Assembly: GCA_030431775.1 (NCBI GenBank)
Contig: JAUIHW010000009.1
Span: 46,525-110,524, forward strand
Length of the DNA stretch: 64,000 nucleotides
Source of the DNA: Gammaproteobacteria bacterium
GTDB taxonomy: Bacteria; Pseudomonadota; Gammaproteobacteria; Pseudomonadales; JAUIET01
Direction of reading: 5' to 3'
Part shown: positions 1 through 64,000 of the stretch, piece by piece
Layout of the letters: each line of letters starts with the position of its first letter
How positions within the stretch are numbered: position 1 is the stretch's first letter
The notes under the pieces: generated by a model
What the model saw: only the letters and a program-made list of their open reading frames with translations
Databases searched by the model: none
What the model was told of the DNA's origin: nothing
Translations under genes and position numbers: made by a program

Positions 1-639
1 CGTGCCAGAACCCAACCACTGCTCAGTGATTCGCAACTTCTAAAGACGCCGTTACGGGAATTTGTTGGCAGCCATCTGGAACAGACCGCCAATGGCTGGC
101 GTGCCCATGTCCGGCTGTATGACTTGCGAAACCCGGCCGAGCTAACAGCCATGTTCAGCCAGGACCCATCCGTAATCATGCTGGATCAGAAAGCGGCATC
201 CAATGAGCTGGTTATGCAATACCGCAGTCAAGTCATCGACTTGCTGGCGATTGCCGGCCTGCTGGTTGCTGTTGGTCTAATCATCAGGCTGGGTGTAAGA
301 CGCGGGTTATGGTGTTTGTGCAGTGTTGGAGGCGCTTTGCTGACAACTGCACTGTTGCTGCTGCAGTTCAGCGGGCCGTTAACCATATACCACCTGGTTG
401 CTCTGTTGCTGGTGTTGGGTATTGGCCTGGACTATGCCTTGTTTCGCTGCCGTGAAGAACAAGACGTGTTTGGGCGCCTGGCAAGTGCACGGGCAATTAT
501 GGTGTGCGCCCTGTCAACCATGGTGGTGTTTGTTACGCTTGGCCTGTCAGCACTACCGGCCTTGTCGGCCCTGGGCATCAGCGTCAGCCTTGGTGCGGCG
601 CTGTCGTATGGCATCACTCGTGCCGGCAGTTGGCCTTAG
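1..639 (+). CDS. C-terminal part of an MMPL/RND-type predicted exporter (5' end outside window)
   Basis: Frame 1 is open from base 1 to the stop at 637-639. The product is a run of hydrophobic helices (LGIGLDYALF-type segment). It lies next to fab-like lipid genes. Confidence 0.5.
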   Translation, partial: RARTQPLLSDSQLLKTPLREFVGSHLEQTANGWRAHVRLYDLRNPAELTAMFSQDPSVIMLDQKAASNELVMQYRSQVIDLLAIAGLLVAVGLIIRLGVRRGLWCLCSVGGALLTTALLLLQFSGPLTIYHLVALLLVLGIGLDYALFRCREEQDVFGRLASARAIMVCALSTMVVFVTLGLSALPALSALGISVSLGAALSYGITRAGSWP

Positions 640-2216
640 CCCAGGGCAGCGCGTAATTGCTCGGTCAGGCCTTGCGGCTGTTCCTGTGGCGCCTCATCAA
701 GTAGAGCCAAAATGGCCTCGGCCAGATCACTCAGCAGGGCAATATTAGTTTCCAGCCGTTCCAGGCTGCGGTTTGCCTCGCTGCCATCCAACAGCTGGGA
801 ATTCAGCTGCAGAAAACCGGGCGCATTGTAGATGTCGGTAAATCGAGACTGCGGCTCCAGCACACATTTCTGCCCGGCACGCTGCTGAAATGCGGCCTGT
901 ACCCGATCATTGATTTCGCGGATTCGAAACAGGCACTGATTGGCCTTCTGCATAAAACGAATGTCCAGATACCGCTCGGTAAAATACAGCCAGGCCAGCA
1001 CCCCCCAGTAGTAGGGCTGGTCCCAGAGTAATTTCAGGCTCATCATGCGGAAATCACCAAAGCCTCCGTACTGTTGTTTGAACAGTGTCAGTGTGCTGCG
1101 GTAGTAGGAGTCATACAGTTTCTGGTACACGAGGCTTCGTACCTGGATGTCTTCACCCAGACAGTCACGTCGTATCAGGTCGCATGTATAACCGTTGGCA
1201 ATAGCAATGAAGTCGGAGCCCGGTGAGTAGAATGGGTCAAGGAACAGGCCGGCTTCACCCACCAGGGCCCAGCGTTGATTGGAAAAAACCTGTTGGCAGT
1301 CGTAGGAATACTGGCTTAAAAAGCGAAAGTCCAGCGGTTCCACTCCCTGCAGTTCCTGAGCCAGCCGAGGTTGATGCTCGGCCAGCCAGGCCAGTGCGCG
1401 TGGGTAGTCTTTGAGCGCCTCCAGCTGATGAATGTCTGGATCAAATACAATGCCAACACTGGTGATTCCACCCTTCAGCGGTATCAACCACACCCAGTAG
1501 CCCACGCCGGTTAGATGCACCGTGCTCAGATATCGCTGCTGGTGGCGCTGCTCGCAACAGCGTTGCTGCCAGCTTTGATCGTCACTCCATTGGTCCACCT
1601 GAATACTGTTGGCCACTCTGAACCAGACCGAGCTGCCACGATGTTCGCTGTCACGGTGCAGATCAAGTTGCTTTTTGAGCAGCCCACGACGGCCGGCCGC
1701 GTCCACCAGCCAGCGGCAGCGGATCACTTCATCAGCCAGTTGCACCCTATGACCGGCTTCGTCGGCATTCAGCTCGATTGCACTGGCCACGCACTGGTCG
1801 CGCAGCTCAATACTCTGCTGCTCAAGTTTTTCGGCCAGGTGATTTTCCAATATTCCGCGGTCTATCTGGTAAGTGGGTACCGGCAATACATCGCTCGGGC
1901 CGATCTCGTCCTGCTGCGCAAAATCGTCTTGATTCGGGCCAAAAAAACAGCGCAGCCCAAACTTGGGTAATTGCGAATTTTGCAGATGGTGTTTCAGGCC
2001 GAGCACGGTGTCGAGATAATGCGCACCAATTTCCACCGTGGATTCACCCACCTTGGCGGTCGCCGCCGGCAGCGGGAAACGGTTGCGTTCAACCACCAGA
2101 ATACGCAGCTCCGGCAAACAGCTGCGCAACTGCAGAGCAAGCCCCTGACCCGCCAGCCCGCCGCCGAGAATGCATACATCGAACGTTGATGCTGGTTCAC
2201 TAGTCATCATGCACAA
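636..2216 (-). CDS. FAD-dependent halogenase-like oxidoreductase
   Basis: N-terminal GxGxxG (ILGGGLAGQG). WxWxIP motif (YWVWLIPL) and FxxPxxSxG motif (FLDPFYSPG), both characteristic of flavin-dependent halogenases. Confidence 0.75.
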   Translation of the reverse strand: MCMMTSEPASTFDVCILGGGLAGQGLALQLRSCLPELRILVVERNRFPLPAATAKVGESTVEIGAHYLDTVLGLKHHLQNSQLPKFGLRCFFGPNQDDFAQQDEIGPSDVLPVPTYQIDRGILENHLAEKLEQQSIELRDQCVASAIELNADEAGHRVQLADEVIRCRWLVDAAGRRGLLKKQLDLHRDSEHRGSSVWFRVANSIQVDQWSDDQSWQQRCCEQRHQQRYLSTVHLTGVGYWVWLIPLKGGITSVGIVFDPDIHQLEALKDYPRALAWLAEHQPRLAQELQGVEPLDFRFLSQYSYDCQQVFSNQRWALVGEAGLFLDPFYSPGSDFIAIANGYTCDLIRRDCLGEDIQVRSLVYQKLYDSYYRSTLTLFKQQYGGFGDFRMMSLKLLWDQPYYWGVLAWLYFTERYLDIRFMQKANQCLFRIREINDRVQAAFQQRAGQKCVLEPQSRFTDIYNAPGFLQLNSQLLDGSEANRSLERLETNIALLSDLAEAILALLDEAPQEQPQGLTEQLRAALG

Positions 2217-2225
2217 ACAAACTCT

Positions 2226-3032
2226 TTAGTTACTAATGTTAATTGACAGACTGACGGTGCTGCTCAATGGCATGGTCAGTTCGCTTACGTCGGGCGGGCC
2301 GAGGACTGGCGCAATTGCCTGCAGTAGCGGTAACACCCGGGCGGCAGGGTTGTTATTGTACAGCGCACTAAGCCTTTTCTCCGGCCATGTGGGCCAGCCC
2401 GCCTGGGCCTCCATGTGAGTGGTATGCAGTTCCAGAGCTGGATTGGTGGCCTGCGAAGGTTCTGGCGCCAGCACTAGGGCGGCTGCAAACGGGGCGTCGC
2501 AATTAAACGGCATCCGCAGGATGGGCTCCGGCGCATCGTCGTACATCACCAGTAACACCGGCCGTTGCTCCACTTCCACCTGGCTGGCTGCCTCGAGCAG
2601 GGCGACCGGCACGGTTTTGTCGAAAGCTGATACCGCATTGGCGGTTTCCATACACCGGGTGCTGATGGTCCAGTAGCCAGCGGCTGCGTTATGCACCGAA
2701 TTGTGAAACTTGGTAGGAGAAATCAATTGCTCAGGCGTGCACAAAGCGCGGCACAGGTTGGCGGTTATGGCGGTATCACCCAGGCCGCAGGCAAATACAG
2801 TGGCCAGGCCACTGGCATCCAGGCCGGCATCGGCAACAGCCTGGCTGGCCACTTCAACCGCCAAACGCACACACAAGGGCGCACGGCGGCGCTCGTTTTT
2901 GGGAATCAATTCGGGCTTCGGTGTTGTGCTGCTGGCTTCTGGCAGCTGGTCGCTTTGCATCACCGCGGTGAACTCGGTGTGGTTGGCAAACCACGGGCTC
3001 CAAATGCCAAGGCCGGTGACAAATACTTTCAT
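2226..3032 (-). CDS. beta-ketoacyl synthase-like partner protein (chain-length-factor type)
   Basis: 268 aa. Its start overlaps the stop of the upstream KS gene by 4 nt. Thiolase-fold-like sequence with no obvious Cys-His-His triad in my reading. Confidence 0.55.
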   Translation of the reverse strand: MKVFVTGLGIWSPWFANHTEFTAVMQSDQLPEASSTTPKPELIPKNERRRAPLCVRLAVEVASQAVADAGLDASGLATVFACGLGDTAITANLCRALCTPEQLISPTKFHNSVHNAAAGYWTISTRCMETANAVSAFDKTVPVALLEAASQVEVEQRPVLLVMYDDAPEPILRMPFNCDAPFAAALVLAPEPSQATNPALELHTTHMEAQAGWPTWPEKRLSALYNNNPAARVLPLLQAIAPVLGPPDVSELTMPLSSTVSLSINISN

Positions 3033-4222
3033 GCAGAGGCCACACTGAAAATCAGGCTGCTGTTGTTGCCGCCGAAACCGAAGGAATTGGACATAACCGT
3101 TTGTGCCTGCTGTTCAGAGTTGTCGTTCATTACCTTAAACGGTATGTCCGGGTCGTGCTGCTCCAGGTGCAGAGTACCGGGTATGACTCCTCCCAATAGT
3201 GTTTCGCAGGCAAGAATGGCCTCAACGATGCCAGCGGCCCCCAATGTATGCCCGGTCCAACCCTTGGTGGAGGAGGCCAATGTATGCTCTGGAAAAACCC
3301 GTGCCATCACCTGGCCTTCAATCAGGTCGTTGGCCTGGCTGGCCGTGCCGTGCAGGCTGACGTAGTCGATGGCGTTGCTGTCCATGCCGGCTCGCTGCAG
3401 CGCCTGGCGAATGGCGAGCTCCGCACCCAGGCCTTCCGGGTGGGGGTGAGACATGTGGTGCGCATCCGAGCTCTCCCCATAGGCTCGCAGCCGAACGCTT
3501 TCCTTGGGCGCATTTTTGGCATGGCCGACAATGGCGAAGCCGGCGGCTTCGCCCAGGTTAATACCGTCGCGACCGGCATCATAAGGCCTGCACGGGGTAT
3601 TGCTGACCAGTTGCAAAGAATGAAAACCGTGCAGCACACTGAGGCACAGTGAATCCACCCCGCCAACAATCACCGCATCCACAAGGTCACTGTGCAGCCA
3701 GCGGCTGGCCGTGGCAAATACCTTGGCCGACGACGAACAGGCGGTGCTGACGGTGATGGCGGGGCCACTGATTCCCAGAGTGTGAGCGGTGAACATGGCC
3801 GGTGCATGCGGATTATGAATCCAGGGCTGTCGATACTCTTCGTCGAAGCGCTCGGCGTCGGCCGCGGTTTGCCGAAAGGCGGCTTCCGTGCGATCAATAC
3901 TGGAGGTGCTGCTGCCCACTACAATACCGATGCGATCGGCCCCGTGGGCTTTAATCAAAGCCTGGCAACTGTCGGCGAAGCGTTCCTGGCGCAGGCATAA
4001 CAAGGCCAGGGCATTGTTACGACTTTGCCATTGCTGCAACACGTCGCTGGTGTTGAGCTCATCAAGCGCGCTTACCCGGCCAATTGGCGTGTCCAGCGAG
4101 GAATGCGCCAGTGTATTGGGTGACAGGCCACTACGGCGTTCCCGCAGGGCGGTTTGAATTGCCTCGCGATTGACGCCCGCCGCACAGCTCAGCTCGAAGT
4201 CGATCAATCGCAGGTCTTGCAC
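3029..4222 (-). CDS. beta-ketoacyl-ACP synthase (FabB/FabF family)
   Basis: Active-site context TACSSS, HGTASQAND and GHTLGAAG motifs, C-terminal SFGFGGNN. Confidence 0.85.
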   Translation of the reverse strand: MQDLRLIDFELSCAAGVNREAIQTALRERRSGLSPNTLAHSSLDTPIGRVSALDELNTSDVLQQWQSRNNALALLCLRQERFADSCQALIKAHGADRIGIVVGSSTSSIDRTEAAFRQTAADAERFDEEYRQPWIHNPHAPAMFTAHTLGISGPAITVSTACSSSAKVFATASRWLHSDLVDAVIVGGVDSLCLSVLHGFHSLQLVSNTPCRPYDAGRDGINLGEAAGFAIVGHAKNAPKESVRLRAYGESSDAHHMSHPHPEGLGAELAIRQALQRAGMDSNAIDYVSLHGTASQANDLIEGQVMARVFPEHTLASSTKGWTGHTLGAAGIVEAILACETLLGGVIPGTLHLEQHDPDIPFKVMNDNSEQQAQTVMSNSFGFGGNNSSLIFSVASA

Positions 4223-4302
4223 TTGCTAGCTCGGATCACAGGTTTTGGTTACACTGCATTTTAGGAGTTGCCACCCTGGCAAACAAGCTTAAGAATTTCC
4301 CC

Positions 4303-5085
4303 TTGAATATCCTGGCCGTTGTATCTCCCATAGCACCGAACCGGCTCTGGCGTGGGCTAGCCACCGCGCTGGCGTTTTTCGTGTTTGGCGCCGGTGGCCT
4401 GGTGCTGGGCCTGCTTGCCTACCCGGCAATTGCCTTGTTCAGGCGTGACCTTGACCGTCGGCGGAGCGCCGCGCGGGCGCTAACCGGTGGGGCCTGTGGC
4501 TTCTTCATTGGGCTGATGCGCACGCTTGGTTTGCTGCAATATCGCTATCTGGGCGAGCCGGCCAGTGCGGCGCAGGGCGCCCTGATTATTGCCAACCACC
4601 CGAGCCTGATCGATGTGCTGTTTCTGATTTACCGCTTTCCACAAGCGGATTGCGTGGTGAAAAGCCGGATCTGGCACCACCCGGCTACCCGTTGGGCCGT
4701 TCGGTGCTCGGATTACATCCCAAACACAGATACCGCGGCTATGCTGGCAGCCTGCGAACAACGCCTGCGCGCAGGGCGCCAGGTAATTATGTTTCCAGAG
4801 GGCACGCGTACGGCACCCGGGGCTGGCCTGGCTTTCAGGCGCGGCCCGGCACTGGTTGCGCTGAAAGCGGGTGCCCGAATTGTTCCGGTTGCCATTCGCT
4901 GCCACCCAAGCACCCTGACCCGGGGCGAGCCGTGGTACCGCATACCGCCCACCCGCGTGGACTATCGTTTTACGCAGTTACCCGCTGTTGCGCCTTCTGC
5001 GGCGTGCAGCGACTCGCGTCAACAACGCGAACATTCCCAGGCCGTCACCCGGCAGCTGGAAACGCTGATCGCGACAGCGCAGTGA
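4303..5085 (+). CDS. lysophospholipid (PlsC-family) acyltransferase
   Basis: HX4D motif (NHPSLID) and FPEGTRT motif. N-terminal membrane helices. Confidence 0.8.
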   Translation: MNILAVVSPIAPNRLWRGLATALAFFVFGAGGLVLGLLAYPAIALFRRDLDRRRSAARALTGGACGFFIGLMRTLGLLQYRYLGEPASAAQGALIIANHPSLIDVLFLIYRFPQADCVVKSRIWHHPATRWAVRCSDYIPNTDTAAMLAACEQRLRAGRQVIMFPEGTRTAPGAGLAFRRGPALVALKAGARIVPVAIRCHPSTLTRGEPWYRIPPTRVDYRFTQLPAVAPSAACSDSRQQREHSQAVTRQLETLIATAQ

Positions 5086-5152
5086 TTGAGCGCTTTCCCG
5101 GCTGCGACTATACTGGGCGTTGATTTACAGGGGCATTACAGCGGTTTCGACA

Positions 5153-5395
5153 ATGAGTAAGAATGACTTAACCGAGCGATTACGAGGCATACTCATTAGC
5201 GACTTTGACATTCAACCGGAGCAGATTCACCCAGAGGCACACCTGTATGATGATCTGGGCATGGACAGCATTGACGCAGTAGACATTATGCAGCAAATCG
5301 GGGAACTCAGTGACAAGCGCCTGTCACCCGACCAGTTCAGCAGCATCGCCACAGTGGGCGATTTTCTGGATTTGCTGTCCGCCCGAATGGACTAG
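5153..5395 (+). CDS. acyl carrier protein
   Basis: Phosphopantetheine attachment motif LGMDSIDAV. I chose the ATG at 5153; the ORF track begins at a TTG at 5120. Confidence 0.85.
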   Translation: MSKNDLTERLRGILISDFDIQPEQIHPEAHLYDDLGMDSIDAVDIMQQIGELSDKRLSPDQFSSIATVGDFLDLLSARMD

Positions 5396-5398
5396 ACG

Positions 5399-5824
5399 AT
5401 GAGCACAACACCTCAAACCCCCTACCAAATTCTTGGTGAAGACGGCATTCGCACGCTGGTGAACACCTTTTATGATTTGATGGAGTCAGCCCCGGAGCAC
5501 GCAGCCTTGCGCCGCATGCACGCCAAAGACCTGACCCCAATGCGCGAAAAGCTCGCCGAATACCTGATTGGCTGGATGGGCGGCCCGCCGCTGTACGCCG
5601 ACAAATACGGCACCGTGTGCATGACCGAGCCGCACGAGCCCTACTGGATTGGCCCGGAAGAACGCGACCAGTGGCTGCGGTGCATGTACCAGGCCCTGGA
5701 ACAAAGTAACACCCCGCCCGAGGCGATCGATATGCTGCGCGAGCCGCTGTACCGGGTGGCCGAAGCCGTGCGCAACCGGCCTAACTCACGCACCCAGTCG
5801 GATGATGTAATAGCGTCGGGCTAA
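5399..5824 (+). CDS. group II truncated haemoglobin-like protein
   Basis: 141 aa. Globin-like helices with FYDLM...RRMH...WMGGPPLY pattern typical of trHbO-type proteins. Confidence 0.6.
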   Translation: MSTTPQTPYQILGEDGIRTLVNTFYDLMESAPEHAALRRMHAKDLTPMREKLAEYLIGWMGGPPLYADKYGTVCMTEPHEPYWIGPEERDQWLRCMYQALEQSNTPPEAIDMLREPLYRVAEAVRNRPNSRTQSDDVIASG

Positions 5825-5839
5825 GCATCAGCCAGCCTA

Positions 5840-7243
5840 TTACAGTATCGGCTCCAGGCGATGAAACAATGGGTTGCTCTCATCCGGGTCGGTACCGGCG
5901 ATCAACATGGAAAAGCGCACCAGGCGGCGGTGCATCAGTTGCACCCAGGCTTCATCCAGCGCGGCATTGTCATCGGCGATATGCTCCATGGCTACCGCTT
6001 CAGCTTGCGCCAGGTCGCGGCATTCTTCACCCGTTAGTTCACTAATATCGCGCACGGTTTCGCGCTCGAACCAGTCGCGGTAGCGCGCGTGGTTGCGCAG
6101 AAACTTCGGAATTGAGTGCATCAAATCACGTTCCCACGGGGCAAACGCGGTTGTGGTTTGCAGGTGCTCGATATCTGTCATTAGTTTGCTCAGGCCGGAG
6201 TCTTCCCAGCGTTTGATGTCGGGCTCGGGCAAGTGCAGCTCGTAGTCCAGGGTAGTGCCCTGCAGCTCGGCAATGGCCTCGTAGGCGCGGCGGGTAATAC
6301 TGGCGTACTCCAGAACGCCTTCAATCCAGTTCGCGCCGTGCGCGGTCGGGTTCATGAAAAACGTGGCACCAATGGCCGACAGCTGCAGAAAGTTCACCGT
6401 GTGGTAGGCCACTACCGGCAAATCCACCGGTTCACCGGTGATCTCCCCATAGCGGCGGTACAGCTCCGGTATGTTGCCCATGTTCTCCAGCGGGTGGCGG
6501 CCACGAAAACAGGCCAGGTCCCAGTGTGTGTCCCCGAAGGCGGCGATCTCAAAGTCGAGCAACGCCAGTACCTCGCTACCGGCCGACATAAACTGACCGG
6601 CGTCACCACTGATAAAGCTGGCCTCCTTGCGGTGCTCCGGCACATTACGGCGCAACCAGTGCTGCAAAAATTCCAGTGGCGGGTCAATGTGGCCCATGTG
6701 CTGGCCTGCTGAGTACATGCGTTCAGTGGTGTGCAGGGCAATCTGCTTCGGCCCTTGAGGCACATGGCTTAGCCGTTTGATGTGGGTAAACTGATCCAGC
6801 GGCACGGCATGCACTGCGGCCAGATGCTCCATATAGTTCAACAGTGCCTGCCAGCGCTCGTCACTCAACGAGGTGGGGTTGGCAATGGCGGTGTGCAGCA
6901 TACCCGGGTCGCGGTCTTCGGTGTCCACCCAGTCCATCACGAAAGCCTTGGGTGAATCCGACCAACCGTGAATGGCCGGCACCTGGATGCCATTGGCACC
7001 CAGTGCCAGCATCACATCCATCTCAAACTTCAGGTCGCTGTTGCCGGCCACTGGGCGGTTGCCACGAAACAGCACAGCCTGGGACTGCCCACCACTTTCG
7101 TACACTACCTTCCACTGCGGCCGCCAGCGCTCCAGCCGGGTAATTTCCTGTACTTCACCGCCCAGGTTGCCGGCTACCCAGTCACGGATGCCAGCCAGTT
7201 GTTGAGCTTCTGTATCTACTGCGGATTCTATTTCTACGGTCAT
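5840..7243 (-). CDS. phosphotransferase (APH/choline-kinase fold) family protein
   Basis: Kinase-like catalytic region with DFEIAAFGDTHWDLA (Brenner/APH-type motif). Confidence 0.65.
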   Translation of the reverse strand: MTVEIESAVDTEAQQLAGIRDWVAGNLGGEVQEITRLERWRPQWKVVYESGGQSQAVLFRGNRPVAGNSDLKFEMDVMLALGANGIQVPAIHGWSDSPKAFVMDWVDTEDRDPGMLHTAIANPTSLSDERWQALLNYMEHLAAVHAVPLDQFTHIKRLSHVPQGPKQIALHTTERMYSAGQHMGHIDPPLEFLQHWLRRNVPEHRKEASFISGDAGQFMSAGSEVLALLDFEIAAFGDTHWDLACFRGRHPLENMGNIPELYRRYGEITGEPVDLPVVAYHTVNFLQLSAIGATFFMNPTAHGANWIEGVLEYASITRRAYEAIAELQGTTLDYELHLPEPDIKRWEDSGLSKLMTDIEHLQTTTAFAPWERDLMHSIPKFLRNHARYRDWFERETVRDISELTGEECRDLAQAEAVAMEHIADDNAALDEAWVQLMHRRLVRFSMLIAGTDPDESNPLFHRLEPIL

Positions 7244-7368
7244 TTGCGGCCCACCGGTTGTTGTTATGCGCCTATTTTAGGGCGAGCCTGTCAGCCGGGC
7301 ATTGCACGCTGGTAAGAAAGCCCAAGTATAATAGGCTCTGAATAATCCAGGCTGGCCCGGTAAGCACA

Positions 7369-8250
7369 ATGTCGATCATGGACAAGAACAACGACCCACT
7401 CGCCGATGAAGCGGCATTGCAGGCCCACATCAGTGCGGCGTTGGCGGCCCAGCCGCCGTATGGCTGGCAACTGGAGTTGATCCACGCTGTGGTGACGCGT
7501 TCTTTCAACCCGCTGGTGATCGGCGAGCAAAACCTCGCCAAAAAGCCCTGCCTGTTTGTGGCTAACCACTCTTTGTTTGCGTTGGATGGCTACATTCTGG
7601 CGCCATTAATGCTGTCTCGCTACGAGCGTTGGTTGCGCGGCCTGGGCGACCGCTTCCTGTTCGCTAATGAATCCATGGCGAAGAACATCCTGAAATTCGG
7701 TGGTGTAATGGGCCACCCGGAAGTGTGCAGTGCGCTGATGGAGGCAGGTCAGGACCTGATGGTGTTCCCGGGCGGCGCGCACGAGGCAGTGAAGCCGGCC
7801 GACCAGATTTATACCCTGCAATGGAAAGACCGCCACGGCTTTGTGCGCCTGGCCGCCAAGCACGGCTACACCATTCAACCCTTCGGCATGATCGGCCCGG
7901 ACGAATTCTACGGCCACCTGCTGGAAGGCAAAGACCTGCCGCAAAGCCCGGTGGGCAAACTGCTGAAAAGCCTGGGCGTACTGAACGACGACACCCGCGC
8001 AGACATGCTGCCGCCCATTCCCATTGGCTCGCTGGGTACACTGTGGCCCAAGCCCGAACGCGTCTACCTGGGCTTTGCCGAACCAATCGATCTTAATGAA
8101 TACAAGGGCAAGGCGCTAAGCAAAACCGAACTGCACGGCATTCGCGAACAAGTGGCCGATGCCATCGAAGAGCAAATCAATGAGCTGCTGCTAACCCGCG
8201 AGCGTACCAAGCATGAAGACGGCCTGCTGCGCAGAATTCTGACGATTTAG
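7369..8250 (+). CDS. lysophospholipid acyltransferase family protein
   Basis: NHSLFALDG (HX4D-like) and FPGGAHE motifs. Confidence 0.65.
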   Translation: MSIMDKNNDPLADEAALQAHISAALAAQPPYGWQLELIHAVVTRSFNPLVIGEQNLAKKPCLFVANHSLFALDGYILAPLMLSRYERWLRGLGDRFLFANESMAKNILKFGGVMGHPEVCSALMEAGQDLMVFPGGAHEAVKPADQIYTLQWKDRHGFVRLAAKHGYTIQPFGMIGPDEFYGHLLEGKDLPQSPVGKLLKSLGVLNDDTRADMLPPIPIGSLGTLWPKPERVYLGFAEPIDLNEYKGKALSKTELHGIREQVADAIEEQINELLLTRERTKHEDGLLRRILTI

Positions 8251-8251
8251 A

Positions 8252-9562
8252 TTAGCTCTCAGCCTGTTTGCGGGAGTTTGCCCGCTCTCGCCGCAGCGCC
8301 AACACCTCCACCGCATGGCCGTAGTCCATGCGCCCACCTTTCCAGTACCACTTGCTAGCCGGTACCGCCGGTAATTCAACGTCGGGCGCATTCAATTCAG
8401 GCGCCTCGGGCACTCGCCGCCCATCCGGCCGATGAAACACCAGCTCCCCGCTTGACGCCCGAACCACCGAAAACCCACCCTCATGCACCATCCGGTGATG
8501 ATGCCTGCACAACAGCACCAGGTTCTCAAGGCTGGTTTCCCCGCCTTCTGACCAGTGCTGTATATGGTGCCCGTCCACAAAGCGCGCACTGCAACACCCG
8601 GGAAACCGGCAACCGCCATCGCGCAGCTGTAATGCACGGCGCATTGGAGGCGGAATAGTGCGCGACTTACGCCCGATCGAAACCGGCTCACCATCACGAG
8701 ACACCACATGACTCACACTGGCATCACAACACACGCGCTTTACCGCTTCCTCCGCCAGGGACGGCCCGTCATCCAGGCCATAGCGGGGTAAACCCCTGGA
8801 AACATCGGCATGAATCAACACCTGGTAACGATCAGCCGTCTTGCATGCCTCACCCGAATGCGCAAGCTGGTCCTCCGCCATCATCGCCAGTGCATCAGCG
8901 CGCAACCGCTTTTTCCTGATCGGTAACGTTTCCGCGGAAACGGTTTTGCCCGCTTTCGTTGCTTCCTGCTCCGTCTTCCACTCGTCTTCTTCCAGCCGGG
9001 TAACAGTAAGATCCAAAGCCTTCAGAAAAACAGCACCTTGCTCAGCGCTCAAGGTTGCCTGCACCACCAGCTTACCCTCATCGTCCCAGTAATACTTCAG
9101 CGAACGCTTGTCATGTTCGGCTTGCGCCTTCTCTTTGGTAACGCGCCTGAAATGGCGCACCGTCTTCTCAATATGGCTCGCCGAGCCATGCTCGGCAATC
9201 ATTAGCAAAGTGTCTTCGTTTTCAGAACTGCCGATGCGCGTAATCGCCCGCGCTTTGGAATAACTCAACTGTCCACTGGCAAACGCCGCGGCCACCTTCG
9301 GCAAGCCCGCTAGCGCATGCGCCACGCGAACCTTCTCACGAGCTGCACCCAAAGCAATACCACACTTCCAGTTCAACCAGTGTGCGCACGATTTGCAGCC
9401 CCAGCTTGCCCAGCCGCGCTGATTGTCGAATTCGGCGATTAGCACCAGTAAGCGATAGTTAGCGGCATTAATATTGGCCGCCAGCTGCGTAATCTGTTGT
9501 TCCAGAATTTCGATGCTAGTGGCGTGAGAAGAAGGCGGAGGAAGTTTTACAATGGCGTTCAT
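8252..9562 (-). CDS. DUF222-type HNH endonuclease (13E12-repeat-like family)
   Basis: C-terminal HNH core CRFPGC...HHIQHWSEGGETSLENLVLLCRHHHRMVHEGG. Long helical N-terminal domain as in DUF222 proteins. Confidence 0.85.
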   Translation of the reverse strand: MNAIVKLPPPSSHATSIEILEQQITQLAANINAANYRLLVLIAEFDNQRGWASWGCKSCAHWLNWKCGIALGAAREKVRVAHALAGLPKVAAAFASGQLSYSKARAITRIGSSENEDTLLMIAEHGSASHIEKTVRHFRRVTKEKAQAEHDKRSLKYYWDDEGKLVVQATLSAEQGAVFLKALDLTVTRLEEDEWKTEQEATKAGKTVSAETLPIRKKRLRADALAMMAEDQLAHSGEACKTADRYQVLIHADVSRGLPRYGLDDGPSLAEEAVKRVCCDASVSHVVSRDGEPVSIGRKSRTIPPPMRRALQLRDGGCRFPGCCSARFVDGHHIQHWSEGGETSLENLVLLCRHHHRMVHEGGFSVVRASSGELVFHRPDGRRVPEAPELNAPDVELPAVPASKWYWKGGRMDYGHAVEVLALRRERANSRKQAES

Positions 9563-9595
9563 GGGCTGCTTTCCTTGTCATGGAGAGCGCCATTA

Positions 9596-9615
9596 TACTG
9601 TATATACATACAGCA
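9596..9615 (-). promoter_or_regulatory. LexA (SOS) box overlapping a TATAAT -10 element upstream of the HNH gene
   Basis: Plus strand reads TACTGTATATACATACAGCA, i.e. CTGT-N8-ACAG, 18/20 to the gammaproteobacterial consensus TACTGTATATATATACAGTA. On the gene strand ACAG is followed directly by TATAAT. Lies 34-53 nt upstream of the ATG at 9562. Confidence 0.7.
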
Positions 9616-9646
9616 TTAAAGTTAAAGTATTTTACTTAGAGCAATA

Positions 9647-10120
9647 TTACTCAACACTACCCAGTTCGTTATCCCTTGCAATACGCCGGGCTTCATCTTC
9701 AATGCGAGCACGAAGCTCATCCAGCCTGCTCATAACCCTCTCCTGGCCCATTTCAGTAGTTTGGCGCAGAATAATTGGCTGCGCGGTCATAAGCTTCTGA
9801 CCAACTGGGGATTCATGAAATTCGATCAATTTATGAATCTCTGCTTCTGAAAAATGGTCCATATAAACATATGCATACTCATCACGAAGGCTTTCATAGC
9901 TTAATACTTCAGCGTAGTACTCTCGTAACACCTTGCGATAAGGCAACAATGTAGGATTGTTTTGCAGCTCCAGTTCCGCCATCTGTTCTATTGATTGCTC
10001 AAGAACCTCTTCTGATCGGCTTACCTCAAGCAATTTGTAAGCGGCTTGCATGTGGGAGCTGAGCTCGGCGGAGGCATTGAACGCCAATAAAATAGCTAGA
10101 GTACCGACAAGGTGTCTCAT
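9647..10120 (-). CDS. DUF2059-like secreted protein
   Basis: N-terminal signal peptide. HFSEAEIHKLIEFHESPVGQKL segment typical of DUF2059. Confidence 0.6.
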   Translation of the reverse strand: MRHLVGTLAILLAFNASAELSSHMQAAYKLLEVSRSEEVLEQSIEQMAELELQNNPTLLPYRKVLREYYAEVLSYESLRDEYAYVYMDHFSEAEIHKLIEFHESPVGQKLMTAQPIILRQTTEMGQERVMSRLDELRARIEDEARRIARDNELGSVE

Positions 10121-10402
10121 ATGAATTCCCCTTTAACTGTGCGGCCGTAATGGGTTTACCATATTCACAGCTTAGTTCAGGTTCGGCTACCAACAGCTTA
10201 AAAGTGGTAAGTTACTGCTGAACGGTATAATTAAACCGTTATGACGCGCGCCCTACGATCTGCACCAGGGTATCTACGCGGGCATAATACCTATTCACCC
10301 AGTCTTCCTCTGACGTGAAGCGATAACGTAGAGCTAGCTGCTAAAATCCAGCAAGATCGCTTAAGATAGAGATATCCAAACTGGACAGTACAGCTAGCGA
10401 AA

Positions 10403-10500
10403 CTGGTGACAGTTAACCTAATTATTCAACCCCTAGAGAGCCGCTTTCTCAGCCGACCCACTGGTCAAACAATTCATAAAATGGCACGGAGAAATAGGTA
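10403..10500 (+). repeat. 98-bp direct repeat, copy 1
   Basis: Hand alignment with 11853-11950 gives 93/98 identical positions. Confidence 0.9.
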
Positions 10501-10654
10501 TCTGTCCCCGGAACTCAATAAGTATGCGGTGGCGAACAGCAAAGACGCGGTTGAAATTCGTGATGCCGAACTCAATGAACGTGCGTTGATTCATGTTGCT
10601 AGTAGCCGCGCGATTGAACGATTGATAGTGACTTATCATGGTAAGCCAAGCTAA
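10406..10654 (+). pseudogene. possible remnant of a superfamily-1 helicase C-terminus
   Basis: The ORF tail ...ALIHVASSRAIERLIVTY resembles the terminal LYVAxTRAxxxLxxxY motif of UvrD-like/DUF2075 helicases. The rest of such a gene is absent. The 5' part of the ORF is the repeat itself. Confidence 0.3.
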
Positions 10655-10855
10655 TATCTCGGGGTTTTAGGCTGAAGTTACATTGGCTCACTGCTTAGGG
10701 TGGATAATGGCAATACAACACTGCAGCTGGAAAATTAGTGAACCGCGTTGCCTGGTCGATGAATTCATACAGCCTGACATGAAGTTGTCGGGGGACCACA
10801 AGCGCGCCGCCCAGGATGGGTTGGATGCGGCTGGGAATTGATGTATTCATAAGCG

Positions 10856-11728
10856 ATGAATAGCGAAGAGCAGCAACTACCTCTATTTGATACCGATCCC
10901 GACAGTCAGTTTCCAAGTGCAGAGGAGTTGCCTACTGCAGTCTCAGTAGGCTCTGAATTTAGTAAGTACATCGTGTATGTTGATGAGAGCGGGGATCATG
11001 GCCTAAAAAGCATTGATGAGCACTACCCCGTGTTCGTTCTGGCATTCTGCATTTTTCATAAGCGCCACTACAGTGAGGCCATAGTCCCTGCATTGGAGAA
11101 GTTCAAATTCAATTGGTTTGGTCATGACCAGATAATTTTGCATGAGAACGAAATTCGAAAGGAATCTGGCGCTTTCAATATCTTTAAAAGCAAGGAGGAA
11201 AACCTCGAGTTTCTTGATCAATTGACGGGGATAATAGAGCGAAGCAACTTTGTGCTGGTTAGTTGCACTATTGATAAGCGTGCACTCAGAAATCGGGGAG
11301 AGTCAGGTTCTAACCCGTATCACATAGCGCTTGCTTCTTGCATGGAATCATTGCACGGCTTCCTTGAGGAAAAAAGTCAGGGTGAGAGAAAAACACACGT
11401 AGTGTTCGAATGCCGCGGCAAGAAAGAGGATCAGAAACTTGAGTTGGAATTTCGGCGTATCTGTGATGGCAACAACAGTTTAGGTATCAACCTACCTTTT
11501 GAGATCCAATTCTCCGATAAAAAAGCCATGTCTTCCGGCTTGCAACTGGCGGATCTTGTCGCTCGGCCAATTGGGCTGAGTACGCTGAAACCCGATCAAC
11601 ACAATCGAGCGTTTGAGGTTCTAAAATGCAAATTCTACTGCGAAGGTGGAAGAGAAAGTGTCGGTGAGGGTTACGAGGGAGTGGGCATGAAGATTTACCC
11701 TGCCCCAGAAAGCGAAAAGTCCCGGTGA
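10856..11728 (+). CDS. DUF3800 domain protein
   Basis: YIVYVDESGDHG N-terminal motif and overall pattern typical of DUF3800. Confidence 0.75.
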   Translation: MNSEEQQLPLFDTDPDSQFPSAEELPTAVSVGSEFSKYIVYVDESGDHGLKSIDEHYPVFVLAFCIFHKRHYSEAIVPALEKFKFNWFGHDQIILHENEIRKESGAFNIFKSKEENLEFLDQLTGIIERSNFVLVSCTIDKRALRNRGESGSNPYHIALASCMESLHGFLEEKSQGERKTHVVFECRGKKEDQKLELEFRRICDGNNSLGINLPFEIQFSDKKAMSSGLQLADLVARPIGLSTLKPDQHNRAFEVLKCKFYCEGGRESVGEGYEGVGMKIYPAPESEKSR

Positions 11729-11852
11729 ACCCACCGAGACTATAGCGCCGACCGGGCACCCCCAATCCACTTACCGTACAGTATATATCAAAATGATTCA
11801 CCAGAATGCCATTGGGTCGGCTAGGTTTGTCAACTTTTGTTCATTCTGGAAT

Positions 11853-11950
11853 CTGGGGACAGTTAACTTAATTATTCAACCCCTAGAGAGCTGCTTTCTC
11901 AGCCGACTCACTGGTCAAACAATTCATAAAATAGCACGGAGAAATAGGTA
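11853..11950 (+). repeat. 98-bp direct repeat, copy 2
   Basis: See copy 1. Ends 48 nt upstream of the DUF1993 gene start. Confidence 0.9.
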
Positions 11951-11997
11951 AACTTGTATCCGGAATTCAACCAACCACCAACTAAGGAATCACTTCC

Positions 11998-12576
11998 ATG
12001 GCCAACTCCATGTATAAATCGAGCGTTCAGGTTTACACCCACAACCTGAAGAATTTAGCCGCGATGTTGAAAACCGCTGAGAAAGACGCGAAAGCACGAG
12101 GTATAGACTCGTCGGTCATGGTGAACGCACGGCTCGCGCCGGACATGTTGCCGTTGGTGTCACAGGTGCAGATGGTGAGCGACAACGCCAAGGGCGCTTG
12201 TGCGCGGCTGGCTGGTGTTGAACCACCCGCATTCAAAGACAATGAAACGACCTTTGCCGAGCTGCAAGACCGCATCAAGCGCACGCTGGCGTTTATCCGC
12301 ACATTGAAAGCCAAACAGTTCGAAGGGGCTGAAAGCCGTGAAGTAGTGATGACGCTTCCTGTCGGCAAGCTAACGTTCAACGGCGCTGATTACCTGAATG
12401 GTTTTGCGCTGCCAAACTTTTACTTCCACATTACTACGGCGTACAACATTCTGCGCCACAATGGCGTGGGCCTGGGCAAAATGGATTTTCTTGGCAATGT
12501 GCCTGGCATGCAAGCCAGCGGAAAGTTAGCCAAGATGATGGGCAAGCAGCCTAAGAAGAAAGCAAAGGCAAAATAA
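11998..12576 (+). CDS. DUF1993 (DinB/YfiT-like) protein with Lys-rich tail
   Basis: LAPDMLPL...NFYFHITTAYNILRHNGVGLGKMDFLG is characteristic of DUF1993. Confidence 0.75.
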   Translation: MANSMYKSSVQVYTHNLKNLAAMLKTAEKDAKARGIDSSVMVNARLAPDMLPLVSQVQMVSDNAKGACARLAGVEPPAFKDNETTFAELQDRIKRTLAFIRTLKAKQFEGAESREVVMTLPVGKLTFNGADYLNGFALPNFYFHITTAYNILRHNGVGLGKMDFLGNVPGMQASGKLAKMMGKQPKKKAKAK

Positions 12577-12579
12577 TCG

Positions 12580-13353
12580 CTACTCAGTTGTTGCCGGGTC
12601 TGGCCGTACGGCCAGACCTTCTGCCACTGCCCCCAGGGCCTTAACGTTAATCGCAAAGCCCATATGGCTGGAGTCCACCTGCACATACTCGATGTTCTCT
12701 GCGTCGGCTAAGCGGGCTATTGCGGTACCTACAATGCCATCGCGCCGGCTGTAGATAACGCGCGTGGGCACGGGGGGTGCGGCGGCTTTGTTGAGCCAGC
12801 TGGAGAAGTCCTGCTGGTCGATCGGTACGGTGCTGCCGCTCAGGCGGCGCATTATCTTGAACAGGCTGGTGCCGCGCGGGTCGCCGAAGGGCGAGCCGAG
12901 GGTGATGACCTGGCGGATGCGTTCGGGAATTTCCCGGGCGCTGTCAAGGGCGTACAGGCCGCCCATGCTCCAGCCCACCAGGCTAACGGCCTGGCCGGTT
13001 TGGTCGTGAATGTCTTTTACGCGTTCAATAATGGGAGTGACCATGCTTTCGCGAAAACGGGTGGCGTCGTCAATGCTTTTAATACGGTCGGCTTCGGCTT
13101 CTACGTTGCGGCCCATGCCAAGGGCGTGGGCCTGGTAGCCGATGCGCTTCAGGAAATGTCTGAGGGCGAATGTGGAGCCGTCGGCGGCGCCGTAGCCTGG
13201 CAGCACCAGCACCGGGTGGCCATCACCGCGCGGGGTGTTTCGAATCAGGCGCTCGAGGCCAGTGATCAGGTTCACGCTTTCCAGAGTGGCTCTGGGCAGT
13301 TCGGTGAGCGTGTGGTTCAGCGGCGGTGGGGCGGCGGCTGGTAGTGCGGTCAT
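12580..13353 (-). CDS. alpha/beta hydrolase
   Basis: Nucleophile elbow GWSMGG. Typical alpha/beta fold length. Confidence 0.7.
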   Translation of the reverse strand: MTALPAAAPPPLNHTLTELPRATLESVNLITGLERLIRNTPRGDGHPVLVLPGYGAADGSTFALRHFLKRIGYQAHALGMGRNVEAEADRIKSIDDATRFRESMVTPIIERVKDIHDQTGQAVSLVGWSMGGLYALDSAREIPERIRQVITLGSPFGDPRGTSLFKIMRRLSGSTVPIDQQDFSSWLNKAAAPPVPTRVIYSRRDGIVGTAIARLADAENIEYVQVDSSHMGFAINVKALGAVAEGLAVRPDPATTE

Positions 13354-13494
13354 GGTCGGGTCCTGATCTGCGTTAGTGTGGTAACTAACGCAGTGCTAGG
13401 CTGGCCGGATCATTCTAGTGGGCTGAATTGGCTTACATTCTGGAAGGGTGCGGCCATTAATTTGTTTATGACGGTGCCACCAGGCACCCAAGCG

Positions 13495-14034
13495 CTACCA
13501 CATCAAATCATCGGGAATTTGATAGTCTGCATACGGGTCATCTTCATCCACTTCTTGCGTACCCGCAACATTCTGCAGCAACACAACGCTGTCATCGCGC
13601 TGCTTTATTTTGTCGGCCACCTGCGTGGGCACTAATTCGTAGTTGCCGCCATTTACCACAATCGCGATCTGGCCGTGGCTGAGCTGATTTTGCAGTAGGG
13701 GCGTGACGTACAGTTTTTTGATCTTTTTGCCGTGCGTGAATTGGTAGGCGATGTCGCCGTTCTTGCGGTCAATTCGATTGGTATCGATGAGTTGCTTAAT
13801 CTGCGCGGCTATCGCTTTTTCGTTGGCTGCTTGCTGGCGTTGGCGGTTGGCTTCCTTGTCCCGGGCGATGCGTTCGGCCCTGGCCTCGCGTGCCCGCAGT
13901 TGGGCTTCAGTTTCCTGAGCGGCCTGGCCCTTGGGCTGCTGCCTGGCTTCCTTCCGTTGCTGCTTCTGAATCTGTTTGGCTTTCTTCTCGTCAACCATGC
14001 CGGCCTTGAGAAGTTGGTCTTGTAGTGACTTCAT
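13495..14034 (-). CDS. DUF2058 (YaiL-like) protein
   Basis: MKSLQDQLLKAGMVDEKKAKQ start, Lys/Gln/Arg-rich middle, conserved C-terminal domain. Confidence 0.7.
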   Translation of the reverse strand: MKSLQDQLLKAGMVDEKKAKQIQKQQRKEARQQPKGQAAQETEAQLRAREARAERIARDKEANRQRQQAANEKAIAAQIKQLIDTNRIDRKNGDIAYQFTHGKKIKKLYVTPLLQNQLSHGQIAIVVNGGNYELVPTQVADKIKQRDDSVVLLQNVAGTQEVDEDDPYADYQIPDDLMW

Positions 14035-14050
14035 GGAGTCAGCCGCTAAG

Positions 14051-14063
14051 TGGTGCCAGGGGC
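14051..14063 (+). repeat. candidate distal att repeat of the island
   Basis: TGGTGCCAGGGGC versus TGGTGCCCAGGGGC at 24739-24752 (the tRNA-Phe 3' end); one base is missing. The composition shift starts just to the right. Confidence 0.45.
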
Positions 14064-14337
14064 TCTACCGCATACATAAGCCAAGACATTGTTTTGTTAC
14101 AATAAATTTCCGTCAGGATAAAATAGATGCCATCAGATATACCATCTGCTCACCCAGAACAGGCGTTCATTTTATACCATGCATGGGATGTTCGGGTGCT
14201 CAATATTCTCTGCTAATGCTACAAATTGGGTTGGCGAAGGTATGCAGGCATCGAGGGATCTACCCAGAACCACCAGATGGTGTCATAAGGCTGGCTTTAT
14301 CGTCCAACTCAGTTTCAAGCATCTGTTTTCCTTTCTG

Positions 14338-14925
14338 TTAATTGGCCGATTGATTATATTCACTCGTCTCTTTCTCTTTTTTCTCAGCTTCATCAAGCAA
14401 ACCTTGGTAGATAGTGAAATACTCAGAGGTTTCAAAGCTGTTTTTGTACACATCTTCGTAGACAAGTTGAAGTTTTAGAGGAATGATCGCTCGCCACATG
14501 TCATTGCGGTTATCCTGAAATTCGAGACTCGGTTTTTCGCTAGTTTGAAATAGCAATAGGTCAAATTTTTTGCCTGGTTGAAGCGCAACATTTTTCAAAC
14601 CTTTCTTGTAATCATTCCACTTCATATCGTGTTTAAGTGGGTCAGGCATAAGCTCAATAAGCGACGTTGCTTCTCGAGTAGGATTGGTAGTATCGATAAC
14701 AGTGACTGACTGAACAATCATTGGACCTGCACCCCGATTCTCCAGCTCTACTCCAAATTTGTTCTGATAAGTTAGCCGGTTAACACTATGAATAGGCAAA
14801 AGAGATTTGTGATTGTGTTCTCGCTGTACGCTTAGGGCTTCCCGTGCCTGCCAGATTGCTATGCAGGATACGAGAAGCGCCAACACGGCAACTAGTGCTT
14901 CTGGGTGATTTCTTAGATATTCCAT
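14338..14925 (-). CDS. hypothetical single-pass membrane protein
   Basis: One N-terminal TM helix (ALVAVLALLVSCIAIW) followed by a beta-rich soluble part. I chose the ATG at 14925; the ORF track starts at 14961. Confidence 0.55.
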   Translation of the reverse strand: MEYLRNHPEALVAVLALLVSCIAIWQAREALSVQREHNHKSLLPIHSVNRLTYQNKFGVELENRGAGPMIVQSVTVIDTTNPTREATSLIELMPDPLKHDMKWNDYKKGLKNVALQPGKKFDLLLFQTSEKPSLEFQDNRNDMWRAIIPLKLQLVYEDVYKNSFETSEYFTIYQGLLDEAEKKEKETSEYNQSAN

Positions 14926-14982
14926 CACGTGTATAGATCTCCTGAATTGCAGTACTCCCAATGTAAAATAGGTGCATGCATG

Positions 14983-15600
14983 TTATCCAAACAACCCGGC
15001 GCGTTCAGTGCGAACACCACTTAGGTGGTTCATTTTAATCCAGAGATTTGTTCTTAAGGAGTGATGCTCAGGCTGCACCAACTCTATAAGATAGTCGCAA
15101 AAACTTGCTTCAAGCGCTTTGTGGAATCTGCGCACGTCAAGTGTGTAACCCTCGCGGTCGTCGCTAGATACTTTGCGAAGCATCGTACTTTGATTGCGGC
15201 GAACAAGCCACATATTCTTTGCTTCCGCTTGATGTAACAATCCGCAGCGAATATCTTCATAGAATTTGGTACGAGCTTCCTCATCGAAATCCGGTTGGAA
15301 CTTACTCCCAGTTAAATATGTTGTTACTAGCGCGCGAGATCGTCTAGTTCCATCAGTGCACCCTTCGCGAAATTGCTGAAGCGCCTCTATCAGCAGGCAA
15401 TCAATTGCTAGAACCGTAAACCCTGAATTTTCATCCTCCAAGCATCGCCGGGCAAACTTTAGAAATCGCCCATCAAGTCTATCTTGCACAATATCTACAG
15501 CCCTTCGCCAGTCGGCTTCTGAATCTTCACGCAAATGTCCCCATTGTTCGCAATTGTAGTTCGGCGAAATTCTCAACGGTCCGTCATCATAGTAACCCAC
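14983..15600 (-). CDS. hypothetical protein with RX4H (HEPN-like) motif
   Basis: 205 aa, predicted mostly helical. R118-C-G-L-L-H123 followed by QAE resembles the HEPN RX4-6H signature. No other recognisable domain. Confidence 0.35.
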   Translation of the reverse strand: MGYYDDGPLRISPNYNCEQWGHLREDSEADWRRAVDIVQDRLDGRFLKFARRCLEDENSGFTVLAIDCLLIEALQQFREGCTDGTRRSRALVTTYLTGSKFQPDFDEEARTKFYEDIRCGLLHQAEAKNMWLVRRNQSTMLRKVSSDDREGYTLDVRRFHKALEASFCDYLIELVQPEHHSLRTNLWIKMNHLSGVRTERAGLFG

Positions 15601-15720
15601 AGTATTTCTCCCTCCAATCTGATATTCGTGCCAGCTTGGATAATTATACGTTTGGGCAAATCTATGCGAAATGGTAGAACCGCAAGCCAGTATGGCGGCG
15701 AGAAATGAAATGAATGTTTA

Positions 15721-15766
15721 GATATTTGAAATAGATAACGTTATCGACTTAATGATATTTCAAATG
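15721..15766 (-). promoter_or_regulatory. operator-like palindrome cluster upstream of the 14983-15600 gene
   Basis: Perfect 12-bp palindrome GATAACGTTATC (15734-15745), flanked by GATATTTGAAAT and GATATTTCAAAT. Lies in a 247-bp AT-rich gap. Confidence 0.4.
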
Positions 15767-15847
15767 TAGCTACCAGTGTGACAATATTGCCTTCTCAGAA
15801 AAATGTGTTTCCGCAAAGTGTTGGTTTGGCTGGCGTCTACTATGACG

Positions 15848-16459
15848 TCATACCTTCAGGACTTTATTTACTCTTTCTGGTGAGTTTCCAGATAGCCGCG
15901 CAATTTGCTTGCAAATGCGCTCCAAACGATTTTTGTGTTTCGATTTTTTCTTTCTATATTGAACAGCACTTTCCACAAGTACGAATAGCAGATGCCTCTG
16001 CGCTTCACGATATCGCAAGGCCTCATCGTTATTAAGTCTCAGCAATTCAACGGCAAGCAAACCCATTGAGCTACGAGACTTGATAAAGTGTGAATCAAAA
16101 ACTAGATGCTCAGACATATTAGTATCACATGGGTTAGGCACCTGCTTACTCGGGCTGTCTGACCAATAATTCTTTTTGAATCTATTGCAGCTAGCGCACG
16201 AGTAGAATAAATTGGTGTAGCGGCTTTCCAATTCAGGAAATAAGGATTTTGGCCGGTAATGCTCCACATGAAAGGAGCTTGTATCTTGATCGAGGTCATG
16301 CGCTCTACAGTACACACAGTGGTTCGCAAACTCTGCTTTAAGGTAAGGCTTGTATTTTCGGTAGTCGTTGTAGCTTGGGGGAGTTAACGTTCTCTTGTGA
16401 ATTGCTGTGGGGTACTTAAAAGGGTCTATTTTTGAAAAGCACTTCCACTCTGCGCTCAT
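15848..16459 (-). CDS. HNH endonuclease (TIGR02646-like, CX2C...H-N-H...CX2C)
   Basis: CVYC ... FHVEHYRPKS ... YTNLFYSCASCNRFK. Start is 4 nt after the upstream stop. Confidence 0.75.
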   Translation of the reverse strand: MSAEWKCFSKIDPFKYPTAIHKRTLTPPSYNDYRKYKPYLKAEFANHCVYCRAHDLDQDTSSFHVEHYRPKSLFPELESRYTNLFYSCASCNRFKKNYWSDSPSKQVPNPCDTNMSEHLVFDSHFIKSRSSMGLLAVELLRLNNDEALRYREAQRHLLFVLVESAVQYRKKKSKHKNRLERICKQIARLSGNSPERVNKVLKV

Positions 16460-16462
16460 TGA

Positions 16463-16882
16463 TCACTTTTCCGGCTGCTCTAAAAGCTCATTGACTAACT
16501 CATAAGATTCTTTCAATAGACTCCAATGATCTTCAGAGTATCGAAAATATTTCAAGTCAGCTATTTGATTTAGAATCTGGAGGCGAGCGTCATCCTCGCG
16601 GTTTAGCTCAAGACTGTCTGTAGCATACTTTTTGGCAATAAGAGCGATTCTGTCGCTAAGGTCTTGGTCAGTTTCCAGCTCGATATCCACAGAACGATCG
16701 AAGTAGTTTGAGCCCAAAGATATTTGCGGGCTCCAATCCATTGCGTCTTCGTCATACAAAGATACTGTTGCATCGCTTCGATATGAACCAACTATGCTTG
16801 TAGAACTTACAGCTGGCCACCACTCGCTTCTGCCAGAAATAAAAGGCGAATCTTCTAAATACTCAGCTATTTGCAACGCCAC
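16463..16882 (-). CDS. small acidic hypothetical protein
   Basis: 139 aa, rich in Asp/Glu, no recognisable motif. Its start overlaps the upstream gene by 20 nt. Confidence 0.55.
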   Translation of the reverse strand: MALQIAEYLEDSPFISGRSEWWPAVSSTSIVGSYRSDATVSLYDEDAMDWSPQISLGSNYFDRSVDIELETDQDLSDRIALIAKKYATDSLELNREDDARLQILNQIADLKYFRYSEDHWSLLKESYELVNELLEQPEK

Positions 16883-17636
16883 TTCTCAATGCCTCCTTTG
16901 CTTTCTCGCCTAATGACCACCAAAAAAAGGGAAAATGAAGCTTGTGATAGTCATCTAACAAATCTATACAAGCATCAGCTTCAACATCTTCATTAAAATA
17001 GTCATAATCCAGAATAAAGTGCCTACTTTTCACTTCAGGTGGTGCTAAACCATATCTAAAACCGTACCTCCCCCCGCATTCAAGAGGCCCGGTAATCTCA
17101 TTCTTCATGGTGAAAACAGACCCGATCTCCGTTCCAATCGGACGAACCAAATCACTGTTGATCCAGTCGGCAAGGTCATTGCCGTCTGCACTTATGTCTT
17201 TGATATTGTTAATGAAGCGAAGTCCAATGCGGGTGAAAAATGGTGCTTTAAGGCTAGGGATACAATTATCAAGCACGTACTTAAAGTTATTCAAAAAATT
17301 CTCGAAAGACTGGTAGTCATGTGTGGAAAGCACAACCCGTGAGGATGTAACTTCTATCTTGAAATTATTTTGTCGATTGGAAAAAGAGAAAACTGCCTCC
17401 GGTTCAGTTACGCCTGCTGGAGTAACTTGGCGAGTTTCACCTGCTTCATATCTGGGGAAGTCTTTACGCAATTTGTCGGAGATTTCCGGTATTGCTGTTT
17501 CTTTCAAGTGCAGGTAGGTTGGATAGCGTATCTCGACAATGACCTGGTCGAGGTAGTTCTTATCAAATACCTCGCGGGGCACTTCAGGAAACTGAAAATA
17601 CTGGTTGGAGTTGACGGGTTTTCTCATCTCGCTCAT
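16863..17636 (-). CDS. TIGR04255-like uncharacterised protein
   Basis: YLDQVIVEIRYP near the N-terminus and a central RIGLRFINNI segment recall the TIGR04255 family. I chose the ATG at 17636; the ORF track starts at 17687. Confidence 0.5.
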   Translation of the reverse strand: MSEMRKPVNSNQYFQFPEVPREVFDKNYLDQVIVEIRYPTYLHLKETAIPEISDKLRKDFPRYEAGETRQVTPAGVTEPEAVFSFSNRQNNFKIEVTSSRVVLSTHDYQSFENFLNNFKYVLDNCIPSLKAPFFTRIGLRFINNIKDISADGNDLADWINSDLVRPIGTEIGSVFTMKNEITGPLECGGRYGFRYGLAPPEVKSRHFILDYDYFNEDVEADACIDLLDDYHKLHFPFFWWSLGEKAKEALRSGVANS

Positions 17637-17872
17637 CAGTGAGTTGCCAGATTGTATCTGGAAGCTTGAATAAGCATTTCTATGCAAGGATATCAGGATA
17701 GCATACCTAGCGATTCTTGTTGGTGATTAGAGGCGCGTTGTATCGGTAAGCCGCCAGCGCGATAATCTAAATATTGCTACCAAAAACGATTATATTTCAG
17801 CTACTTATGATCTGCACAAATGAGAAGCGTAAAGACTGACGGGTACTTTCTCATAAACTTGGCACATTACTT

Positions 17873-18220
17873 TCACCCTCTCAGGTTGTAGTAGGGACCT
17901 AGAAACCAATATTCAGCACCGCCCTTGGCCGTTCCAGACCGGCTTCTATCCAGGATGCCCATCGTCTTATCCGTGGCCCAGCCGAGCTTCTGAACGGTAC
18001 CCATGGAGCCCTTGCCAAGCACCCTATAGGCCGAGCTGGTCCCTTCATGGCTGGCGTCTTGGAACGCGCTTTCTAGATGATTGGTCGTTGTCACGATCTC
18101 TTGCAAGATCTCCTGTAGGGCCACCATTTCTGCCGGCGTACAGGTTCGTGGTGTGCTGCTCATGATTCCCCCTCCATTCCGGCCAGCATTGGCGCGTTGT
18201 CGGGTAAAGAATTTATTCAT
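17873..18220 (-). CDS. hypothetical protein
   Basis: ORF only. Co-oriented with the island core. No motif recognised. Confidence 0.35.
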   Translation of the reverse strand: MNKFFTRQRANAGRNGGGIMSSTPRTCTPAEMVALQEILQEIVTTTNHLESAFQDASHEGTSSAYRVLGKGSMGTVQKLGWATDKTMGILDRSRSGTAKGGAEYWFLGPYYNLRG

Positions 18221-18310
18221 CGTTCAGTCCGCAATCGTGGTAAGCAAGCAATCTGTTTCATGGTTAAAGCAATAGATATGCAATGACTCCTCGCCTGTAA
18301 ATCGCTTGTA

Positions 18311-18544
18311 TTAACAGAGAATTTTGTACAAATTTTCATCGATCTCAATAAGTGCCTGTTGTTGTCGTCTGAGCACCCTGGACAGTTCTGATAGTTGCTC
18401 ACGTTGTCCACCTTTGTACGCGTTCTGTGAGACAGTCTTCTTGCCCTGCTCAGTCTTGGGCCCGGTGCTGGACAGCCATGGCTTCCATTGCTGAATCGCC
18501 TCTCGCTGCCTCTCCCGGCGCTCCAAAGTCCAACCGTTCGCCAT
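18311..18544 (-). CDS. hypothetical island-core protein (NGWT..ERR..W.PW..STGPKT..GK...NA.KGG pattern)
   Basis: The pattern resembles small conserved proteins of integrative elements. I chose the ATG at 18544. Confidence 0.45.
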   Translation of the reverse strand: MANGWTLERRERQREAIQQWKPWLSSTGPKTEQGKKTVSQNAYKGGQREQLSELSRVLRRQQQALIEIDENLYKILC

Positions 18545-19055
18545 GTTGTTCCTCCAAAACTTTGTTTTGCTCATTTTCGATATCTTTCACGCGCGCGTCT
18601 TGCCCCCCGTTGTTTACCTGCTGATGTCCCCGGGCCACATTCTGTTGCCGCACAAACGTGGCGCCACGTGGATTTTTAATGTCCGAGATCGTCTGCAGAG
18701 TGGTTCGGCATTGGTTCTGCGCTCTCAAAGCAGTTTTCATAAACAACTCGAGTTGATAACCCGACACACCTTGGGCAGTTGCTCTCTGTACCAGTTTATT
18801 GAACAACGCGTCGAGCGTATGTGCCTGACAGATCAGCATCGCTTCCGCGTTGTTCATATCATTATTGTTGACGGCCTCTACTTGCTCGCGTAGCACTTCC
18901 GTTAGCCCCTCGACAAACAGAGATTTATTCTTATGAACCGCTGTCAATGTATGGTTGGCTTGAACGGCCGCGTCTACTTGGGCACGCGCTGCTAAGCCGG
19001 GCCATTCGAAGTTCTCTGGGACTTCAATATCCTCTAGCTCATCATCATCCGTCAT
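18450..19055 (-). CDS. hypothetical island-core protein
   Basis: 201 aa. Acidic N-terminus, helical centre, tail EEQHGERLDFG. Its stop region overlaps the next gene by about 95 nt. Confidence 0.5.
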   Translation of the reverse strand: MTDDDELEDIEVPENFEWPGLAARAQVDAAVQANHTLTAVHKNKSLFVEGLTEVLREQVEAVNNNDMNNAEAMLICQAHTLDALFNKLVQRATAQGVSGYQLELFMKTALRAQNQCRTTLQTISDIKNPRGATFVRQQNVARGHQQVNNGGQDARVKDIENEQNKVLEEQHGERLDFGAPGEAARGDSAMEAMAVQHRAQD

Positions 19056-19927
19056 CCTATCGATCCTAGTTCTTGTAATACGCCTTGGCGCAAATCCTGT
19101 TCTGCTTCCAATACCGTTTGATAGGTCGGCCAGTCGATACGAGCGGTGATCGCCTCCTCAACCAGCTGTAAAAGAATGTCCGGTGGTAACGCCTCACACT
19201 GAACGGTAGCGTCATCATCGAAGCGGCGCCGGTCTGTTTTCTTCGGGGGTGCGGTTGGCAGGTCGAATTGTTCCCGCTGCTCAGGTGTTACAGCCAATCG
19301 AGTAAACTCAACCTGGCCATCAAACCCCACCGTAAATGCCGCGATGTCTTCATGCAGTGAGCTGAACATGTGCACCCCCGATGGGTCGTAATCTCCCAGA
19401 TGCAACACCTCACAGTGGCCCAGGCTCGCCAGCTCTCTTGCGATCCTTTGCTTGGTCGTCAGTGAGTCAAAGCCACCACTAGAGACCACTGGGACACCGT
19501 ATTCCAGGCAAACGCTCTCCAACATAGGTTGCATGCCACGGGCTTCACACCACGCCATCAAGCGCTTGTGCTGACCTGCTTGCCTATCCATTCGCACGGA
19601 CTGAGCATGGCGCTGGTATCGGGTCAGCACATCGTCAACATCGGTGAAACAGTCCAATTCTGACTCATAGAAACCATCGTCACGAATGTGTTCCATTTGG
19701 ATCAGCTTGGCGCGTCTCGCGAGATTGGTGACATCACACAGTCGCTTGTAGCCTTTCTCGGTCTTCTCGATCTCCTGTTTCACGACTAGTCGGTAAAATA
19801 TTTGCCGCAACGTCAACGGGAGTTGTTGTCGGTACTCTGCCAACACCGCGCTGATAGCCGCCACCATATCCCTGGTCTTTGGTTGCGGGTTCCAATCGGT
19901 TATAAATCCGCGTGGCCTTGTGCTCAT
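19052..19927 (-). CDS. Spo11/topoisomerase VI-A-like (Mini-A-type) winged-helix + Toprim protein
   Basis: LTLRQIFYRLV matches the catalytic-Tyr context of Spo11/TopoVI-A (..RDIFY..). HLGDYDPSGVHMF is a Toprim DxD motif. No B subunit is nearby. Confidence 0.55.
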   Translation of the reverse strand: MSTRPRGFITDWNPQPKTRDMVAAISAVLAEYRQQLPLTLRQIFYRLVVKQEIEKTEKGYKRLCDVTNLARRAKLIQMEHIRDDGFYESELDCFTDVDDVLTRYQRHAQSVRMDRQAGQHKRLMAWCEARGMQPMLESVCLEYGVPVVSSGGFDSLTTKQRIARELASLGHCEVLHLGDYDPSGVHMFSSLHEDIAAFTVGFDGQVEFTRLAVTPEQREQFDLPTAPPKKTDRRRFDDDATVQCEALPPDILLQLVEEAITARIDWPTYQTVLEAEQDLRQGVLQELGSIG

Positions 19928-19975
19928 CTCTCGCTACTCAATTTATCATCAGGGTATGGTTATATATAAGACTCA

Positions 19976-20101
19976 CCAATATGGAATTACAAAAAGGGCG
20001 AAAATCGCGAGTTACTACCCCTATATGGAATAGGTAGAGCCAAAATCAGTGATTTGTAATTCCATATTGGGATAGGTAAGCCAATACCTATTCCTATATG
20101 G
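19976..20101. repeat. iteron-like repeat cluster / candidate island origin
   Basis: Perfect 18-bp inverted repeat CCAATATGGAATTACAAA (19976-19993) / TTTGTAATTCCATATTGG (20053-20070). Four ATATGG-type motifs and three ATAGGTA motifs, with an AT-rich tract just upstream. Confidence 0.55.
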
Positions 20102-20128
20102 TCATGGAAAAATCGAAATGTAAACTGG

Positions 20129-20557
20129 TTACGCTGCATTTGTTATCACTCGAAGCTTGGGTTTGACCGGTTTCTCGGGTGGTTTGCACCACAAGTTCAA
20201 TGGGGTTGAACTGGGCTTGACGCCGACATCGTATTCAATATTGGTCTCATCGATTCCATGCCACGTGACCGCCACCAAAGTAGGTTTTCCTCTCTGTTTC
20301 CAGCCCTGGCGTGTAACGACGATGAAACCTTTTTTCAGCAAGCCTGCCTTAGCTCTCCAAAGCGATGTGCTGGACCAACCATGTTTTTCAAGGAGAGTGA
20401 TAGTTGGTGACAATGTTCCGTTATTGCGGCCGTTGAACTGGTATAGAAGATCGACCAGCAGTTTCACTTCTGGGCCAGTGAGCGTAGCATACTGCTCGGT
20501 GCGAATAACACTGAATGGTATGCCGGCGAATCGAGCTTTTGATTTTCGCGGCATCAC
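20129..20557 (-). CDS. winged-helix DNA-binding protein (replication-initiator-like)
   Basis: 142 aa. The pattern IPFSVIRTEQYATLTGPEVKLLVDLL...GWSSTSLWRAKAGLLKKGFIV is typical of wHTH proteins in integrative elements. Adjacent to the iterons. Confidence 0.45.
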   Translation of the reverse strand: MMPRKSKARFAGIPFSVIRTEQYATLTGPEVKLLVDLLYQFNGRNNGTLSPTITLLEKHGWSSTSLWRAKAGLLKKGFIVVTRQGWKQRGKPTLVAVTWHGIDETNIEYDVGVKPSSTPLNLWCKPPEKPVKPKLRVITNAA

Positions 20558-20859
20558 GCAACCCTGCGAAGTGCTCGCTCAAGCTCATGCAAGTACTGCC
20601 TGCTACCGTCCTCGCGTTCACATTGGTAAACTCTTTGAAGAATGCCGACATCAGGCTCATAGCACGCGCAAATAAGCTTCGGAGGTTTCAGCCGTCCGCT
20701 GTAGTGGCTTTGCCGTAGGACGCCGTGAAGGCCAGCACAGATGCGACGGGAGCCGTTTTCATATTCAGCCAAAACCTTATGCAGCTTGTGCAGTGAGCGA
20801 CTCGACCATGCTGATGCTGATCTGAGAGGCTTTTTGATTTTGCGAGTAAAATTGCCCAT
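20554..20859 (-). CDS. hypothetical protein
   Basis: ORF with a 4-nt overlap to the downstream gene. No motif recognised. Confidence 0.4.
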   Translation of the reverse strand: MGNFTRKIKKPLRSASAWSSRSLHKLHKVLAEYENGSRRICAGLHGVLRQSHYSGRLKPPKLICACYEPDVGILQRVYQCEREDGSRQYLHELERALRRVA

Positions 20860-20933
20860 GCAAATGTTCTCCGATATTTGTGAATTGATAAAACGGCATC
20901 TTCAGCTTTGGTGCGCGGGATGCCGTTTTTCGT

Positions 20934-21242
20934 TCAGGCGGCCTTTTTCTCTGCCCACTTACCTTTGGTTAGGACATACTGCGCGCATCTGTGCTTGTTC
21001 CGCTGCGCGTCTTCATCTACCGTCCAAAGCAGCTGGATGTTAAAACCAAAATTGTGGCGTAGTTCGTGCACCCTGGCGGCTGGCATCATGACATCCAGTC
21101 GTTCGCGCGCCTGGATTGTAGTCACACCTTTTCCTCCTGCTTCGCGCAGTGCTTTTAATAATCTTTGGCGCTGGGCTTGGGTTGAAGTAGGATAGAGCCG
21201 CGATTGAGAGCCGCCTTCCGGGGCGTTTTTTTCGTTTTTCAT
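20934..21242 (-). CDS. helix-turn-helix (HTH_39-like) protein
   Basis: TTIQARERLDVMMPAARVHELRHNFGFNI is typical of this HTH family. I chose the ATG at 21242, just after the alpA stop. Confidence 0.5.
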   Translation of the reverse strand: MKNEKNAPEGGSQSRLYPTSTQAQRQRLLKALREAGGKGVTTIQARERLDVMMPAARVHELRHNFGFNIQLLWTVDEDAQRNKHRCAQYVLTKGKWAEKKAA

Positions 21243-21252
21243 CAGTGCCTCC

Positions 21253-21447
21253 TCATGCAGCTTCGCTAGCAGATTTGGCAATGCGTTCGGATATCCATTG
21301 ATCAACAGCGCGCTCATCCCATCCGCTGGCATGCCGGGTCAACTTGATCTGCCTGGGGAATTTACCCTCTGATATCAAGCGATATATAAGACTTTGGCTT
21401 AGGCCGGTGCGAGATTTGACATCGCGCATGCGTAGTATCTTCTTCAT
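21253..21447 (-). CDS. alpA: AlpA-family transcriptional regulator / excisionase-like
   Basis: 64 aa. ILRMRDVKSRTGLSQSLIYRLISEGKFP is the classic AlpA/MerR-like HTH. Confidence 0.8.
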   Translation of the reverse strand: MKKILRMRDVKSRTGLSQSLIYRLISEGKFPRQIKLTRHASGWDERAVDQWISERIAKSASEAA

Positions 21448-21556
21448 GTTCCATCCTGCTTGTGTATTGCCATAGCCGGAATGCTGTGGCCCGCAGGATC
21501 TAAATATATAGAGGTGTGGAGTGCTTTATCACTAGGTCACCCATGGGGTGTCTTAG

Positions 21557-22330
21557 TCAGAGGTAATTTGAATTGTATTCATTCGCATCGTAGTCGATCA
21601 GCGCTGCATTGAGGCTGTCTTCCACTTCTTGCTTAGTTTCCGGATCAGCAATAAAGTGAGTAGCTTCAATTTCCTCTGAAATAAGCCATGCGTTTTCTTT
21701 ATCGATAAGATTCTTGGTACTTCTCGAGCGCGTTGGCGTAAAGGTAGAACAAAACTCCAATACACCTTTGGCGGCAGCCAATAACTCATTACGGTATTCA
21801 TTTAGAATGCCTACGACGGCTTCGGGACGAAGGTCAGTCTCTGCCGCCAACGAAGGCGGCATCAACCTTAGAGCAGCCCATATATGAGATACAGAACGAT
21901 ATGAATTAAGACATTCACGAATTTTAGGTTTGCTTGTGTTTAGTTTTTTGCCGTCAGGGTGACTTCTACCCTCGGCAAATTTCTTGCTCACATGTAAGGC
22001 TTTATTTAGACTTGGTTCATGGAACCCTATCTGGTTCATCAGGTACATTAAAGCAATTAGATCACCGGCAATTACAGCTTTTTGCACATTCTTGATGGCA
22101 GTTTCCTTCATGCGCTCTATCGGCGGTGCATTGATTAAGAAGTGAAGGTCATTCTTACTAATTGCATACTTCTCTTCTTCTTTTAACGCGTACTGAACGA
22201 AGTCAGCACAGTGCAGCTCAAACCACTGTTCTCTTTCTTGGGCTTTCTCAGGGAAGGCCATGATTGATAGTAAACGTAAAGTATCAGTCGCATCTCCATC
22301 AAGTACAATGCAACGAGTCTCTTTCGCCAT
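21557..22330 (-). CDS. hypothetical helical protein (partner of the CHAT-like gene)
   Basis: 257 aa. No motif recognised. Co-oriented, 116 nt downstream of the CHAT-like gene. Confidence 0.5.
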   Translation of the reverse strand: MAKETRCIVLDGDATDTLRLLSIMAFPEKAQEREQWFELHCADFVQYALKEEEKYAISKNDLHFLINAPPIERMKETAIKNVQKAVIAGDLIALMYLMNQIGFHEPSLNKALHVSKKFAEGRSHPDGKKLNTSKPKIRECLNSYRSVSHIWAALRLMPPSLAAETDLRPEAVVGILNEYRNELLAAAKGVLEFCSTFTPTRSRSTKNLIDKENAWLISEEIEATHFIADPETKQEVEDSLNAALIDYDANEYNSNYL

Positions 22331-22446
22331 AAATGCACCCCTGCATACCCAAGAAGGAACCAGGCCAGGGCAGTGGGTAGCTGCCTTTTCGCGCCGTCGC
22401 GCTAGGCCTGGGGCTTATAGTTTAGCGCCAAATATAGGTTAGTCAT

Positions 22447-23310
22447 TCATCCGCTGATACTAATCTTCAGCACTTCATCCTCAGCCTTTTCGTATGTAAC
22501 ATTGAATACTTCCTGATTCTCTGGGTATATGTCATACATAAAAAAGGTGTCGCGCGCCTTTTCAAAGGTTTTGAGGTTGGTGTCAAGAATTTGCTGCTGA
22601 ATATTCTCCAAACTATCTGGTTCAATATCTAGGTTGGTTCTTGATATCTGTATATCGCGAGCTCTTGACTCTAGCCTTTCAGGAGAGCACTGAATTAGCC
22701 GATAGTTTGCCCAAACGTTGTAGAAAAATATCTCAGCGGTTGTGGCGAAATAGGAGCTTTTTTTAACGTTAGCATTGAGAGCCTCAATGGGGGACAGTTT
22801 CCTGGTCTCGTCAAAAAATGCATCGTAAAAAGCTTTAAATCCGTCTAGTACTGCACCGACATCAATGCTACCTGTTGGGCCAATTAGGCCCCATACTGGC
22901 GCTGGGTCGCCAAGTCGAATTGAGTTAGCAAAGCTACCTCCATAACAGGAAGCAAACATCACCATTAGATTCAATCCGGAAGACACGTTTAATGGTGTTA
23001 GCAGTTCTTTCAATTGCGTCCAGGAGCAAAACTCCTGTTGTGCAATGATGAGACCTTTTTCGTCTGCGGTTCCGTGTGCCTCAAAATGTAGAGAAGGTAG
23101 AAATTCTGAAGATTTCGTTCGCTCATCTAATGCAGATAGCGTATGAATTAAGTCTTCATTGGTTTCTATTCTGAAGATTTCGACTTCGAGCAACTCCGAG
23201 CGATAAGTAGCGATGTCGGTTAGTGCTTGCAAGAGGTTTCTTGAGCTGTAACGCTGGTCTTCGGGGAGACAGTCAAGAATCACTATAGTATTGAACTTTC
23301 CAGTAGCCAT
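22447..23310 (-). CDS. caspase/CHAT-like (clan CD-like) putative protease
   Basis: LHFEAHG (His79-Gly80) and MVMFASCYGG (Cys122), spaced 43 aa apart, each following predicted beta strands as in the caspase-haemoglobinase fold. About 120-aa helical C-terminal extension. Confidence 0.45.
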   Translation of the reverse strand: MATGKFNTIVILDCLPEDQRYSSRNLLQALTDIATYRSELLEVEIFRIETNEDLIHTLSALDERTKSSEFLPSLHFEAHGTADEKGLIIAQQEFCSWTQLKELLTPLNVSSGLNLMVMFASCYGGSFANSIRLGDPAPVWGLIGPTGSIDVGAVLDGFKAFYDAFFDETRKLSPIEALNANVKKSSYFATTAEIFFYNVWANYRLIQCSPERLESRARDIQISRTNLDIEPDSLENIQQQILDTNLKTFEKARDTFFMYDIYPENQEVFNVTYEKAEDEVLKISISG

Positions 23311-23322
23311 TTTTGCGCCTAC

Positions 23323-24561
23323 CTATAAACTAATCTCACCCTTAGGTTCTAGTATGATGACATTATCTGACTTGGCCAATCCCCGTAGATTGTCCAAGTA
23401 ATCAGCCCATTTCTGCATCATCTCTATTCGTTCAGGCAGATGCTTAGTCCGGTTATATGCACGCCCAAGAGGGTCTCGAACATCGTGTGCCAGCTGGTGT
23501 TCAATAATGTGAGGCGGGAACCCGAGCTGCTCATCAAGCAGAGTTCTGGCCATTGCTCTGAAACCATGGGCTGTCATTTCTTCCTTAGCGATCCCCATTC
23601 GACGCAGAGCTGCATTTAGTGCGTTCTCGCTCATCGCACGTTTTTTGGATCGTTCGCTAGGGAACACATATTGCCAGCGGCCAGAGAGCTCATGTTGATC
23701 CTGCAGAATTTCAATTGCTTGATTGGATAACGGCACAATGTGCGCCTGCTTCATCTTCATTTTCTCGGCCGGCAGTCGCCATTGTCGCTCTTCGAAATCG
23801 ACTTCCGACCACTCCATATACCGAAGTTCACCAGGTCGTACAAAGACCAACGGAGCAAGCAGCAGCGCGTTTCTCACGGTCGCTGTGCCGGAATAGCCAT
23901 CGATCATCGTCAATAGCTTACCTACGTCAGCAGGCTCTGTAATGGCCGCATAGTGGACGGTCTGAGGCGTTTGCAGCGCCCCCTTAAGGTCAGCACTTGG
24001 GTCACGTTCACAACGGCCGGTGGCGACGGCGTACCTGAATATCTGGCCCGCTACCTGTTTTACACGCCTGGTCGTCTCCAGGGCGCCGCGGCTTTCAGTC
24101 TTGCGGAGTGCAGCCAATAGGGTAGGGGGCGTAATCTCGCTGATTGGATGTCGGCCTATGTACGGGAAGAGGTTTTTCTCAAGGAGCCAATACTGTTTCT
24201 TCGCATGGGCAGGCGACCAACTATCCTGCTCTTTGGCGAGCCACTCTCGGCCTATCGCCTCAAAGCTATTCTCTGCCGCATCCTTTCTGGCATCTCGCAT
24301 TGATCGTTTTAGAGTCGATGGGTCGACGTTGTTTCGGATCAGCTTCCTGGCTTCGTCGCGCTCGTCTCTGGCTTCCCTGAGACTGATCTCTGGGTACACA
24401 CCGAGAGCAAGGGTCTTCTGTTTATCACCCCAACGATAGTTCATTCGCCAGTACTTGCCCCCGTTCTTCTTAACCAGCAAGTACAGCGACTTCTCATCGC
24501 TGGCTTTGTAGTCTTTATCTTTGGGTTTGAAATTCTCGATCTGCTTAACAGTAAGTGCCAT
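23323..24561 (-). CDS. int: P4/CP4-57-type tyrosine integrase
   Basis: N-terminal ALTVKQIENFKPKDKDYKASD...YWRMNYRWGDKQKTLALGVYPEISLREAR (DUF4102-type arm-binding domain). C-terminal AHGFRAMARTLL ... HQLAH ... YNR catalytic region. ATG at 24561. Confidence 0.9.
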   Translation of the reverse strand: MALTVKQIENFKPKDKDYKASDEKSLYLLVKKNGGKYWRMNYRWGDKQKTLALGVYPEISLREARDERDEARKLIRNNVDPSTLKRSMRDARKDAAENSFEAIGREWLAKEQDSWSPAHAKKQYWLLEKNLFPYIGRHPISEITPPTLLAALRKTESRGALETTRRVKQVAGQIFRYAVATGRCERDPSADLKGALQTPQTVHYAAITEPADVGKLLTMIDGYSGTATVRNALLLAPLVFVRPGELRYMEWSEVDFEERQWRLPAEKMKMKQAHIVPLSNQAIEILQDQHELSGRWQYVFPSERSKKRAMSENALNAALRRMGIAKEEMTAHGFRAMARTLLDEQLGFPPHIIEHQLAHDVRDPLGRAYNRTKHLPERIEMMQKWADYLDNLRGLAKSDNVIILEPKGEISL

Positions 24562-24738
24562 CGTTTTGTCCCGTTTGATGGTACATGGGTTGTGGTACCA
24601 GCAAGATACCCTCATTGGTACCATCAAATACCATGGATGTGATGGTACCGCTATGGACGGGTATGGACAATAGGGGGTGAAAAAAGCCTTAATTTACAGG
24701 GCTTTCTGGACGTCTATGGAAGTTGGTGGACTTGTTGA

Positions 24739-24814
24739 TGGTGCCCAGGGGCGGAATCGAACCACCGACACGAGGATTTTCAATCCACTGCTCTACCGAC
24801 TGAGCTACCTGGGC
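24739..24814 (-). tRNA. tRNA-Phe (anticodon GAA)
   Basis: The reverse complement reads GCCCAGGTAGCTCAGTCGGTAGAGCAGTGGATTGAAAATCCTCGTGTCGGTGGTTCGATTCCGCCCCTGGGCACCA. It has a 7-bp acceptor stem, T-loop TTCGATT and anticodon loop TTGAAAA, and is close to E. coli tRNA-Phe. Confidence 0.92.
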
Positions 24815-24881
24815 AATAGGCTTCTGGGCGAGCGCCCAAAAAAGAGCGCGTATTAAACCGTTTAGGGGGGTTTGAGTCAAG

Positions 24882-25124
24882 CTAGTCAGTGGCGGCAATC
24901 AGTGGTAATCCACCGCGGTTATGGCACTCGGCCGGGCTGGCGACAATGCGCTCGCGTGGGGCCAGGAATGTGGCTTTACCCATTTTTCGTGCCTGGCTGG
25001 GCAGTTCGCAATTGGGGCGCTGATAATGCTGGGCTGTGTCGCTGTTGCCGGTGGTGCTGCAGGCGCTTAGCGTGGCGCCAAGCAGGCTGGTGGCCAGCAC
25101 AGTGGCCAGAGTTTTGGTCTTCAT
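24882..25124 (-). CDS. small putative lipoprotein
   Basis: Signal peptide with lipobox LSAC. Confidence 0.5.
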   Translation of the reverse strand: MKTKTLATVLATSLLGATLSACSTTGNSDTAQHYQRPNCELPSQARKMGKATFLAPRERIVASPAECHNRGGLPLIAATD

Positions 25125-25242
25125 GTGCGTCAGGTCCTGTTGGGCTGTGATTGCCTTGGGCTATTGAGTAAAAAATAGCCTTTGAGCGGTTTTTAACCAG
25201 GTGATTCGGTCAGGACTGTGCGCTGGGTCGCGTTGCTTGTGT

Positions 25243-25518
25243 TCAGTCGGTCTCAGGCGGCACGTAGCCTTCGGCCTGTTCCACGGCTTCGTTGCTGAAG
25301 AATTTGTCGCGTTGTTCGCTGAGGAAGGCCCGGGTGCCGGGTTCCATCATGTTCAGGCGGCGTTCGTTCACCAACATGGTCTGGTGGGCGGTCCAGGCTT
25401 CCCAGGCTTTGGCGGAAATGCTCTCGAACAGCTCCTGGCCCTTGGGGCCAGGGAAGGGGGGCTTGTCCAGCCCCGGCAGTTCCTGTTGGTACTTTTTGCA
25501 GAATACGGTGCGGCTCAT
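25243..25518 (-). CDS. yggX: Fe(2+)-trafficking protein YggX
   Basis: [32 protein letters not shown]...AWEAW is a near-canonical YggX sequence. Confidence 0.9.
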
Positions 25519-25557
25519 GCCGGCATTGTAGCAGAGTGCGCCGGGGTCACTGAGCTG

Positions 25558-26622
25558 TTACTGCGCCAGGCCCAGAGCCTCGGCAATGCGGGCCCAGGGC
25601 ACCAGGGTGAAGTTCTGGTTGGCCTTGGGGGCGGTGTTTTTACCGTCCTGTACCACCAGCAGGCCCTGGCTGTATTCGCCGCCCAGGTTGGCGCTGGTAA
25701 CGGCCAGGCCGTCGGTTTCCTGGGCGCCATCGATTACCGGCTCAATGCCTTCCGGGGTGTCGCCAATGCGGAATGAGCCAACGTGCTTCAGGTCGCGGTC
25801 TGCCAACAGTTGGTACACGGCAAAGCTGTTGTTGCCCTGGCTGGAAACCACCAGGTAGCTGTGGTTTTTGCCGTGGTAGATGTCCATGCCTTCTACATCG
25901 GCCTTCAGATAAGGGCTGGCTTTTACGTCATCCACCAGAATGCGGCTGATATCGAGCTTCAGGTTGGCGGGCATGGCCCACAGGCCCTTGTTCTCCTCGC
26001 CGATGTACAGAATGCCTTTGCGGTCGGCGGCAGCGCAGCCTTCGGGCTGGCTGTCCAGTTGCATGCGGGCGATCAGTTTGGGTTTCAGCTCGCCGCTGGG
26101 GTTCAGCCGCCACTGCTGGTACTCGCCGTTTTTGCCGTTTACGTACACCATGGCCTGCTTGCTGCCGGTGCGCAGCATGCAGATGCCGTATGGGTCTTCC
26201 AGGTCCAGTTTTTGCTCAAACACGAATTCAATCTGGCCATCGGGGCTGATAGTGAATACATCAAAGCTTTTGTGGGTGCGGTTGCTGGCCACGGCCACGG
26301 TAGTCAGTTGGTCGCCCAGGCCAATGCCGTCGCGCAGGTCAACGTTGTTGAGGCGGCCGCGGTCGATGAACGCCACCTGTTCGCCCTGAAGGTTATAGGC
26401 CAGCAGGCCGGCGCGCTTGTTGGTGCCCAGAATCAGGCTCTTTGCCGGTTCAGTGGGGTGCACCCAGATGGCCGGGTCATCGGCAGCGTCGTCGGCATCG
26501 GCAACCGGCACGGTTTCCGCGCTGGGGTATACCGTCTTGAAGTCATAGTCGGGAATAGAAGCACAAGCGCCCAGGGCCAGGCCCAGGGCGCTTGCAAACA
26601 GTCCGTTCTTATATGTTTTCAT
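25558..26622 (-). CDS. beta-propeller phytase (3-phytase), lipoprotein
   Basis: Lipobox LALGAC. DDPAIWVHP and repeated propeller segments typical of BPP phytases. Confidence 0.75.
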   Translation of the reverse strand: MKTYKNGLFASALGLALGACASIPDYDFKTVYPSAETVPVADADDAADDPAIWVHPTEPAKSLILGTNKRAGLLAYNLQGEQVAFIDRGRLNNVDLRDGIGLGDQLTTVAVASNRTHKSFDVFTISPDGQIEFVFEQKLDLEDPYGICMLRTGSKQAMVYVNGKNGEYQQWRLNPSGELKPKLIARMQLDSQPEGCAAADRKGILYIGEENKGLWAMPANLKLDISRILVDDVKASPYLKADVEGMDIYHGKNHSYLVVSSQGNNSFAVYQLLADRDLKHVGSFRIGDTPEGIEPVIDGAQETDGLAVTSANLGGEYSQGLLVVQDGKNTAPKANQNFTLVPWARIAEALGLAQ

Positions 26623-26634
26623 GGTTGGTCAGCT

Positions 26635-29520
26635 TTAAAAATTGCGATAAGTAACACCCAGTGCAAACGAGCGGCCAATTTCATCGTACTGGCCGTTAAA
26701 CCGCCGCTCACCGAAGTAACGGTAGTTTGACTCTTCGTTTATATTAATCGCATTGAAGAACACCTGGAAGTTTTCGTTGATGTCGTACTTCGCGGTGAAG
26801 TCAATCTGGTGGTGGGCGTCTTCCAACAGGTCATTACTCTCATCTTCCAGGTTAATCTCGGCAATGCGCTCGCTGATGTAGGCCGATGACAGACGCAGGC
26901 TCAAGCCGTACTTCTCATAGCCCAGCACCACATTGGCGATGCTATCGGCCTGCAGTGGCAGTTCGCTTTCGTTAGAGCGCTCGGCATCAGCCGGCAGGCC
27001 CAGGTCGGCGTCGCTGTCGGTGAAGGTGGCGTTTACCATGAACAGGAAGCCGTCCAGTGCGCCGCTAAATTGCCGGGACCAGGAAAGTTCCAGGCCGTAC
27101 AGCTCGGCCGTTGCGCCGTTCAGCGGCTGGAACACTTCGATGTCGGTTACCGGAATGTTGCCGGAAAATTGCGCCGGGTCAACCACGGAGCTGACGTCAG
27201 CGTTAAAAATAAAGTTGTCGATGTCCTTGTAGAACACACCGGCCGAGAACACACCCAGCGCTTCGTCGTAGTATTCCACGGCGAAGTCCAGGTTTTGTGA
27301 TTCGTAGGGCTCCAGGTTTGGGTTGCCGGCTTCCACGGCCAGTTCGATGTCGCCGTCGTTGTCTTCAATTTCAATGGCGTCAGCGGTAGGGGTGATCTGG
27401 CCAAAAGAGGGCCGTGCAATGGACTGTGTATAGGCCGCACGAACAATCAGATTGTCGGTGGGCTTAACCCGAATATTCACGCTGGGCAGCACATGGCTGT
27501 AGTCGTCTTTGAAGCGGACCGGCTCAATCTGCACGTCGTCCTGGCCGTCCACGTCCACTTCGCGCACCAGAAAGCCATTGGATTCCACGTCGGTCTGCTC
27601 CCAGCGCAGGCCAAACACCACACGCCAGGTGTCGAAGTCCAGGCGGCTCATGGCGTACAGAGCGGTTACGTCCTCTTCGACCGTGTAGTCGCGGGCGGAA
27701 TCCAGCCGGGTGCCGTCTTCGTCCATGATGAACGGGCAGGCGTCTTCGTCGTAGGTGGCCAGCTGGCAGGCCGCATTGCCGGCAATGTTGCTGTTCACAA
27801 AATTGCGCTGCAAATCAGAGCTGATGAACGGGCCGTAATTGCCCAGGGTGAAATCGGTATTGCCGCTAACGAAATCGCTTAGCAGCACGTCGTCACCAAA
27901 GGCGTCGCCGAAGTCTTCGAAGATTCGGGCGTTAACATCGTTGGTTTTTTCCCGCGTGCGAAATTTACCACCGAACTTGACATAACCATTGTTGCCGTCG
28001 TTAAAGGTGAACTCGCGCTTTATGTCCAGTTTGAAGGCGGTTTCCTCATCCTCGGTGCGGTTGTCTTCGGTAACAATCTCTTCCAGGGTGAAGTTGCTGG
28101 GGTCTGCGCCATCTGGCGAGAACACCAGGGCCGGCTGCTCGCCAATCGAGTTGTAACCGGCGCTGGCCACCTCATCGTAGGCGAATTCGCTGTCGATGCG
28201 GCCCGGCTCTTCTTCGGAGGCTTCCGAATAGCCCACGCTGTATTCCAGCGTCCACAGGTTGATGTGGTTTTCACCACCAATCATCACGCTGGAAATTTCC
28301 TGTTCTTCATAACGGTCTTTCAGCTCACGCTGCAATTCGGTGCCGGTCGCTGTCAGGGAGGTATCGGTGAATGCCACGTCGCCTTCGTCCAGCTTGAATT
28401 CAATGCGGTTACGGAATTCCTGGTCGCTGAATTTGCTGTACAGGCTGCGCAGGTAATAGCTGTGGTCTTCGTTGGCGCGGTAGTCCAAGTTAAGCGCATA
28501 GCCCTCGCGCTCACGGGTGACTATGTAGTCGCGCAGTTCCATTTCTTCCTGGAAGCGCACGCCGTCTTCCTCGCTCCAGCCGCCATCGGATTCCACATTG
28601 TCGGTACCGAAGTTGCGCTCGTTGGTGGACGCGCTGAAGGCCACGCCCAGCTCACCTTCGCCCAGGTCGAACACATTGGTGAAGCTGGCCGACACTTTAT
28701 GGCCGTTGTCGTCTTCCAGGTCGTTGTAGTAGCCGTGCGCGTTGATCTTGAAGCTCATGTCTTCGCGGTCGAAGGCGGTCAGGCTCTTGATGTTGATGGT
28801 GCCGCCAATGGAGTCGCCGTCCTGGTCAGGCGTTAAGGTTTTGGTGACCTCGAGGCTTTCCACGAGATCCGATGGAATCACATCCAGCGCCACATTGCGG
28901 CGGTCGCTTTCCGGTGCCGGCACGTTCAGGCCATTAATCTGTGCCACGTTCAGGTTGGGGTCGATGCCGCGCACGCCCACAAAGCGCCCTTCGCCCTGGT
29001 CGCGCTCAATGAACACACCGGTCACCCGCTGCAGCGCTTCGGACACGTTCTCGTCCGGAAACTGGCCGATGGAGTCGGCAGTCACCACAGAAATCAGGTT
29101 GTCCGCCGCGCGCATCTGGTTCAGTGCACGGAAGGCACCGGCGCGCTGGCCGATCACAATCACGTTTTCAATCTGACGAATCTCGTCACCGATGCCGATG
29201 GTCTCGCGCGCGGTCTGGCCGTCCACCACGGTAACCTGGGTGGAGACCGGCTCGGTGCCAATGTAGGACACGGTTAAAGTATGCGTGCCCGCGGGTACGC
29301 TCTTGAAGCGAAAACGGCCGCCGTCGTCGCTGCGGGTTTCCAGCGGGGTGCCGTTGATGCTAACGATTGCGCCGTCGAAAAATACCTTGCCGCTTTGGTC
29401 GCTGATGCGGCCTTCAATAGCGCCGTCGGCCAGAGCAAGCGGGCTGATAATACCCATGGCGACCAGGGTGGCCAGTGAAGATACTGTACAAGTGCGATGT
29501 TTCGGGGCGGTTTTGCGCAT
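26635..29520 (-). CDS. TonB-dependent receptor with N-terminal carboxypeptidase-regulatory-like domain
   Basis: Signal peptide, CarboxypepD_reg-like segment, plug, long beta-barrel, terminal ...GVTYRNF. Confidence 0.85.
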   Translation of the reverse strand: MRKTAPKHRTCTVSSLATLVAMGIISPLALADGAIEGRISDQSGKVFFDGAIVSINGTPLETRSDDGGRFRFKSVPAGTHTLTVSYIGTEPVSTQVTVVDGQTARETIGIGDEIRQIENVIVIGQRAGAFRALNQMRAADNLISVVTADSIGQFPDENVSEALQRVTGVFIERDQGEGRFVGVRGIDPNLNVAQINGLNVPAPESDRRNVALDVIPSDLVESLEVTKTLTPDQDGDSIGGTINIKSLTAFDREDMSFKINAHGYYNDLEDDNGHKVSASFTNVFDLGEGELGVAFSASTNERNFGTDNVESDGGWSEEDGVRFQEEMELRDYIVTREREGYALNLDYRANEDHSYYLRSLYSKFSDQEFRNRIEFKLDEGDVAFTDTSLTATGTELQRELKDRYEEQEISSVMIGGENHINLWTLEYSVGYSEASEEEPGRIDSEFAYDEVASAGYNSIGEQPALVFSPDGADPSNFTLEEIVTEDNRTEDEETAFKLDIKREFTFNDGNNGYVKFGGKFRTREKTNDVNARIFEDFGDAFGDDVLLSDFVSGNTDFTLGNYGPFISSDLQRNFVNSNIAGNAACQLATYDEDACPFIMDEDGTRLDSARDYTVEEDVTALYAMSRLDFDTWRVVFGLRWEQTDVESNGFLVREVDVDGQDDVQIEPVRFKDDYSHVLPSVNIRVKPTDNLIVRAAYTQSIARPSFGQITPTADAIEIEDNDGDIELAVEAGNPNLEPYESQNLDFAVEYYDEALGVFSAGVFYKDIDNFIFNADVSSVVDPAQFSGNIPVTDIEVFQPLNGATAELYGLELSWSRQFSGALDGFLFMVNATFTDSDADLGLPADAERSNESELPLQADSIANVVLGYEKYGLSLRLSSAYISERIAEINLEDESNDLLEDAHHQIDFTAKYDINENFQVFFNAININEESNYRYFGERRFNGQYDEIGRSFALGVTYRNF

Positions 29521-29690
29521 GGGAACCTCTGCGTTTTGAAGGAGCGCAGAGCGTACTCAGGCTTTATGACAGCCCTTTGTAAGTTCTGTTAAAGGTTGAT
29601 GACGCAAGTCGCTGAGTCGGCAGGGCTTTGCAAAGGTGATCTCGGCATGGGTTTGGAACGTATACCAGTAAAACCATCGCAGAATGACTT

Positions 29691-30239
29691 ATGGCAAAGT
29701 TTTATCCCCTGCTGCTCGGCTGTGTTGCCCTGCTGTCTGTAGCCTGCTCCAATGTCACGGTTGAGCAATACAGTGAATTCGAGCCGACGTTAACACTGGA
29801 AGCATTCTTTTCCGGCCCGCTAACAGCCCATGGTGTGGTGAAAAACCGCGGCGGCAAAGTGATTCGAACCTTCAATGCCGACATCCAGGCTTCCTGGCAC
29901 AAGGGTGTGGGCACTTTGGTTGAAGATTTCGTGTTTGACGACGGTGAACAGCAGCAACGCATCTGGACTCTGACCCCCAACGGTGATGGTCGCTACATTG
30001 GCCGCGCCGGCGATGTGGTGGGTGATGGCCAGCTGACCGTGGCCGGCAACAGCATGTTCCTGGACTATGTGCTGCGCATTCCCTACAAAGGGTCTACGGT
30101 GGACGTGCGCGTGGACGACCGCATGTACCTGGTGGAGCCGAACGTGCTGATCAACGAGTCGGTGATGAGCAAGTTCGGGTTTCGGGTGGGCAGCCTGGCG
30201 CTGGTGATTATTCGCCAGTCAGGTCCAGCAGGCGTTTAA
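29691..30239 (+). CDS. DUF3833-like lipoprotein
   Basis: Lipobox SVAC. FFSGPLTAHGVVKNRGGKVIRTF pattern. Confidence 0.6.
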   Translation: MAKFYPLLLGCVALLSVACSNVTVEQYSEFEPTLTLEAFFSGPLTAHGVVKNRGGKVIRTFNADIQASWHKGVGTLVEDFVFDDGEQQQRIWTLTPNGDGRYIGRAGDVVGDGQLTVAGNSMFLDYVLRIPYKGSTVDVRVDDRMYLVEPNVLINESVMSKFGFRVGSLALVIIRQSGPAGV

Positions 30240-31266
30240 CCGGCGCGGCCAGGCCGAGCCTGGACGGAGCTGCCGGGTTATACCATTGCCCGCCAGCTTC
30301 CTTAACCATTGTGGTCGCTTGAGCCACGCTCACCAACAGAGGCTGGATGTCCAGATGGTAGTGACTGAAAGTGTGCCGGTAAGCGGGCAGGGCCTGGCTG
30401 CCCTCAGCATGCAAGCCCAGCGCGTTACAAATGACGTTCACGTCGGCCTGGCTTGCCGTTTCCGGCAGGCTCCACAGGCCACCCCAGATTCCGCTGGGCG
30501 GACGCTTTTCCAGCCAGATTTCCCCGGCCGGGTTTTGCAGAAGAAGCATGCAGGTTTGTTTAACAGGCTTCTCCTTTCGCGGCCTGCCCTGTGGGTAAGT
30601 GCTCACTTCGCCGCGGGCGTAAGCCTGACATTGCTCAAGGAGCGGGCACTGCTGGCAGTTAGGCCGGCTGCGGGTGCACACGGTGGCGCCCAGGTCCATG
30701 ATGGCCTGGGTGTAGTCGGCCGGGCGTTCTTGCGGGGTTAGTTCGTCGGCCAGTTGCCATAAGCGTTTGGCAACCGCGCTCTGGCCGTACCAGCCTTCCA
30801 CACAGTGCAGCCGGCTGAGTACGCGCTTGACGTTGCCATCCAGAATCAGCGCACGCTGCTGGCGTGAGATGGCATGAATGGCGCCGGCCGTGCTGCGGCC
30901 TATGCCCGGCAGTTGCTCCAGCTCTTCCACGCTGTTTGGAAATTCACCACCCAGTTCGTCGCTCACTATTTGCGCACAGCGGTGCAGGTTACGGGCGCGA
31001 GCGTAGTAGCCCAGCCCGGTCCAGTGATGCAACACCTCGTCTTCGTGCGCAGCGGCCAGTGCCTGCACACTCGGGAAACTCGCCATGAAACGCTGGTAAT
31101 ACGGGATAACCGTGGACACCTGGGTTTGCTGCAGCATGATCTCGCTGACCCACACCCGGTAGGGGGTGGTGTTGTGCTGCCAGGGCAGGTCTTTGCGACC
31201 GTGCCGGTCAAACCAGGCCAGAATGAGCTGGCCCGGGTGTTGGGCTGAGGGCGCGTCCCCGGTCAG
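30208..31266 (-). CDS. mutY: A/G-specific adenine glycosylase MutY (start codon uncertain)
   Basis: PYRVWVSEIMLQQTQV, HhH-GPD GIGRSTAGAI, a Cys cluster (CX6CX2CP) and a NUDIX-like C-terminus. The conserved N-terminus LILAWFDRHGRKDLPWQ is in frame upstream of the first GTG (31155). The end given here is an in-frame CTG. Confidence 0.85.
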   Translation of the reverse strand: MTGDAPSAQHPGQLILAWFDRHGRKDLPWQHNTTPYRVWVSEIMLQQTQVSTVIPYYQRFMASFPSVQALAAAHEDEVLHHWTGLGYYARARNLHRCAQIVSDELGGEFPNSVEELEQLPGIGRSTAGAIHAISRQQRALILDGNVKRVLSRLHCVEGWYGQSAVAKRLWQLADELTPQERPADYTQAIMDLGATVCTRSRPNCQQCPLLEQCQAYARGEVSTYPQGRPRKEKPVKQTCMLLLQNPAGEIWLEKRPPSGIWGGLWSLPETASQADVNVICNALGLHAEGSQALPAYRHTFSHYHLDIQPLLVSVAQATTMVKEAGGQWYNPAAPSRLGLAAPVKRLLDLTGE

Positions 31267-33422
31267 AACAGCTTCTCTAACAGCTTGCGTTTCAATGCGT
31301 CTTCCGGGTCTTCCTCTTCACCTTCCTTGGGCGCGTCGCCAAGGAATTTCTCCGTTAACTTCTTCTTGGCTTCGGCCTTCAGCAGCTGTTTGGCTACCTT
31401 GCCGAGGCCGGAGGTGTCGATGCCACAAAGATCACCCGGGTCATCGCTAAGCGCCCCCTTACAGCGAATCGGCCAGCCGATGTCGCGGTATTTTTCGTTA
31501 ATCGCACAGGCCGACTCAGTGCCGTCTTCGCCCGGCTCGCTGAGGTCCCCGGTAATGTGCAGGGCCACGCGGTAGTCCACAGTTTCCGCGTTCAGGTCCA
31601 ACACACCGCCGCCTTTCACCTGCATATTGTCCAGCGTTGCGGCCAGGTCATCGTTTTTGCCCACACCATCGACGAACTGGAAGGTGCCGCCAAGCTTCCG
31701 AAACTCGGTGGTGGCTGGCCACTGCTTGGCAGGGTCGAGAGGCTTTTGGCGTACCTGGGCAATCGCCTGGCAGGCCAGCTTGTCGACGTTCAGGTTATTG
31801 AGTTTGGCCTCTTCAATACCAAACTTCACCGGCCCGTTCAGGCTGCTCTGGAAGGCTGCGGTACTGTTGCCGCGGGTGCGCAGGTTCGCGTCAAAAAAAG
31901 CGGTGCCGCTTACCGTGGAAAGGTCGGCAAAGTCGACCATCAGGGGTCTCAGCTGTACGCTGTTCAACTTGGCGTTCATCTGAATACTTGGGTTGTCACT
32001 GCGTCCGTCCACGGTGGCGGTCATGCTCATGGTGCCCTCATACATATTGGCGCCCAGCTTGGTCAGCTTGATCAGGCCTTTGTTGCCAATGGCGGTCATG
32101 GCCAGGTCGCTGATGGTAAGGCCGCCGGCAATTACCTCCTGCAGACCGAATTCAGCGCGGAACAGCAGGTCACGCAGCGCCGCCAGAGGCAGCAGGGCCG
32201 CACTAGGGTCGCTTTCGTCGGCCACTTCTTCATCGCTGGCCGGTGAGGAGTAATCGTCGATATTGATACGATCGCCCTTGAGCACAAATACATAGGCGTT
32301 TTTGTCCAGATTGCTAATGCCCATGCGGCCTTGCAAGTTGGTGTCATCCAGCTTCAAGGTCACCGGGTTCAGCAGGAAGCTGTTGGCAGGGCCAGCCAGG
32401 GTACCGTCAAAGCTGATTGAACTCATGGCATCGGCCCGCTTGAACTCGGGTGCCTCCATGCCAAGGGCCTGCAGCAGCTTGGGCAGGCTGAACGACGGCA
32501 CGCTAACCTTGCCTTTAAAGGTGGGTTTGTCGTCAAGCCCGGTCGCCTGCAGTTGCATATTGGCGTTCAGCTCGCCGGCCAACGCAACACTAAGCTCCTC
32601 AAGATTGGCCGCGCTGTTGGCGCCGTCAAACTGGCCGCGGCTGCTCAGGCTCAGGCTGACTTTCTCGTTGGCGAAGGGCTCACCGCTGAGAAGAAAGTCG
32701 GCGTTCAGCTGCTCGAAGCTGAACAGCTGTTCGCGCATGTCGGCGGCAAGCAGTGCCTTGACTTGCGCCTGGGTCTGCAGGGCGGGTTCGCTCAGTGCCA
32801 CGTTAAAGCTCATATCCAGCGGGAACTGGTCGCCATTGGCGCTGATATTGGTGCTTTCGAAGTTAAAGTTGTTCAGCACAGTTTCGCTGCCGTCCTGCGC
32901 GTTGCTCATGTGCACGGCCGAATCAACGATGGCTATTTTGGCAATGTCTACGGCCAGTGGGCCAGCGGCAACGCCGTTGCCGTCGTCGCTGCTGTTGCCG
33001 TCTGCAGAAGCACTTCCGCCCTCAGGGAAGATACGCTCCCAATTGGCCACGCCGTTTTTGTCAGTGTGCAGGTTCAGCTTCAGACCGCGCACAGTCAAAC
33101 CGTCGGCCTCCACGGCCAGGCCCAGCAGGGGCAGCAGTTTTACGCTCAGCTCCACTCCGTCCAGTGCGGCAAATGCTTGTTCACGGTCTTCCGGCAGCGA
33201 ATAGCGCACTTCATTCAGCTCTACGCCAATGCTTGGGAATATCGACCAGTTCAGCTCGCCGTCGATGGCCAGCGAACCGCGGGTGTTCTTTTCCACCACC
33301 TCAATGATTTGCGGTTTGAAATCGTTGGGATCGATGATGATGCTGGCCACCAGGCCGATCAACACCGGTACCAGCAGTACCGCCAATACGGCAATGGCCA
33401 CCCATTTGAACAGTGCTTTCAT
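31263..33422 (-). CDS. asmA: AsmA family protein
   Basis: N-terminal TM helix, long beta-rich body, conserved C-terminal AsmA segment, charged tail. Confidence 0.75.
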   Translation of the reverse strand: MKALFKWVAIAVLAVLLVPVLIGLVASIIIDPNDFKPQIIEVVEKNTRGSLAIDGELNWSIFPSIGVELNEVRYSLPEDREQAFAALDGVELSVKLLPLLGLAVEADGLTVRGLKLNLHTDKNGVANWERIFPEGGSASADGNSSDDGNGVAAGPLAVDIAKIAIVDSAVHMSNAQDGSETVLNNFNFESTNISANGDQFPLDMSFNVALSEPALQTQAQVKALLAADMREQLFSFEQLNADFLLSGEPFANEKVSLSLSSRGQFDGANSAANLEELSVALAGELNANMQLQATGLDDKPTFKGKVSVPSFSLPKLLQALGMEAPEFKRADAMSSISFDGTLAGPANSFLLNPVTLKLDDTNLQGRMGISNLDKNAYVFVLKGDRINIDDYSSPASDEEVADESDPSAALLPLAALRDLLFRAEFGLQEVIAGGLTISDLAMTAIGNKGLIKLTKLGANMYEGTMSMTATVDGRSDNPSIQMNAKLNSVQLRPLMVDFADLSTVSGTAFFDANLRTRGNSTAAFQSSLNGPVKFGIEEAKLNNLNVDKLACQAIAQVRQKPLDPAKQWPATTEFRKLGGTFQFVDGVGKNDDLAATLDNMQVKGGGVLDLNAETVDYRVALHITGDLSEPGEDGTESACAINEKYRDIGWPIRCKGALSDDPGDLCGIDTSGLGKVAKQLLKAEAKKKLTEKFLGDAPKEGEEEDPEDALKRKLLEKLF

Positions 33423-33558
33423 TATCATTCCATGGCGCTTAAACGACGGCAAAAATAGCATAAATAGCCGCCTGCCGTCGCGTCGGTAAAAGTTAAATGC
33501 TGTGTCAGGGCTTTTTCTTTATAATCCGCGCTCTTTTCAGGCACAAATCGGGAATGCT

Positions 33559-34152
33559 ATGGCCGCGCGCACCGCATCAGTCAGCCGCGACACGCTGGAA
33601 ACCCAGATCAGCGTGGAGCTGAACCTGGACGGCACCGGAAAAGGTGAATTCAAAACCGGTGTACCTTTTCTGGAACACATGCTGGATCAGGTGGCCCGTC
33701 ACGGCATGCTGGACCTGAAGGTGACGGCTACCGGCGACACTGAAATTGATGACCACCACACGGTGGAAGACATTGGGATCACTATCGGCCAGGCGCTGGC
33801 GCTGGCGGTGGGCGACAAAAAAGGCCTGACCCGTTACGGCCATGCCTATGTGCCGCTGGATGAAGCGCTGTCGCGCGTGGTGGTGGATTTTTCCGGCCGG
33901 CCCGGCCTGGAGTATTACGTGCAGTACACGCGGGCCCGGATTGGCGAGTTTGACGTGGACTTGTTTCAGGAATTTTTTCAGGGTCTGGTCAACCACGCCC
34001 TGCTGACTCTGCACATTGACAACCTGCGCGGCCACAACAGCCACCACCAGGCGGAAACCATTTTCAAAGCCTTTGGCCGTGCCCTGCGTATGGCCCTGAC
34101 CATGGACGAGCGCGCTGCCGGCCAGATGCCATCCACCAAAGGCACACTCTGA
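33559..34152 (+). CDS. hisB: imidazoleglycerol-phosphate dehydratase
   Basis: [17 protein letters not shown]..., [11 protein letters not shown] and HHQAET motifs. ATG at 33559. Confidence 0.92.
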
Positions 34153-34793
34153 TGGCGGACATTGCCGTTATGGATTACGGCATGGGTAATCTGCGCTCGG
34201 TAGCCAATGCGGTGCGCAAGGTCGCTCCGCACGCCGAGGTTGTGATCAGCCAGAATGCCGAGGAGATTCTCCGGGCAGAACGGGTGATATTCCCAGGTGT
34301 TGGAGCAATCCGTGATTGTATGGCCGAAATCCGTGCGGCGGGCTTCGACAAGGTTATTGCCGAAATTCACAATGCCAAACCTTTGCTGGCTATCTGTGTT
34401 GGTATGCAGGCATTGATGAGTTACAGCGAGGAAAACAACGGGGTTGAATGCCTGAACTTGTTTGCCGGTGAGGTAAAACGTTTTCCCGGTGGCCGGGCGG
34501 CCGATGGCAGCCAGCTAAAAGTACCGCTAATGGGTTGGAATAGCGTTCGCCAGAGCAGGCCTCATCCATTGTGGCAGGGCATCGCCGACGATGCGCGTTT
34601 TTACTTCGTGCACAGTTACTATGTGCAAGCCGAGGATGAGGGGCTGGTTGCGGGTATTTCCGACTACGGCCTGAGCTTTCCTGCGGCACTGGCCAGCGGC
34701 AAAACTTTCGCGACGCAGTTTCATCCTGAGAAAAGTCATACTAACGGTTTGAAGCTGCTGCACAACTTTGTGAATTGGAGTGGTGAATGCTGA
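34152..34793 (+). CDS. hisH: imidazole glycerol phosphate synthase, glutaminase subunit
   Basis: [14 protein letters not shown] (catalytic Cys), QFHPEKS. Confidence 0.92.
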
Positions 34794-35527
34794 TCATCCC
34801 GGCGATTGATCTGAAAGATGGCGAATGTGTGCGCCTGCGTCAGGGCCGTATGGAAGACTCCACGGTATTTTCCAAAGACCCGGTAGGCATGGCCCAGCAC
34901 TGGGTGGATTCCGGCTGCCGGCGCCTGCACCTGGTGGATTTAAACGGCGCCTTTGCCGGTGAGCCGGTGAATAAGGAAGTGATCAAACTGATTGCTGCCG
35001 GCAACCCGACTTTGCCCATTCAGATTGGCGGTGGCATCCGCAGTGTCAGCAATGCAGAAACCTATCTTGCAGCCGGTGTGGACTATGTAATTCTGGGCAC
35101 TATTGCGGTCAAAGATCCGGGCCTGACACTTGAAATATGCCGCGAATTTCCCGGCCAGGTCATTATTGGTCTGGACGCAAAAGACGGCATGGTGGCCACC
35201 GAAGGCTGGGCGGAAGCCTCCGACCGCCCGGTTGTTGAGCTGGCACAGGAGTACGAGGCGGCCGGGGTTTCGGCCATTGTGTATACCGACATAGAACGCG
35301 ACGGCATGATGCAGGGCCTAAACCTGCAGGCCACTGCGAGCCTTGCGCAAGCTATTGATATACCGGTAATCGCATCCGGCGGTATCAGCAATCTGGAAGA
35401 CGTACAAATGCTGTATCGACAGGCCCACCATGGCATTCTCGGTGCAATTACCGGGCGGGCTATTTACGAAGGCACGCTCGACCTGGCCGAAGCGCAGGCC
35501 TGGTGCGACCACCAGGAGGCTCGCTGA
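34787..35527 (+). CDS. hisA: ProFAR isomerase
   Basis: [30 protein letters not shown]. Confidence 0.92.
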
Positions 35528-36301
35528 ATGAGCCTGGCGAAGCGGATTATTCCCTGCCTGGACGTGGACCAGGGGCGGGTGGTCAAAGGGGTACGATTCG
35601 TTGATATTCGCGACGCCGGCGACCCGGTGGAAGTAGCCCGCCGCTATAACGAACAGGGCGCCGACGAAATTACTTTTCTCGACATTACCGCCAGCCATGA
35701 AGAGCGCGATACCACCTATCGCACCGTGGAGCGCATGGCCGAGCAAGTGTTTATTCCGCTGACGGTTGGGGGCGGGGTGCGTACGCTGGATGATATTCGC
35801 AGGCTGCTGAATGCCGGGGCCGATAAGGTGAGTATCAATACCACGGCCATTCATAATCCGCAATTTGTGCGCGAGGCGTCTGAACGATTTGGCTCGCAGT
35901 GCACTGTGGTGGCCATAGATGCGAAAAGTGTTGCCACCGAAGACGGCAGCGACCGCTGGGAAATTTTTACTCACGGCGGCCGCCGGCCAACCGGCATTGA
36001 TGCAGTTGAATGGGCGGTGCGTATGGCCGACTACGGTGCCGGTGAGCTGTTGTTAACCAGTATGGACCGTGACGGTACGAAAGACGGGTTTAACATTCCG
36101 CTCACCAGGGCTGTTAGCGACGCGGTGTCGGTGCCGGTGATAGCATCCGGTGGGGTCGGAGAATTACAGCACCTGGCCGACGGAATTCTTGAAGGTCATG
36201 CGGATGCGGTACTGGCTGCCAGTATTTTCCATTTCGGGGAATACACAGTGCAGCAGGCCAAGCAGCACCTGGCCAGCTGCGGGATTACGGTGCGGCTTTA
36301 G
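35528..36301 (+). CDS. hisF: imidazole glycerol phosphate synthase, cyclase subunit
   Basis: [35 protein letters not shown]. Confidence 0.93.
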
Positions 36302-36515
36302 CCAGTGACTGGAAAAAGCGGGCCAGCACTCGTGGCTTGGCCAGCGCCAGAAACTCCAGGAAGTCTCGCAAGCCCTGGCTGGCATGGGTTTTGTCATTGA
36401 AAGGGCCGACGGCAGCCCCCTCACGCGTGGCAAAATACCACTGGGCATCGGCACTGAAAAAACGGTCCGAGCGCATCGGGATGATTCCCTGCTCGCCTTC
36501 GCGGTTTAGGTTCAT
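36285..36515 (-). CDS. small conserved protein (DUF6316-like), paralog 1
   Basis: [25 protein letters not shown]...LRDFLEFLA. Paralogous to 36565-36804. Confidence 0.5.
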
Positions 36516-36564
36516 TGGGCAGCACCTTTTCTATAACTGTTATGCTTGTGCTTATGTTGTGCGG

Positions 36565-36804
36565 CTAAAAGTTGATTTTGGGTGTTGCCATTGCCAGGAA
36601 CTCCAGGAAATCGCCCAGCGCTTTGCTGGCCTGGTTGCGGCTGGCGTACGGCCCTTCCACAGCACCTTCACGGGTCTGGAAATACCACTGGTCGTTGTCG
36701 GCAAGAAAACGCTCGCTGCGACCCGGGACATTACCCAGCTCGCCAGCGCGGTTTTGCTTCGCACCTTGGGAATACGTGTTCAAACTATTAGCCTCAGTTA
36801 GCAA
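36565..36804 (-). CDS. small conserved protein (DUF6316-like), paralog 2
   Basis: RSERFLADNDQWYFQTREGAVEGPY...LGDFLEFLA. Confidence 0.5.
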   Translation of the reverse strand: MLTEANSLNTYSQGAKQNRAGELGNVPGRSERFLADNDQWYFQTREGAVEGPYASRNQASKALGDFLEFLAMATPKINF

Positions 36805-36903
36805 CTCGCAGCACCTATACTATCCAAAGCCCCTGCCGACGGCAAGCCGTTGGTCCTGGATTTGGCGCCGTTAGGCGCCAATAAAAAAAGCCTGTGCGAT
36901 CAG

Positions 36904-37701
36904 CTACTTGCCAAGCTTCAGTGCCAGTTGTCCCGGGCCTGCCGGGTAGCGTTGGGCAATGGCTTCGCTGCCACTGATCAGGCGCACGTTTTCACTGCTT
37001 TCAAGAACCGGAAGAACCACTTCAAGGTAGTCCAGTGTGGCCCGGTGCGGATGCCCGATACCCACGGCCACGCCGCGTTGGCGGGCCACCCGCAGCAGGC
37101 GCTGGAATTGTCGATGAATGGCGTCGGTTTCCTGCTCATTGTCCAGAAAAACGTCGCGGCTCAGGTGCTTGATATTGTGCAGTCCGGCCATGCTGGCCGC
37201 CACGGTATTGACCGATGTACGGCTGTCTATGAAGTACAGTTCGTGGCGGCCAATTTCCTGCATCAGCAGGCTCATCAGGCTTTCATTCTGGGTTAACGCG
37301 CTGCCCATATGGTTGTTTGCTCCGCGCGCGTGAGGTACTGCTTGCAAGTTGGAGTTCAGCACTTGCACGAAGTGTTGCCTGGACAGGTTTTCCGACAGGC
37401 TGCCGGGGCCCGGGTGGTAACGATGTACGCTGCTCATCGGCACGTGCACAATAATTTCTTTGCCATAGCGTTGCGCCTGCTCGGCCACCTGCCGGGAATA
37501 AGGAGTATGTGGCAAGACTCCATAGGTGACCGCCCCGTGCAGGCTCAGGGCGCGTTTGCTCCGCGGCCAGTTATATCCCAAGTCGTCAATGATCAGCACA
37601 ATTGACGGCCGTGCCTGCTCGGCTTGTGTGGGCATGGAGGTACCCGCCAGTGCGCTCAGCAGGGCCAGCAGGCCAATGATTGGGTACTGCAAAAAGGCCA
37701 T
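36904..37701 (-). CDS. divergent polysaccharide deacetylase family protein (YibQ-like)
   Basis: Signal peptide, IVLIIDDLGYN, HVPM and NNHMGS motifs. Confidence 0.8.
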   Translation of the reverse strand: MAFLQYPIIGLLALLSALAGTSMPTQAEQARPSIVLIIDDLGYNWPRSKRALSLHGAVTYGVLPHTPYSRQVAEQAQRYGKEIIVHVPMSSVHRYHPGPGSLSENLSRQHFVQVLNSNLQAVPHARGANNHMGSALTQNESLMSLLMQEIGRHELYFIDSRTSVNTVAASMAGLHNIKHLSRDVFLDNEQETDAIHRQFQRLLRVARQRGVAVGIGHPHRATLDYLEVVLPVLESSENVRLISGSEAIAQRYPAGPGQLALKLGK

Positions 37702-37702
37702 G

Positions 37703-39118
37703 TCAGGAACCGCCGTTGCCGGCCATGTTTTCCTTAACCGCCTTAGTATTGATGGCCGGCTTTCTGTCCGGTTGGGACAGGCTGATACTTTTTAGCATGT
37801 TCAGCGCCTCATAAAGCTGGTTGTCGCGACTGACCAGATTTTCCACAGTGGCTGGCTGGTCGTCGTCACTGCTGGTCTCGTCCTCCTGCTGATCTTCCGG
37901 TTCGCCATTGGCATTGTCCAGCCGATGGTTCAGGTCGGCTTCCCGGATGCTCAGCACATTATGTTCTATCGGCGTAATTGTCGCCGGCTTTACCTCAATA
38001 TCGGGGCTGATGCCCTGCGCCTGAATGGAACGACCATCCGGGGTGAAGTACAAGGCCGTCGTCAGCTTCATGCCGTGCTTCTCCGACAACGGCAAAACGC
38101 TCTGTACCGAGCCCTTGCCAAAAGTCTGGGTGCCGATCACCACGGCGCGCCGGTGATCCTGTAGCGCGCCGGCAACAATTTCCGAGGCTGAGGCCGAGCC
38201 ACCGTTAACCAGCACTACCACGGGCAGCCCGTTGGTTTGGTCGTCGGTGCTGGCAACAAAGACCTTTTCCTTGCTTTCATCACGCCCGCGAATCGACACA
38301 ATACTGCCCTCGCTGATGAAAATGTCGCTGACTTCCACGGCCGCCTGCAGCACCCCGCCGGGGTTATTGCGCAGGTCCAGCACCAGACCGCGCAGCTCAG
38401 GGTTATCCTCGCGCAGCTCATTAATGGTTTTCAGCGTGCCGGCGCCGGTATTGGCCTGAAATTGCGAAATTCTCAAATAACCGTAGCCTGGCTCCAACAT
38501 ACGGGCGCGAACCGACTTCACCTCGATGATCGCTCGGGTCAGGGTCAGTTCAAAGGGCGGCCCGCCTTCGCGCGCGATGGTTAGAGTGATGTCGGAGCCG
38601 GGCTCACCACGCATAATGTTGACGGCTTCCTGCAGAGACATGCCCTTGACCGCATGCGAGTCCAGTTTAATGATCAAATCGCCAGCCAACACGCCGCCTT
38701 TTTGTGCCGGGGTGTCATCAATAGGCGCGATTACCTTGACGAAGCCGTTCTCCATGCCCACTTCCATGCCCAGGCCGCCGAACTCGCCGCTGGTGTGCTC
38801 CTGCAGCTCGGCAAAAGAGTCGCGGTCCAGGTAGGATGAGTGTGGGTCCAGTCCTTCCAGCATGCCTTTAATGGCATTGCGCAGCAGGGTCTGGTCGTCA
38901 ATTTCGTCAACGTATTTGGCGCGGATCTGCCCGAATACCTTGGTAAAGGTCTGTAGGTCTTCCAATGGCAGCAGCTCAGCGGCTGACTTTTGCGCGGCCA
39001 GCGCTGCATTCTCAGCCGCTTCAGCCTCGCTGTCGGCCAGGCCGGGAACGCTCCATAGCCAGGTGCTCAGTAACAGGGCGCCCAGGGCGCTGGTTTTCAA
39101 CAGTGTGAACGATCTCAT
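37703..39118 (-). CDS. S41 family C-terminal processing peptidase
   Basis: PDZ segment, GGSASASEIVAGALQD (Ser) and TFGKGSVQ (Lys). Confidence 0.88.
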   Translation of the reverse strand: MRSFTLLKTSALGALLLSTWLWSVPGLADSEAEAAENAALAAQKSAAELLPLEDLQTFTKVFGQIRAKYVDEIDDQTLLRNAIKGMLEGLDPHSSYLDRDSFAELQEHTSGEFGGLGMEVGMENGFVKVIAPIDDTPAQKGGVLAGDLIIKLDSHAVKGMSLQEAVNIMRGEPGSDITLTIAREGGPPFELTLTRAIIEVKSVRARMLEPGYGYLRISQFQANTGAGTLKTINELREDNPELRGLVLDLRNNPGGVLQAAVEVSDIFISEGSIVSIRGRDESKEKVFVASTDDQTNGLPVVVLVNGGSASASEIVAGALQDHRRAVVIGTQTFGKGSVQSVLPLSEKHGMKLTTALYFTPDGRSIQAQGISPDIEVKPATITPIEHNVLSIREADLNHRLDNANGEPEDQQEDETSSDDDQPATVENLVSRDNQLYEALNMLKSISLSQPDRKPAINTKAVKENMAGNGGS

Positions 39119-40308
39119 ACAGTGTTCCGGGAGGTGGTGCCGACGGCCATGCGCGATAATAGCAAAGCTGTGCGCGGGTGTCCTTTAACGACACCAGGCA
39201 GCCGGGTCTACCGGCTCGCCTTTACGACGAATCTCGAAGTACAGGCCGGTGTCGGTCTGCCCGCCACTGTTTCCGGCGCTGGCAATCCGCTCTCCGGCGC
39301 TCACCAGGTCGCCGGTTTGTTTGTAGATGCTGGCATTATGCGCGTACAGGCTCATATAACGTTCTCCGTGGTCGATCAGCACCATCAGGCCCTGGCTGGA
39401 AAACCAGTCGGCGTACACCACACGGCCTTCATGTATAGCCCGAACATCGGTGCCTTCCTCGGCTTGAATAACTATCCCTTGCCAGTGCAAGCTGCTGTCT
39501 GGCTTGCGCGACCCGAAGGCGTTCAGGCGTTTACCCGCAAGCGGCCATGCCATGCTGCCTTTGCGTGCCGAGAAAGGCTGTCCTTCAAACGGTAGTTGCA
39601 AGTCAGCCATTTCGCGACGGATTTCGTCTAAAAGGCCCTGCAACTTGTCGCGTTCCAGCTCCTGGTTGGCCAGTTTCTGGGCGCTGTCGCCGATGCGCTG
39701 TTCAAGCTCACTGATCGCCTCGCGTCGTTCCTGCTGAGCCAGCTCCAACTCGGCGTGTTGTGCTTCCAGCCGTTTGGTTTTGCGGGCCTGCTCGGCGCGC
39801 GCAGCCAGCTGCTCGCGTTTGGTGTTCTGTAGCTCGGCGAGTGTGGCCAGGTAGCGGTCGATTTTGTCCTGGCGCAGTTGGCTCATGATGTCGTAATACT
39901 TCAGCAGACGCTGAACGTCGGCCGGGTTTTGCTGGTTGAGGATCAGTTTCAGGCGATTCTGTTTGCTTTGCCGATAGGCAGCGCGCAGCGCCACGGCAAT
40001 CGCCTCTTGTTGCGCCAGGCGTTGTTGCTCCAGCTCCCGCGCGCGGCTTTCCAGCTCGGCGAGGGTTTGCTCCAGGCTATGCAAGTCGGCCCGGGTTTCT
40101 TTCAGTTCCGCCAGGCTGGTGCGGATGCGCTGCTCGGCGGCGCGCAGTTCACCTTTCAGGCGCTTCTGTTTTCCAGTGAAGGTGTCGATGCTGCGTTTCA
40201 GGGCGGCGATCGACTTCTGCAGCGTGCTGATTTTGGCCTCGGTGTCGCTAAGCTCGTCCGCGGCCAATGGCGTGCCCAGCAGAACCAGGCACAACAGCAG
40301 TGTGCCGG

Positions 40309-41847
<1,539 letters not shown>

Positions 41848-41956
41848 ACTGTTCATATACCCTGCTGTAAACATGTAATTTTAAGTGACCGCGAATTCAA
41901 AGCATAGGTCATAGTCTGTATAATTGGCCGCCCTTACGCCGCCGGACCCAGATCGC

Positions 41957-42373
41957 ATGGCCGAGTTTTTGCAATTTCTCAACCAGGAGTGGCTGCTGTT
42001 CACTGTGTTACTGGCTTTGCTGTTCATGTTGATGATGCATGAAGGCAAACGCGGCGGCGCGGCACTTTCCCCGGCCGAGCTGACCCAGGTGGTCAATTCC
42101 AAAGACGGTGTGGTGTTGGATGTGCGAGACAGTAAAGATTTTGAAAGTGGGCATATTGTGGGTGCAATCAATATCCCGCACGCCAAGGTTGCCGCACAAA
42201 TGAGCCAGCTTGAAAAGCACAAGCAAAAACCCGTGGTTGTCGTGTGTCGGTTTGGCCAGCATTCCTCAATGGTGGGCAAAATCCTGAAAGCCGCAGGGTT
42301 TGAGAACGTGGCTAAGCTGCGTGGTGGCATGGCAGAGTGGCAGGCATCGCAGATGCCAACAGTAAAAGACTAG
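41957..42373 (+). CDS. rhodanese-like domain protein with N-terminal TM helix
   Basis: VVLDVRDSKDFESGHIVGAINIP ... VVVCRFGQHS (active-site Cys loop). Confidence 0.8.
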   Translation: MAEFLQFLNQEWLLFTVLLALLFMLMMHEGKRGGAALSPAELTQVVNSKDGVVLDVRDSKDFESGHIVGAINIPHAKVAAQMSQLEKHKQKPVVVVCRFGQHSSMVGKILKAAGFENVAKLRGGMAEWQASQMPTVKD

Positions 42374-42400
42374 ATTGATCCAACAGGAGTAGCAGCCGTT

Positions 42401-42925
42401 ATGGCCGATGAACAAGAGAATGAAGGCGCCGCCGCAGCACAGCAGGCAGCCAGTAACGAGCAGCAGTTCGCGCTGCGCCGTATTTATGTGAAAGACCTGA
42501 GCTTTGAAGCGCCGGGTGGTACCGAGTTATTTTCAAGTACTGCCAATTGGCAGCCAAAAATGAACCTGGACCTCAATACCAGCTCCAACAAGCTTGATGA
42601 GCAGCACTATGAGGTGGTGTTACGACTGACTCTGACGGCTAGCATCGAGGAGAAAACAGCGTACATCGCCGAGATTCAACAGGCCGGGGTGTTTTTCTGC
42701 CAGAATTTCGGTGACGCCCTCCACCAAGTGCTGGGCAGTGTTTGCCCCGGCATATTGTTTCCGTACGCGCGTGAAGCAATCGACAGTGTGGTTACCCGCG
42801 GCAGCTTCCCGCCAGTTATGCTGTCGCCGATCAACTTTGATGCCTTTTACAAACAGGCCATGGAAAAAGCCCGCGCCGAGGCGGAGGCAGCCCAGCAGCC
42901 GAGCGAACCGCCACCCACGCACTGA
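42401..42925 (+). CDS. secB: protein-export chaperone SecB
   Basis: FALRRIYVKDLSFEAP, QAGVF, ILFPYAREAI and MLSPINFDALY-like segments. Confidence 0.92.
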   Translation: MADEQENEGAAAAQQAASNEQQFALRRIYVKDLSFEAPGGTELFSSTANWQPKMNLDLNTSSNKLDEQHYEVVLRLTLTASIEEKTAYIAEIQQAGVFFCQNFGDALHQVLGSVCPGILFPYAREAIDSVVTRGSFPPVMLSPINFDAFYKQAMEKARAEAEAAQQPSEPPPTH

Positions 42926-42948
42926 TTGCGCTGCCGCTTAAGCCGGGC

Positions 42949-43416
42949 TTACTGCCCGGCGGTAAAACCCTGCTGCCGCCAGGCCTCGTAAACCACGACC
43001 GCGGCACTGTTGGATAGGTTCAGGCTGCGGCTATTGGCCAGCATGGGGATGCGCAAACACCGTTCGACGGGCAGTGACTGCAGAATGTGCTCGGGCAAGC
43101 CGCGGGTTTCCGGGCCGAACAGCAGCACATCACCGGCCTGGAAGCGTACCGCACTGTAAGCTGTTTGGCCGCGCGTGGTCAGCGCGAACAGCCGGGCTTG
43201 CGGGCCAATCGCATCGAGAAATGCTTCCCAGTCGGCGTGTCGTGCCACGTTGGCAAACTCCCGGTAATCCATGCCTGCGCGGCGCAGGCGTTTGTCGTCC
43301 CAGGCGAAGCCCAGGGGCTCGATCAGGTGCAGCTGACAACCGGTGTTCGCACACAGGCGAATGATGTTACCGGTATTGGGTGGGATTTCCGGTTCATAGA
43401 GTGCAAGCTGGAACAT
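42949..43416 (-). CDS. trmL: tRNA (cytidine/uridine-34 2'-O)-methyltransferase TrmL
   Basis: SPOUT fold: [41 protein letters not shown]. Confidence 0.88.
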
Positions 43417-44840
43417 CAGCCCGCGCTATTGTCCATATTCAGTTCCTGGATTTTCCGGGTCAGGGTGTTGCGACCCCAGCCAAGTACCTCAGCGGCATCA
43501 CGGCGCCGCCCATGGGTAAAGTGCAGGGCAGCTTCAATCATAACCCGCTCAAAGTCGGGCACCGCCTGGTCCAGTATCTGCCGCTTGCCGGCGTGCAATT
43601 CCTGGTCAGCCCAGCGCCTGAGCAGGGTTCTCCATTGACTGTCATCGTTCGGGCCACTGAGGTCGGCCTTGCGTAGTTCCGGGGGCAGATCATTGATCAT
43701 GATCTCGCGCCCGCTGGCCATCACAGTCAGCCAGCGGCAGGTATTTTCCAGCTGGCGGACATTCCCTTCCCAGCGTAACTGGCACAGGTACTCTTCGGTT
43801 TCCGGCAGCAGGACTTTGTGTTCGACATCCAGTTCCTTGGCGGCGGACTGGAAGAAGTGCTGCATCAGCCGGGGAATGTCCTCGCGTCGCTCACGCAGCG
43901 GCGGCAGATGCACCCGAATCACGTTCAGGCGGTGGTACAGGTCTTCGCGGAAGCGGCGCTCTTCCACCAGTTGTTCAAGGTTCTGGTGGGTAGCGGCAAT
44001 AATGCGCACGTCCACGTTAACCGGGGTGTGCCCTCCAACCCGAAAGAACTGCCCGTCGGCCAGCACCCGCAGCAGACGGGTCTGGGTTTCGGCTGGCATG
44101 TCGCCAATTTCATCAAGAAACAGCGTCCCACCGTTAGCCTGTTCAAAGCGCCCGGCGCGTTGCGCAGCCGCCCCGGTGAATGCGCCTTTTTCATGGCCGA
44201 ACAGCTCCGACTCCATAAGATCTTTGGGAATAGCAGCCATATTGATGGCAATAAAAGCCTGTTGCTGACGCGGGCTGTGGTTATGCAGTGCCTGGGCAAC
44301 CAGCTCTTTGCCGGTACCCGATTCACCATTGATCAGGACCGTCATATTGGAGCGCGACAGGCGGCCAATGGCCCGAAACACTTCCTGCATCGCCGGGGCT
44401 TCGCCAATAATCTCCGTGCTTTGCAATGGCGATGCGGCTTCAAATTGGCTTTGCTGCTCCTGGGCTACGCTCAAGGCGCGCCGGGTAACGGTAATGGCGT
44501 CGTCGATGTCAAACGGTTTCGGCAGGTACTCAAACGCACCGCCTTTATAGGAGGCGACCGCGCTGTCCAGGTCTGAATGTGCCGTGGTGATGATCACCGG
44601 CAACTCCGGCAAACGTTGGTTAATGTTCTCCAGCAACTCCAGTCCGTCCATGCCGGGCATGCGAATGTCGCTGATGATGACGGATGGCTGCTGGGTATTG
44701 AGTTTGCGCAGGGCCGAGTCGGCATCGGCAAAACACTGACAGCTTATACCTTCCGCCTGCAACGCTTTCTCCAAAACCCAACGGATAGACTTGTCGTCAT
44801 CCACTACCCAGACTGCATCACTGTGATCTTCAAGAGTCAT
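43416..44840 (-). CDS. ntrC: nitrogen regulation protein NR(I), sigma-54 activator
   Basis: Receiver [14 protein letters not shown]...[12 protein letters not shown]+ GESGTGKE and GAFTGA. C-terminal Fis-type HTH. ATG at 44840. Confidence 0.92.
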
Positions 44841-45954
44841 TAGTGCTTGGCTCCAATGGTATGTAAAGGGAAAATTCGGTGTGGCCCGGCTCGCTGAGAC
44901 ATTCAATCAGGCCTTGATGACGGTGCAGGATTGCCTGCGCGATCGACAAACCCAGCCCGCTACCTTCCGGTCGGCCGCTGACCATGGGATAGAAAACCGA
45001 GTCCATCAGTTCCGGGTTGATGCCGGGGCCGTTGTCAATGATGTCCAGCCTGACCACCAGCGGGTGGCGGATGGCCCCGATGGTGAACTGTCGAACAATC
45101 CGGGTACGCAGGTTCAGGCAGGCAACGTGCGACTCCGGCATGCTCGCCAGCGCTTGTCGGGCGTTGCGCGCTACATTCAGCACCGCCTGGATTAGCTGCT
45201 CGGCGTCGGCTTTGATATCCGGAATGCTGGGGTCGTAATCACGAATAATCTGGATGTCACTGGCTTCGGCCTGTAACAGTGTGCAGACCCGCTCAACCAC
45301 CTCATGCACGTTGACCTGGCGCATGACCGCCGCCCGATTGGGGCCCAACAGCTTATCAACCAGGTTGCGCAAGCGGTCGGCCTCTTCGATGATAACCCGG
45401 GTGTAGTCGGCCAGCTCGTTGTCGGCCAGCTCCTTGCCCAGTAATTGCGCCGCTCCACGAATGCCGCCCAGTGGGTTCTTGATTTCATGCGCCAGGCCGC
45501 GGATCAGCGAGCGCGAGGTGGTTTGTGATGACACAAATGTTTCTTCCCGACTGATGCGCAGTAAACGGTCCAGGCCCTGCAATTCAACCAGGGTGTGCAC
45601 TTTATCGTCGGGAAAGCTAATCATCCTATCCAATGGTGTAAAAGCCAGGTCAACCGTGATGGTTTTGCCGTTGGGTAGCGGAATTTCCAGTGCTCGCCGG
45701 TTGAAGGGCAGCCGCGACTTCATTTGCTCTTCCAGATGCGGGATGTCGCCTAATGGCACGGCAAACAGTGATTCCAGAGGTTGGCCGGTGGCGCGGGCGT
45801 CACTGCAGTCCAGCAGGTACTCGGCGGCCGGGTTCAAATAGCTAACCGCCAGGTCCTGGTCCAGCACGAGAATGGCTGTGGTCAGGCTGTCGAGCAGCTG
45901 CTGTGGTAAGTCCTCGAGCTGTTGTTCGGGGCTGTAAAGGCTCAGAGATGCCAT
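44830..45954 (-). CDS. ntrB: nitrogen regulation sensor histidine kinase NR(II)
   Basis: PAS N-terminus, H box GLAHEIKNPLGGIRG, N and G boxes (DNGPGI, GSGLGL). ATG at 45954. Confidence 0.9.
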   Translation of the reverse strand: MASLSLYSPEQQLEDLPQQLLDSLTTAILVLDQDLAVSYLNPAAEYLLDCSDARATGQPLESLFAVPLGDIPHLEEQMKSRLPFNRRALEIPLPNGKTITVDLAFTPLDRMISFPDDKVHTLVELQGLDRLLRISREETFVSSQTTSRSLIRGLAHEIKNPLGGIRGAAQLLGKELADNELADYTRVIIEEADRLRNLVDKLLGPNRAAVMRQVNVHEVVERVCTLLQAEASDIQIIRDYDPSIPDIKADAEQLIQAVLNVARNARQALASMPESHVACLNLRTRIVRQFTIGAIRHPLVVRLDIIDNGPGINPELMDSVFYPMVSGRPEGSGLGLSIAQAILHRHQGLIECLSEPGHTEFSLYIPLEPSTNDS

Positions 45955-46092
45955 GCTGTTTCCGGTTCCGTTAACACTGAGGTGCAAAAAACGAACCAGC
46001 TGCATGTTGCCGTGCGTAATTAGAAAAACACTTTAATAAACAACAGCTTACTAAAATTGCTATGAAGTGGCACCGGCGGCCATGCGCTGGTG

Positions 46093-46109
46093 CGCACCAT
46101 TATGGTGCA
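46093..46109. promoter_or_regulatory. NtrC-type binding site upstream of ntrB
   Basis: The bottom strand reads TGCACCATAATGGTGCG, against the consensus TGCACC-N5-GGTGCA. It overlaps a 12-bp palindrome TGGTGCGCACCA (46088-46099). Confidence 0.6.
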
Positions 46110-46138
46110 GAGCCTCAGGAAAAGAAAGCTGGCGGCGC

Positions 46139-46681
46139 TTAATTGCGGTAGCCGGGCAGCAATACCGATGGGCGGAACACATGTACCGAGCTGCTTTTCG
46201 ACTTTTTAAGCGTTTTACCGGCCTCGTCAATAATTTTGACCTGCAATTGGTGCGTTCCGCGAAACACATTAGTCAGCTGAACGGCCTTGGCCCGGGTGGC
46301 CCGGCCGTAGGGTTTGCCATCCATTAGCAATTGCAAAGCATGTCCTTTGGCAAGCTCGGGTTTGACGCTGATCGTGACCGTGAAGTCGCCCGGGCCATGT
46401 TCAATGGCACTCTCGTCTGCGGGGGAAACAATGCTCAGATGGCTGTATTTAATAGCCTCTTCGTCGGCGTCCGGGGCATCTTGCGGGCTTTGCTCCGGGC
46501 GTTTGACGGCGGGCATCGTGTTGGCCGGCGGTAGTTCCACCGGTTCGCTTTTACGATCAGGTGCCGAGTCTGTGAAGGTCACATTGCCGTGCTCGTCCAC
46601 AGTTTTATAGATCTCGGCCTGGCCCGGCAGGCTTAGCAATAGGCTGGTGGCAACGAGTGTGGCAGTTAAACAGCTGCGCAT
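46139..46681 (-). CDS. DUF4124 domain protein
   Basis: Signal peptide followed by EIYKTVDEHGNVTFTDSAP. Confidence 0.7.
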   Translation of the reverse strand: MRSCLTATLVATSLLLSLPGQAEIYKTVDEHGNVTFTDSAPDRKSEPVELPPANTMPAVKRPEQSPQDAPDADEEAIKYSHLSIVSPADESAIEHGPGDFTVTISVKPELAKGHALQLLMDGKPYGRATRAKAVQLTNVFRGTHQLQVKIIDEAGKTLKKSKSSSVHVFRPSVLLPGYRN

Positions 46682-46741
46682 GGCGAGCTTGCTCTGGCTT
46701 AGGTTTCTTAAACTTATACGCCAGTTTCACAATCCGCAAGC

Positions 46742-46768
46742 AAAAAGGCCCGCACTGGGCGGGCCTTT
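46742..46768 (-). terminator. Rho-independent terminator after glnA
   Basis: The minus strand reads AGGCCCGC-CCAGT-GCGGGCCT followed by TTTTT, about 20 nt after the glnA stop. Confidence 0.75.
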
Positions 46769-46787
46769 ACGCGGTTTTACAGTGCGT

Positions 46788-48194
46788 TTAACAGCTGTAG
46801 TACATACCGAATTCCACCGGGTGGGTGGTCATGTTCAAGTTTTCAACCTCTTCAGACTTGAGATCGATGTAGCCATCGATCATATCGTCGGTGAACACGC
46901 CACCTGCGGTCAGGAAGGCACGGTCCGCGTCCAGAGCCTGCAAGGCCTGCTCCAGGCTGGAAGCAACCGTTGGGTATTCGGCCACCTGCTCCGGCGGCAG
47001 ATCGTACAGATCCTTGTCAGCGGCATCACCCGGGTTGATTTTGTTCTGGATACCGTCCAGGCCGGCCATCAGCATGGCGGCAAACGCCAGGTAGGGATTG
47101 GCGGTCGGGTCTGGGAAGCGAACCTCGATGCGGCGGCCTTTCGGGTTACTTTCGAACGGAATTCGGATGGATGCAGATCGGTTGCGGCCTGAGTAAGCCA
47201 GAATAACCGGGGCTTCGAAGCCGGGTACCAGTCGCTTGTAGGAGTTGGTGGACGCATTGGCGAAGGCGTTGATGGCACGCGCATGCTTGATGATACCGCC
47301 TATGTAGTACAAGGCTTCATCCGACAGACCGCCATAGCCATCGCCGGTGAAGATGTTTTTACCACCTTTGGCAATTGACTGGTGCACGTGCATTCCGCTG
47401 CCGTTGTCACCTACCAGCGGCTTGGGCATGAAGGTGGCCGTTTTGCCATAGGCGTGCGCCACATTGTGCACGCAGTATTTGAGTATCTGTACTTCATCGG
47501 CTTTACGAACCAGGGTGCTGAAGCGCGTGCCGATCTCATTTTGGCAGGCTGTGCCTACCTCATGGTGGTGTACTTCAACAGTCAAGCCCATCTGGGTCAT
47601 TGCGGCACACATGGCCGCGCGCAAATCATGCGCCGAGTCGACCGGAGGTACCGGAAAATAGCCGCCTTTGACACCAGGCCGGTGACCAATATTGCCTTCG
47701 GCAAAATGTTCACCGGACGCCCAGGCTGCCTCCTCGGAGCTGACTTTGTACATGGCGCCGGACATGTCGCAGTGCCACTTTACGTCGTCAAACACGAAAA
47801 ATTCGGGCTCCGGGCCGAAAAATGCGGTGTCGCCGATACCGGTTGATTTCAGGTATTCCTCGGCGCGGGCGGCCAGTGAGCGCGGGTCGCGGGAGTAATC
47901 CTGCATGGTTGAAGGCTCGGCAACCGAACAGCGCAGATTCAAGGTGTTTTCATCGGTGAAAGGGTCAAGAACCGCAGACTCATCGTCCGGCACCAACACC
48001 ATGTCGGACTCGTTAATCCCTTTCCAGCCGGCAATTGACGAACCATCAAACATTTTGCCGCTCTCAAAGAAGCCGGCATCCACTTCGCTCGCGGGAATCG
48101 ACACGTGCTGCTCTTTGCCTTTGGTGTCGGTGAAACGCAGGTCTACCCACGTTACATCATTGTCTTTAATCATTTTCAGAGTGTTCTCTGACAT
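46788..48194 (-). CDS. glnA: glutamine synthetase type I
   Basis: [20 protein letters not shown], adenylylation-site region NLYDLPPEQ. Confidence 0.95.
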
Positions 48195-48237
48195 AAGGAA
48201 ATCTCCGTTAAGTGAAGTGGTACGTTCGAGGCGTGAA

Positions 48238-48254
48238 TTGCAAGTAGTATGCCA
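48238..48254 (-). promoter_or_regulatory. sigma-54 promoter of glnA
   Basis: The minus strand reads TGGCAT-ACTAC-TTGCA (GG/GC elements with correct spacing), about 45 nt upstream of the glnA ATG, followed by a GGAGA Shine-Dalgarno sequence. Confidence 0.75.
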
Positions 48255-48337
48255 TGCGAAGTGCGAGTGTTATCATTCCACAAACCACTGATTTTTCAAG
48301 AGTCGGTGCAGGAAACTTGGGCGATTGCTGCAAAATA

Positions 48338-48356
48338 GCGCACCGATTTTGTGCGC
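48338..48356. promoter_or_regulatory. inverted repeat, candidate NtrC enhancer site
   Basis: GCGCAC-CGATTTT-GTGCGC, about 90-100 bp upstream of the sigma-54 promoter. A second half-site-like GGTGCA lies at 48370-48375. Confidence 0.45.
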
Positions 48357-48449
48357 ATCGGTCCAAATTGGTGCAAAGCGTACGTCGAGCGGGCTCTTGG
48401 TGTGCCGTTATAATAGCCGCCCGACCGACTGACCTCTGGCAAACACCCC

Positions 48450-49904
48450 GTGCAGTTTCTTGTTAAGTATTCCCCTGAGCTGACCGTCAAAAGCCGCCCG
48501 GTGCGCCTGCGAATCTGCCAACGTCTGGTGCGCAACTTGCGCAGCCTGTTACGGCCGCTGGATGACCAGGTTTGGGTCAAAGCGCACTGGGACCACCTCT
48601 CCATTCGTATCCAGCCATCCAATACGGCGGAATGTATCCAGCGCCTGCGGCACTGTCCCGGCATCGCCTACAGCATGGAAGTGGCCGAATACCCGCTGGA
48701 TAATCTGGAAACCGTTTACTCGCAGATTGCCGACTATTATCTGCCGCAGCTTGCCAATAAGAGCTTTGCGGTGCGCTGTCGCCGTACCGGGCAGCATGAG
48801 TTCAAGTCCGGCGATGTGGAACGAACCATTGGTGGGTTTTTGCTGCGCGACGCGGACAATGCCAGGGTGCAATTGAAAAACCCGGATGTTACGGTGCGCC
48901 TGGATATTCGCGGGCAGAGCGTGTTGGCCACCCGTGAGTACATACCTGGTTGTGGCGGTTTTCCCAGCGGCAGCCTGGAGCCTGTCCTCAGCCTGATCTC
49001 CGGAGGGTTTGACTCCAGTGTGGCCAGTTATCTGGCCATGCGGCGTGGCCTGGAAGTGCACTTCCTGTTCTTCAGCCTCGGTGGGAAGGAGCACCGCCTG
49101 GCTGTGCAGGAAGTGGCGCTGTACCTGTGGATGAATTACGCGAGCACTCAGGAGGGGGTGCGGTTTGTTACCGTGCCGTTTGAGCCCGTGGTCGACGAAA
49201 TCCAGCGCAGTATTGAGGTGGGCTATACCGGTGTGGTGTTAAAGCGCCTGATGTTGCGCTGCGCGCAGATTGTCAGCGACCGGCTTGGAGCGAAAGCTCT
49301 GGTAACCGGGGAAGCGGTTGCCCAGGTGTCCAGCCAGACACTGCCGAACCTGACCGTTATTGATCAGGTCAGTGAGCAACTGATCTTCCGTCCCTTGGCG
49401 TTTATGGACAAGAAAGCGATTATTGATATTGCCCGCGAAATTGGTACCGAGGAGTTTTCCCGCCACATTCCTGAATACTGCGGTGCGGTGTCGCCGAAAC
49501 CAAAAACCCGAGCTCGCCTGGAACGGGTTGAAGCAGAAGAGCGAAATTTAGACTCCCGTGTGCTGGAAGCCGCCCTGGATGCGATGACCGTTAACAGCAT
49601 GCCTGAGCTGGCCGAACACAGCGCAGCCGAGGCCAGCGAGCCTGCCATAGTGGAGCAACTTCCGCCTGGTGGCGTGTTGCTGGACATTCGCCACCCCAGC
49701 GAGCGCGAGCGCGCACCTGTGGCGCATAATGGCGCCAATATACTGCACATTCCCTTCTATGAGTTGGCAAGCCGGCGGGGCGAGCTGGACCCGGCTCACC
49801 ACTACTATCTGTATTGCGACCAGGGGCTGATGAGCCGCCTGCACGCCAGTCATTTATGTGACGCGGGTCACACTAATGTGGCGGTTTACCGTCCGTCATC
49901 CTGA
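48450..49904 (+). CDS. thiI: tRNA 4-thiouridine synthase ThiI with C-terminal rhodanese domain
   Basis: GTG start. FLVKYSPELTVKSRPVR, THUMP region, PP-loop SGGFDS, rhodanese Cys near the C-terminus (YLYCDQG). Confidence 0.9.
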   Translation: MQFLVKYSPELTVKSRPVRLRICQRLVRNLRSLLRPLDDQVWVKAHWDHLSIRIQPSNTAECIQRLRHCPGIAYSMEVAEYPLDNLETVYSQIADYYLPQLANKSFAVRCRRTGQHEFKSGDVERTIGGFLLRDADNARVQLKNPDVTVRLDIRGQSVLATREYIPGCGGFPSGSLEPVLSLISGGFDSSVASYLAMRRGLEVHFLFFSLGGKEHRLAVQEVALYLWMNYASTQEGVRFVTVPFEPVVDEIQRSIEVGYTGVVLKRLMLRCAQIVSDRLGAKALVTGEAVAQVSSQTLPNLTVIDQVSEQLIFRPLAFMDKKAIIDIAREIGTEEFSRHIPEYCGAVSPKPKTRARLERVEAEERNLDSRVLEAALDAMTVNSMPELAEHSAAEASEPAIVEQLPPGGVLLDIRHPSERERAPVAHNGANILHIPFYELASRRGELDPAHHYYLYCDQGLMSRLHASHLCDAGHTNVAVYRPSS

Positions 49905-50031
49905 GCTCCAGCTTGCGCAGCCTGCTCTAGTCTTAAAAGAAGAAGTTTACAATGAGTGGGATTCCGCCATCGCAATGCACGGAAGCTGTGTTTTGTGGCG
50001 ATGCCCGATTAAGGCCGATTAAGAAACAGCG

Positions 50032-52275
50032 ATGCACCCCGCACTGAAAGCCAGATTACAAGCGGCAAATCTGAGCCTCGACAGCCTGCCCGCCAATGAG
50101 GCGGACTGGGCCAGTTTTGTGCACGGTTTAAGCGTTGACTTGCGAGCCGCTGACAATGAGCGTTATACCCTAGAGCGTGCGTTAGAGATTGCGGATGAAC
50201 GCTTGACCGCACGTCCGGCTGCCAACGATAGCCGGCCGGCTGAAACGCCGGCACCGGTCGATGCAAGGCTGGCACTTCTGGAACAGGCATTTCCTGACTG
50301 CCTGCTGGTGCTGAACAAAAACGGCGCAATTAAGGCGCATTACAATCTGAAATCATTCTTTGGCCTGATTCAGGAGCCACCGGCTGAAGTCACAATCTAT
50401 GATGTTTTTCAGGACTCGGCCGCCAGCCGTTTGGGCGAGAGCATTGCCAATGCCCTGCATGAAAAATGTGGCCGAACCATACGCTTTTCCCAGGGCCGAG
50501 GAAAGCAAGCCCGTTACTTTGAAGCTCGTATTAATCTGGTGGAAAGCCAGGTCGACCTGTGTTCGGTGCTGGTCCGTAACACGACGGCTAATGACAATGC
50601 CCTGGGGCATGATCGACTGATTAAAAGCCTGTTTGAAGCCTCCAGCGAAGGTATGCTGCTTCTGGACAAAGCGCAGGCTCCGGTGTTCTACAACAAAGCC
50701 TTTGCATCGATGTCGGGTTTGGCGGTGGAGGAAATCCACGAGGGCATGGAGTTTTATGGGCCGGGGGGCGATTCCAAAACAGCGGAAATCTGGCAGCATG
50801 TGTATTTCGCCCATACCTGGTGTGGCGAGGCCTATATCAGGCAGCCGGAAGGCGACAACCTGCCTATCTGGCTTGCGATTGACACTGTGCAGGACGCCGA
50901 CGAAGAGATCAGCCATTACCTGTTATTGATGCGTGACATCACCCAGCTGAAGCGTTCGCAGGAACATTTGGTGTACTACGCGACCCATGACCAGCTGACC
51001 GGCCTGCCTAACCGCGACCTGTTTCGCACACATCTTGAAGCCGCAATTGAGCGGGTCCAGCGAACCAACAAGACCGGCGCGGTGTTTTTCCTGGACCTGG
51101 ACAACTTCAAGGTCATCAATGACACCCTGGGCCATGCAGCCGGAGACGCTCTGCTGCTGGAAATCGCCGCGCGTTTGAAAAATACCTTCCGCAAAAGCGA
51201 GCTGATATCGCGAATTGGCGGAGATGAATTCACCCTGGTGCTGGAAAGTCTGGAAAGTACCGAGGAAGCTCAGCTGGTGGCTGAACGTTTATTGCAGGAA
51301 TTCGAAAAGCCCTTCACGCTGGAAGGCCAGGAATTTGAAGTGACCTGCAGTATGGGAATCAGCCTGTTCCCGGACGACGGGCAAACCAGTGAAAGTCTGG
51401 TCAAGCAGGCCGACACGGCCATGTATTCGGCCAAGGAAGATGGTAAGAACACTTACCGCTTCTACACCACCAAGCTGACCCAGAACGCCATGAAGAAATT
51501 CAATCTGGAAGTTCAGCTCCGCAAGGCGATTGAGCGCGATGAATTCTACCTGGCCTACCAGCCGCAATACGATATGCGCAGCGGCAAAATTTCCGGTGCC
51601 GAGGTGCTTCTGCGTTGGGAAAACGAAGCGCATGGGCCGATTTCACCAGCCGCGTTCATACCGCTGGCCGAGCGCACCGGGCAGATTGATGTGATCGGCC
51701 AGTGGGTGCTGGAAAGCGCCTGCCGACAGTTGTCGATCTGGAACAGTCGCAAGCCGGTGGATTGTGTTATTTCAGTAAACGTATCCCGCCGGCAATTGGT
51801 CAAGCCGGATTTTGTGGACACGGTGCAAGCGGTACTGGGCAAGTACTCAGTGCCGGGGTCCCAGCTGGAAATAGAAGTCACCGAAAGCGCAATAGCCAGC
51901 TCGGAGCAGTTAGCTATCAAAAACCTCAAGGCACTGCAGGAGCTGGGTTGTGAGATTGCCATTGATGATTTCGGTACCGGCTATTCATCGCTGGGCAATT
52001 TGAAAAACTTCCCGTTGAACCGGCTGAAGATCGACAAATCCTTTGTCAATGATCTTGGAGTGTCCCCGAATGCCGACTCCATTATCTCGGCTGTGATCGC
52101 GCTGGCGAAAAGCCTGCAGCTGGGTGTTATTGCCGAAGGGGTGGAGAACAAGCAACAGGTAGCAAAGCTGTTACAAAAGGGTTGCTACCAGGCCCAGGGC
52201 TATTATTTCAGCAAACCCTTGCCGGCGACAGATTTTCGGGCTCTGCTGGTTAACGAGCAGGCCAGTCGAAAGTAA
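50032..52275 (+). CDS. PAS/GGDEF/EAL c-di-GMP signalling protein
   Basis: RIGGDEF motif. EAL domain with EVLLRW, DDFGTGYSSL and KIDKSFV. Confidence 0.88.
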   Translation: MHPALKARLQAANLSLDSLPANEADWASFVHGLSVDLRAADNERYTLERALEIADERLTARPAANDSRPAETPAPVDARLALLEQAFPDCLLVLNKNGAIKAHYNLKSFFGLIQEPPAEVTIYDVFQDSAASRLGESIANALHEKCGRTIRFSQGRGKQARYFEARINLVESQVDLCSVLVRNTTANDNALGHDRLIKSLFEASSEGMLLLDKAQAPVFYNKAFASMSGLAVEEIHEGMEFYGPGGDSKTAEIWQHVYFAHTWCGEAYIRQPEGDNLPIWLAIDTVQDADEEISHYLLLMRDITQLKRSQEHLVYYATHDQLTGLPNRDLFRTHLEAAIERVQRTNKTGAVFFLDLDNFKVINDTLGHAAGDALLLEIAARLKNTFRKSELISRIGGDEFTLVLESLESTEEAQLVAERLLQEFEKPFTLEGQEFEVTCSMGISLFPDDGQTSESLVKQADTAMYSAKEDGKNTYRFYTTKLTQNAMKKFNLEVQLRKAIERDEFYLAYQPQYDMRSGKISGAEVLLRWENEAHGPISPAAFIPLAERTGQIDVIGQWVLESACRQLSIWNSRKPVDCVISVNVSRRQLVKPDFVDTVQAVLGKYSVPGSQLEIEVTESAIASSEQLAIKNLKALQELGCEIAIDDFGTGYSSLGNLKNFPLNRLKIDKSFVNDLGVSPNADSIISAVIALAKSLQLGVIAEGVENKQQVAKLLQKGCYQAQGYYFSKPLPATDFRALLVNEQASRK

Positions 52276-52325
52276 GCGCATTTTTACAGCCACTCCAGCT
52301 TGAGTGACAGTGCTGTGCGGGTATA

Positions 52326-54173
52326 ATGCGGCGCCCCCCGCCGCAGGCCTTACAATCAGTGAACCGTTCCCAGCTTCGCAATATTGCCATCATTGCCCAC
52401 GTCGACCATGGTAAAACCACGCTAGTGGACAAGTTGCTGGCACAGTCTGGCACACTGGATCGCAAAAACCTGTCGGCCGAACGCATCATGGATTCCAATG
52501 ATCAGGAACGTGAGCGCGGCATCACTATTCTGGCGAAGAATACCGCGTTGAACTGGCAGGGCCATCGCATCAATATCGTCGATACCCCCGGCCACGCCGA
52601 TTTTGGTGGTGAAGTGGAACGGGTACTTTCGATGGTTGACAGCGTGCTATTGCTGGTGGATGCGGTTGAAGGCCCGATGCCACAAACCCGCTTTGTTACC
52701 CAAAAGGCTTTTGAACAGGGTTTGCACCCCATTGTTGTGGTGAACAAGGTTGACCGGGATGGTGCGCGTCCGCATTGGGTGGTGGACCAGGTATTTGACT
52801 TGTTCGATCGCCTCGGCGCGAGCGATGAGCAACTGGATTTTCCGATTGTGTTTGCATCCGCGTTGAGCGGTATCGCCGGCATGGACCCAGAGGATATGGC
52901 CGCTGACATGCAGCCTTTGTTAGACCTGATTATCGAGCAGGTTTCGCCGCCAGAGGTCGACGAACATGGGCCGCTACAGATGCAGATCAGCGCACTGGAT
53001 TACAGCAGCTATGTAGGTGTTATCGGTGTCGGGCGGGTAAGTCGTGGACAGATAGAGCGCAACCAAACGGTGGTGGTCTGCGCGGCAAATGGTGAGCAAC
53101 GTACCGCCAAAGTGCTGAGTGTCATGAATTACCATGGTCTGGAGCGCCAGGAAGTCGAGAGCGCCAGCGCCGGCGATATCATCTGTGTGACTGGCATTGA
53201 TGGGCTGAATATATCCGACACGCTGTGCGCCGTTGACGCCATTGAGCCGCTGCCTGCCTTGACCGTTGATGAGCCTACGGTATCGATGACCTTTCAGGTC
53301 AACGATTCGCCGTTTGCCGGGCGCGAAGGTAAATATGTTACCAGCCGTAATATCAAAGAGCGCCTGGAGCGCGAACTGATTCACAATGTGGCCCTACGGG
53401 TAGAGCAGGGCGACAGCGCAGACAAGTTCATTGTGTCAGGGCGCGGCGAGTTGCATCTGGGAGTATTGATTGAAACCATGCGGCGCGAAGGCTACGAGCT
53501 CGGTGTGTCGCGCCCTTCAGTGATCCAGAAAGAAGTCGACGGAGTTATTCACGAGCCCTTCGAGCATTTACTGATTGATTGTGAGTCGGAACATCAGGGC
53601 GCACTGATGGAAGCGCTTGGCGAGCGGCGTGCCGAACTCAACAATATGGTGCCCGATGGCAAGGGGCGGGTCCGTCTGGAATTCACGATACCCGCGCGTG
53701 GCTTGATCGGTTTTCGCTCGCATTTTTTAACGCTCAGTTCCGGCAGCGGCATTATGACGCACGTGTTTGACCACTACGGGCCCTTGCAGGCAGGGCCAGT
53801 TGCCAAGCGCAATAATGGAGTGCTGGTTTCCATGGTGAATGGCAAAACCCTGGGTTATGCACTGTTCGCCCTGCAGGAACGAGGCCGCTTGTTTGTGCAG
53901 CCTGGTCTTGAGGTGTATGAGGGCATGATTGTTGGCCTGCACAGCCGGGGCAACGACCTGGTAGTCAACCCGACCAAAGCCAAGCAACTGACCAATATCC
54001 GGGCTGCCGGCAGTGATGAAAATATCAACCTGACGCCGCCCATCGTCTTCAGTCTGGAGCAGGCCATCGAGTTTATTGAAGACGATGAACTGGTTGAAAT
54101 TACTCCAACCTCTATTCGATTGCGTAAAAAACTGCTCAAAGAGCACGAGCGCAAGCGTGCCAGCCGGCAATAA
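52326..54173 (+). CDS. typA: translational GTPase TypA/BipA
   Basis: [34 protein letters not shown]. The start may be the GTG at 52359. Confidence 0.93.
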
Positions 54174-54263
54174 GCGCATCCCGCTTGGTGTGCTTGTGCA
54201 TGGCAGGTTATGATTCGCGCTTCTGCAGGGACTGCAAGGGCATCAATAATAGGGGGCGGAACT

Positions 54264-55517
54264 ATGTCTAGAGCCGTAATCATCATGCTGGGCCTGATTC
54301 TTTTTGGCCTGCTGTGCTGGTGGTCGTTGGCGCACCATCGATTCCAGATTCAGGAAAATGTACAACTACGCGTGGAAAGTGCGCTGGAGGGAGCGGGCTA
54401 TGGCGGGCTGGCGGTTCGTGCTGATGGCCGTGATGTCAGTTTACTGGGCGAAGTCGAAACCGCTACTGAGCGGGTTACTCTGGCGGCCATGGTGGAAGAA
54501 CTGGCCAGTGTGCGTGTGGTGCACAACGAGATTAGTGTTGCCGGCGCAGAGCCTGTACCTGAACAGGAACCCGCACCTGAACAGGAACCCGCACCCGAAG
54601 CTGAGCCCACAACAGAGCCAGAGCCAGAACCCGACCGCGTGGAGGAGGTGGTTCAAGCGGAGGTGATGGCGCAATCTGAACCCGAACCCGAACCCGAACC
54701 CGAACCTGAACCTGAACCTGAACCTGAACCTGAACCTGAACCTGAACCTGAACCTGAACCTGAACCGCAGCTTACGCCCTATCGCTTTTCCGTGGCTGCG
54801 CGGGCTGATGGAATATATCTAACAGGTGCCGTCAGTTCTTCTGAAGAAGCCGGCTGGCTTGAGCAGCAAGCGCGCCTGGCGTACCCGGAGCGCAACATCA
54901 GCAATGAGCTGCAAACGAATGCTCAGGTGCTCGATGTTGCCAGTGCGCTGGCGCCGCGTGGGCTCGGCATGCTCAGCGAAACGGCTACTGGCACCATGGC
55001 GCTGGATCGGCGCGGCTTGCGCATTAATGGTCGGGTAAACTCGGCGGACGAGTTTTCCCGGTTGGAAGGTAAGTTGGCGGCCGCTCAGCGCGAGCATTCA
55101 GATGTTGCGATTACCAGTAATGTGGTGGTTGCCGAAGCGCTTGATGACGCCAGTTGCCAGAGCGAACTCAATCTGCTGATTGCCAGCGAAAAGATTCTGT
55201 TTGCCAACGAAAAAGCCGCGGTCAACCCGGACAGTTACCCGCTGCTGAACAATCTGGCGGGTGTGATATTGCGCTGTGGTGCACGCATTGAAGTGGCCGG
55301 GCATACGGATTCCTATGGTGACGATGCCTACAACCTGTGGTTAAGCGAACAACGTGCAACAGCGGTGCGAAACTTTCTAGTGGAACAAGGCGTAGCTGCC
55401 GATCAGCTAAGCGCCATTGGTTATGGAGAAACGCAACCAATCAGTGAAAACACTACGCGGGCTCAGCGTGCCAAAAATCGCCGCATTGAGTTTCGTGTGT
55501 TGAATGAAGAGGAATAA
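54264..55517 (+). CDS. OmpA-family protein with TM anchor, BON-like segment and Pro/Glu-rich linker
   Basis: C-terminal OmpA domain ([10 protein letters not shown]...[20 protein letters not shown]...NRRIEF). ATG at 54264 with a GGGGG Shine-Dalgarno sequence. Confidence 0.85.
54678..54767 (+). repeat. hexanucleotide tandem repeat encoding (Glu-Pro)15
   Basis: GAACCC x4, then GAACCT x10, then GAACCG x1, in frame inside the OmpA-family gene. Confidence 0.95.
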
Positions 55518-55520
55518 GCA

Positions 55521-56543
55521 ATGATGTATTTGATCGGGCAGATTCTTTTTTGCCTGCTTCTGGCGTTTATTCTGGGCTGTGTCCTTGGCTGGATGGTGCG
55601 CAGCAGCGCGGCCAGGCAACGCGAGTCATTTCTTGAAGAGGATTTGCGGGTCAGCAGGGCGGCTCTGGAAGATACTGAAGTCGAGCTGAAGCGGGTAAAA
55701 GCCCGTGTCCACGAGGCTGAAGCCGAGCGGATGGAAGTTAGCGAACGCTGCATACAGCTGGAGAAAACGGGCGCCGAACAAAACGAAGAGCTGGATCGCT
55801 GTCGTGCGGAAATTGTTGAGCTGCATGAGTCGCTGACCGGAAAAGAGCAGCGCATCACCGTGCTTGAGAAGGAGTCGCGCTATTGGCAGAAGCAGGTGCC
55901 ACTGCTGCAGGCGGAAATCGGTAAGCAGGAGTCCAGCATTGAAAAACTGCAAAACGAATTAAAAAATAAAGGCGAGCGTTTGCCCGCGCTGGAAAGCGCG
56001 ATGACCGACAAAGAGGCCAGTTTGAGCGCCGTACAAGTGGAGCTTGAAAACCTGCGTCGCGAACACGCTGACCTGAGAGTCAGTGTGCAGGGCAAAGACA
56101 AGAAAATTCGCTCGACTGAATTATTGCTTGCCAGCCAAACCTCGAAAACCGAGTCGGCATTGCAGGCAAAATATAACGCCGAAGCCGAAGCCGAGCGCTT
56201 GCGGCAGGAATTGGCCGACCGGCGAGCAAATACCAGCGCGCCACCTGTGCAGACCGCTTTCGCTGACAATGTGCCCGATGACGATGGTACGGCCACGGAA
56301 AGCAAGTTGTTCAGCAGCCCGCCACAACAGCGTGACAACCTAAAACGGATTAAAGGGATTGGCCCGAAACTGGAGGGCATGCTGAACGAGTTGGGTATCT
56401 ACCAGTTTGAGCAAATAGCCGGCTTTACCCGCAAAGACCTGCAATGGGTTGATGATCATCTGTCGGCCTTTAAAGGGCGTGCTCAGCGTGACAACTGGGT
56501 GGCTCAGGCGCGCGAGCTGGCAGGACAGCTGACCGCGGTGTGA
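55521..56543 (+). CDS. membrane-anchored coiled-coil protein with C-terminal helix-hairpin-helix-like segment
   Basis: N-terminal TM helix, about 200 aa of heptad-rich sequence, LKRIKGIGPKLEGMLNELGIYQFEQIA near the C-terminus. Confidence 0.6.
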   Translation: MMYLIGQILFCLLLAFILGCVLGWMVRSSAARQRESFLEEDLRVSRAALEDTEVELKRVKARVHEAEAERMEVSERCIQLEKTGAEQNEELDRCRAEIVELHESLTGKEQRITVLEKESRYWQKQVPLLQAEIGKQESSIEKLQNELKNKGERLPALESAMTDKEASLSAVQVELENLRREHADLRVSVQGKDKKIRSTELLLASQTSKTESALQAKYNAEAEAERLRQELADRRANTSAPPVQTAFADNVPDDDGTATESKLFSSPPQQRDNLKRIKGIGPKLEGMLNELGIYQFEQIAGFTRKDLQWVDDHLSAFKGRAQRDNWVAQARELAGQLTAV

Positions 56544-56845
56544 GCGATGACCGCCGCCAGCGTATCTGGCAGGTCGTGGCCAGCATTCCGCCTGGAAAAG
56601 TGGCTACCTATGGGCAGGTGGCAAAATTAGCAGGTCTGGGCAATGGTGCTCGCATGGTCGGGCGGACCCTGGGCGATCTTCCTGAGGGCAGTAGTCTACC
56701 CTGGTTTCGGGTGATCAACTCTCAGGGGCGAATTTCCTTACCTGCGGGTTCGGCCTACGATCGCCAGCGTGACTGCCTGGCGGCCGAGGATGTCATTCTG
56801 GTTAATGGGCGGGTCAATCTTCGTCTTTACCAGTGGCAGCCCTAG
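56540..56845 (+). CDS. alkyltransferase-like (ATL/YbaZ) MGMT-family protein
   Basis: PPGKVATYGQVA... and PWFRV in place of the PCHRV active site. The Cys is replaced by Trp, as in ATL proteins. Confidence 0.75.
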   Translation: MSDDRRQRIWQVVASIPPGKVATYGQVAKLAGLGNGARMVGRTLGDLPEGSSLPWFRVINSQGRISLPAGSAYDRQRDCLAAEDVILVNGRVNLRLYQWQP

Positions 56846-57752
56846 GCCGCGATTGCCAATAATTCTCACAGTGGCCTTCCAGTAAAGGCAAACGTTGCTC
56901 GATCGCATGTACCATAAAGTCACGGAAGATCCGGATGCGCGCGGTGGTTCTCAGGTCGATGTGCGACAGCACCCATAAGCCGGGGCCTTTGGCTATGGGC
57001 AGGCCCGGAAAGCGCATAAGCCGGTGCGAATTGTCGCCCATGGCGCAGGGCAGTTGGGCAATTCCCAAGCCGTGTCGGGTCAGGTCGTATTGCACGTTGA
57101 GAGAGCTCACCCGATAGCGCTGGCGCAGCTTCGGAAAATGCTGCTGCATCCAGTCGGGTTTGGTTCGGCCGTCGCCCCGAAAAGCAATGCCGGACACGGC
57201 ACTTGGCTCAGCCAGGTAGCGCTCGTAGATTTCGGGGGTGCAATAAATACCCAAGGCAAAGTAACCTATGCGCGTCCCGACTACGTTAGGCGGTGGTGTG
57301 TCGGTGCCGCGAAATGCGATGTCGGCATCATGGCTGGCGAGGTCCAGCACTTCATCGCCCAGAATCAGTTCAATATCAATGTCCGGGTATTGCTCCATAA
57401 ATTCTTTTAAACCCGGGCCAATGGTGCGCTGCATAAAGCTGTCGATGGTGGTTACCCTTATGGTGCCGCTCAGCTCTTTGCGGTCGGCCGTCACCAGGCG
57501 ACTGATGGTCTGGGCTGAATCCCGCATTCGGTAAGCCTCAGGGAGAATGGTTTCACCCAATGGCGTTATCACCCAGCCGCTGTTTGAACGGTCAAATAAT
57601 GGTGCGCCAAGTTGGCTTTCCAGCGCGCTGATCCGGCGGGACACGGTAGTGTGGTTCACCCCCAGTGCTTTGGCCGCCGCGGTTACGGTCCCGGCCTCCA
57701 CAATGGCCAGACAGTAGCGCAGGTCGTTCCAGTCGATCAGGTGTGGCTGCAT
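56814..57752 (-). CDS. LysR family transcriptional regulator
   Basis: N-terminal wHTH LRYCLAIVEAGTVTAAAKALGVNHTTVSRRI. LysR substrate-binding domain. ATG at 57752. Confidence 0.85.
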   Translation of the reverse strand: MQPHLIDWNDLRYCLAIVEAGTVTAAAKALGVNHTTVSRRISALESQLGAPLFDRSNSGWVITPLGETILPEAYRMRDSAQTISRLVTADRKELSGTIRVTTIDSFMQRTIGPGLKEFMEQYPDIDIELILGDEVLDLASHDADIAFRGTDTPPPNVVGTRIGYFALGIYCTPEIYERYLAEPSAVSGIAFRGDGRTKPDWMQQHFPKLRQRYRVSSLNVQYDLTRHGLGIAQLPCAMGDNSHRLMRFPGLPIAKGPGLWVLSHIDLRTTARIRIFRDFMVHAIEQRLPLLEGHCENYWQSRPRAATGKDED

Positions 57753-57903
57753 GGCTGGTCTCCTTGGTATCGCTGGCTTGTGGCTCAAGTATGCCATCAA
57801 TTGTGCAAATACGCACCATTAAAATGCATAATGTCTTATTTACGATCATATGTGCACAATCTAATCTGTACTCGTTGTATAGAAACACTCAAGGAGTAAG
57901 CCA

Positions 57904-58191
57904 ATGAAAGCTTTAGCAATGATTCCTGCCACCGTTCTTTTGTCGGTACTGGCCCTGGCGCCCGCCGCCGCCGCTGATCGAAGCCTGCAGGCGATTGAGC
58001 AGTGCCGTGACATGGCCGCCGATGAATACCAGCTTGACCGCCAGAATGCGCGCTTCTGGCAAATGAGCCAGGCTGGTCGATATATTCGCGTGTGGCTTAA
58101 ACTGCGCACAGATGATGACGCTGATCGCGTGCGCGCCTTGTGCAAGGTGCATAAACTCCGGCCGGAAAATGCCTCGATAAAGACCTTGTAA
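57904..58191 (+). CDS. small secreted hypothetical protein
   Basis: Signal peptide ...LALAPAAAA. Divergent from the LysR gene. Confidence 0.45.
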   Translation: MKALAMIPATVLLSVLALAPAAAADRSLQAIEQCRDMAADEYQLDRQNARFWQMSQAGRYIRVWLKLRTDDDADRVRALCKVHKLRPENASIKTL

Positions 58192-58305
58192 ACCGTTTCG
58201 GCGTCGATTGCGTTATTGATAGGTTGCTGTTTTACCTGGCAACATCTTTTACTATAGGCCCACGCCAGCCCGTGGGCTGAATTCCCCAAGGTAGAGGAGA
58301 TATCA

Positions 58306-59484
58306 ATGCCGCTTGCGCAAGACGAAAAACGAAAAATAGCCGACAACATGCTGCAATCCATTGTTGATATGCAGCCAAAATTGCGAGAACGTGCGGCGCA
58401 GACCAAAGCTGACCGCCAGGTGGTTCAGGAAACCGTCGATGAACTGCAGGAGCTTGGTTTCTTCCTGGCGCTGCAGCCGGAACGCTGGGGTGGGTATGAG
58501 CTGGACCCACAGGACTTTTTCAAGATGTCCATGGCGTTGTCGGAAGGTTGTATGTCGTCGGCCTGGGCGTGCGGCATTATCGCCGTGCATGCCTTCCAGC
58601 TGGCCTTAATGCCCGACCAGGCCCAACAGGACGTCTGGGGTGACAGCATTCATACCCGAGTCAGCTCATCGTACGCGCCCATGGGTAAAGTGGAGCAAGT
58701 CGAAGGCGGCTACAACTTTTCCGGGCGCTGGGGCTGGTCGAGCGGCTCCGGGCATTGCACCTGGGTGTTACTGGGGGGCATTATCCCGGGCGAAGGCTAC
58801 CGAACCTTTTTGGTTCCCAAGGGCGATTACGTCATTGAAGACACCTGGCATGCCATGGGCCTTCAGGGTACTGGCAGCAACGATATTGTGATTGAAGGTT
58901 GTTTTGTACCGGAGCACCGAACTCACAAACAGATGGATGGCTTTTTGGTCAATACCAACCCGGGTCTTGCGGAAAACACAGCGCCGCTGTTTCGTATACC
59001 CTGGGCGCAGATCTTCGCCCGAACCGTGTGCACGCCAGCGATTGGTGCCTGTAAATCAGCGCTGGAACTGTATAAGCAGGGGGCTCTGGGCAAGGCCAGT
59101 GCGGACCCCACCAAATTGGCAGGCGATACCGCCACACAGGAGCGCATTGCCCAGGCGATCAATACCATCGATGAAATGGAAACCATGTTGCTGCGTAACT
59201 TCGATCGAATTATGGAATGCGTGAATGCCGGTGAGGACGTACCGCTTGCCGACCGCATCAAGTACCGCTACCAGGCGTCGCTGGTCATTGAAAAGTCAAT
59301 TGGGCTGATCGACAGCCTGTTTGAAGTGGCCGGCGGTCGTTCCGTATTCCTTGGCAGTGATATTCAGCAACGCTTTCTTGATATTCATACCGCCCGGGCG
59401 CACGTGGCCAATAACCCGGTTTCCTTTGCCCGTAATATGGGGGCGGTTGAATTAGGTATGGAGAATCAGGATCTGTTTGTGTAG
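58306..59484 (+). CDS. acyl-CoA dehydrogenase-fold flavin-dependent monooxygenase (HpaH/DszC-like)
   Basis: ACAD-type three-domain layout. [14 protein letters not shown] segment typical of group D flavin monooxygenases. Confidence 0.6.
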
Positions 59485-59513
59485 AGTGGCCCCGCTCAAC
59501 AGAGCGGTGCCCG

Positions 59514-61655
59514 ATGAAACTCCAGCCAAGCACAGATAAAGCGTTATATTCCTACCCCAGGTACTGGGCTGAGTGCTATGGCACTGCGCCATTTTTGCCC
59601 ATGTCGCGCGCCGAAATGGACGAACTGGGTTGGGACAGCTGCGACATAATCATTGTCACAGGGGATGCCTATGTGGACCATCCCAGCTTTGGCATGGCGG
59701 TGATCGGGCGCTTTCTTGAGTCTCAGGGCTTTCGGGTGGGCATTATTAGCCAGCCGGACTGGCGCAGTGCCGAGGCGTTTACCGTGCTGGGTGAACCGAA
59801 CCTGTTCTTCGGTGTAACCGCTGGCAATATGGATTCCATGATTAATCGCTACACCGCCGATCGCCGCCTGCGCAGCGACGATGCCTATACGGCGGGTGGT
59901 CAGGGTGGCAGCCGGCCTGACCGCGCGGTAGTTGTCTACAGTCAGCGCTGCCGCGAAGCCTACAGACAAGTGCCGATTGTACTCGGTGGTATTGAGGCCA
60001 GTCTGCGGCGCATTGCTCAGTATGACTATTGGGATGATGCTGTTCGGCGCAGCGTGTTGATTGACTCGGGCGCAGACATTCTGCTGTTCGGTAATGCCGA
60101 GCGGGCAATTGCCGAGGTGGCCCACCGCCTTGCCAAAGGCCAGCCATTGGCCGAGGTAACAGATATCCGCGGCACCGCCTGTGTACGCAAACAGGTGCCC
60201 GAAGGCTGGCTGGAGCTGGATTCCACCCGTATCGACTGGCCTGCCAATATTGATGAGTTACCAAATCCGTATGCCGAACAAAGCGGTGTGGAAAACTGCA
60301 GCAGCGCAGCCGGTGAGCCGGCTGACCCGGGTGAAGTTCAGCCTTTGCGAATTGTGCCGCAACCCATAGCCAGCAGTGTGTTGCAACAGCAGCCCGATAC
60401 ACCGGTATACATCCGCCTGCCAAGTTTTGAGAAGGTGCAGGCCGACGCGGTGCTGTATGCACACGCGTCTCGAGTGTTGCACCAGGAAAGCAACCCTCAC
60501 AATGCCCGCCCACTGGTGCAGAAACACGGAACCCGCGAAGTGTGGGTCAATCGCCCGCCAATTCCGTTGAGCACCGAAGAAATGGATGCCGTGTTCGATC
60601 TTCCGTATCAGCGGGTGCCACACCCGTCCTATGGCATGGCGACAATTCCGGCGTATGACATGATAAAGACCTCGGTGAATATCATGCGCGGCTGTTTTGG
60701 CGGCTGCACATTCTGTTCCATTACCGAGCATGAAGGGCGCATTATTCAAAGCCGATCTGAAAAATCCATTCTTCGTGAAGTGGAAGAGATTCGCGACAAA
60801 GTGCCCGGTTTTACCGGCACCATATCGGATCTCGGCGGGCCCACAGCAAACATGTACCGCCAGAACTGCAAAGACGATGTGATTCAGGCGAATTGCCGGC
60901 GGCTAAGCTGTGTCTATCCGACCATTTGTAAGAACCTGGAAACCAGCCACAAGCCCACGACTCAACTTTATCGCAAGGCCAGGGTTTTACCAGGAATCAA
61001 GCGTATTCTGATTGCCTCTGGATTGCGTTATGACCTGGCTGTGTTGGATGAGGAGTATGTTCGTGAACTGGTGACTCATCACGTGGGCGGTTATCTGAAA
61101 ATTGCACCGGAGCACAGTGAAGAGGGTACGCTCGAGAAGATGATGAAGCCTGGTATGGGCTCGTACTACCAGTTTAAGAAGCTGTTTGACAAATACACCA
61201 AGCAAGCCGGAAAAAAGCAGTACCTGATACCCTACTTCATAGCGGCCCATCCGGGCAGTACTGACCAGGACATGCTGAACCTGGCCCTGTGGCTGAAGGC
61301 GAACAATTTCCGGGTAGATCAGGTACAAACTTTCTATCCTTCGCCAATGGCGCTGGCCACGGCGATGTACCACAGTGGCCGCAACCCTCTGAAGCGCCTG
61401 CACTACAAGCGTGGCGAGCGGGTTAGCGTGGCGCGCGACCTTTCTCAGCGCCGCTTACATAAAGCGTTTCTCCGATACCATGACGATAAAAATTGGGGGT
61501 ACCTGCGCGAATCGCTGATTCGTCTGCAGCGCCGCGACTTGATTGGTGATTCAGAGCATCATTTGGTGCCACCCGAACATTCCTCTCCCCGCCGTCAGCC
61601 GCGCCTAAAGCGTGGCAAGCCGGCTCGCGGCGGGCAGTGGTCCGGGCGCGCGTAA
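59514..61655 (+). CDS. ygiQ: YgiQ family radical SAM protein
   Basis: [45 protein letters not shown]-terminus and CFGGCTFC radical-SAM cluster motif. Confidence 0.9.
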
Positions 61656-62390
61656 GTGAGTGATCGCGATCGGGTTTACGCCGCGCCACTGGCCGATGTA
61701 GCTGGTTTTCGTTTTGATGAATCGGTCACCCGGGTGTTCGCTGATATGATTCAGCGGTCGGTGCCAGGCTATTCCAGTGTCATTGCAATGAGTGGTTTGC
61801 TGGCGCAGCGATTTGTACAGGCCGAAAGCCGCGTTTACGACCTGGGCTGCTCACTGGGTGCCACCAGCCTGGCGATTGCCAGCGCCCTGTCTGAGCAACA
61901 GCACCCACGCGAGATTGTGGCCGTAGACAACTCTGCGCCGATGTTGCGGCAGGCTGAATTGACACTCAACGCCCTGCAAGGACTGCCACCGTTTTCCTTT
62001 CTGTTGGCTGATATCTGCGATGTAGACATCGAGCGAGCCTCACTGGTTGCGCTGAACTTCACCTTGCAGTTTGTGCCCAAAGAACAGCGACTCGCGCTGT
62101 TAACGCGGTGTGCTCAGGGCATGTTGCCCGGCGGAGTGCTGTTACTGTCGGAAAAAATCCGCTTTGCAGATGCTGAGCTGAATCAATTGTTCAGTGATCT
62201 GCACCATGATTTCAAACGGCAGCACGGCTACAGCGATCTCGAGATTAGTCAAAAGCGCGCCGCGCTGGAAAATGTGTTGATCCCGGAAACTCTGGCCGAG
62301 CACAGGGAGCGGCTGCTGAGTGCCGGATTCAGCCGGGTGGAGCTGTGGTTTCAGTGCTTCAACTTCGCCTCTTTGGTGGCGCTAAAGTGA
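61656..62390 (+). CDS. cmoA: carboxy-S-adenosyl-L-methionine synthase
   Basis: FDESVTRVFADMIQRSVPGYS, DLGCSLG. GTG start immediately after the ygiQ stop. Confidence 0.9.
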   Translation: MSDRDRVYAAPLADVAGFRFDESVTRVFADMIQRSVPGYSSVIAMSGLLAQRFVQAESRVYDLGCSLGATSLAIASALSEQQHPREIVAVDNSAPMLRQAELTLNALQGLPPFSFLLADICDVDIERASLVALNFTLQFVPKEQRLALLTRCAQGMLPGGVLLLSEKIRFADAELNQLFSDLHHDFKRQHGYSDLEISQKRAALENVLIPETLAEHRERLLSAGFSRVELWFQCFNFASLVALK

Positions 62391-63400
62391 GTAGTCCGGC
62401 GCACTGGCGGTTAAGTGATTTCAGTGGTCGCAATTACCAGCCTTTGCTTGAAGGTCTGCGCGAGACCAAGCTTGAGGTCTGGGCCAGGGCACTTGCCTCG
62501 CAGTTGCCCGACAACCTGAGCCAGCAACGCTACGGTGATTTACCGCGCTGGCTCGATGCGCTCCAGCAGTTGCCGGATATACCGGTTGCCGACATGACCC
62601 TGCAAGAAGCGACCGTGGGCTTCAACACAGATGGTCCGTTAGGCGTGGAAACTCGGCAGCAGCTGCGCACTGCCTTGCAAGCTCTGCACCCGTGGCGGAA
62701 AGGTCCGTTCTCACTGGCCGGTGTGCACATTGATACCGAATGGCGTTCCGACCTGAAATGGGACCGACTGAAAGACGCCATCGAACCGCTGCACGGCCGC
62801 ACTGTGCTGGATGTGGGGTGTGGCAGTGGCTATCACTGCTGGCGCATGGCCGGTGCCGGTGCCGAGCTGGTCATCGGCATCGAACCCACCCCCCTGTTTG
62901 TCATGCAGTTTTGGGCGTTGCAGCGCTATTTGCAACAGCCATCTGTCTGGGTAGTGCCACAACGTATCGAGCAGGTGCCTGATAATTTGCGGGCTTTCGA
63001 CAGCGTATTCTCGATGGGCATTCTTTACCACCGGCGTTCCCCATTTGAACACTTGCAAAGCCTGCGCCAGGCGTTACGCTCCGAAGGGCAACTGGTACTG
63101 GAAACACTGGTGGTTGACGAGGACGGTACGAATTGCCTGGTGCCCGAGGGTCGCTACGCAAAAATGGGCAACGTGTGGTTCATACCCAGTGTGGCCAGCC
63201 TGGAGATTTGGCTGCGCAAGATGAAATTCACGGCTGTGCGCTGTGTAGACGTCAGTGTGACAAGCCCGGTAGAGCAGCGGGCGACCGACTGGATGCGCTT
63301 CGAATCCCTGCGCGATTTTCTGCACCCGGATGACTCCACGCTGACCGTAGAGGGCTACCCGGCACCTAAACGGGCTGTTTTTACCGCGACGGCGCCATAA
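62387..63400 (+). CDS. cmoB: tRNA U34 carboxymethyltransferase
   Basis: HPWRKGPFSLAGVHIDTEWRSDLKWDRL, DVGCGSGYH. GTG at 62387 overlaps the cmoA stop (GTGA). Confidence 0.9.
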   Translation: MSSPAHWRLSDFSGRNYQPLLEGLRETKLEVWARALASQLPDNLSQQRYGDLPRWLDALQQLPDIPVADMTLQEATVGFNTDGPLGVETRQQLRTALQALHPWRKGPFSLAGVHIDTEWRSDLKWDRLKDAIEPLHGRTVLDVGCGSGYHCWRMAGAGAELVIGIEPTPLFVMQFWALQRYLQQPSVWVVPQRIEQVPDNLRAFDSVFSMGILYHRRSPFEHLQSLRQALRSEGQLVLETLVVDEDGTNCLVPEGRYAKMGNVWFIPSVASLEIWLRKMKFTAVRCVDVSVTSPVEQRATDWMRFESLRDFLHPDDSTLTVEGYPAPKRAVFTATAP

Positions 63401-63485
63401 ATATTCCGACACATTGGCGAGCCGGTCGCTTTGCTAAAATCGACCACAGCAAGACTCGACCAGAACACGATAAAGAGGACTCAGT

Positions 63486-64000
63486 ATGGCAGGTTTGGAC
63501 AGTTTTGATGGCCGTGTGGCCGTGGTAACCGGTGGTGCTGGCGGTATCGGCAAAGGCCTGGTTAAGGCGCTGCTGGCCGAAGGTGCAAAGGTGGTTGTTG
63601 CCGACGTGGAGCAGGCAGCGCTGGATAAAACCATTGCAGAGCTGGACACGCCGGACGTGAGCTCCTATGTGGTGGATGTTTCCAGCGCTGAATCAGTGGA
63701 GGCACTTGCGCAACATGTGTTCGCTACCCACGGTGCCTGCCACGCCCTGTTTAACAACGCCGGTGTGGCTGCACCCTCAGCCAATGTTTGGGAGACCACT
63801 CCTAACGACTGGCGTTGGGTGCACGGAGTGAATGTAATGGGTGTTGTGCACGGCATTCAGTCTTTTGTGCCTCGCATGATCGAGTCTGGTGAGCCGGGGC
63901 ACGTAATCAACACCTCATCAGGCGATGGTGGTATCTCCCCGCTGCCTTATCAAAGCGTGTACGCTTCCAGTAAAGCGGCTGTGTCGATTATCACTGAATG
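63486..64000 (+). CDS. short-chain dehydrogenase/reductase (3' end outside window)
   Basis: Open frame from the ATG at 63486 to the window end. TGGAGGIG, NNAG and YASSK motifs. Confidence 0.8.
   Translation, partial: MAGLDSFDGRVAVVTGGAGGIGKGLVKALLAEGAKVVVADVEQAALDKTIAELDTPDVSSYVVDVSSAESVEALAQHVFATHGACHALFNNAGVAAPSANVWETTPNDWRWVHGVNVMGVVHGIQSFVPRMIESGEPGHVINTSSGDGGISPLPYQSVYASSKAAVSIITE

Follow-up and report, generated by a model that had tools for sequence, protein, structure and literature searches.

A predicted caspase-like cysteine protease encoded as single-gene mobile cargo between the integrase and the int-alpA RNA of a tRNA-Phe island

The window analyzed here, a stretch of 64,000 nucleotides from a gammaproteobacterial contig (JAUIHW010000009.1), carries an island integrated at a tRNA-Phe gene. 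The initial annotation had placed two open reading frames between int and alpA; their coordinates, location on the minus strand, sequence motifs, and 43-residue and 116-nt spacings were all verified. These genes are referred to as geneA and geneB. The locus comprises the following features:

24739..24814, minus strand: tRNA-Phe (GAA), integration site of the island (ARAGORN; Rfam tRNA, 67 bits)
23323..24561, minus strand: P4-type tyrosine integrase, 412 aa from the ATG at 24561 (Pfam Arm-DNA-bind_3, Phage_int_M and Phage_integrase)
22447..23310, minus strand: geneA, predicted 287-aa clan CD (caspase/CHAT-like) cysteine protease, phrog_38219
22741..23298, minus strand: caspase-like alpha/beta core of geneA, approximately residues 5-190 (secondary structure of the model)
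22450..22737, minus strand: C-terminal helical domain of geneA, approximately residues 192-287 (helices at 192-286 in the model)
22347..22412, minus strand: int-alpA RNA (Rfam RF02996), a three-way structured RNA (cmscan)
21557..22330, minus strand: geneB, 257-aa helical protein of a very rare family (open reading frame; codon model)
21253..21447, minus strand: alpA, excisionase/regulator-type helix-turn-helix protein (PF05930, E = 8.5e-18)
14051..14063, no strand assigned: probable distal att remnant, a tentative and weak match (TGGTGCC-AGGGGC against the tRNA 3′ end TGGTGCCCAGGGGC at 24739-24752)

The integrase reading frame extends to position 24627 in the mechanical call; the start at 24561 is the gene call on an identical contig (L055). 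The geneA ATG lies 12 nt past the integrase stop codon, and the gap between the geneA stop codon and the geneB ATG spans positions 22331-22446. A promoter scan located a promoter-like site 5′ of alpA (21532-21503). The distal end of the island was assigned tentatively. A search for a full att direct repeat of the tRNA-Phe 3′ end gave no match at up to 3 mismatches. The candidate at 14051-14063 matches the tRNA 3′ end at 13 of 14 positions, with one deletion; it would bound an island of ~10.7 kb and coincides with a drop in G+C content. An independent contig of 10,822 bp is identical to window positions 13944-24765, and the candidate lies 107-119 nt inside the distal end of that contig (window position 13944). 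The integrase architecture is that of a P4-like satellite. No other P4 hallmark was found: Pfam and PHROG scans of 19 island proteins gave no match to the P4 morphogenesis and replication families psu, sid, delta and alpha primase.

The 287-aa geneA product had been read as a clan CD (caspase/CHAT) protein, and structure prediction bore this out. Two motifs, LHFEAHG with His79 (codon 23074-23076) followed by Gly80 and MVMFASCYGG with Cys122 (codon 22945-22947), set the putative catalytic residues 43 positions apart. In the AF2 model (pLDDT 87.2, pTM 0.82), six strands alternate with helices in an alpha/beta/alpha sandwich similar to caspases. The strand at residues 72-77 (strand 3) is followed by H79-G80 and the strand at 116-120 (strand 4) by C122-x-G124, which is the dyad order of clan CD, with His(-Gly) ending strand 3 and Cys ending strand 4. 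A Foldseek search of the PDB with this model returned caspase-6, CED-3, caspase-8 and a C11 protease as top matches; among the 50 matches listed, nearly all were caspases, apart from one C11 protease, with a probability of 1.00 and E values from 4e-4. The structural similarity to caspases was moderate (TM 0.4-0.58), at 10-16% sequence identity to the solved proteins. A fold search of BFVD likewise recovered caspase and metacaspase proteins, the best match being a Myoviridae protein. Searches with the geneA sequence gave no Pfam match at E<=1, so that the gathering thresholds of CHAT (PF12770), Peptidase_C13 (PF01650) and Peptidase_C14 (PF00656) were not reached, and no match to the PADLOC and NCBIfam models. 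Sequence and profile searches of the PDB yielded P450-like, POT1 and uL18 proteins only, which we regarded as noise. geneA is predicted to share the fold of caspases, metacaspases, legumain and C11 proteases (MEROPS clan CD), with the catalytic residues in the same order and position, but it differs from them in scoring below Pfam gathering, in its minimal core and in its C-terminal helical domain. The model supports the assignment to clan CD: the fold resembles that of caspases and CHAT proteins, and the conserved His-Cys dyad occupies the canonical positions. For the C-terminal helical domain, we propose a regulatory or sensor function.

The geneA family is large, not rare: it comprises 2,972 clusters at 50% identity, with a length of ~280 aa throughout. 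It corresponds to phrog_38219 (annotated function unknown), which matched 130 of 130 members. Conservation of the dyad, on which the clan CD assignment had been made to depend, held at both depths of sampling. His79 and Cys122 were invariant in all 16 close homologues, and they were the sole invariant columns among 130 diverse homologues with 21-45% identity to the query. G80 and G124 were near-invariant in the same 130 sequences, giving the HG and CxG contexts found in caspases. The helical domain has conserved positions of its own (F196, Y203, R216, F257, D260, R268 and F269 in the 130 homologues), and profile matches were full-length in nearly all of the 150 homologues listed, which indicates that this domain is kept across the family. 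None of the 130 relatives reached a Pfam gathering score, and their sub-threshold matches, to Peptidase_C13 (31/130, best 2.1e-5), CHAT (12/130, best 3.2e-3) and C14 (1/130), all point to clan CD. One family member is named 'CHAT domain-containing protein' in UniRef. Peptidase_C13 is the commonest of these matches, and the C13 family includes transamidases. A caspase fold that acts in transpeptidation or ligation, like certain C13 enzymes, or that serves as a noncatalytic scaffold, would accommodate this, yet we give such a function only a slim chance. The absolute conservation of His79 and Cys122 together with their HG and CxG contexts in 130 divergent sequences argues, at the level of sequence, for catalysis; a scaffold would not be expected to keep both residues.

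The second gene had been proposed as a partner of geneA, either a protease-activated effector or a sensor. The geneB product was predicted to be all-helical, in agreement with the initial annotation, from a low-confidence single-sequence AlphaFold model (pLDDT 37.6), and, under a codon model derived from the other genes of the island, the geneB frame scored as coding. Pfam, PADLOC and NCBIfam gave nothing usable for this protein, an initial homologue search found none, and tblastn gave no match in plasmids. A profile search recovered only three clusters, including geneB itself. The sole clear homologue (L081:12413-13093) is full-length and remote (E = 1e-8, 28% identity) and occupies the same slot after the RNA: its locus (L081/L176) contains a tyrosine recombinase, an int-alpA RNA and then the geneB homologue. 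A search of this locus with the geneA-family HMM (A3), with all filters off, found no geneA-family gene.

A two-gene system, in which the helical protein would be an effector that the protease activates, or else would sense infection or inhibit the protease, could draw on several features of the locus. The genes are adjacent on the same strand with no minus-strand terminator predicted anywhere between int and alpA, and both have a G+C content of 0.43 (int, 0.52; alpA, 0.50) and GC3 values (0.42 and 0.41, respectively) distinct from those of int and alpA, so that they may share an origin. A same-strand open reading frame also lies <=400 nt downstream of the geneA homologue in ~20 of 51 loci. 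Nevertheless, we consider such a system very unlikely. The linkage of the two genes in other genomes was checked and not found: no geneB homologue stands beside any of the other 37 nonredundant geneA contexts, and among the 365 neighbours in all 38 contexts each family occurs in no more than 2. The geneA homologue stands alone between two attC sites in four loci and is directly followed by a convergent gene in ~10 contexts, and the geneB homologue occurs in a locus lacking geneA. Two candidate links between downstream neighbours were rejected: a DUF6988/DUF5677 protein that follows one geneA homologue showed no similarity to geneB, and four downstream neighbours of geneA homologues, forced into one alignment, reached ~20% identity and were not homologous.

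The 116 nt between the genes, previously given as a plain spacer, also speak against a two-gene unit. They contain a full-length match to the int-alpA RNA (cmscan score 52.4 bits, with the gathering cutoff at 35.8; E = 3e-9; covering positions 1-71 of the 71-position model), which starts 34 nt past the geneA stop codon, ends 16 nt before the geneB ATG and lies on the strand of int and alpA. The folding energy of the spacer equals that of shuffled sequences (z = 0.02), though the Rfam covariance model matches it clearly. The RNA scored above gathering in all 15 IMG/VR loci tested. Elsewhere it starts 2-34 nt past an upstream same-strand open reading frame in most retrieved loci, and the gap from a P4-type integrase to the RNA was 6-623 nt where jackhmmer found the integrase, which was confirmed upstream in only some of these loci; here, the gap is 910 nt. 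The slot downstream of the RNA held 27 protein families in 64 loci, a variability that is again at odds with a dedicated pair. The int-alpA RNA, which belongs to the backbone of such elements and usually comes after the integrase, separates geneA from geneB. In contrast to the usual arrangement, with the RNA directly after the upstream open reading frame, geneA sits here between integrase and RNA. Our best reading of geneB is a separate cargo gene, unrelated to geneA, in the slot between int-alpA RNA and alpA.

The initial annotation had further described the int-alpA interval as a known hotspot of P4-like satellites. The presence of variable integrase-proximal cargo was upheld by the int-alpA RNA elements, but the P4 hotspot described in the literature is the psu-int interval rather than the int-alpA interval (PMC9122126). 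The two settings share integrase-proximal variable cargo and a P4-type integrase at a tRNA gene; they differ in that the published hotspot is bounded by psu, whereas the island described here has no match to psu or the other P4 families named above, and its variable slots flank the int-alpA RNA.

The location of geneA, with the integrase on one side and the int-alpA RNA on the other, suggests that the gene is probably part of the int transcription unit. A start codon 12 nt after int and the lack of a predicted terminator before the RNA could also indicate a protease that regulates the island and is linked to its excision. Such an enzyme might, for instance, process a recombination factor or a repressor once int is turned on by AlpA; in CP4-57-type elements, int is under the positive control of AlpA-type regulators. 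We hold this to be the least probable of the readings considered. A dedicated regulator should co-occur with its element, yet a geneA-family gene was present in 0 of 86 other int-alpA RNA loci retrieved from IMG/VR, and most geneA relatives adjoin neither an integrase nor alpA, many of them being integron cassettes in unrelated arrays.

The contexts of the homologues show a gene that moves alone. With a covariance model derived from 13 attC sites, a same-strand attC that overlaps the 3′ terminus of the geneA homologue was detected in at least 12 context groups. In 10 loci, the attC match starts in an identical register, six bases ahead of the last base of the stop codon, and in the four loci mentioned above (L002, L003, L011 and L013) attC sites on both sides delimit a single-gene integron cassette. 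These homologues thus have the 3′ attC and the same-strand array of integron cassettes, whereas the geneA gene in the window does not: no attC was found near it, and the best score elsewhere in the island was 13.4 bits. A CTAAC five bases past its stop codon is nonsignificant and lacks a partner box. A second island (L045) shows the order tRNA-Ser, P4-type integrase (44% identity), a 180-aa gene and then a geneA homologue. We conclude that these contexts support geneA as an autonomous single-gene mobile module.

Homologues also occur on plasmids (~110-kb Klebsiella IncFIB plasmids, near repB; a 153-kb Yersinia plasmid; a Ralstonia plasmid), the plasmid copies of distant members are close to replication genes, and one homologue follows gemA in the early region of a Mu-like prophage. 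Taken with the family's own PHROG, the Myoviridae protein as best BFVD match and the probable placement of geneA in the int transcription unit here, this would fit a protease that serves the mobile element or acts in counter-defence by cleaving host immunity, repressor or competitor proteins. Such a role is unlikely in our view, if less so than the other alternatives. The close geneA subfamily had no tblastn match in 50,697 GenBank phage records and no confirmed relative in IMG/VR, and many copies are chromosomal integron cassettes or stand beside host defence genes, a distribution that fits defence cargo rather than phage early anti-defence.

The neighbourhoods of geneA homologues are rich in defence genes. 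A PADLOC scan of 149 proteins encoded within 2.5 kb of homologues gave strong matches that include Drt5 (3e-219), PDC-S05 (4e-149), a CBASS cyclase (3e-146), a type I methyltransferase (6e-127), ShosA (1e-72), AriA (two proteins) and mREase_IV (two proteins); this is a raw count with no matched background, and PADLOC models also match nondefence paralogues. Single loci additionally contained AIPR, NERD, an OLD-like ATPase with BrnT, or a restriction endonuclease. A PDB search on the candidate defence neighbours identified only an OMPLA-like phospholipase, at one locus. Small defence systems are known to be stored in integron cassettes: such cassettes were shown to encode defence against phages, and they have close homologues outside integrons (bioRxiv 10.1101/2024.07.02.601719). 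The geneA homologues likewise are small promoterless cassettes with a 3′ attC in arrays, while the window geneA is without a detectable attC. Functions other than defence are also common among integron cassettes, and several geneA homologues adjoin housekeeping genes. The two integron-defence preprints searched, the one just cited among them, make no mention of caspase, CHAT, protease or peptidase, and no description of the geneA family was found in the literature on caspase/CHAT single-gene systems.

The closest parallel is Borvo, a single-gene CHAT protease system that is toxic when its phage trigger gene is coexpressed (bioRxiv 10.1101/2024.10.26.620412). Like Borvo (BovA), geneA is a single gene with a clan CD/CHAT-type cysteine protease as presumed effector, found in defence and mobile contexts. 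It differs in its fixed, compact architecture of ~280 aa with a helical C-terminal domain of its own; the BovA PADLOC model did not match the window geneA and gave only weak, marginal matches elsewhere in the family (4 of 130 relatives, best 2.2e-5). Other prokaryotic immune systems use the same kind of catalytic domain, namely type III-E Craspase (TPR-CHAT/Csx29), SAVED-CHAT and gasdermin-associated proteases, which are large, multidomain and genetically linked to defined partners or substrates. A conserved linkage of this type was looked for around geneA and its homologues, and none was found.

We therefore favor, at somewhat better than even odds, the interpretation that geneA is an autonomous single-gene caspase-like protease, a Borvo-like cargo module with a most likely anti-phage function. 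In this reading, the N-terminal catalytic core (His79/Cys122) and the family-specific helical domain fused to it form a self-contained protein that requires no dedicated partner. Its relatives are mobilized singly, whether in integron cassettes, as prophage morons, on plasmids or as island cargo beside an integrase. In the present island, geneA has been inserted between integrase and int-alpA RNA and probably rides on the int transcription unit. Defence may be of the abortive-infection type: the protease would be kept latent, the helical domain could sense infection or mediate activation, and the activated enzyme would then cleave host or phage proteins.

A more far-reaching proposal, which we put forward tentatively and with clearly less confidence, is that phrog_38219 represents a new and very widespread single-polypeptide immune protease. 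This minimal 'prokaryotic caspase' would detect infection directly through its helical domain, would be spread as a one-gene integron cassette and, in int-alpA elements, would be made via the int unit when an infecting helper phage induces the element. The int-alpA RNA flags two variable cargo slots in integrase/alpA elements, in which a search for new systems could be made. A conserved geneA-family cassette, with its stop codon built into attC, is carried by integron arrays. The broad taxonomic spread of the family points to a trigger or substrate that is universal. At ~280 aa, the protein would be tractable for studying how a caspase-fold enzyme stays latent and switches on without a partner. 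If geneA is an active, self-sufficient defence protease, its family would be among the smallest protease-based immune modules known and, with ~3,000 clusters at 50% identity, among the more abundant as yet untested ones.

The gene of the 287-amino-acid (aa) caspase/CHAT-like protein (geneA) and that of a 257-aa helical protein (geneB) lie between int and alpA in a tRNA-Phe island with the following features:

24739-24814, minus: tRNA-Phe
23323-24561, minus: P4-type tyrosine integrase, int (domains Arm-DNA-bind_3, Phage_int_M and Phage_integrase)
22447-23310, minus: geneA, 287 aa
22347-22412, minus: int-alpA RNA, RF02996 (Rfam scan, full length, 52.4 bits versus a gathering score of 35.8)
21557-22330, minus: geneB, 257 aa
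21253-21447, minus: alpA (PF05930, E = 8.5e-18)
16863-17687, minus: TIGR04255-family protein (E = 1.4e-32), far-end cargo block
15848-16459, minus: HNH endonuclease, far-end cargo block
within 14338-17687, minus: 139-aa open reading frame (ORF), far-end cargo block
within 14338-17687, minus: 205-aa and 207-aa ORFs without a family match

The geneA start lies 12 nt past the int stop, and 116 nt separate geneA from geneB. The ORFs, their order, and the motifs LHFEAHG (His79-Gly80) and MVMFASCYGG (Cys122) in the 287-aa product were confirmed as described in the initial annotation. Three observations support an island that extends from the tRNA to about 14050: the G+C content drops from ~0.57 to 0.42-0.53 inside the island, an independent public contig (L055; 10,822 bp, assembly of run ERR3428547) is 100% identical to positions 13944-24765, and positions 14051-14063 tentatively match the 3' end of the tRNA in degenerate form. 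L055 ends inside the 3' half of tRNA-Phe and inside a DUF2058 gene; its existence as a separate contig may reflect an assembly-graph branch, i.e., an island that is polymorphic in the ERR3428547 sample. The far end holds a second cargo block of low G+C content (0.42-0.47; 14338-17687, minus), which may be another defense-type module. A 291-aa island protein (19052-19927, minus) matched phrog_6247 ("DNA topoisomerase"; E = 3e-40) and, weakly, the Toprim-type JetD_C/DUF2399 domain of Wadjet JetD. Primase, helicase, and capsid genes were not seen in the island. A separate low-G+C patch (about 9000-12000) contains a DUF3800 gene (10856-11728) bracketed by a 102-nt direct repeat (10399-10500 and 11849-11950; 94% identity) and looks like a small inserted element.

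The geneA protein gave no match to Pfam, NCBIfam, PADLOC, or PDB sequence models. A first homologue search yielded 15 relatives at 36-46% identity, and a profile search against 1.84 billion representatives retrieved 2,972 clusters at E ≤ 1e-3 (706 at E ≤ 1e-30). Of the 150 matches listed among these 2,972, nearly all were 265-300 aa long and matched over the full length; the family therefore has a fixed two-domain architecture. Among 130 aligned members (21-45% identity to the query), His79 and Cys122 were the only invariant columns, with His75, Gly80, Gly86, Trp97, Asn108, Gly124, and Pro138 among the near-invariant positions. An AlphaFold model built from a 16-sequence alignment was confident (pLDDT 87.2, pTM 0.82) and placed His79-Gly80 directly after a strand at 72-77, Cys122 directly after a strand at 116-120, and helices from 151 to 286. 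Foldseek comparison of the model with the PDB returned almost exclusively caspase-6, CED-3, caspase-8, caspase-3/-7, caspase-1/-4/-11, and a C11 protease (E values from 4e-4, TM-scores of 0.4-0.58). In BFVD, the model matched viral proteins of the caspase and metacaspase types plus an uncharacterized Myoviridae protein. Subthreshold Pfam matches pointed to Peptidase_C13 (31/130 members), CHAT (12/130), and Peptidase_C14 (1/130); one member is named "CHAT domain-containing protein" in UniRef, and all 130 matched phrog_38219 ("unknown function"). Taken together, the model, the fold matches, the conserved dyad, and the Pfam trend bear out the caspase/CHAT-like fold and His-Cys dyad that had been proposed from the sequence. 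By predicted fold and dyad, the family thus belongs to clan CD, while by score it falls into no curated family, remaining below every Pfam, NCBIfam, and PADLOC threshold. Distant members occur near repB on ~110-kb IncFIB Klebsiella plasmids (Klebsiella pneumoniae pKP35_2 [L020], 4971-5858, and 15 others). They share about 26% identity in the catalytic half and are annotated as "hypothetical" or "HMG-box domain-containing protein," the latter label being probably wrong.

The contexts of geneA homologues were collected from genomes, metagenomes, and plasmids (51 loci, 38 nonredundant groups). All-against-all BLASTP of the 365 proteins encoded within 5 kb revealed no neighbor family common to more than two of the 38 groups and no geneB-like protein, and a convergent gene lay directly downstream of the homologue in about ten groups. 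The regions past the stop codon were similar across unrelated loci. At locus L011, twelve textbook attC repeats (TAAC ... CACCGGAC ... GCCGGTGA ... GTTRGG) lie between successive same-strand ORFs, and a covariance model was built from 13 such sites. Nearly all of its matches shared the gene's strand, and in 12 context groups an attC overlapped the 3' end of the homologue. At ten loci (L002, L010, L011, L013, L027, L034, L036, L037, L040, and L042), the match starts at precisely the same point, six bases before the stop codon ends, which places the stop codon inside the TAAC box in a single register and suggests that gene and attC were inherited jointly as one old cassette. Sites on both sides of the homologue (L002, L003, L011, and L013) delimit a cassette consisting of that gene alone; a homologue that travels in this way must function without a dedicated neighbor. 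At L016, an opposite-strand tyrosine recombinase lies ~700 nt upstream of the homologue. The covariance model detected no attC at geneA in the window. An independent island (L045, 5986-9102) with a tRNA-Ser, a P4-type integrase (44% identity to that of the window), a 180-aa gene, and a geneA homologue (33% identity, opposite strand; attC-like matches upstream) repeats the layout logic of the window island.

The int-alpA RNA marks two variable cargo slots. In the window, 34 nt separate its start from the geneA stop, and 16 nt separate its end from the geneB ATG. The RNA is abundant in IMG/VR contigs, where a pattern scan with a stem filter found 87 loci with 45 motif sequence variants and a covarying outer stem; the Rfam gathering score was passed in all 15 loci checked. 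Loci with the RNA include L062, L124, L061, L131, L167, L118, L094, L100, L113, L078, L081, L148, L137, L104, and L102. It usually starts 2-34 nt past a large same-strand ORF, an integrase where detectable (jackhmmer seeded with the window integrase). The gap between P4-type integrase and RNA measured 6, 14, 264-266, 507, 551, or 623 nt elsewhere and 910 nt in the window, because geneA sits in between. In 64 loci, an ORF ≥100 aa long began within 120 nt past the RNA; these ORFs represent 27 unrelated families, and elements with an identical RNA variant carried different post-RNA proteins. The backbone therefore reads int, RNA, variable cargo, alpA, and the rest, with geneB in the common post-RNA slot; the slot that geneA fills, between int and RNA, is used less often. 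The 12-nt gap between int and geneA and the lack of a predicted terminator between int/geneA and the RNA suggest that geneA would be cotranscribed with int; judging from its U-rich tail, the RNA may form the end of the int transcript. Individual loci also showed a group II intron shortly past the cargo gene (L131, 4588-6380), a tmRNA gene as the integration site (L078, 1-218), and C4 antisense and isrK RNAs (L062, 11435-11620).

A geneB profile search of 5.8 billion proteins found just one further cluster. The only clear relative (L081, 12413-13093; 226 aa, 28% identity over the full length, E = 1e-8) starts 30 nt past an int-alpA RNA, which is preceded by a 312-aa protein with a C-terminal HSFRY...GHER...HYLR, a putative tyrosine-recombinase signature. 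A geneA-family gene was absent from this locus and from all 86 other int-alpA RNA loci; on both counts, geneA and geneB are independent of each other. The sole point in favor of a link is their common G+C content of 0.43 (int, 0.52; alpA, 0.50). The most exciting element of the initial annotation, an unnamed two-gene protease-partner system, is thus unsupported: the 38 context groups show neither a conserved geneA-geneB linkage nor a neighbor family common to more than two of them, geneA homologues form single-gene cassettes at four loci, and the geneB relative occurs without geneA.

The neighborhoods of geneA homologues are rich in defense genes. A PADLOC scan of 149 proteins within 2.5 kb at 37 nonredundant loci (a raw count without a matched background) identified Drt5 (3e-219), PDC-S05 (4e-149), a CBASS cyclase (3e-146), a type I methyltransferase (6e-127), ShosA (1e-72), PDC-M34A, AriA (two proteins), type IV restriction enzymes (two proteins), and MADS components. 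Single loci added NERD, an OLD-like ATPase with BrnT, AIPR after gemA in a Mu-like prophage, and a restriction endonuclease near the homologue of a Ralstonia plasmid. At L018, the homologue (10001-10844) is split by a frameshift and probably a pseudogene; a 494-aa reverse-transcriptase-like gene 107 nt downstream (10951-12435) presumably gave rise to the Drt5 match.

The clan CD fold and dyad were known already, as was a single-gene CHAT protease defense system, Borvo, which is toxic upon coexpression of a phage trigger gene (bioRxiv 10.1101/2024.10.26.620412); its protein BovA was weakly matched by 4 of the 130 family members. In contrast to Borvo, the geneA family has a compact architecture, a helical domain of its own, and a one-gene-cassette lifestyle. 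Small defense systems stored in integron cassettes have been documented, and they also have homologues outside integrons (bioRxiv 10.1101/2024.07.02.601719). A protease serving the mobile element would also be consistent with the plasmid and prophage copies. Given the defense neighbors, the weak likeness to Borvo, and the role of cassettes as defense stores, we favor an autonomous abortive-infection protease; its caspase-like core would act as the effector, and its conserved helical domain would serve in regulation or sensing.
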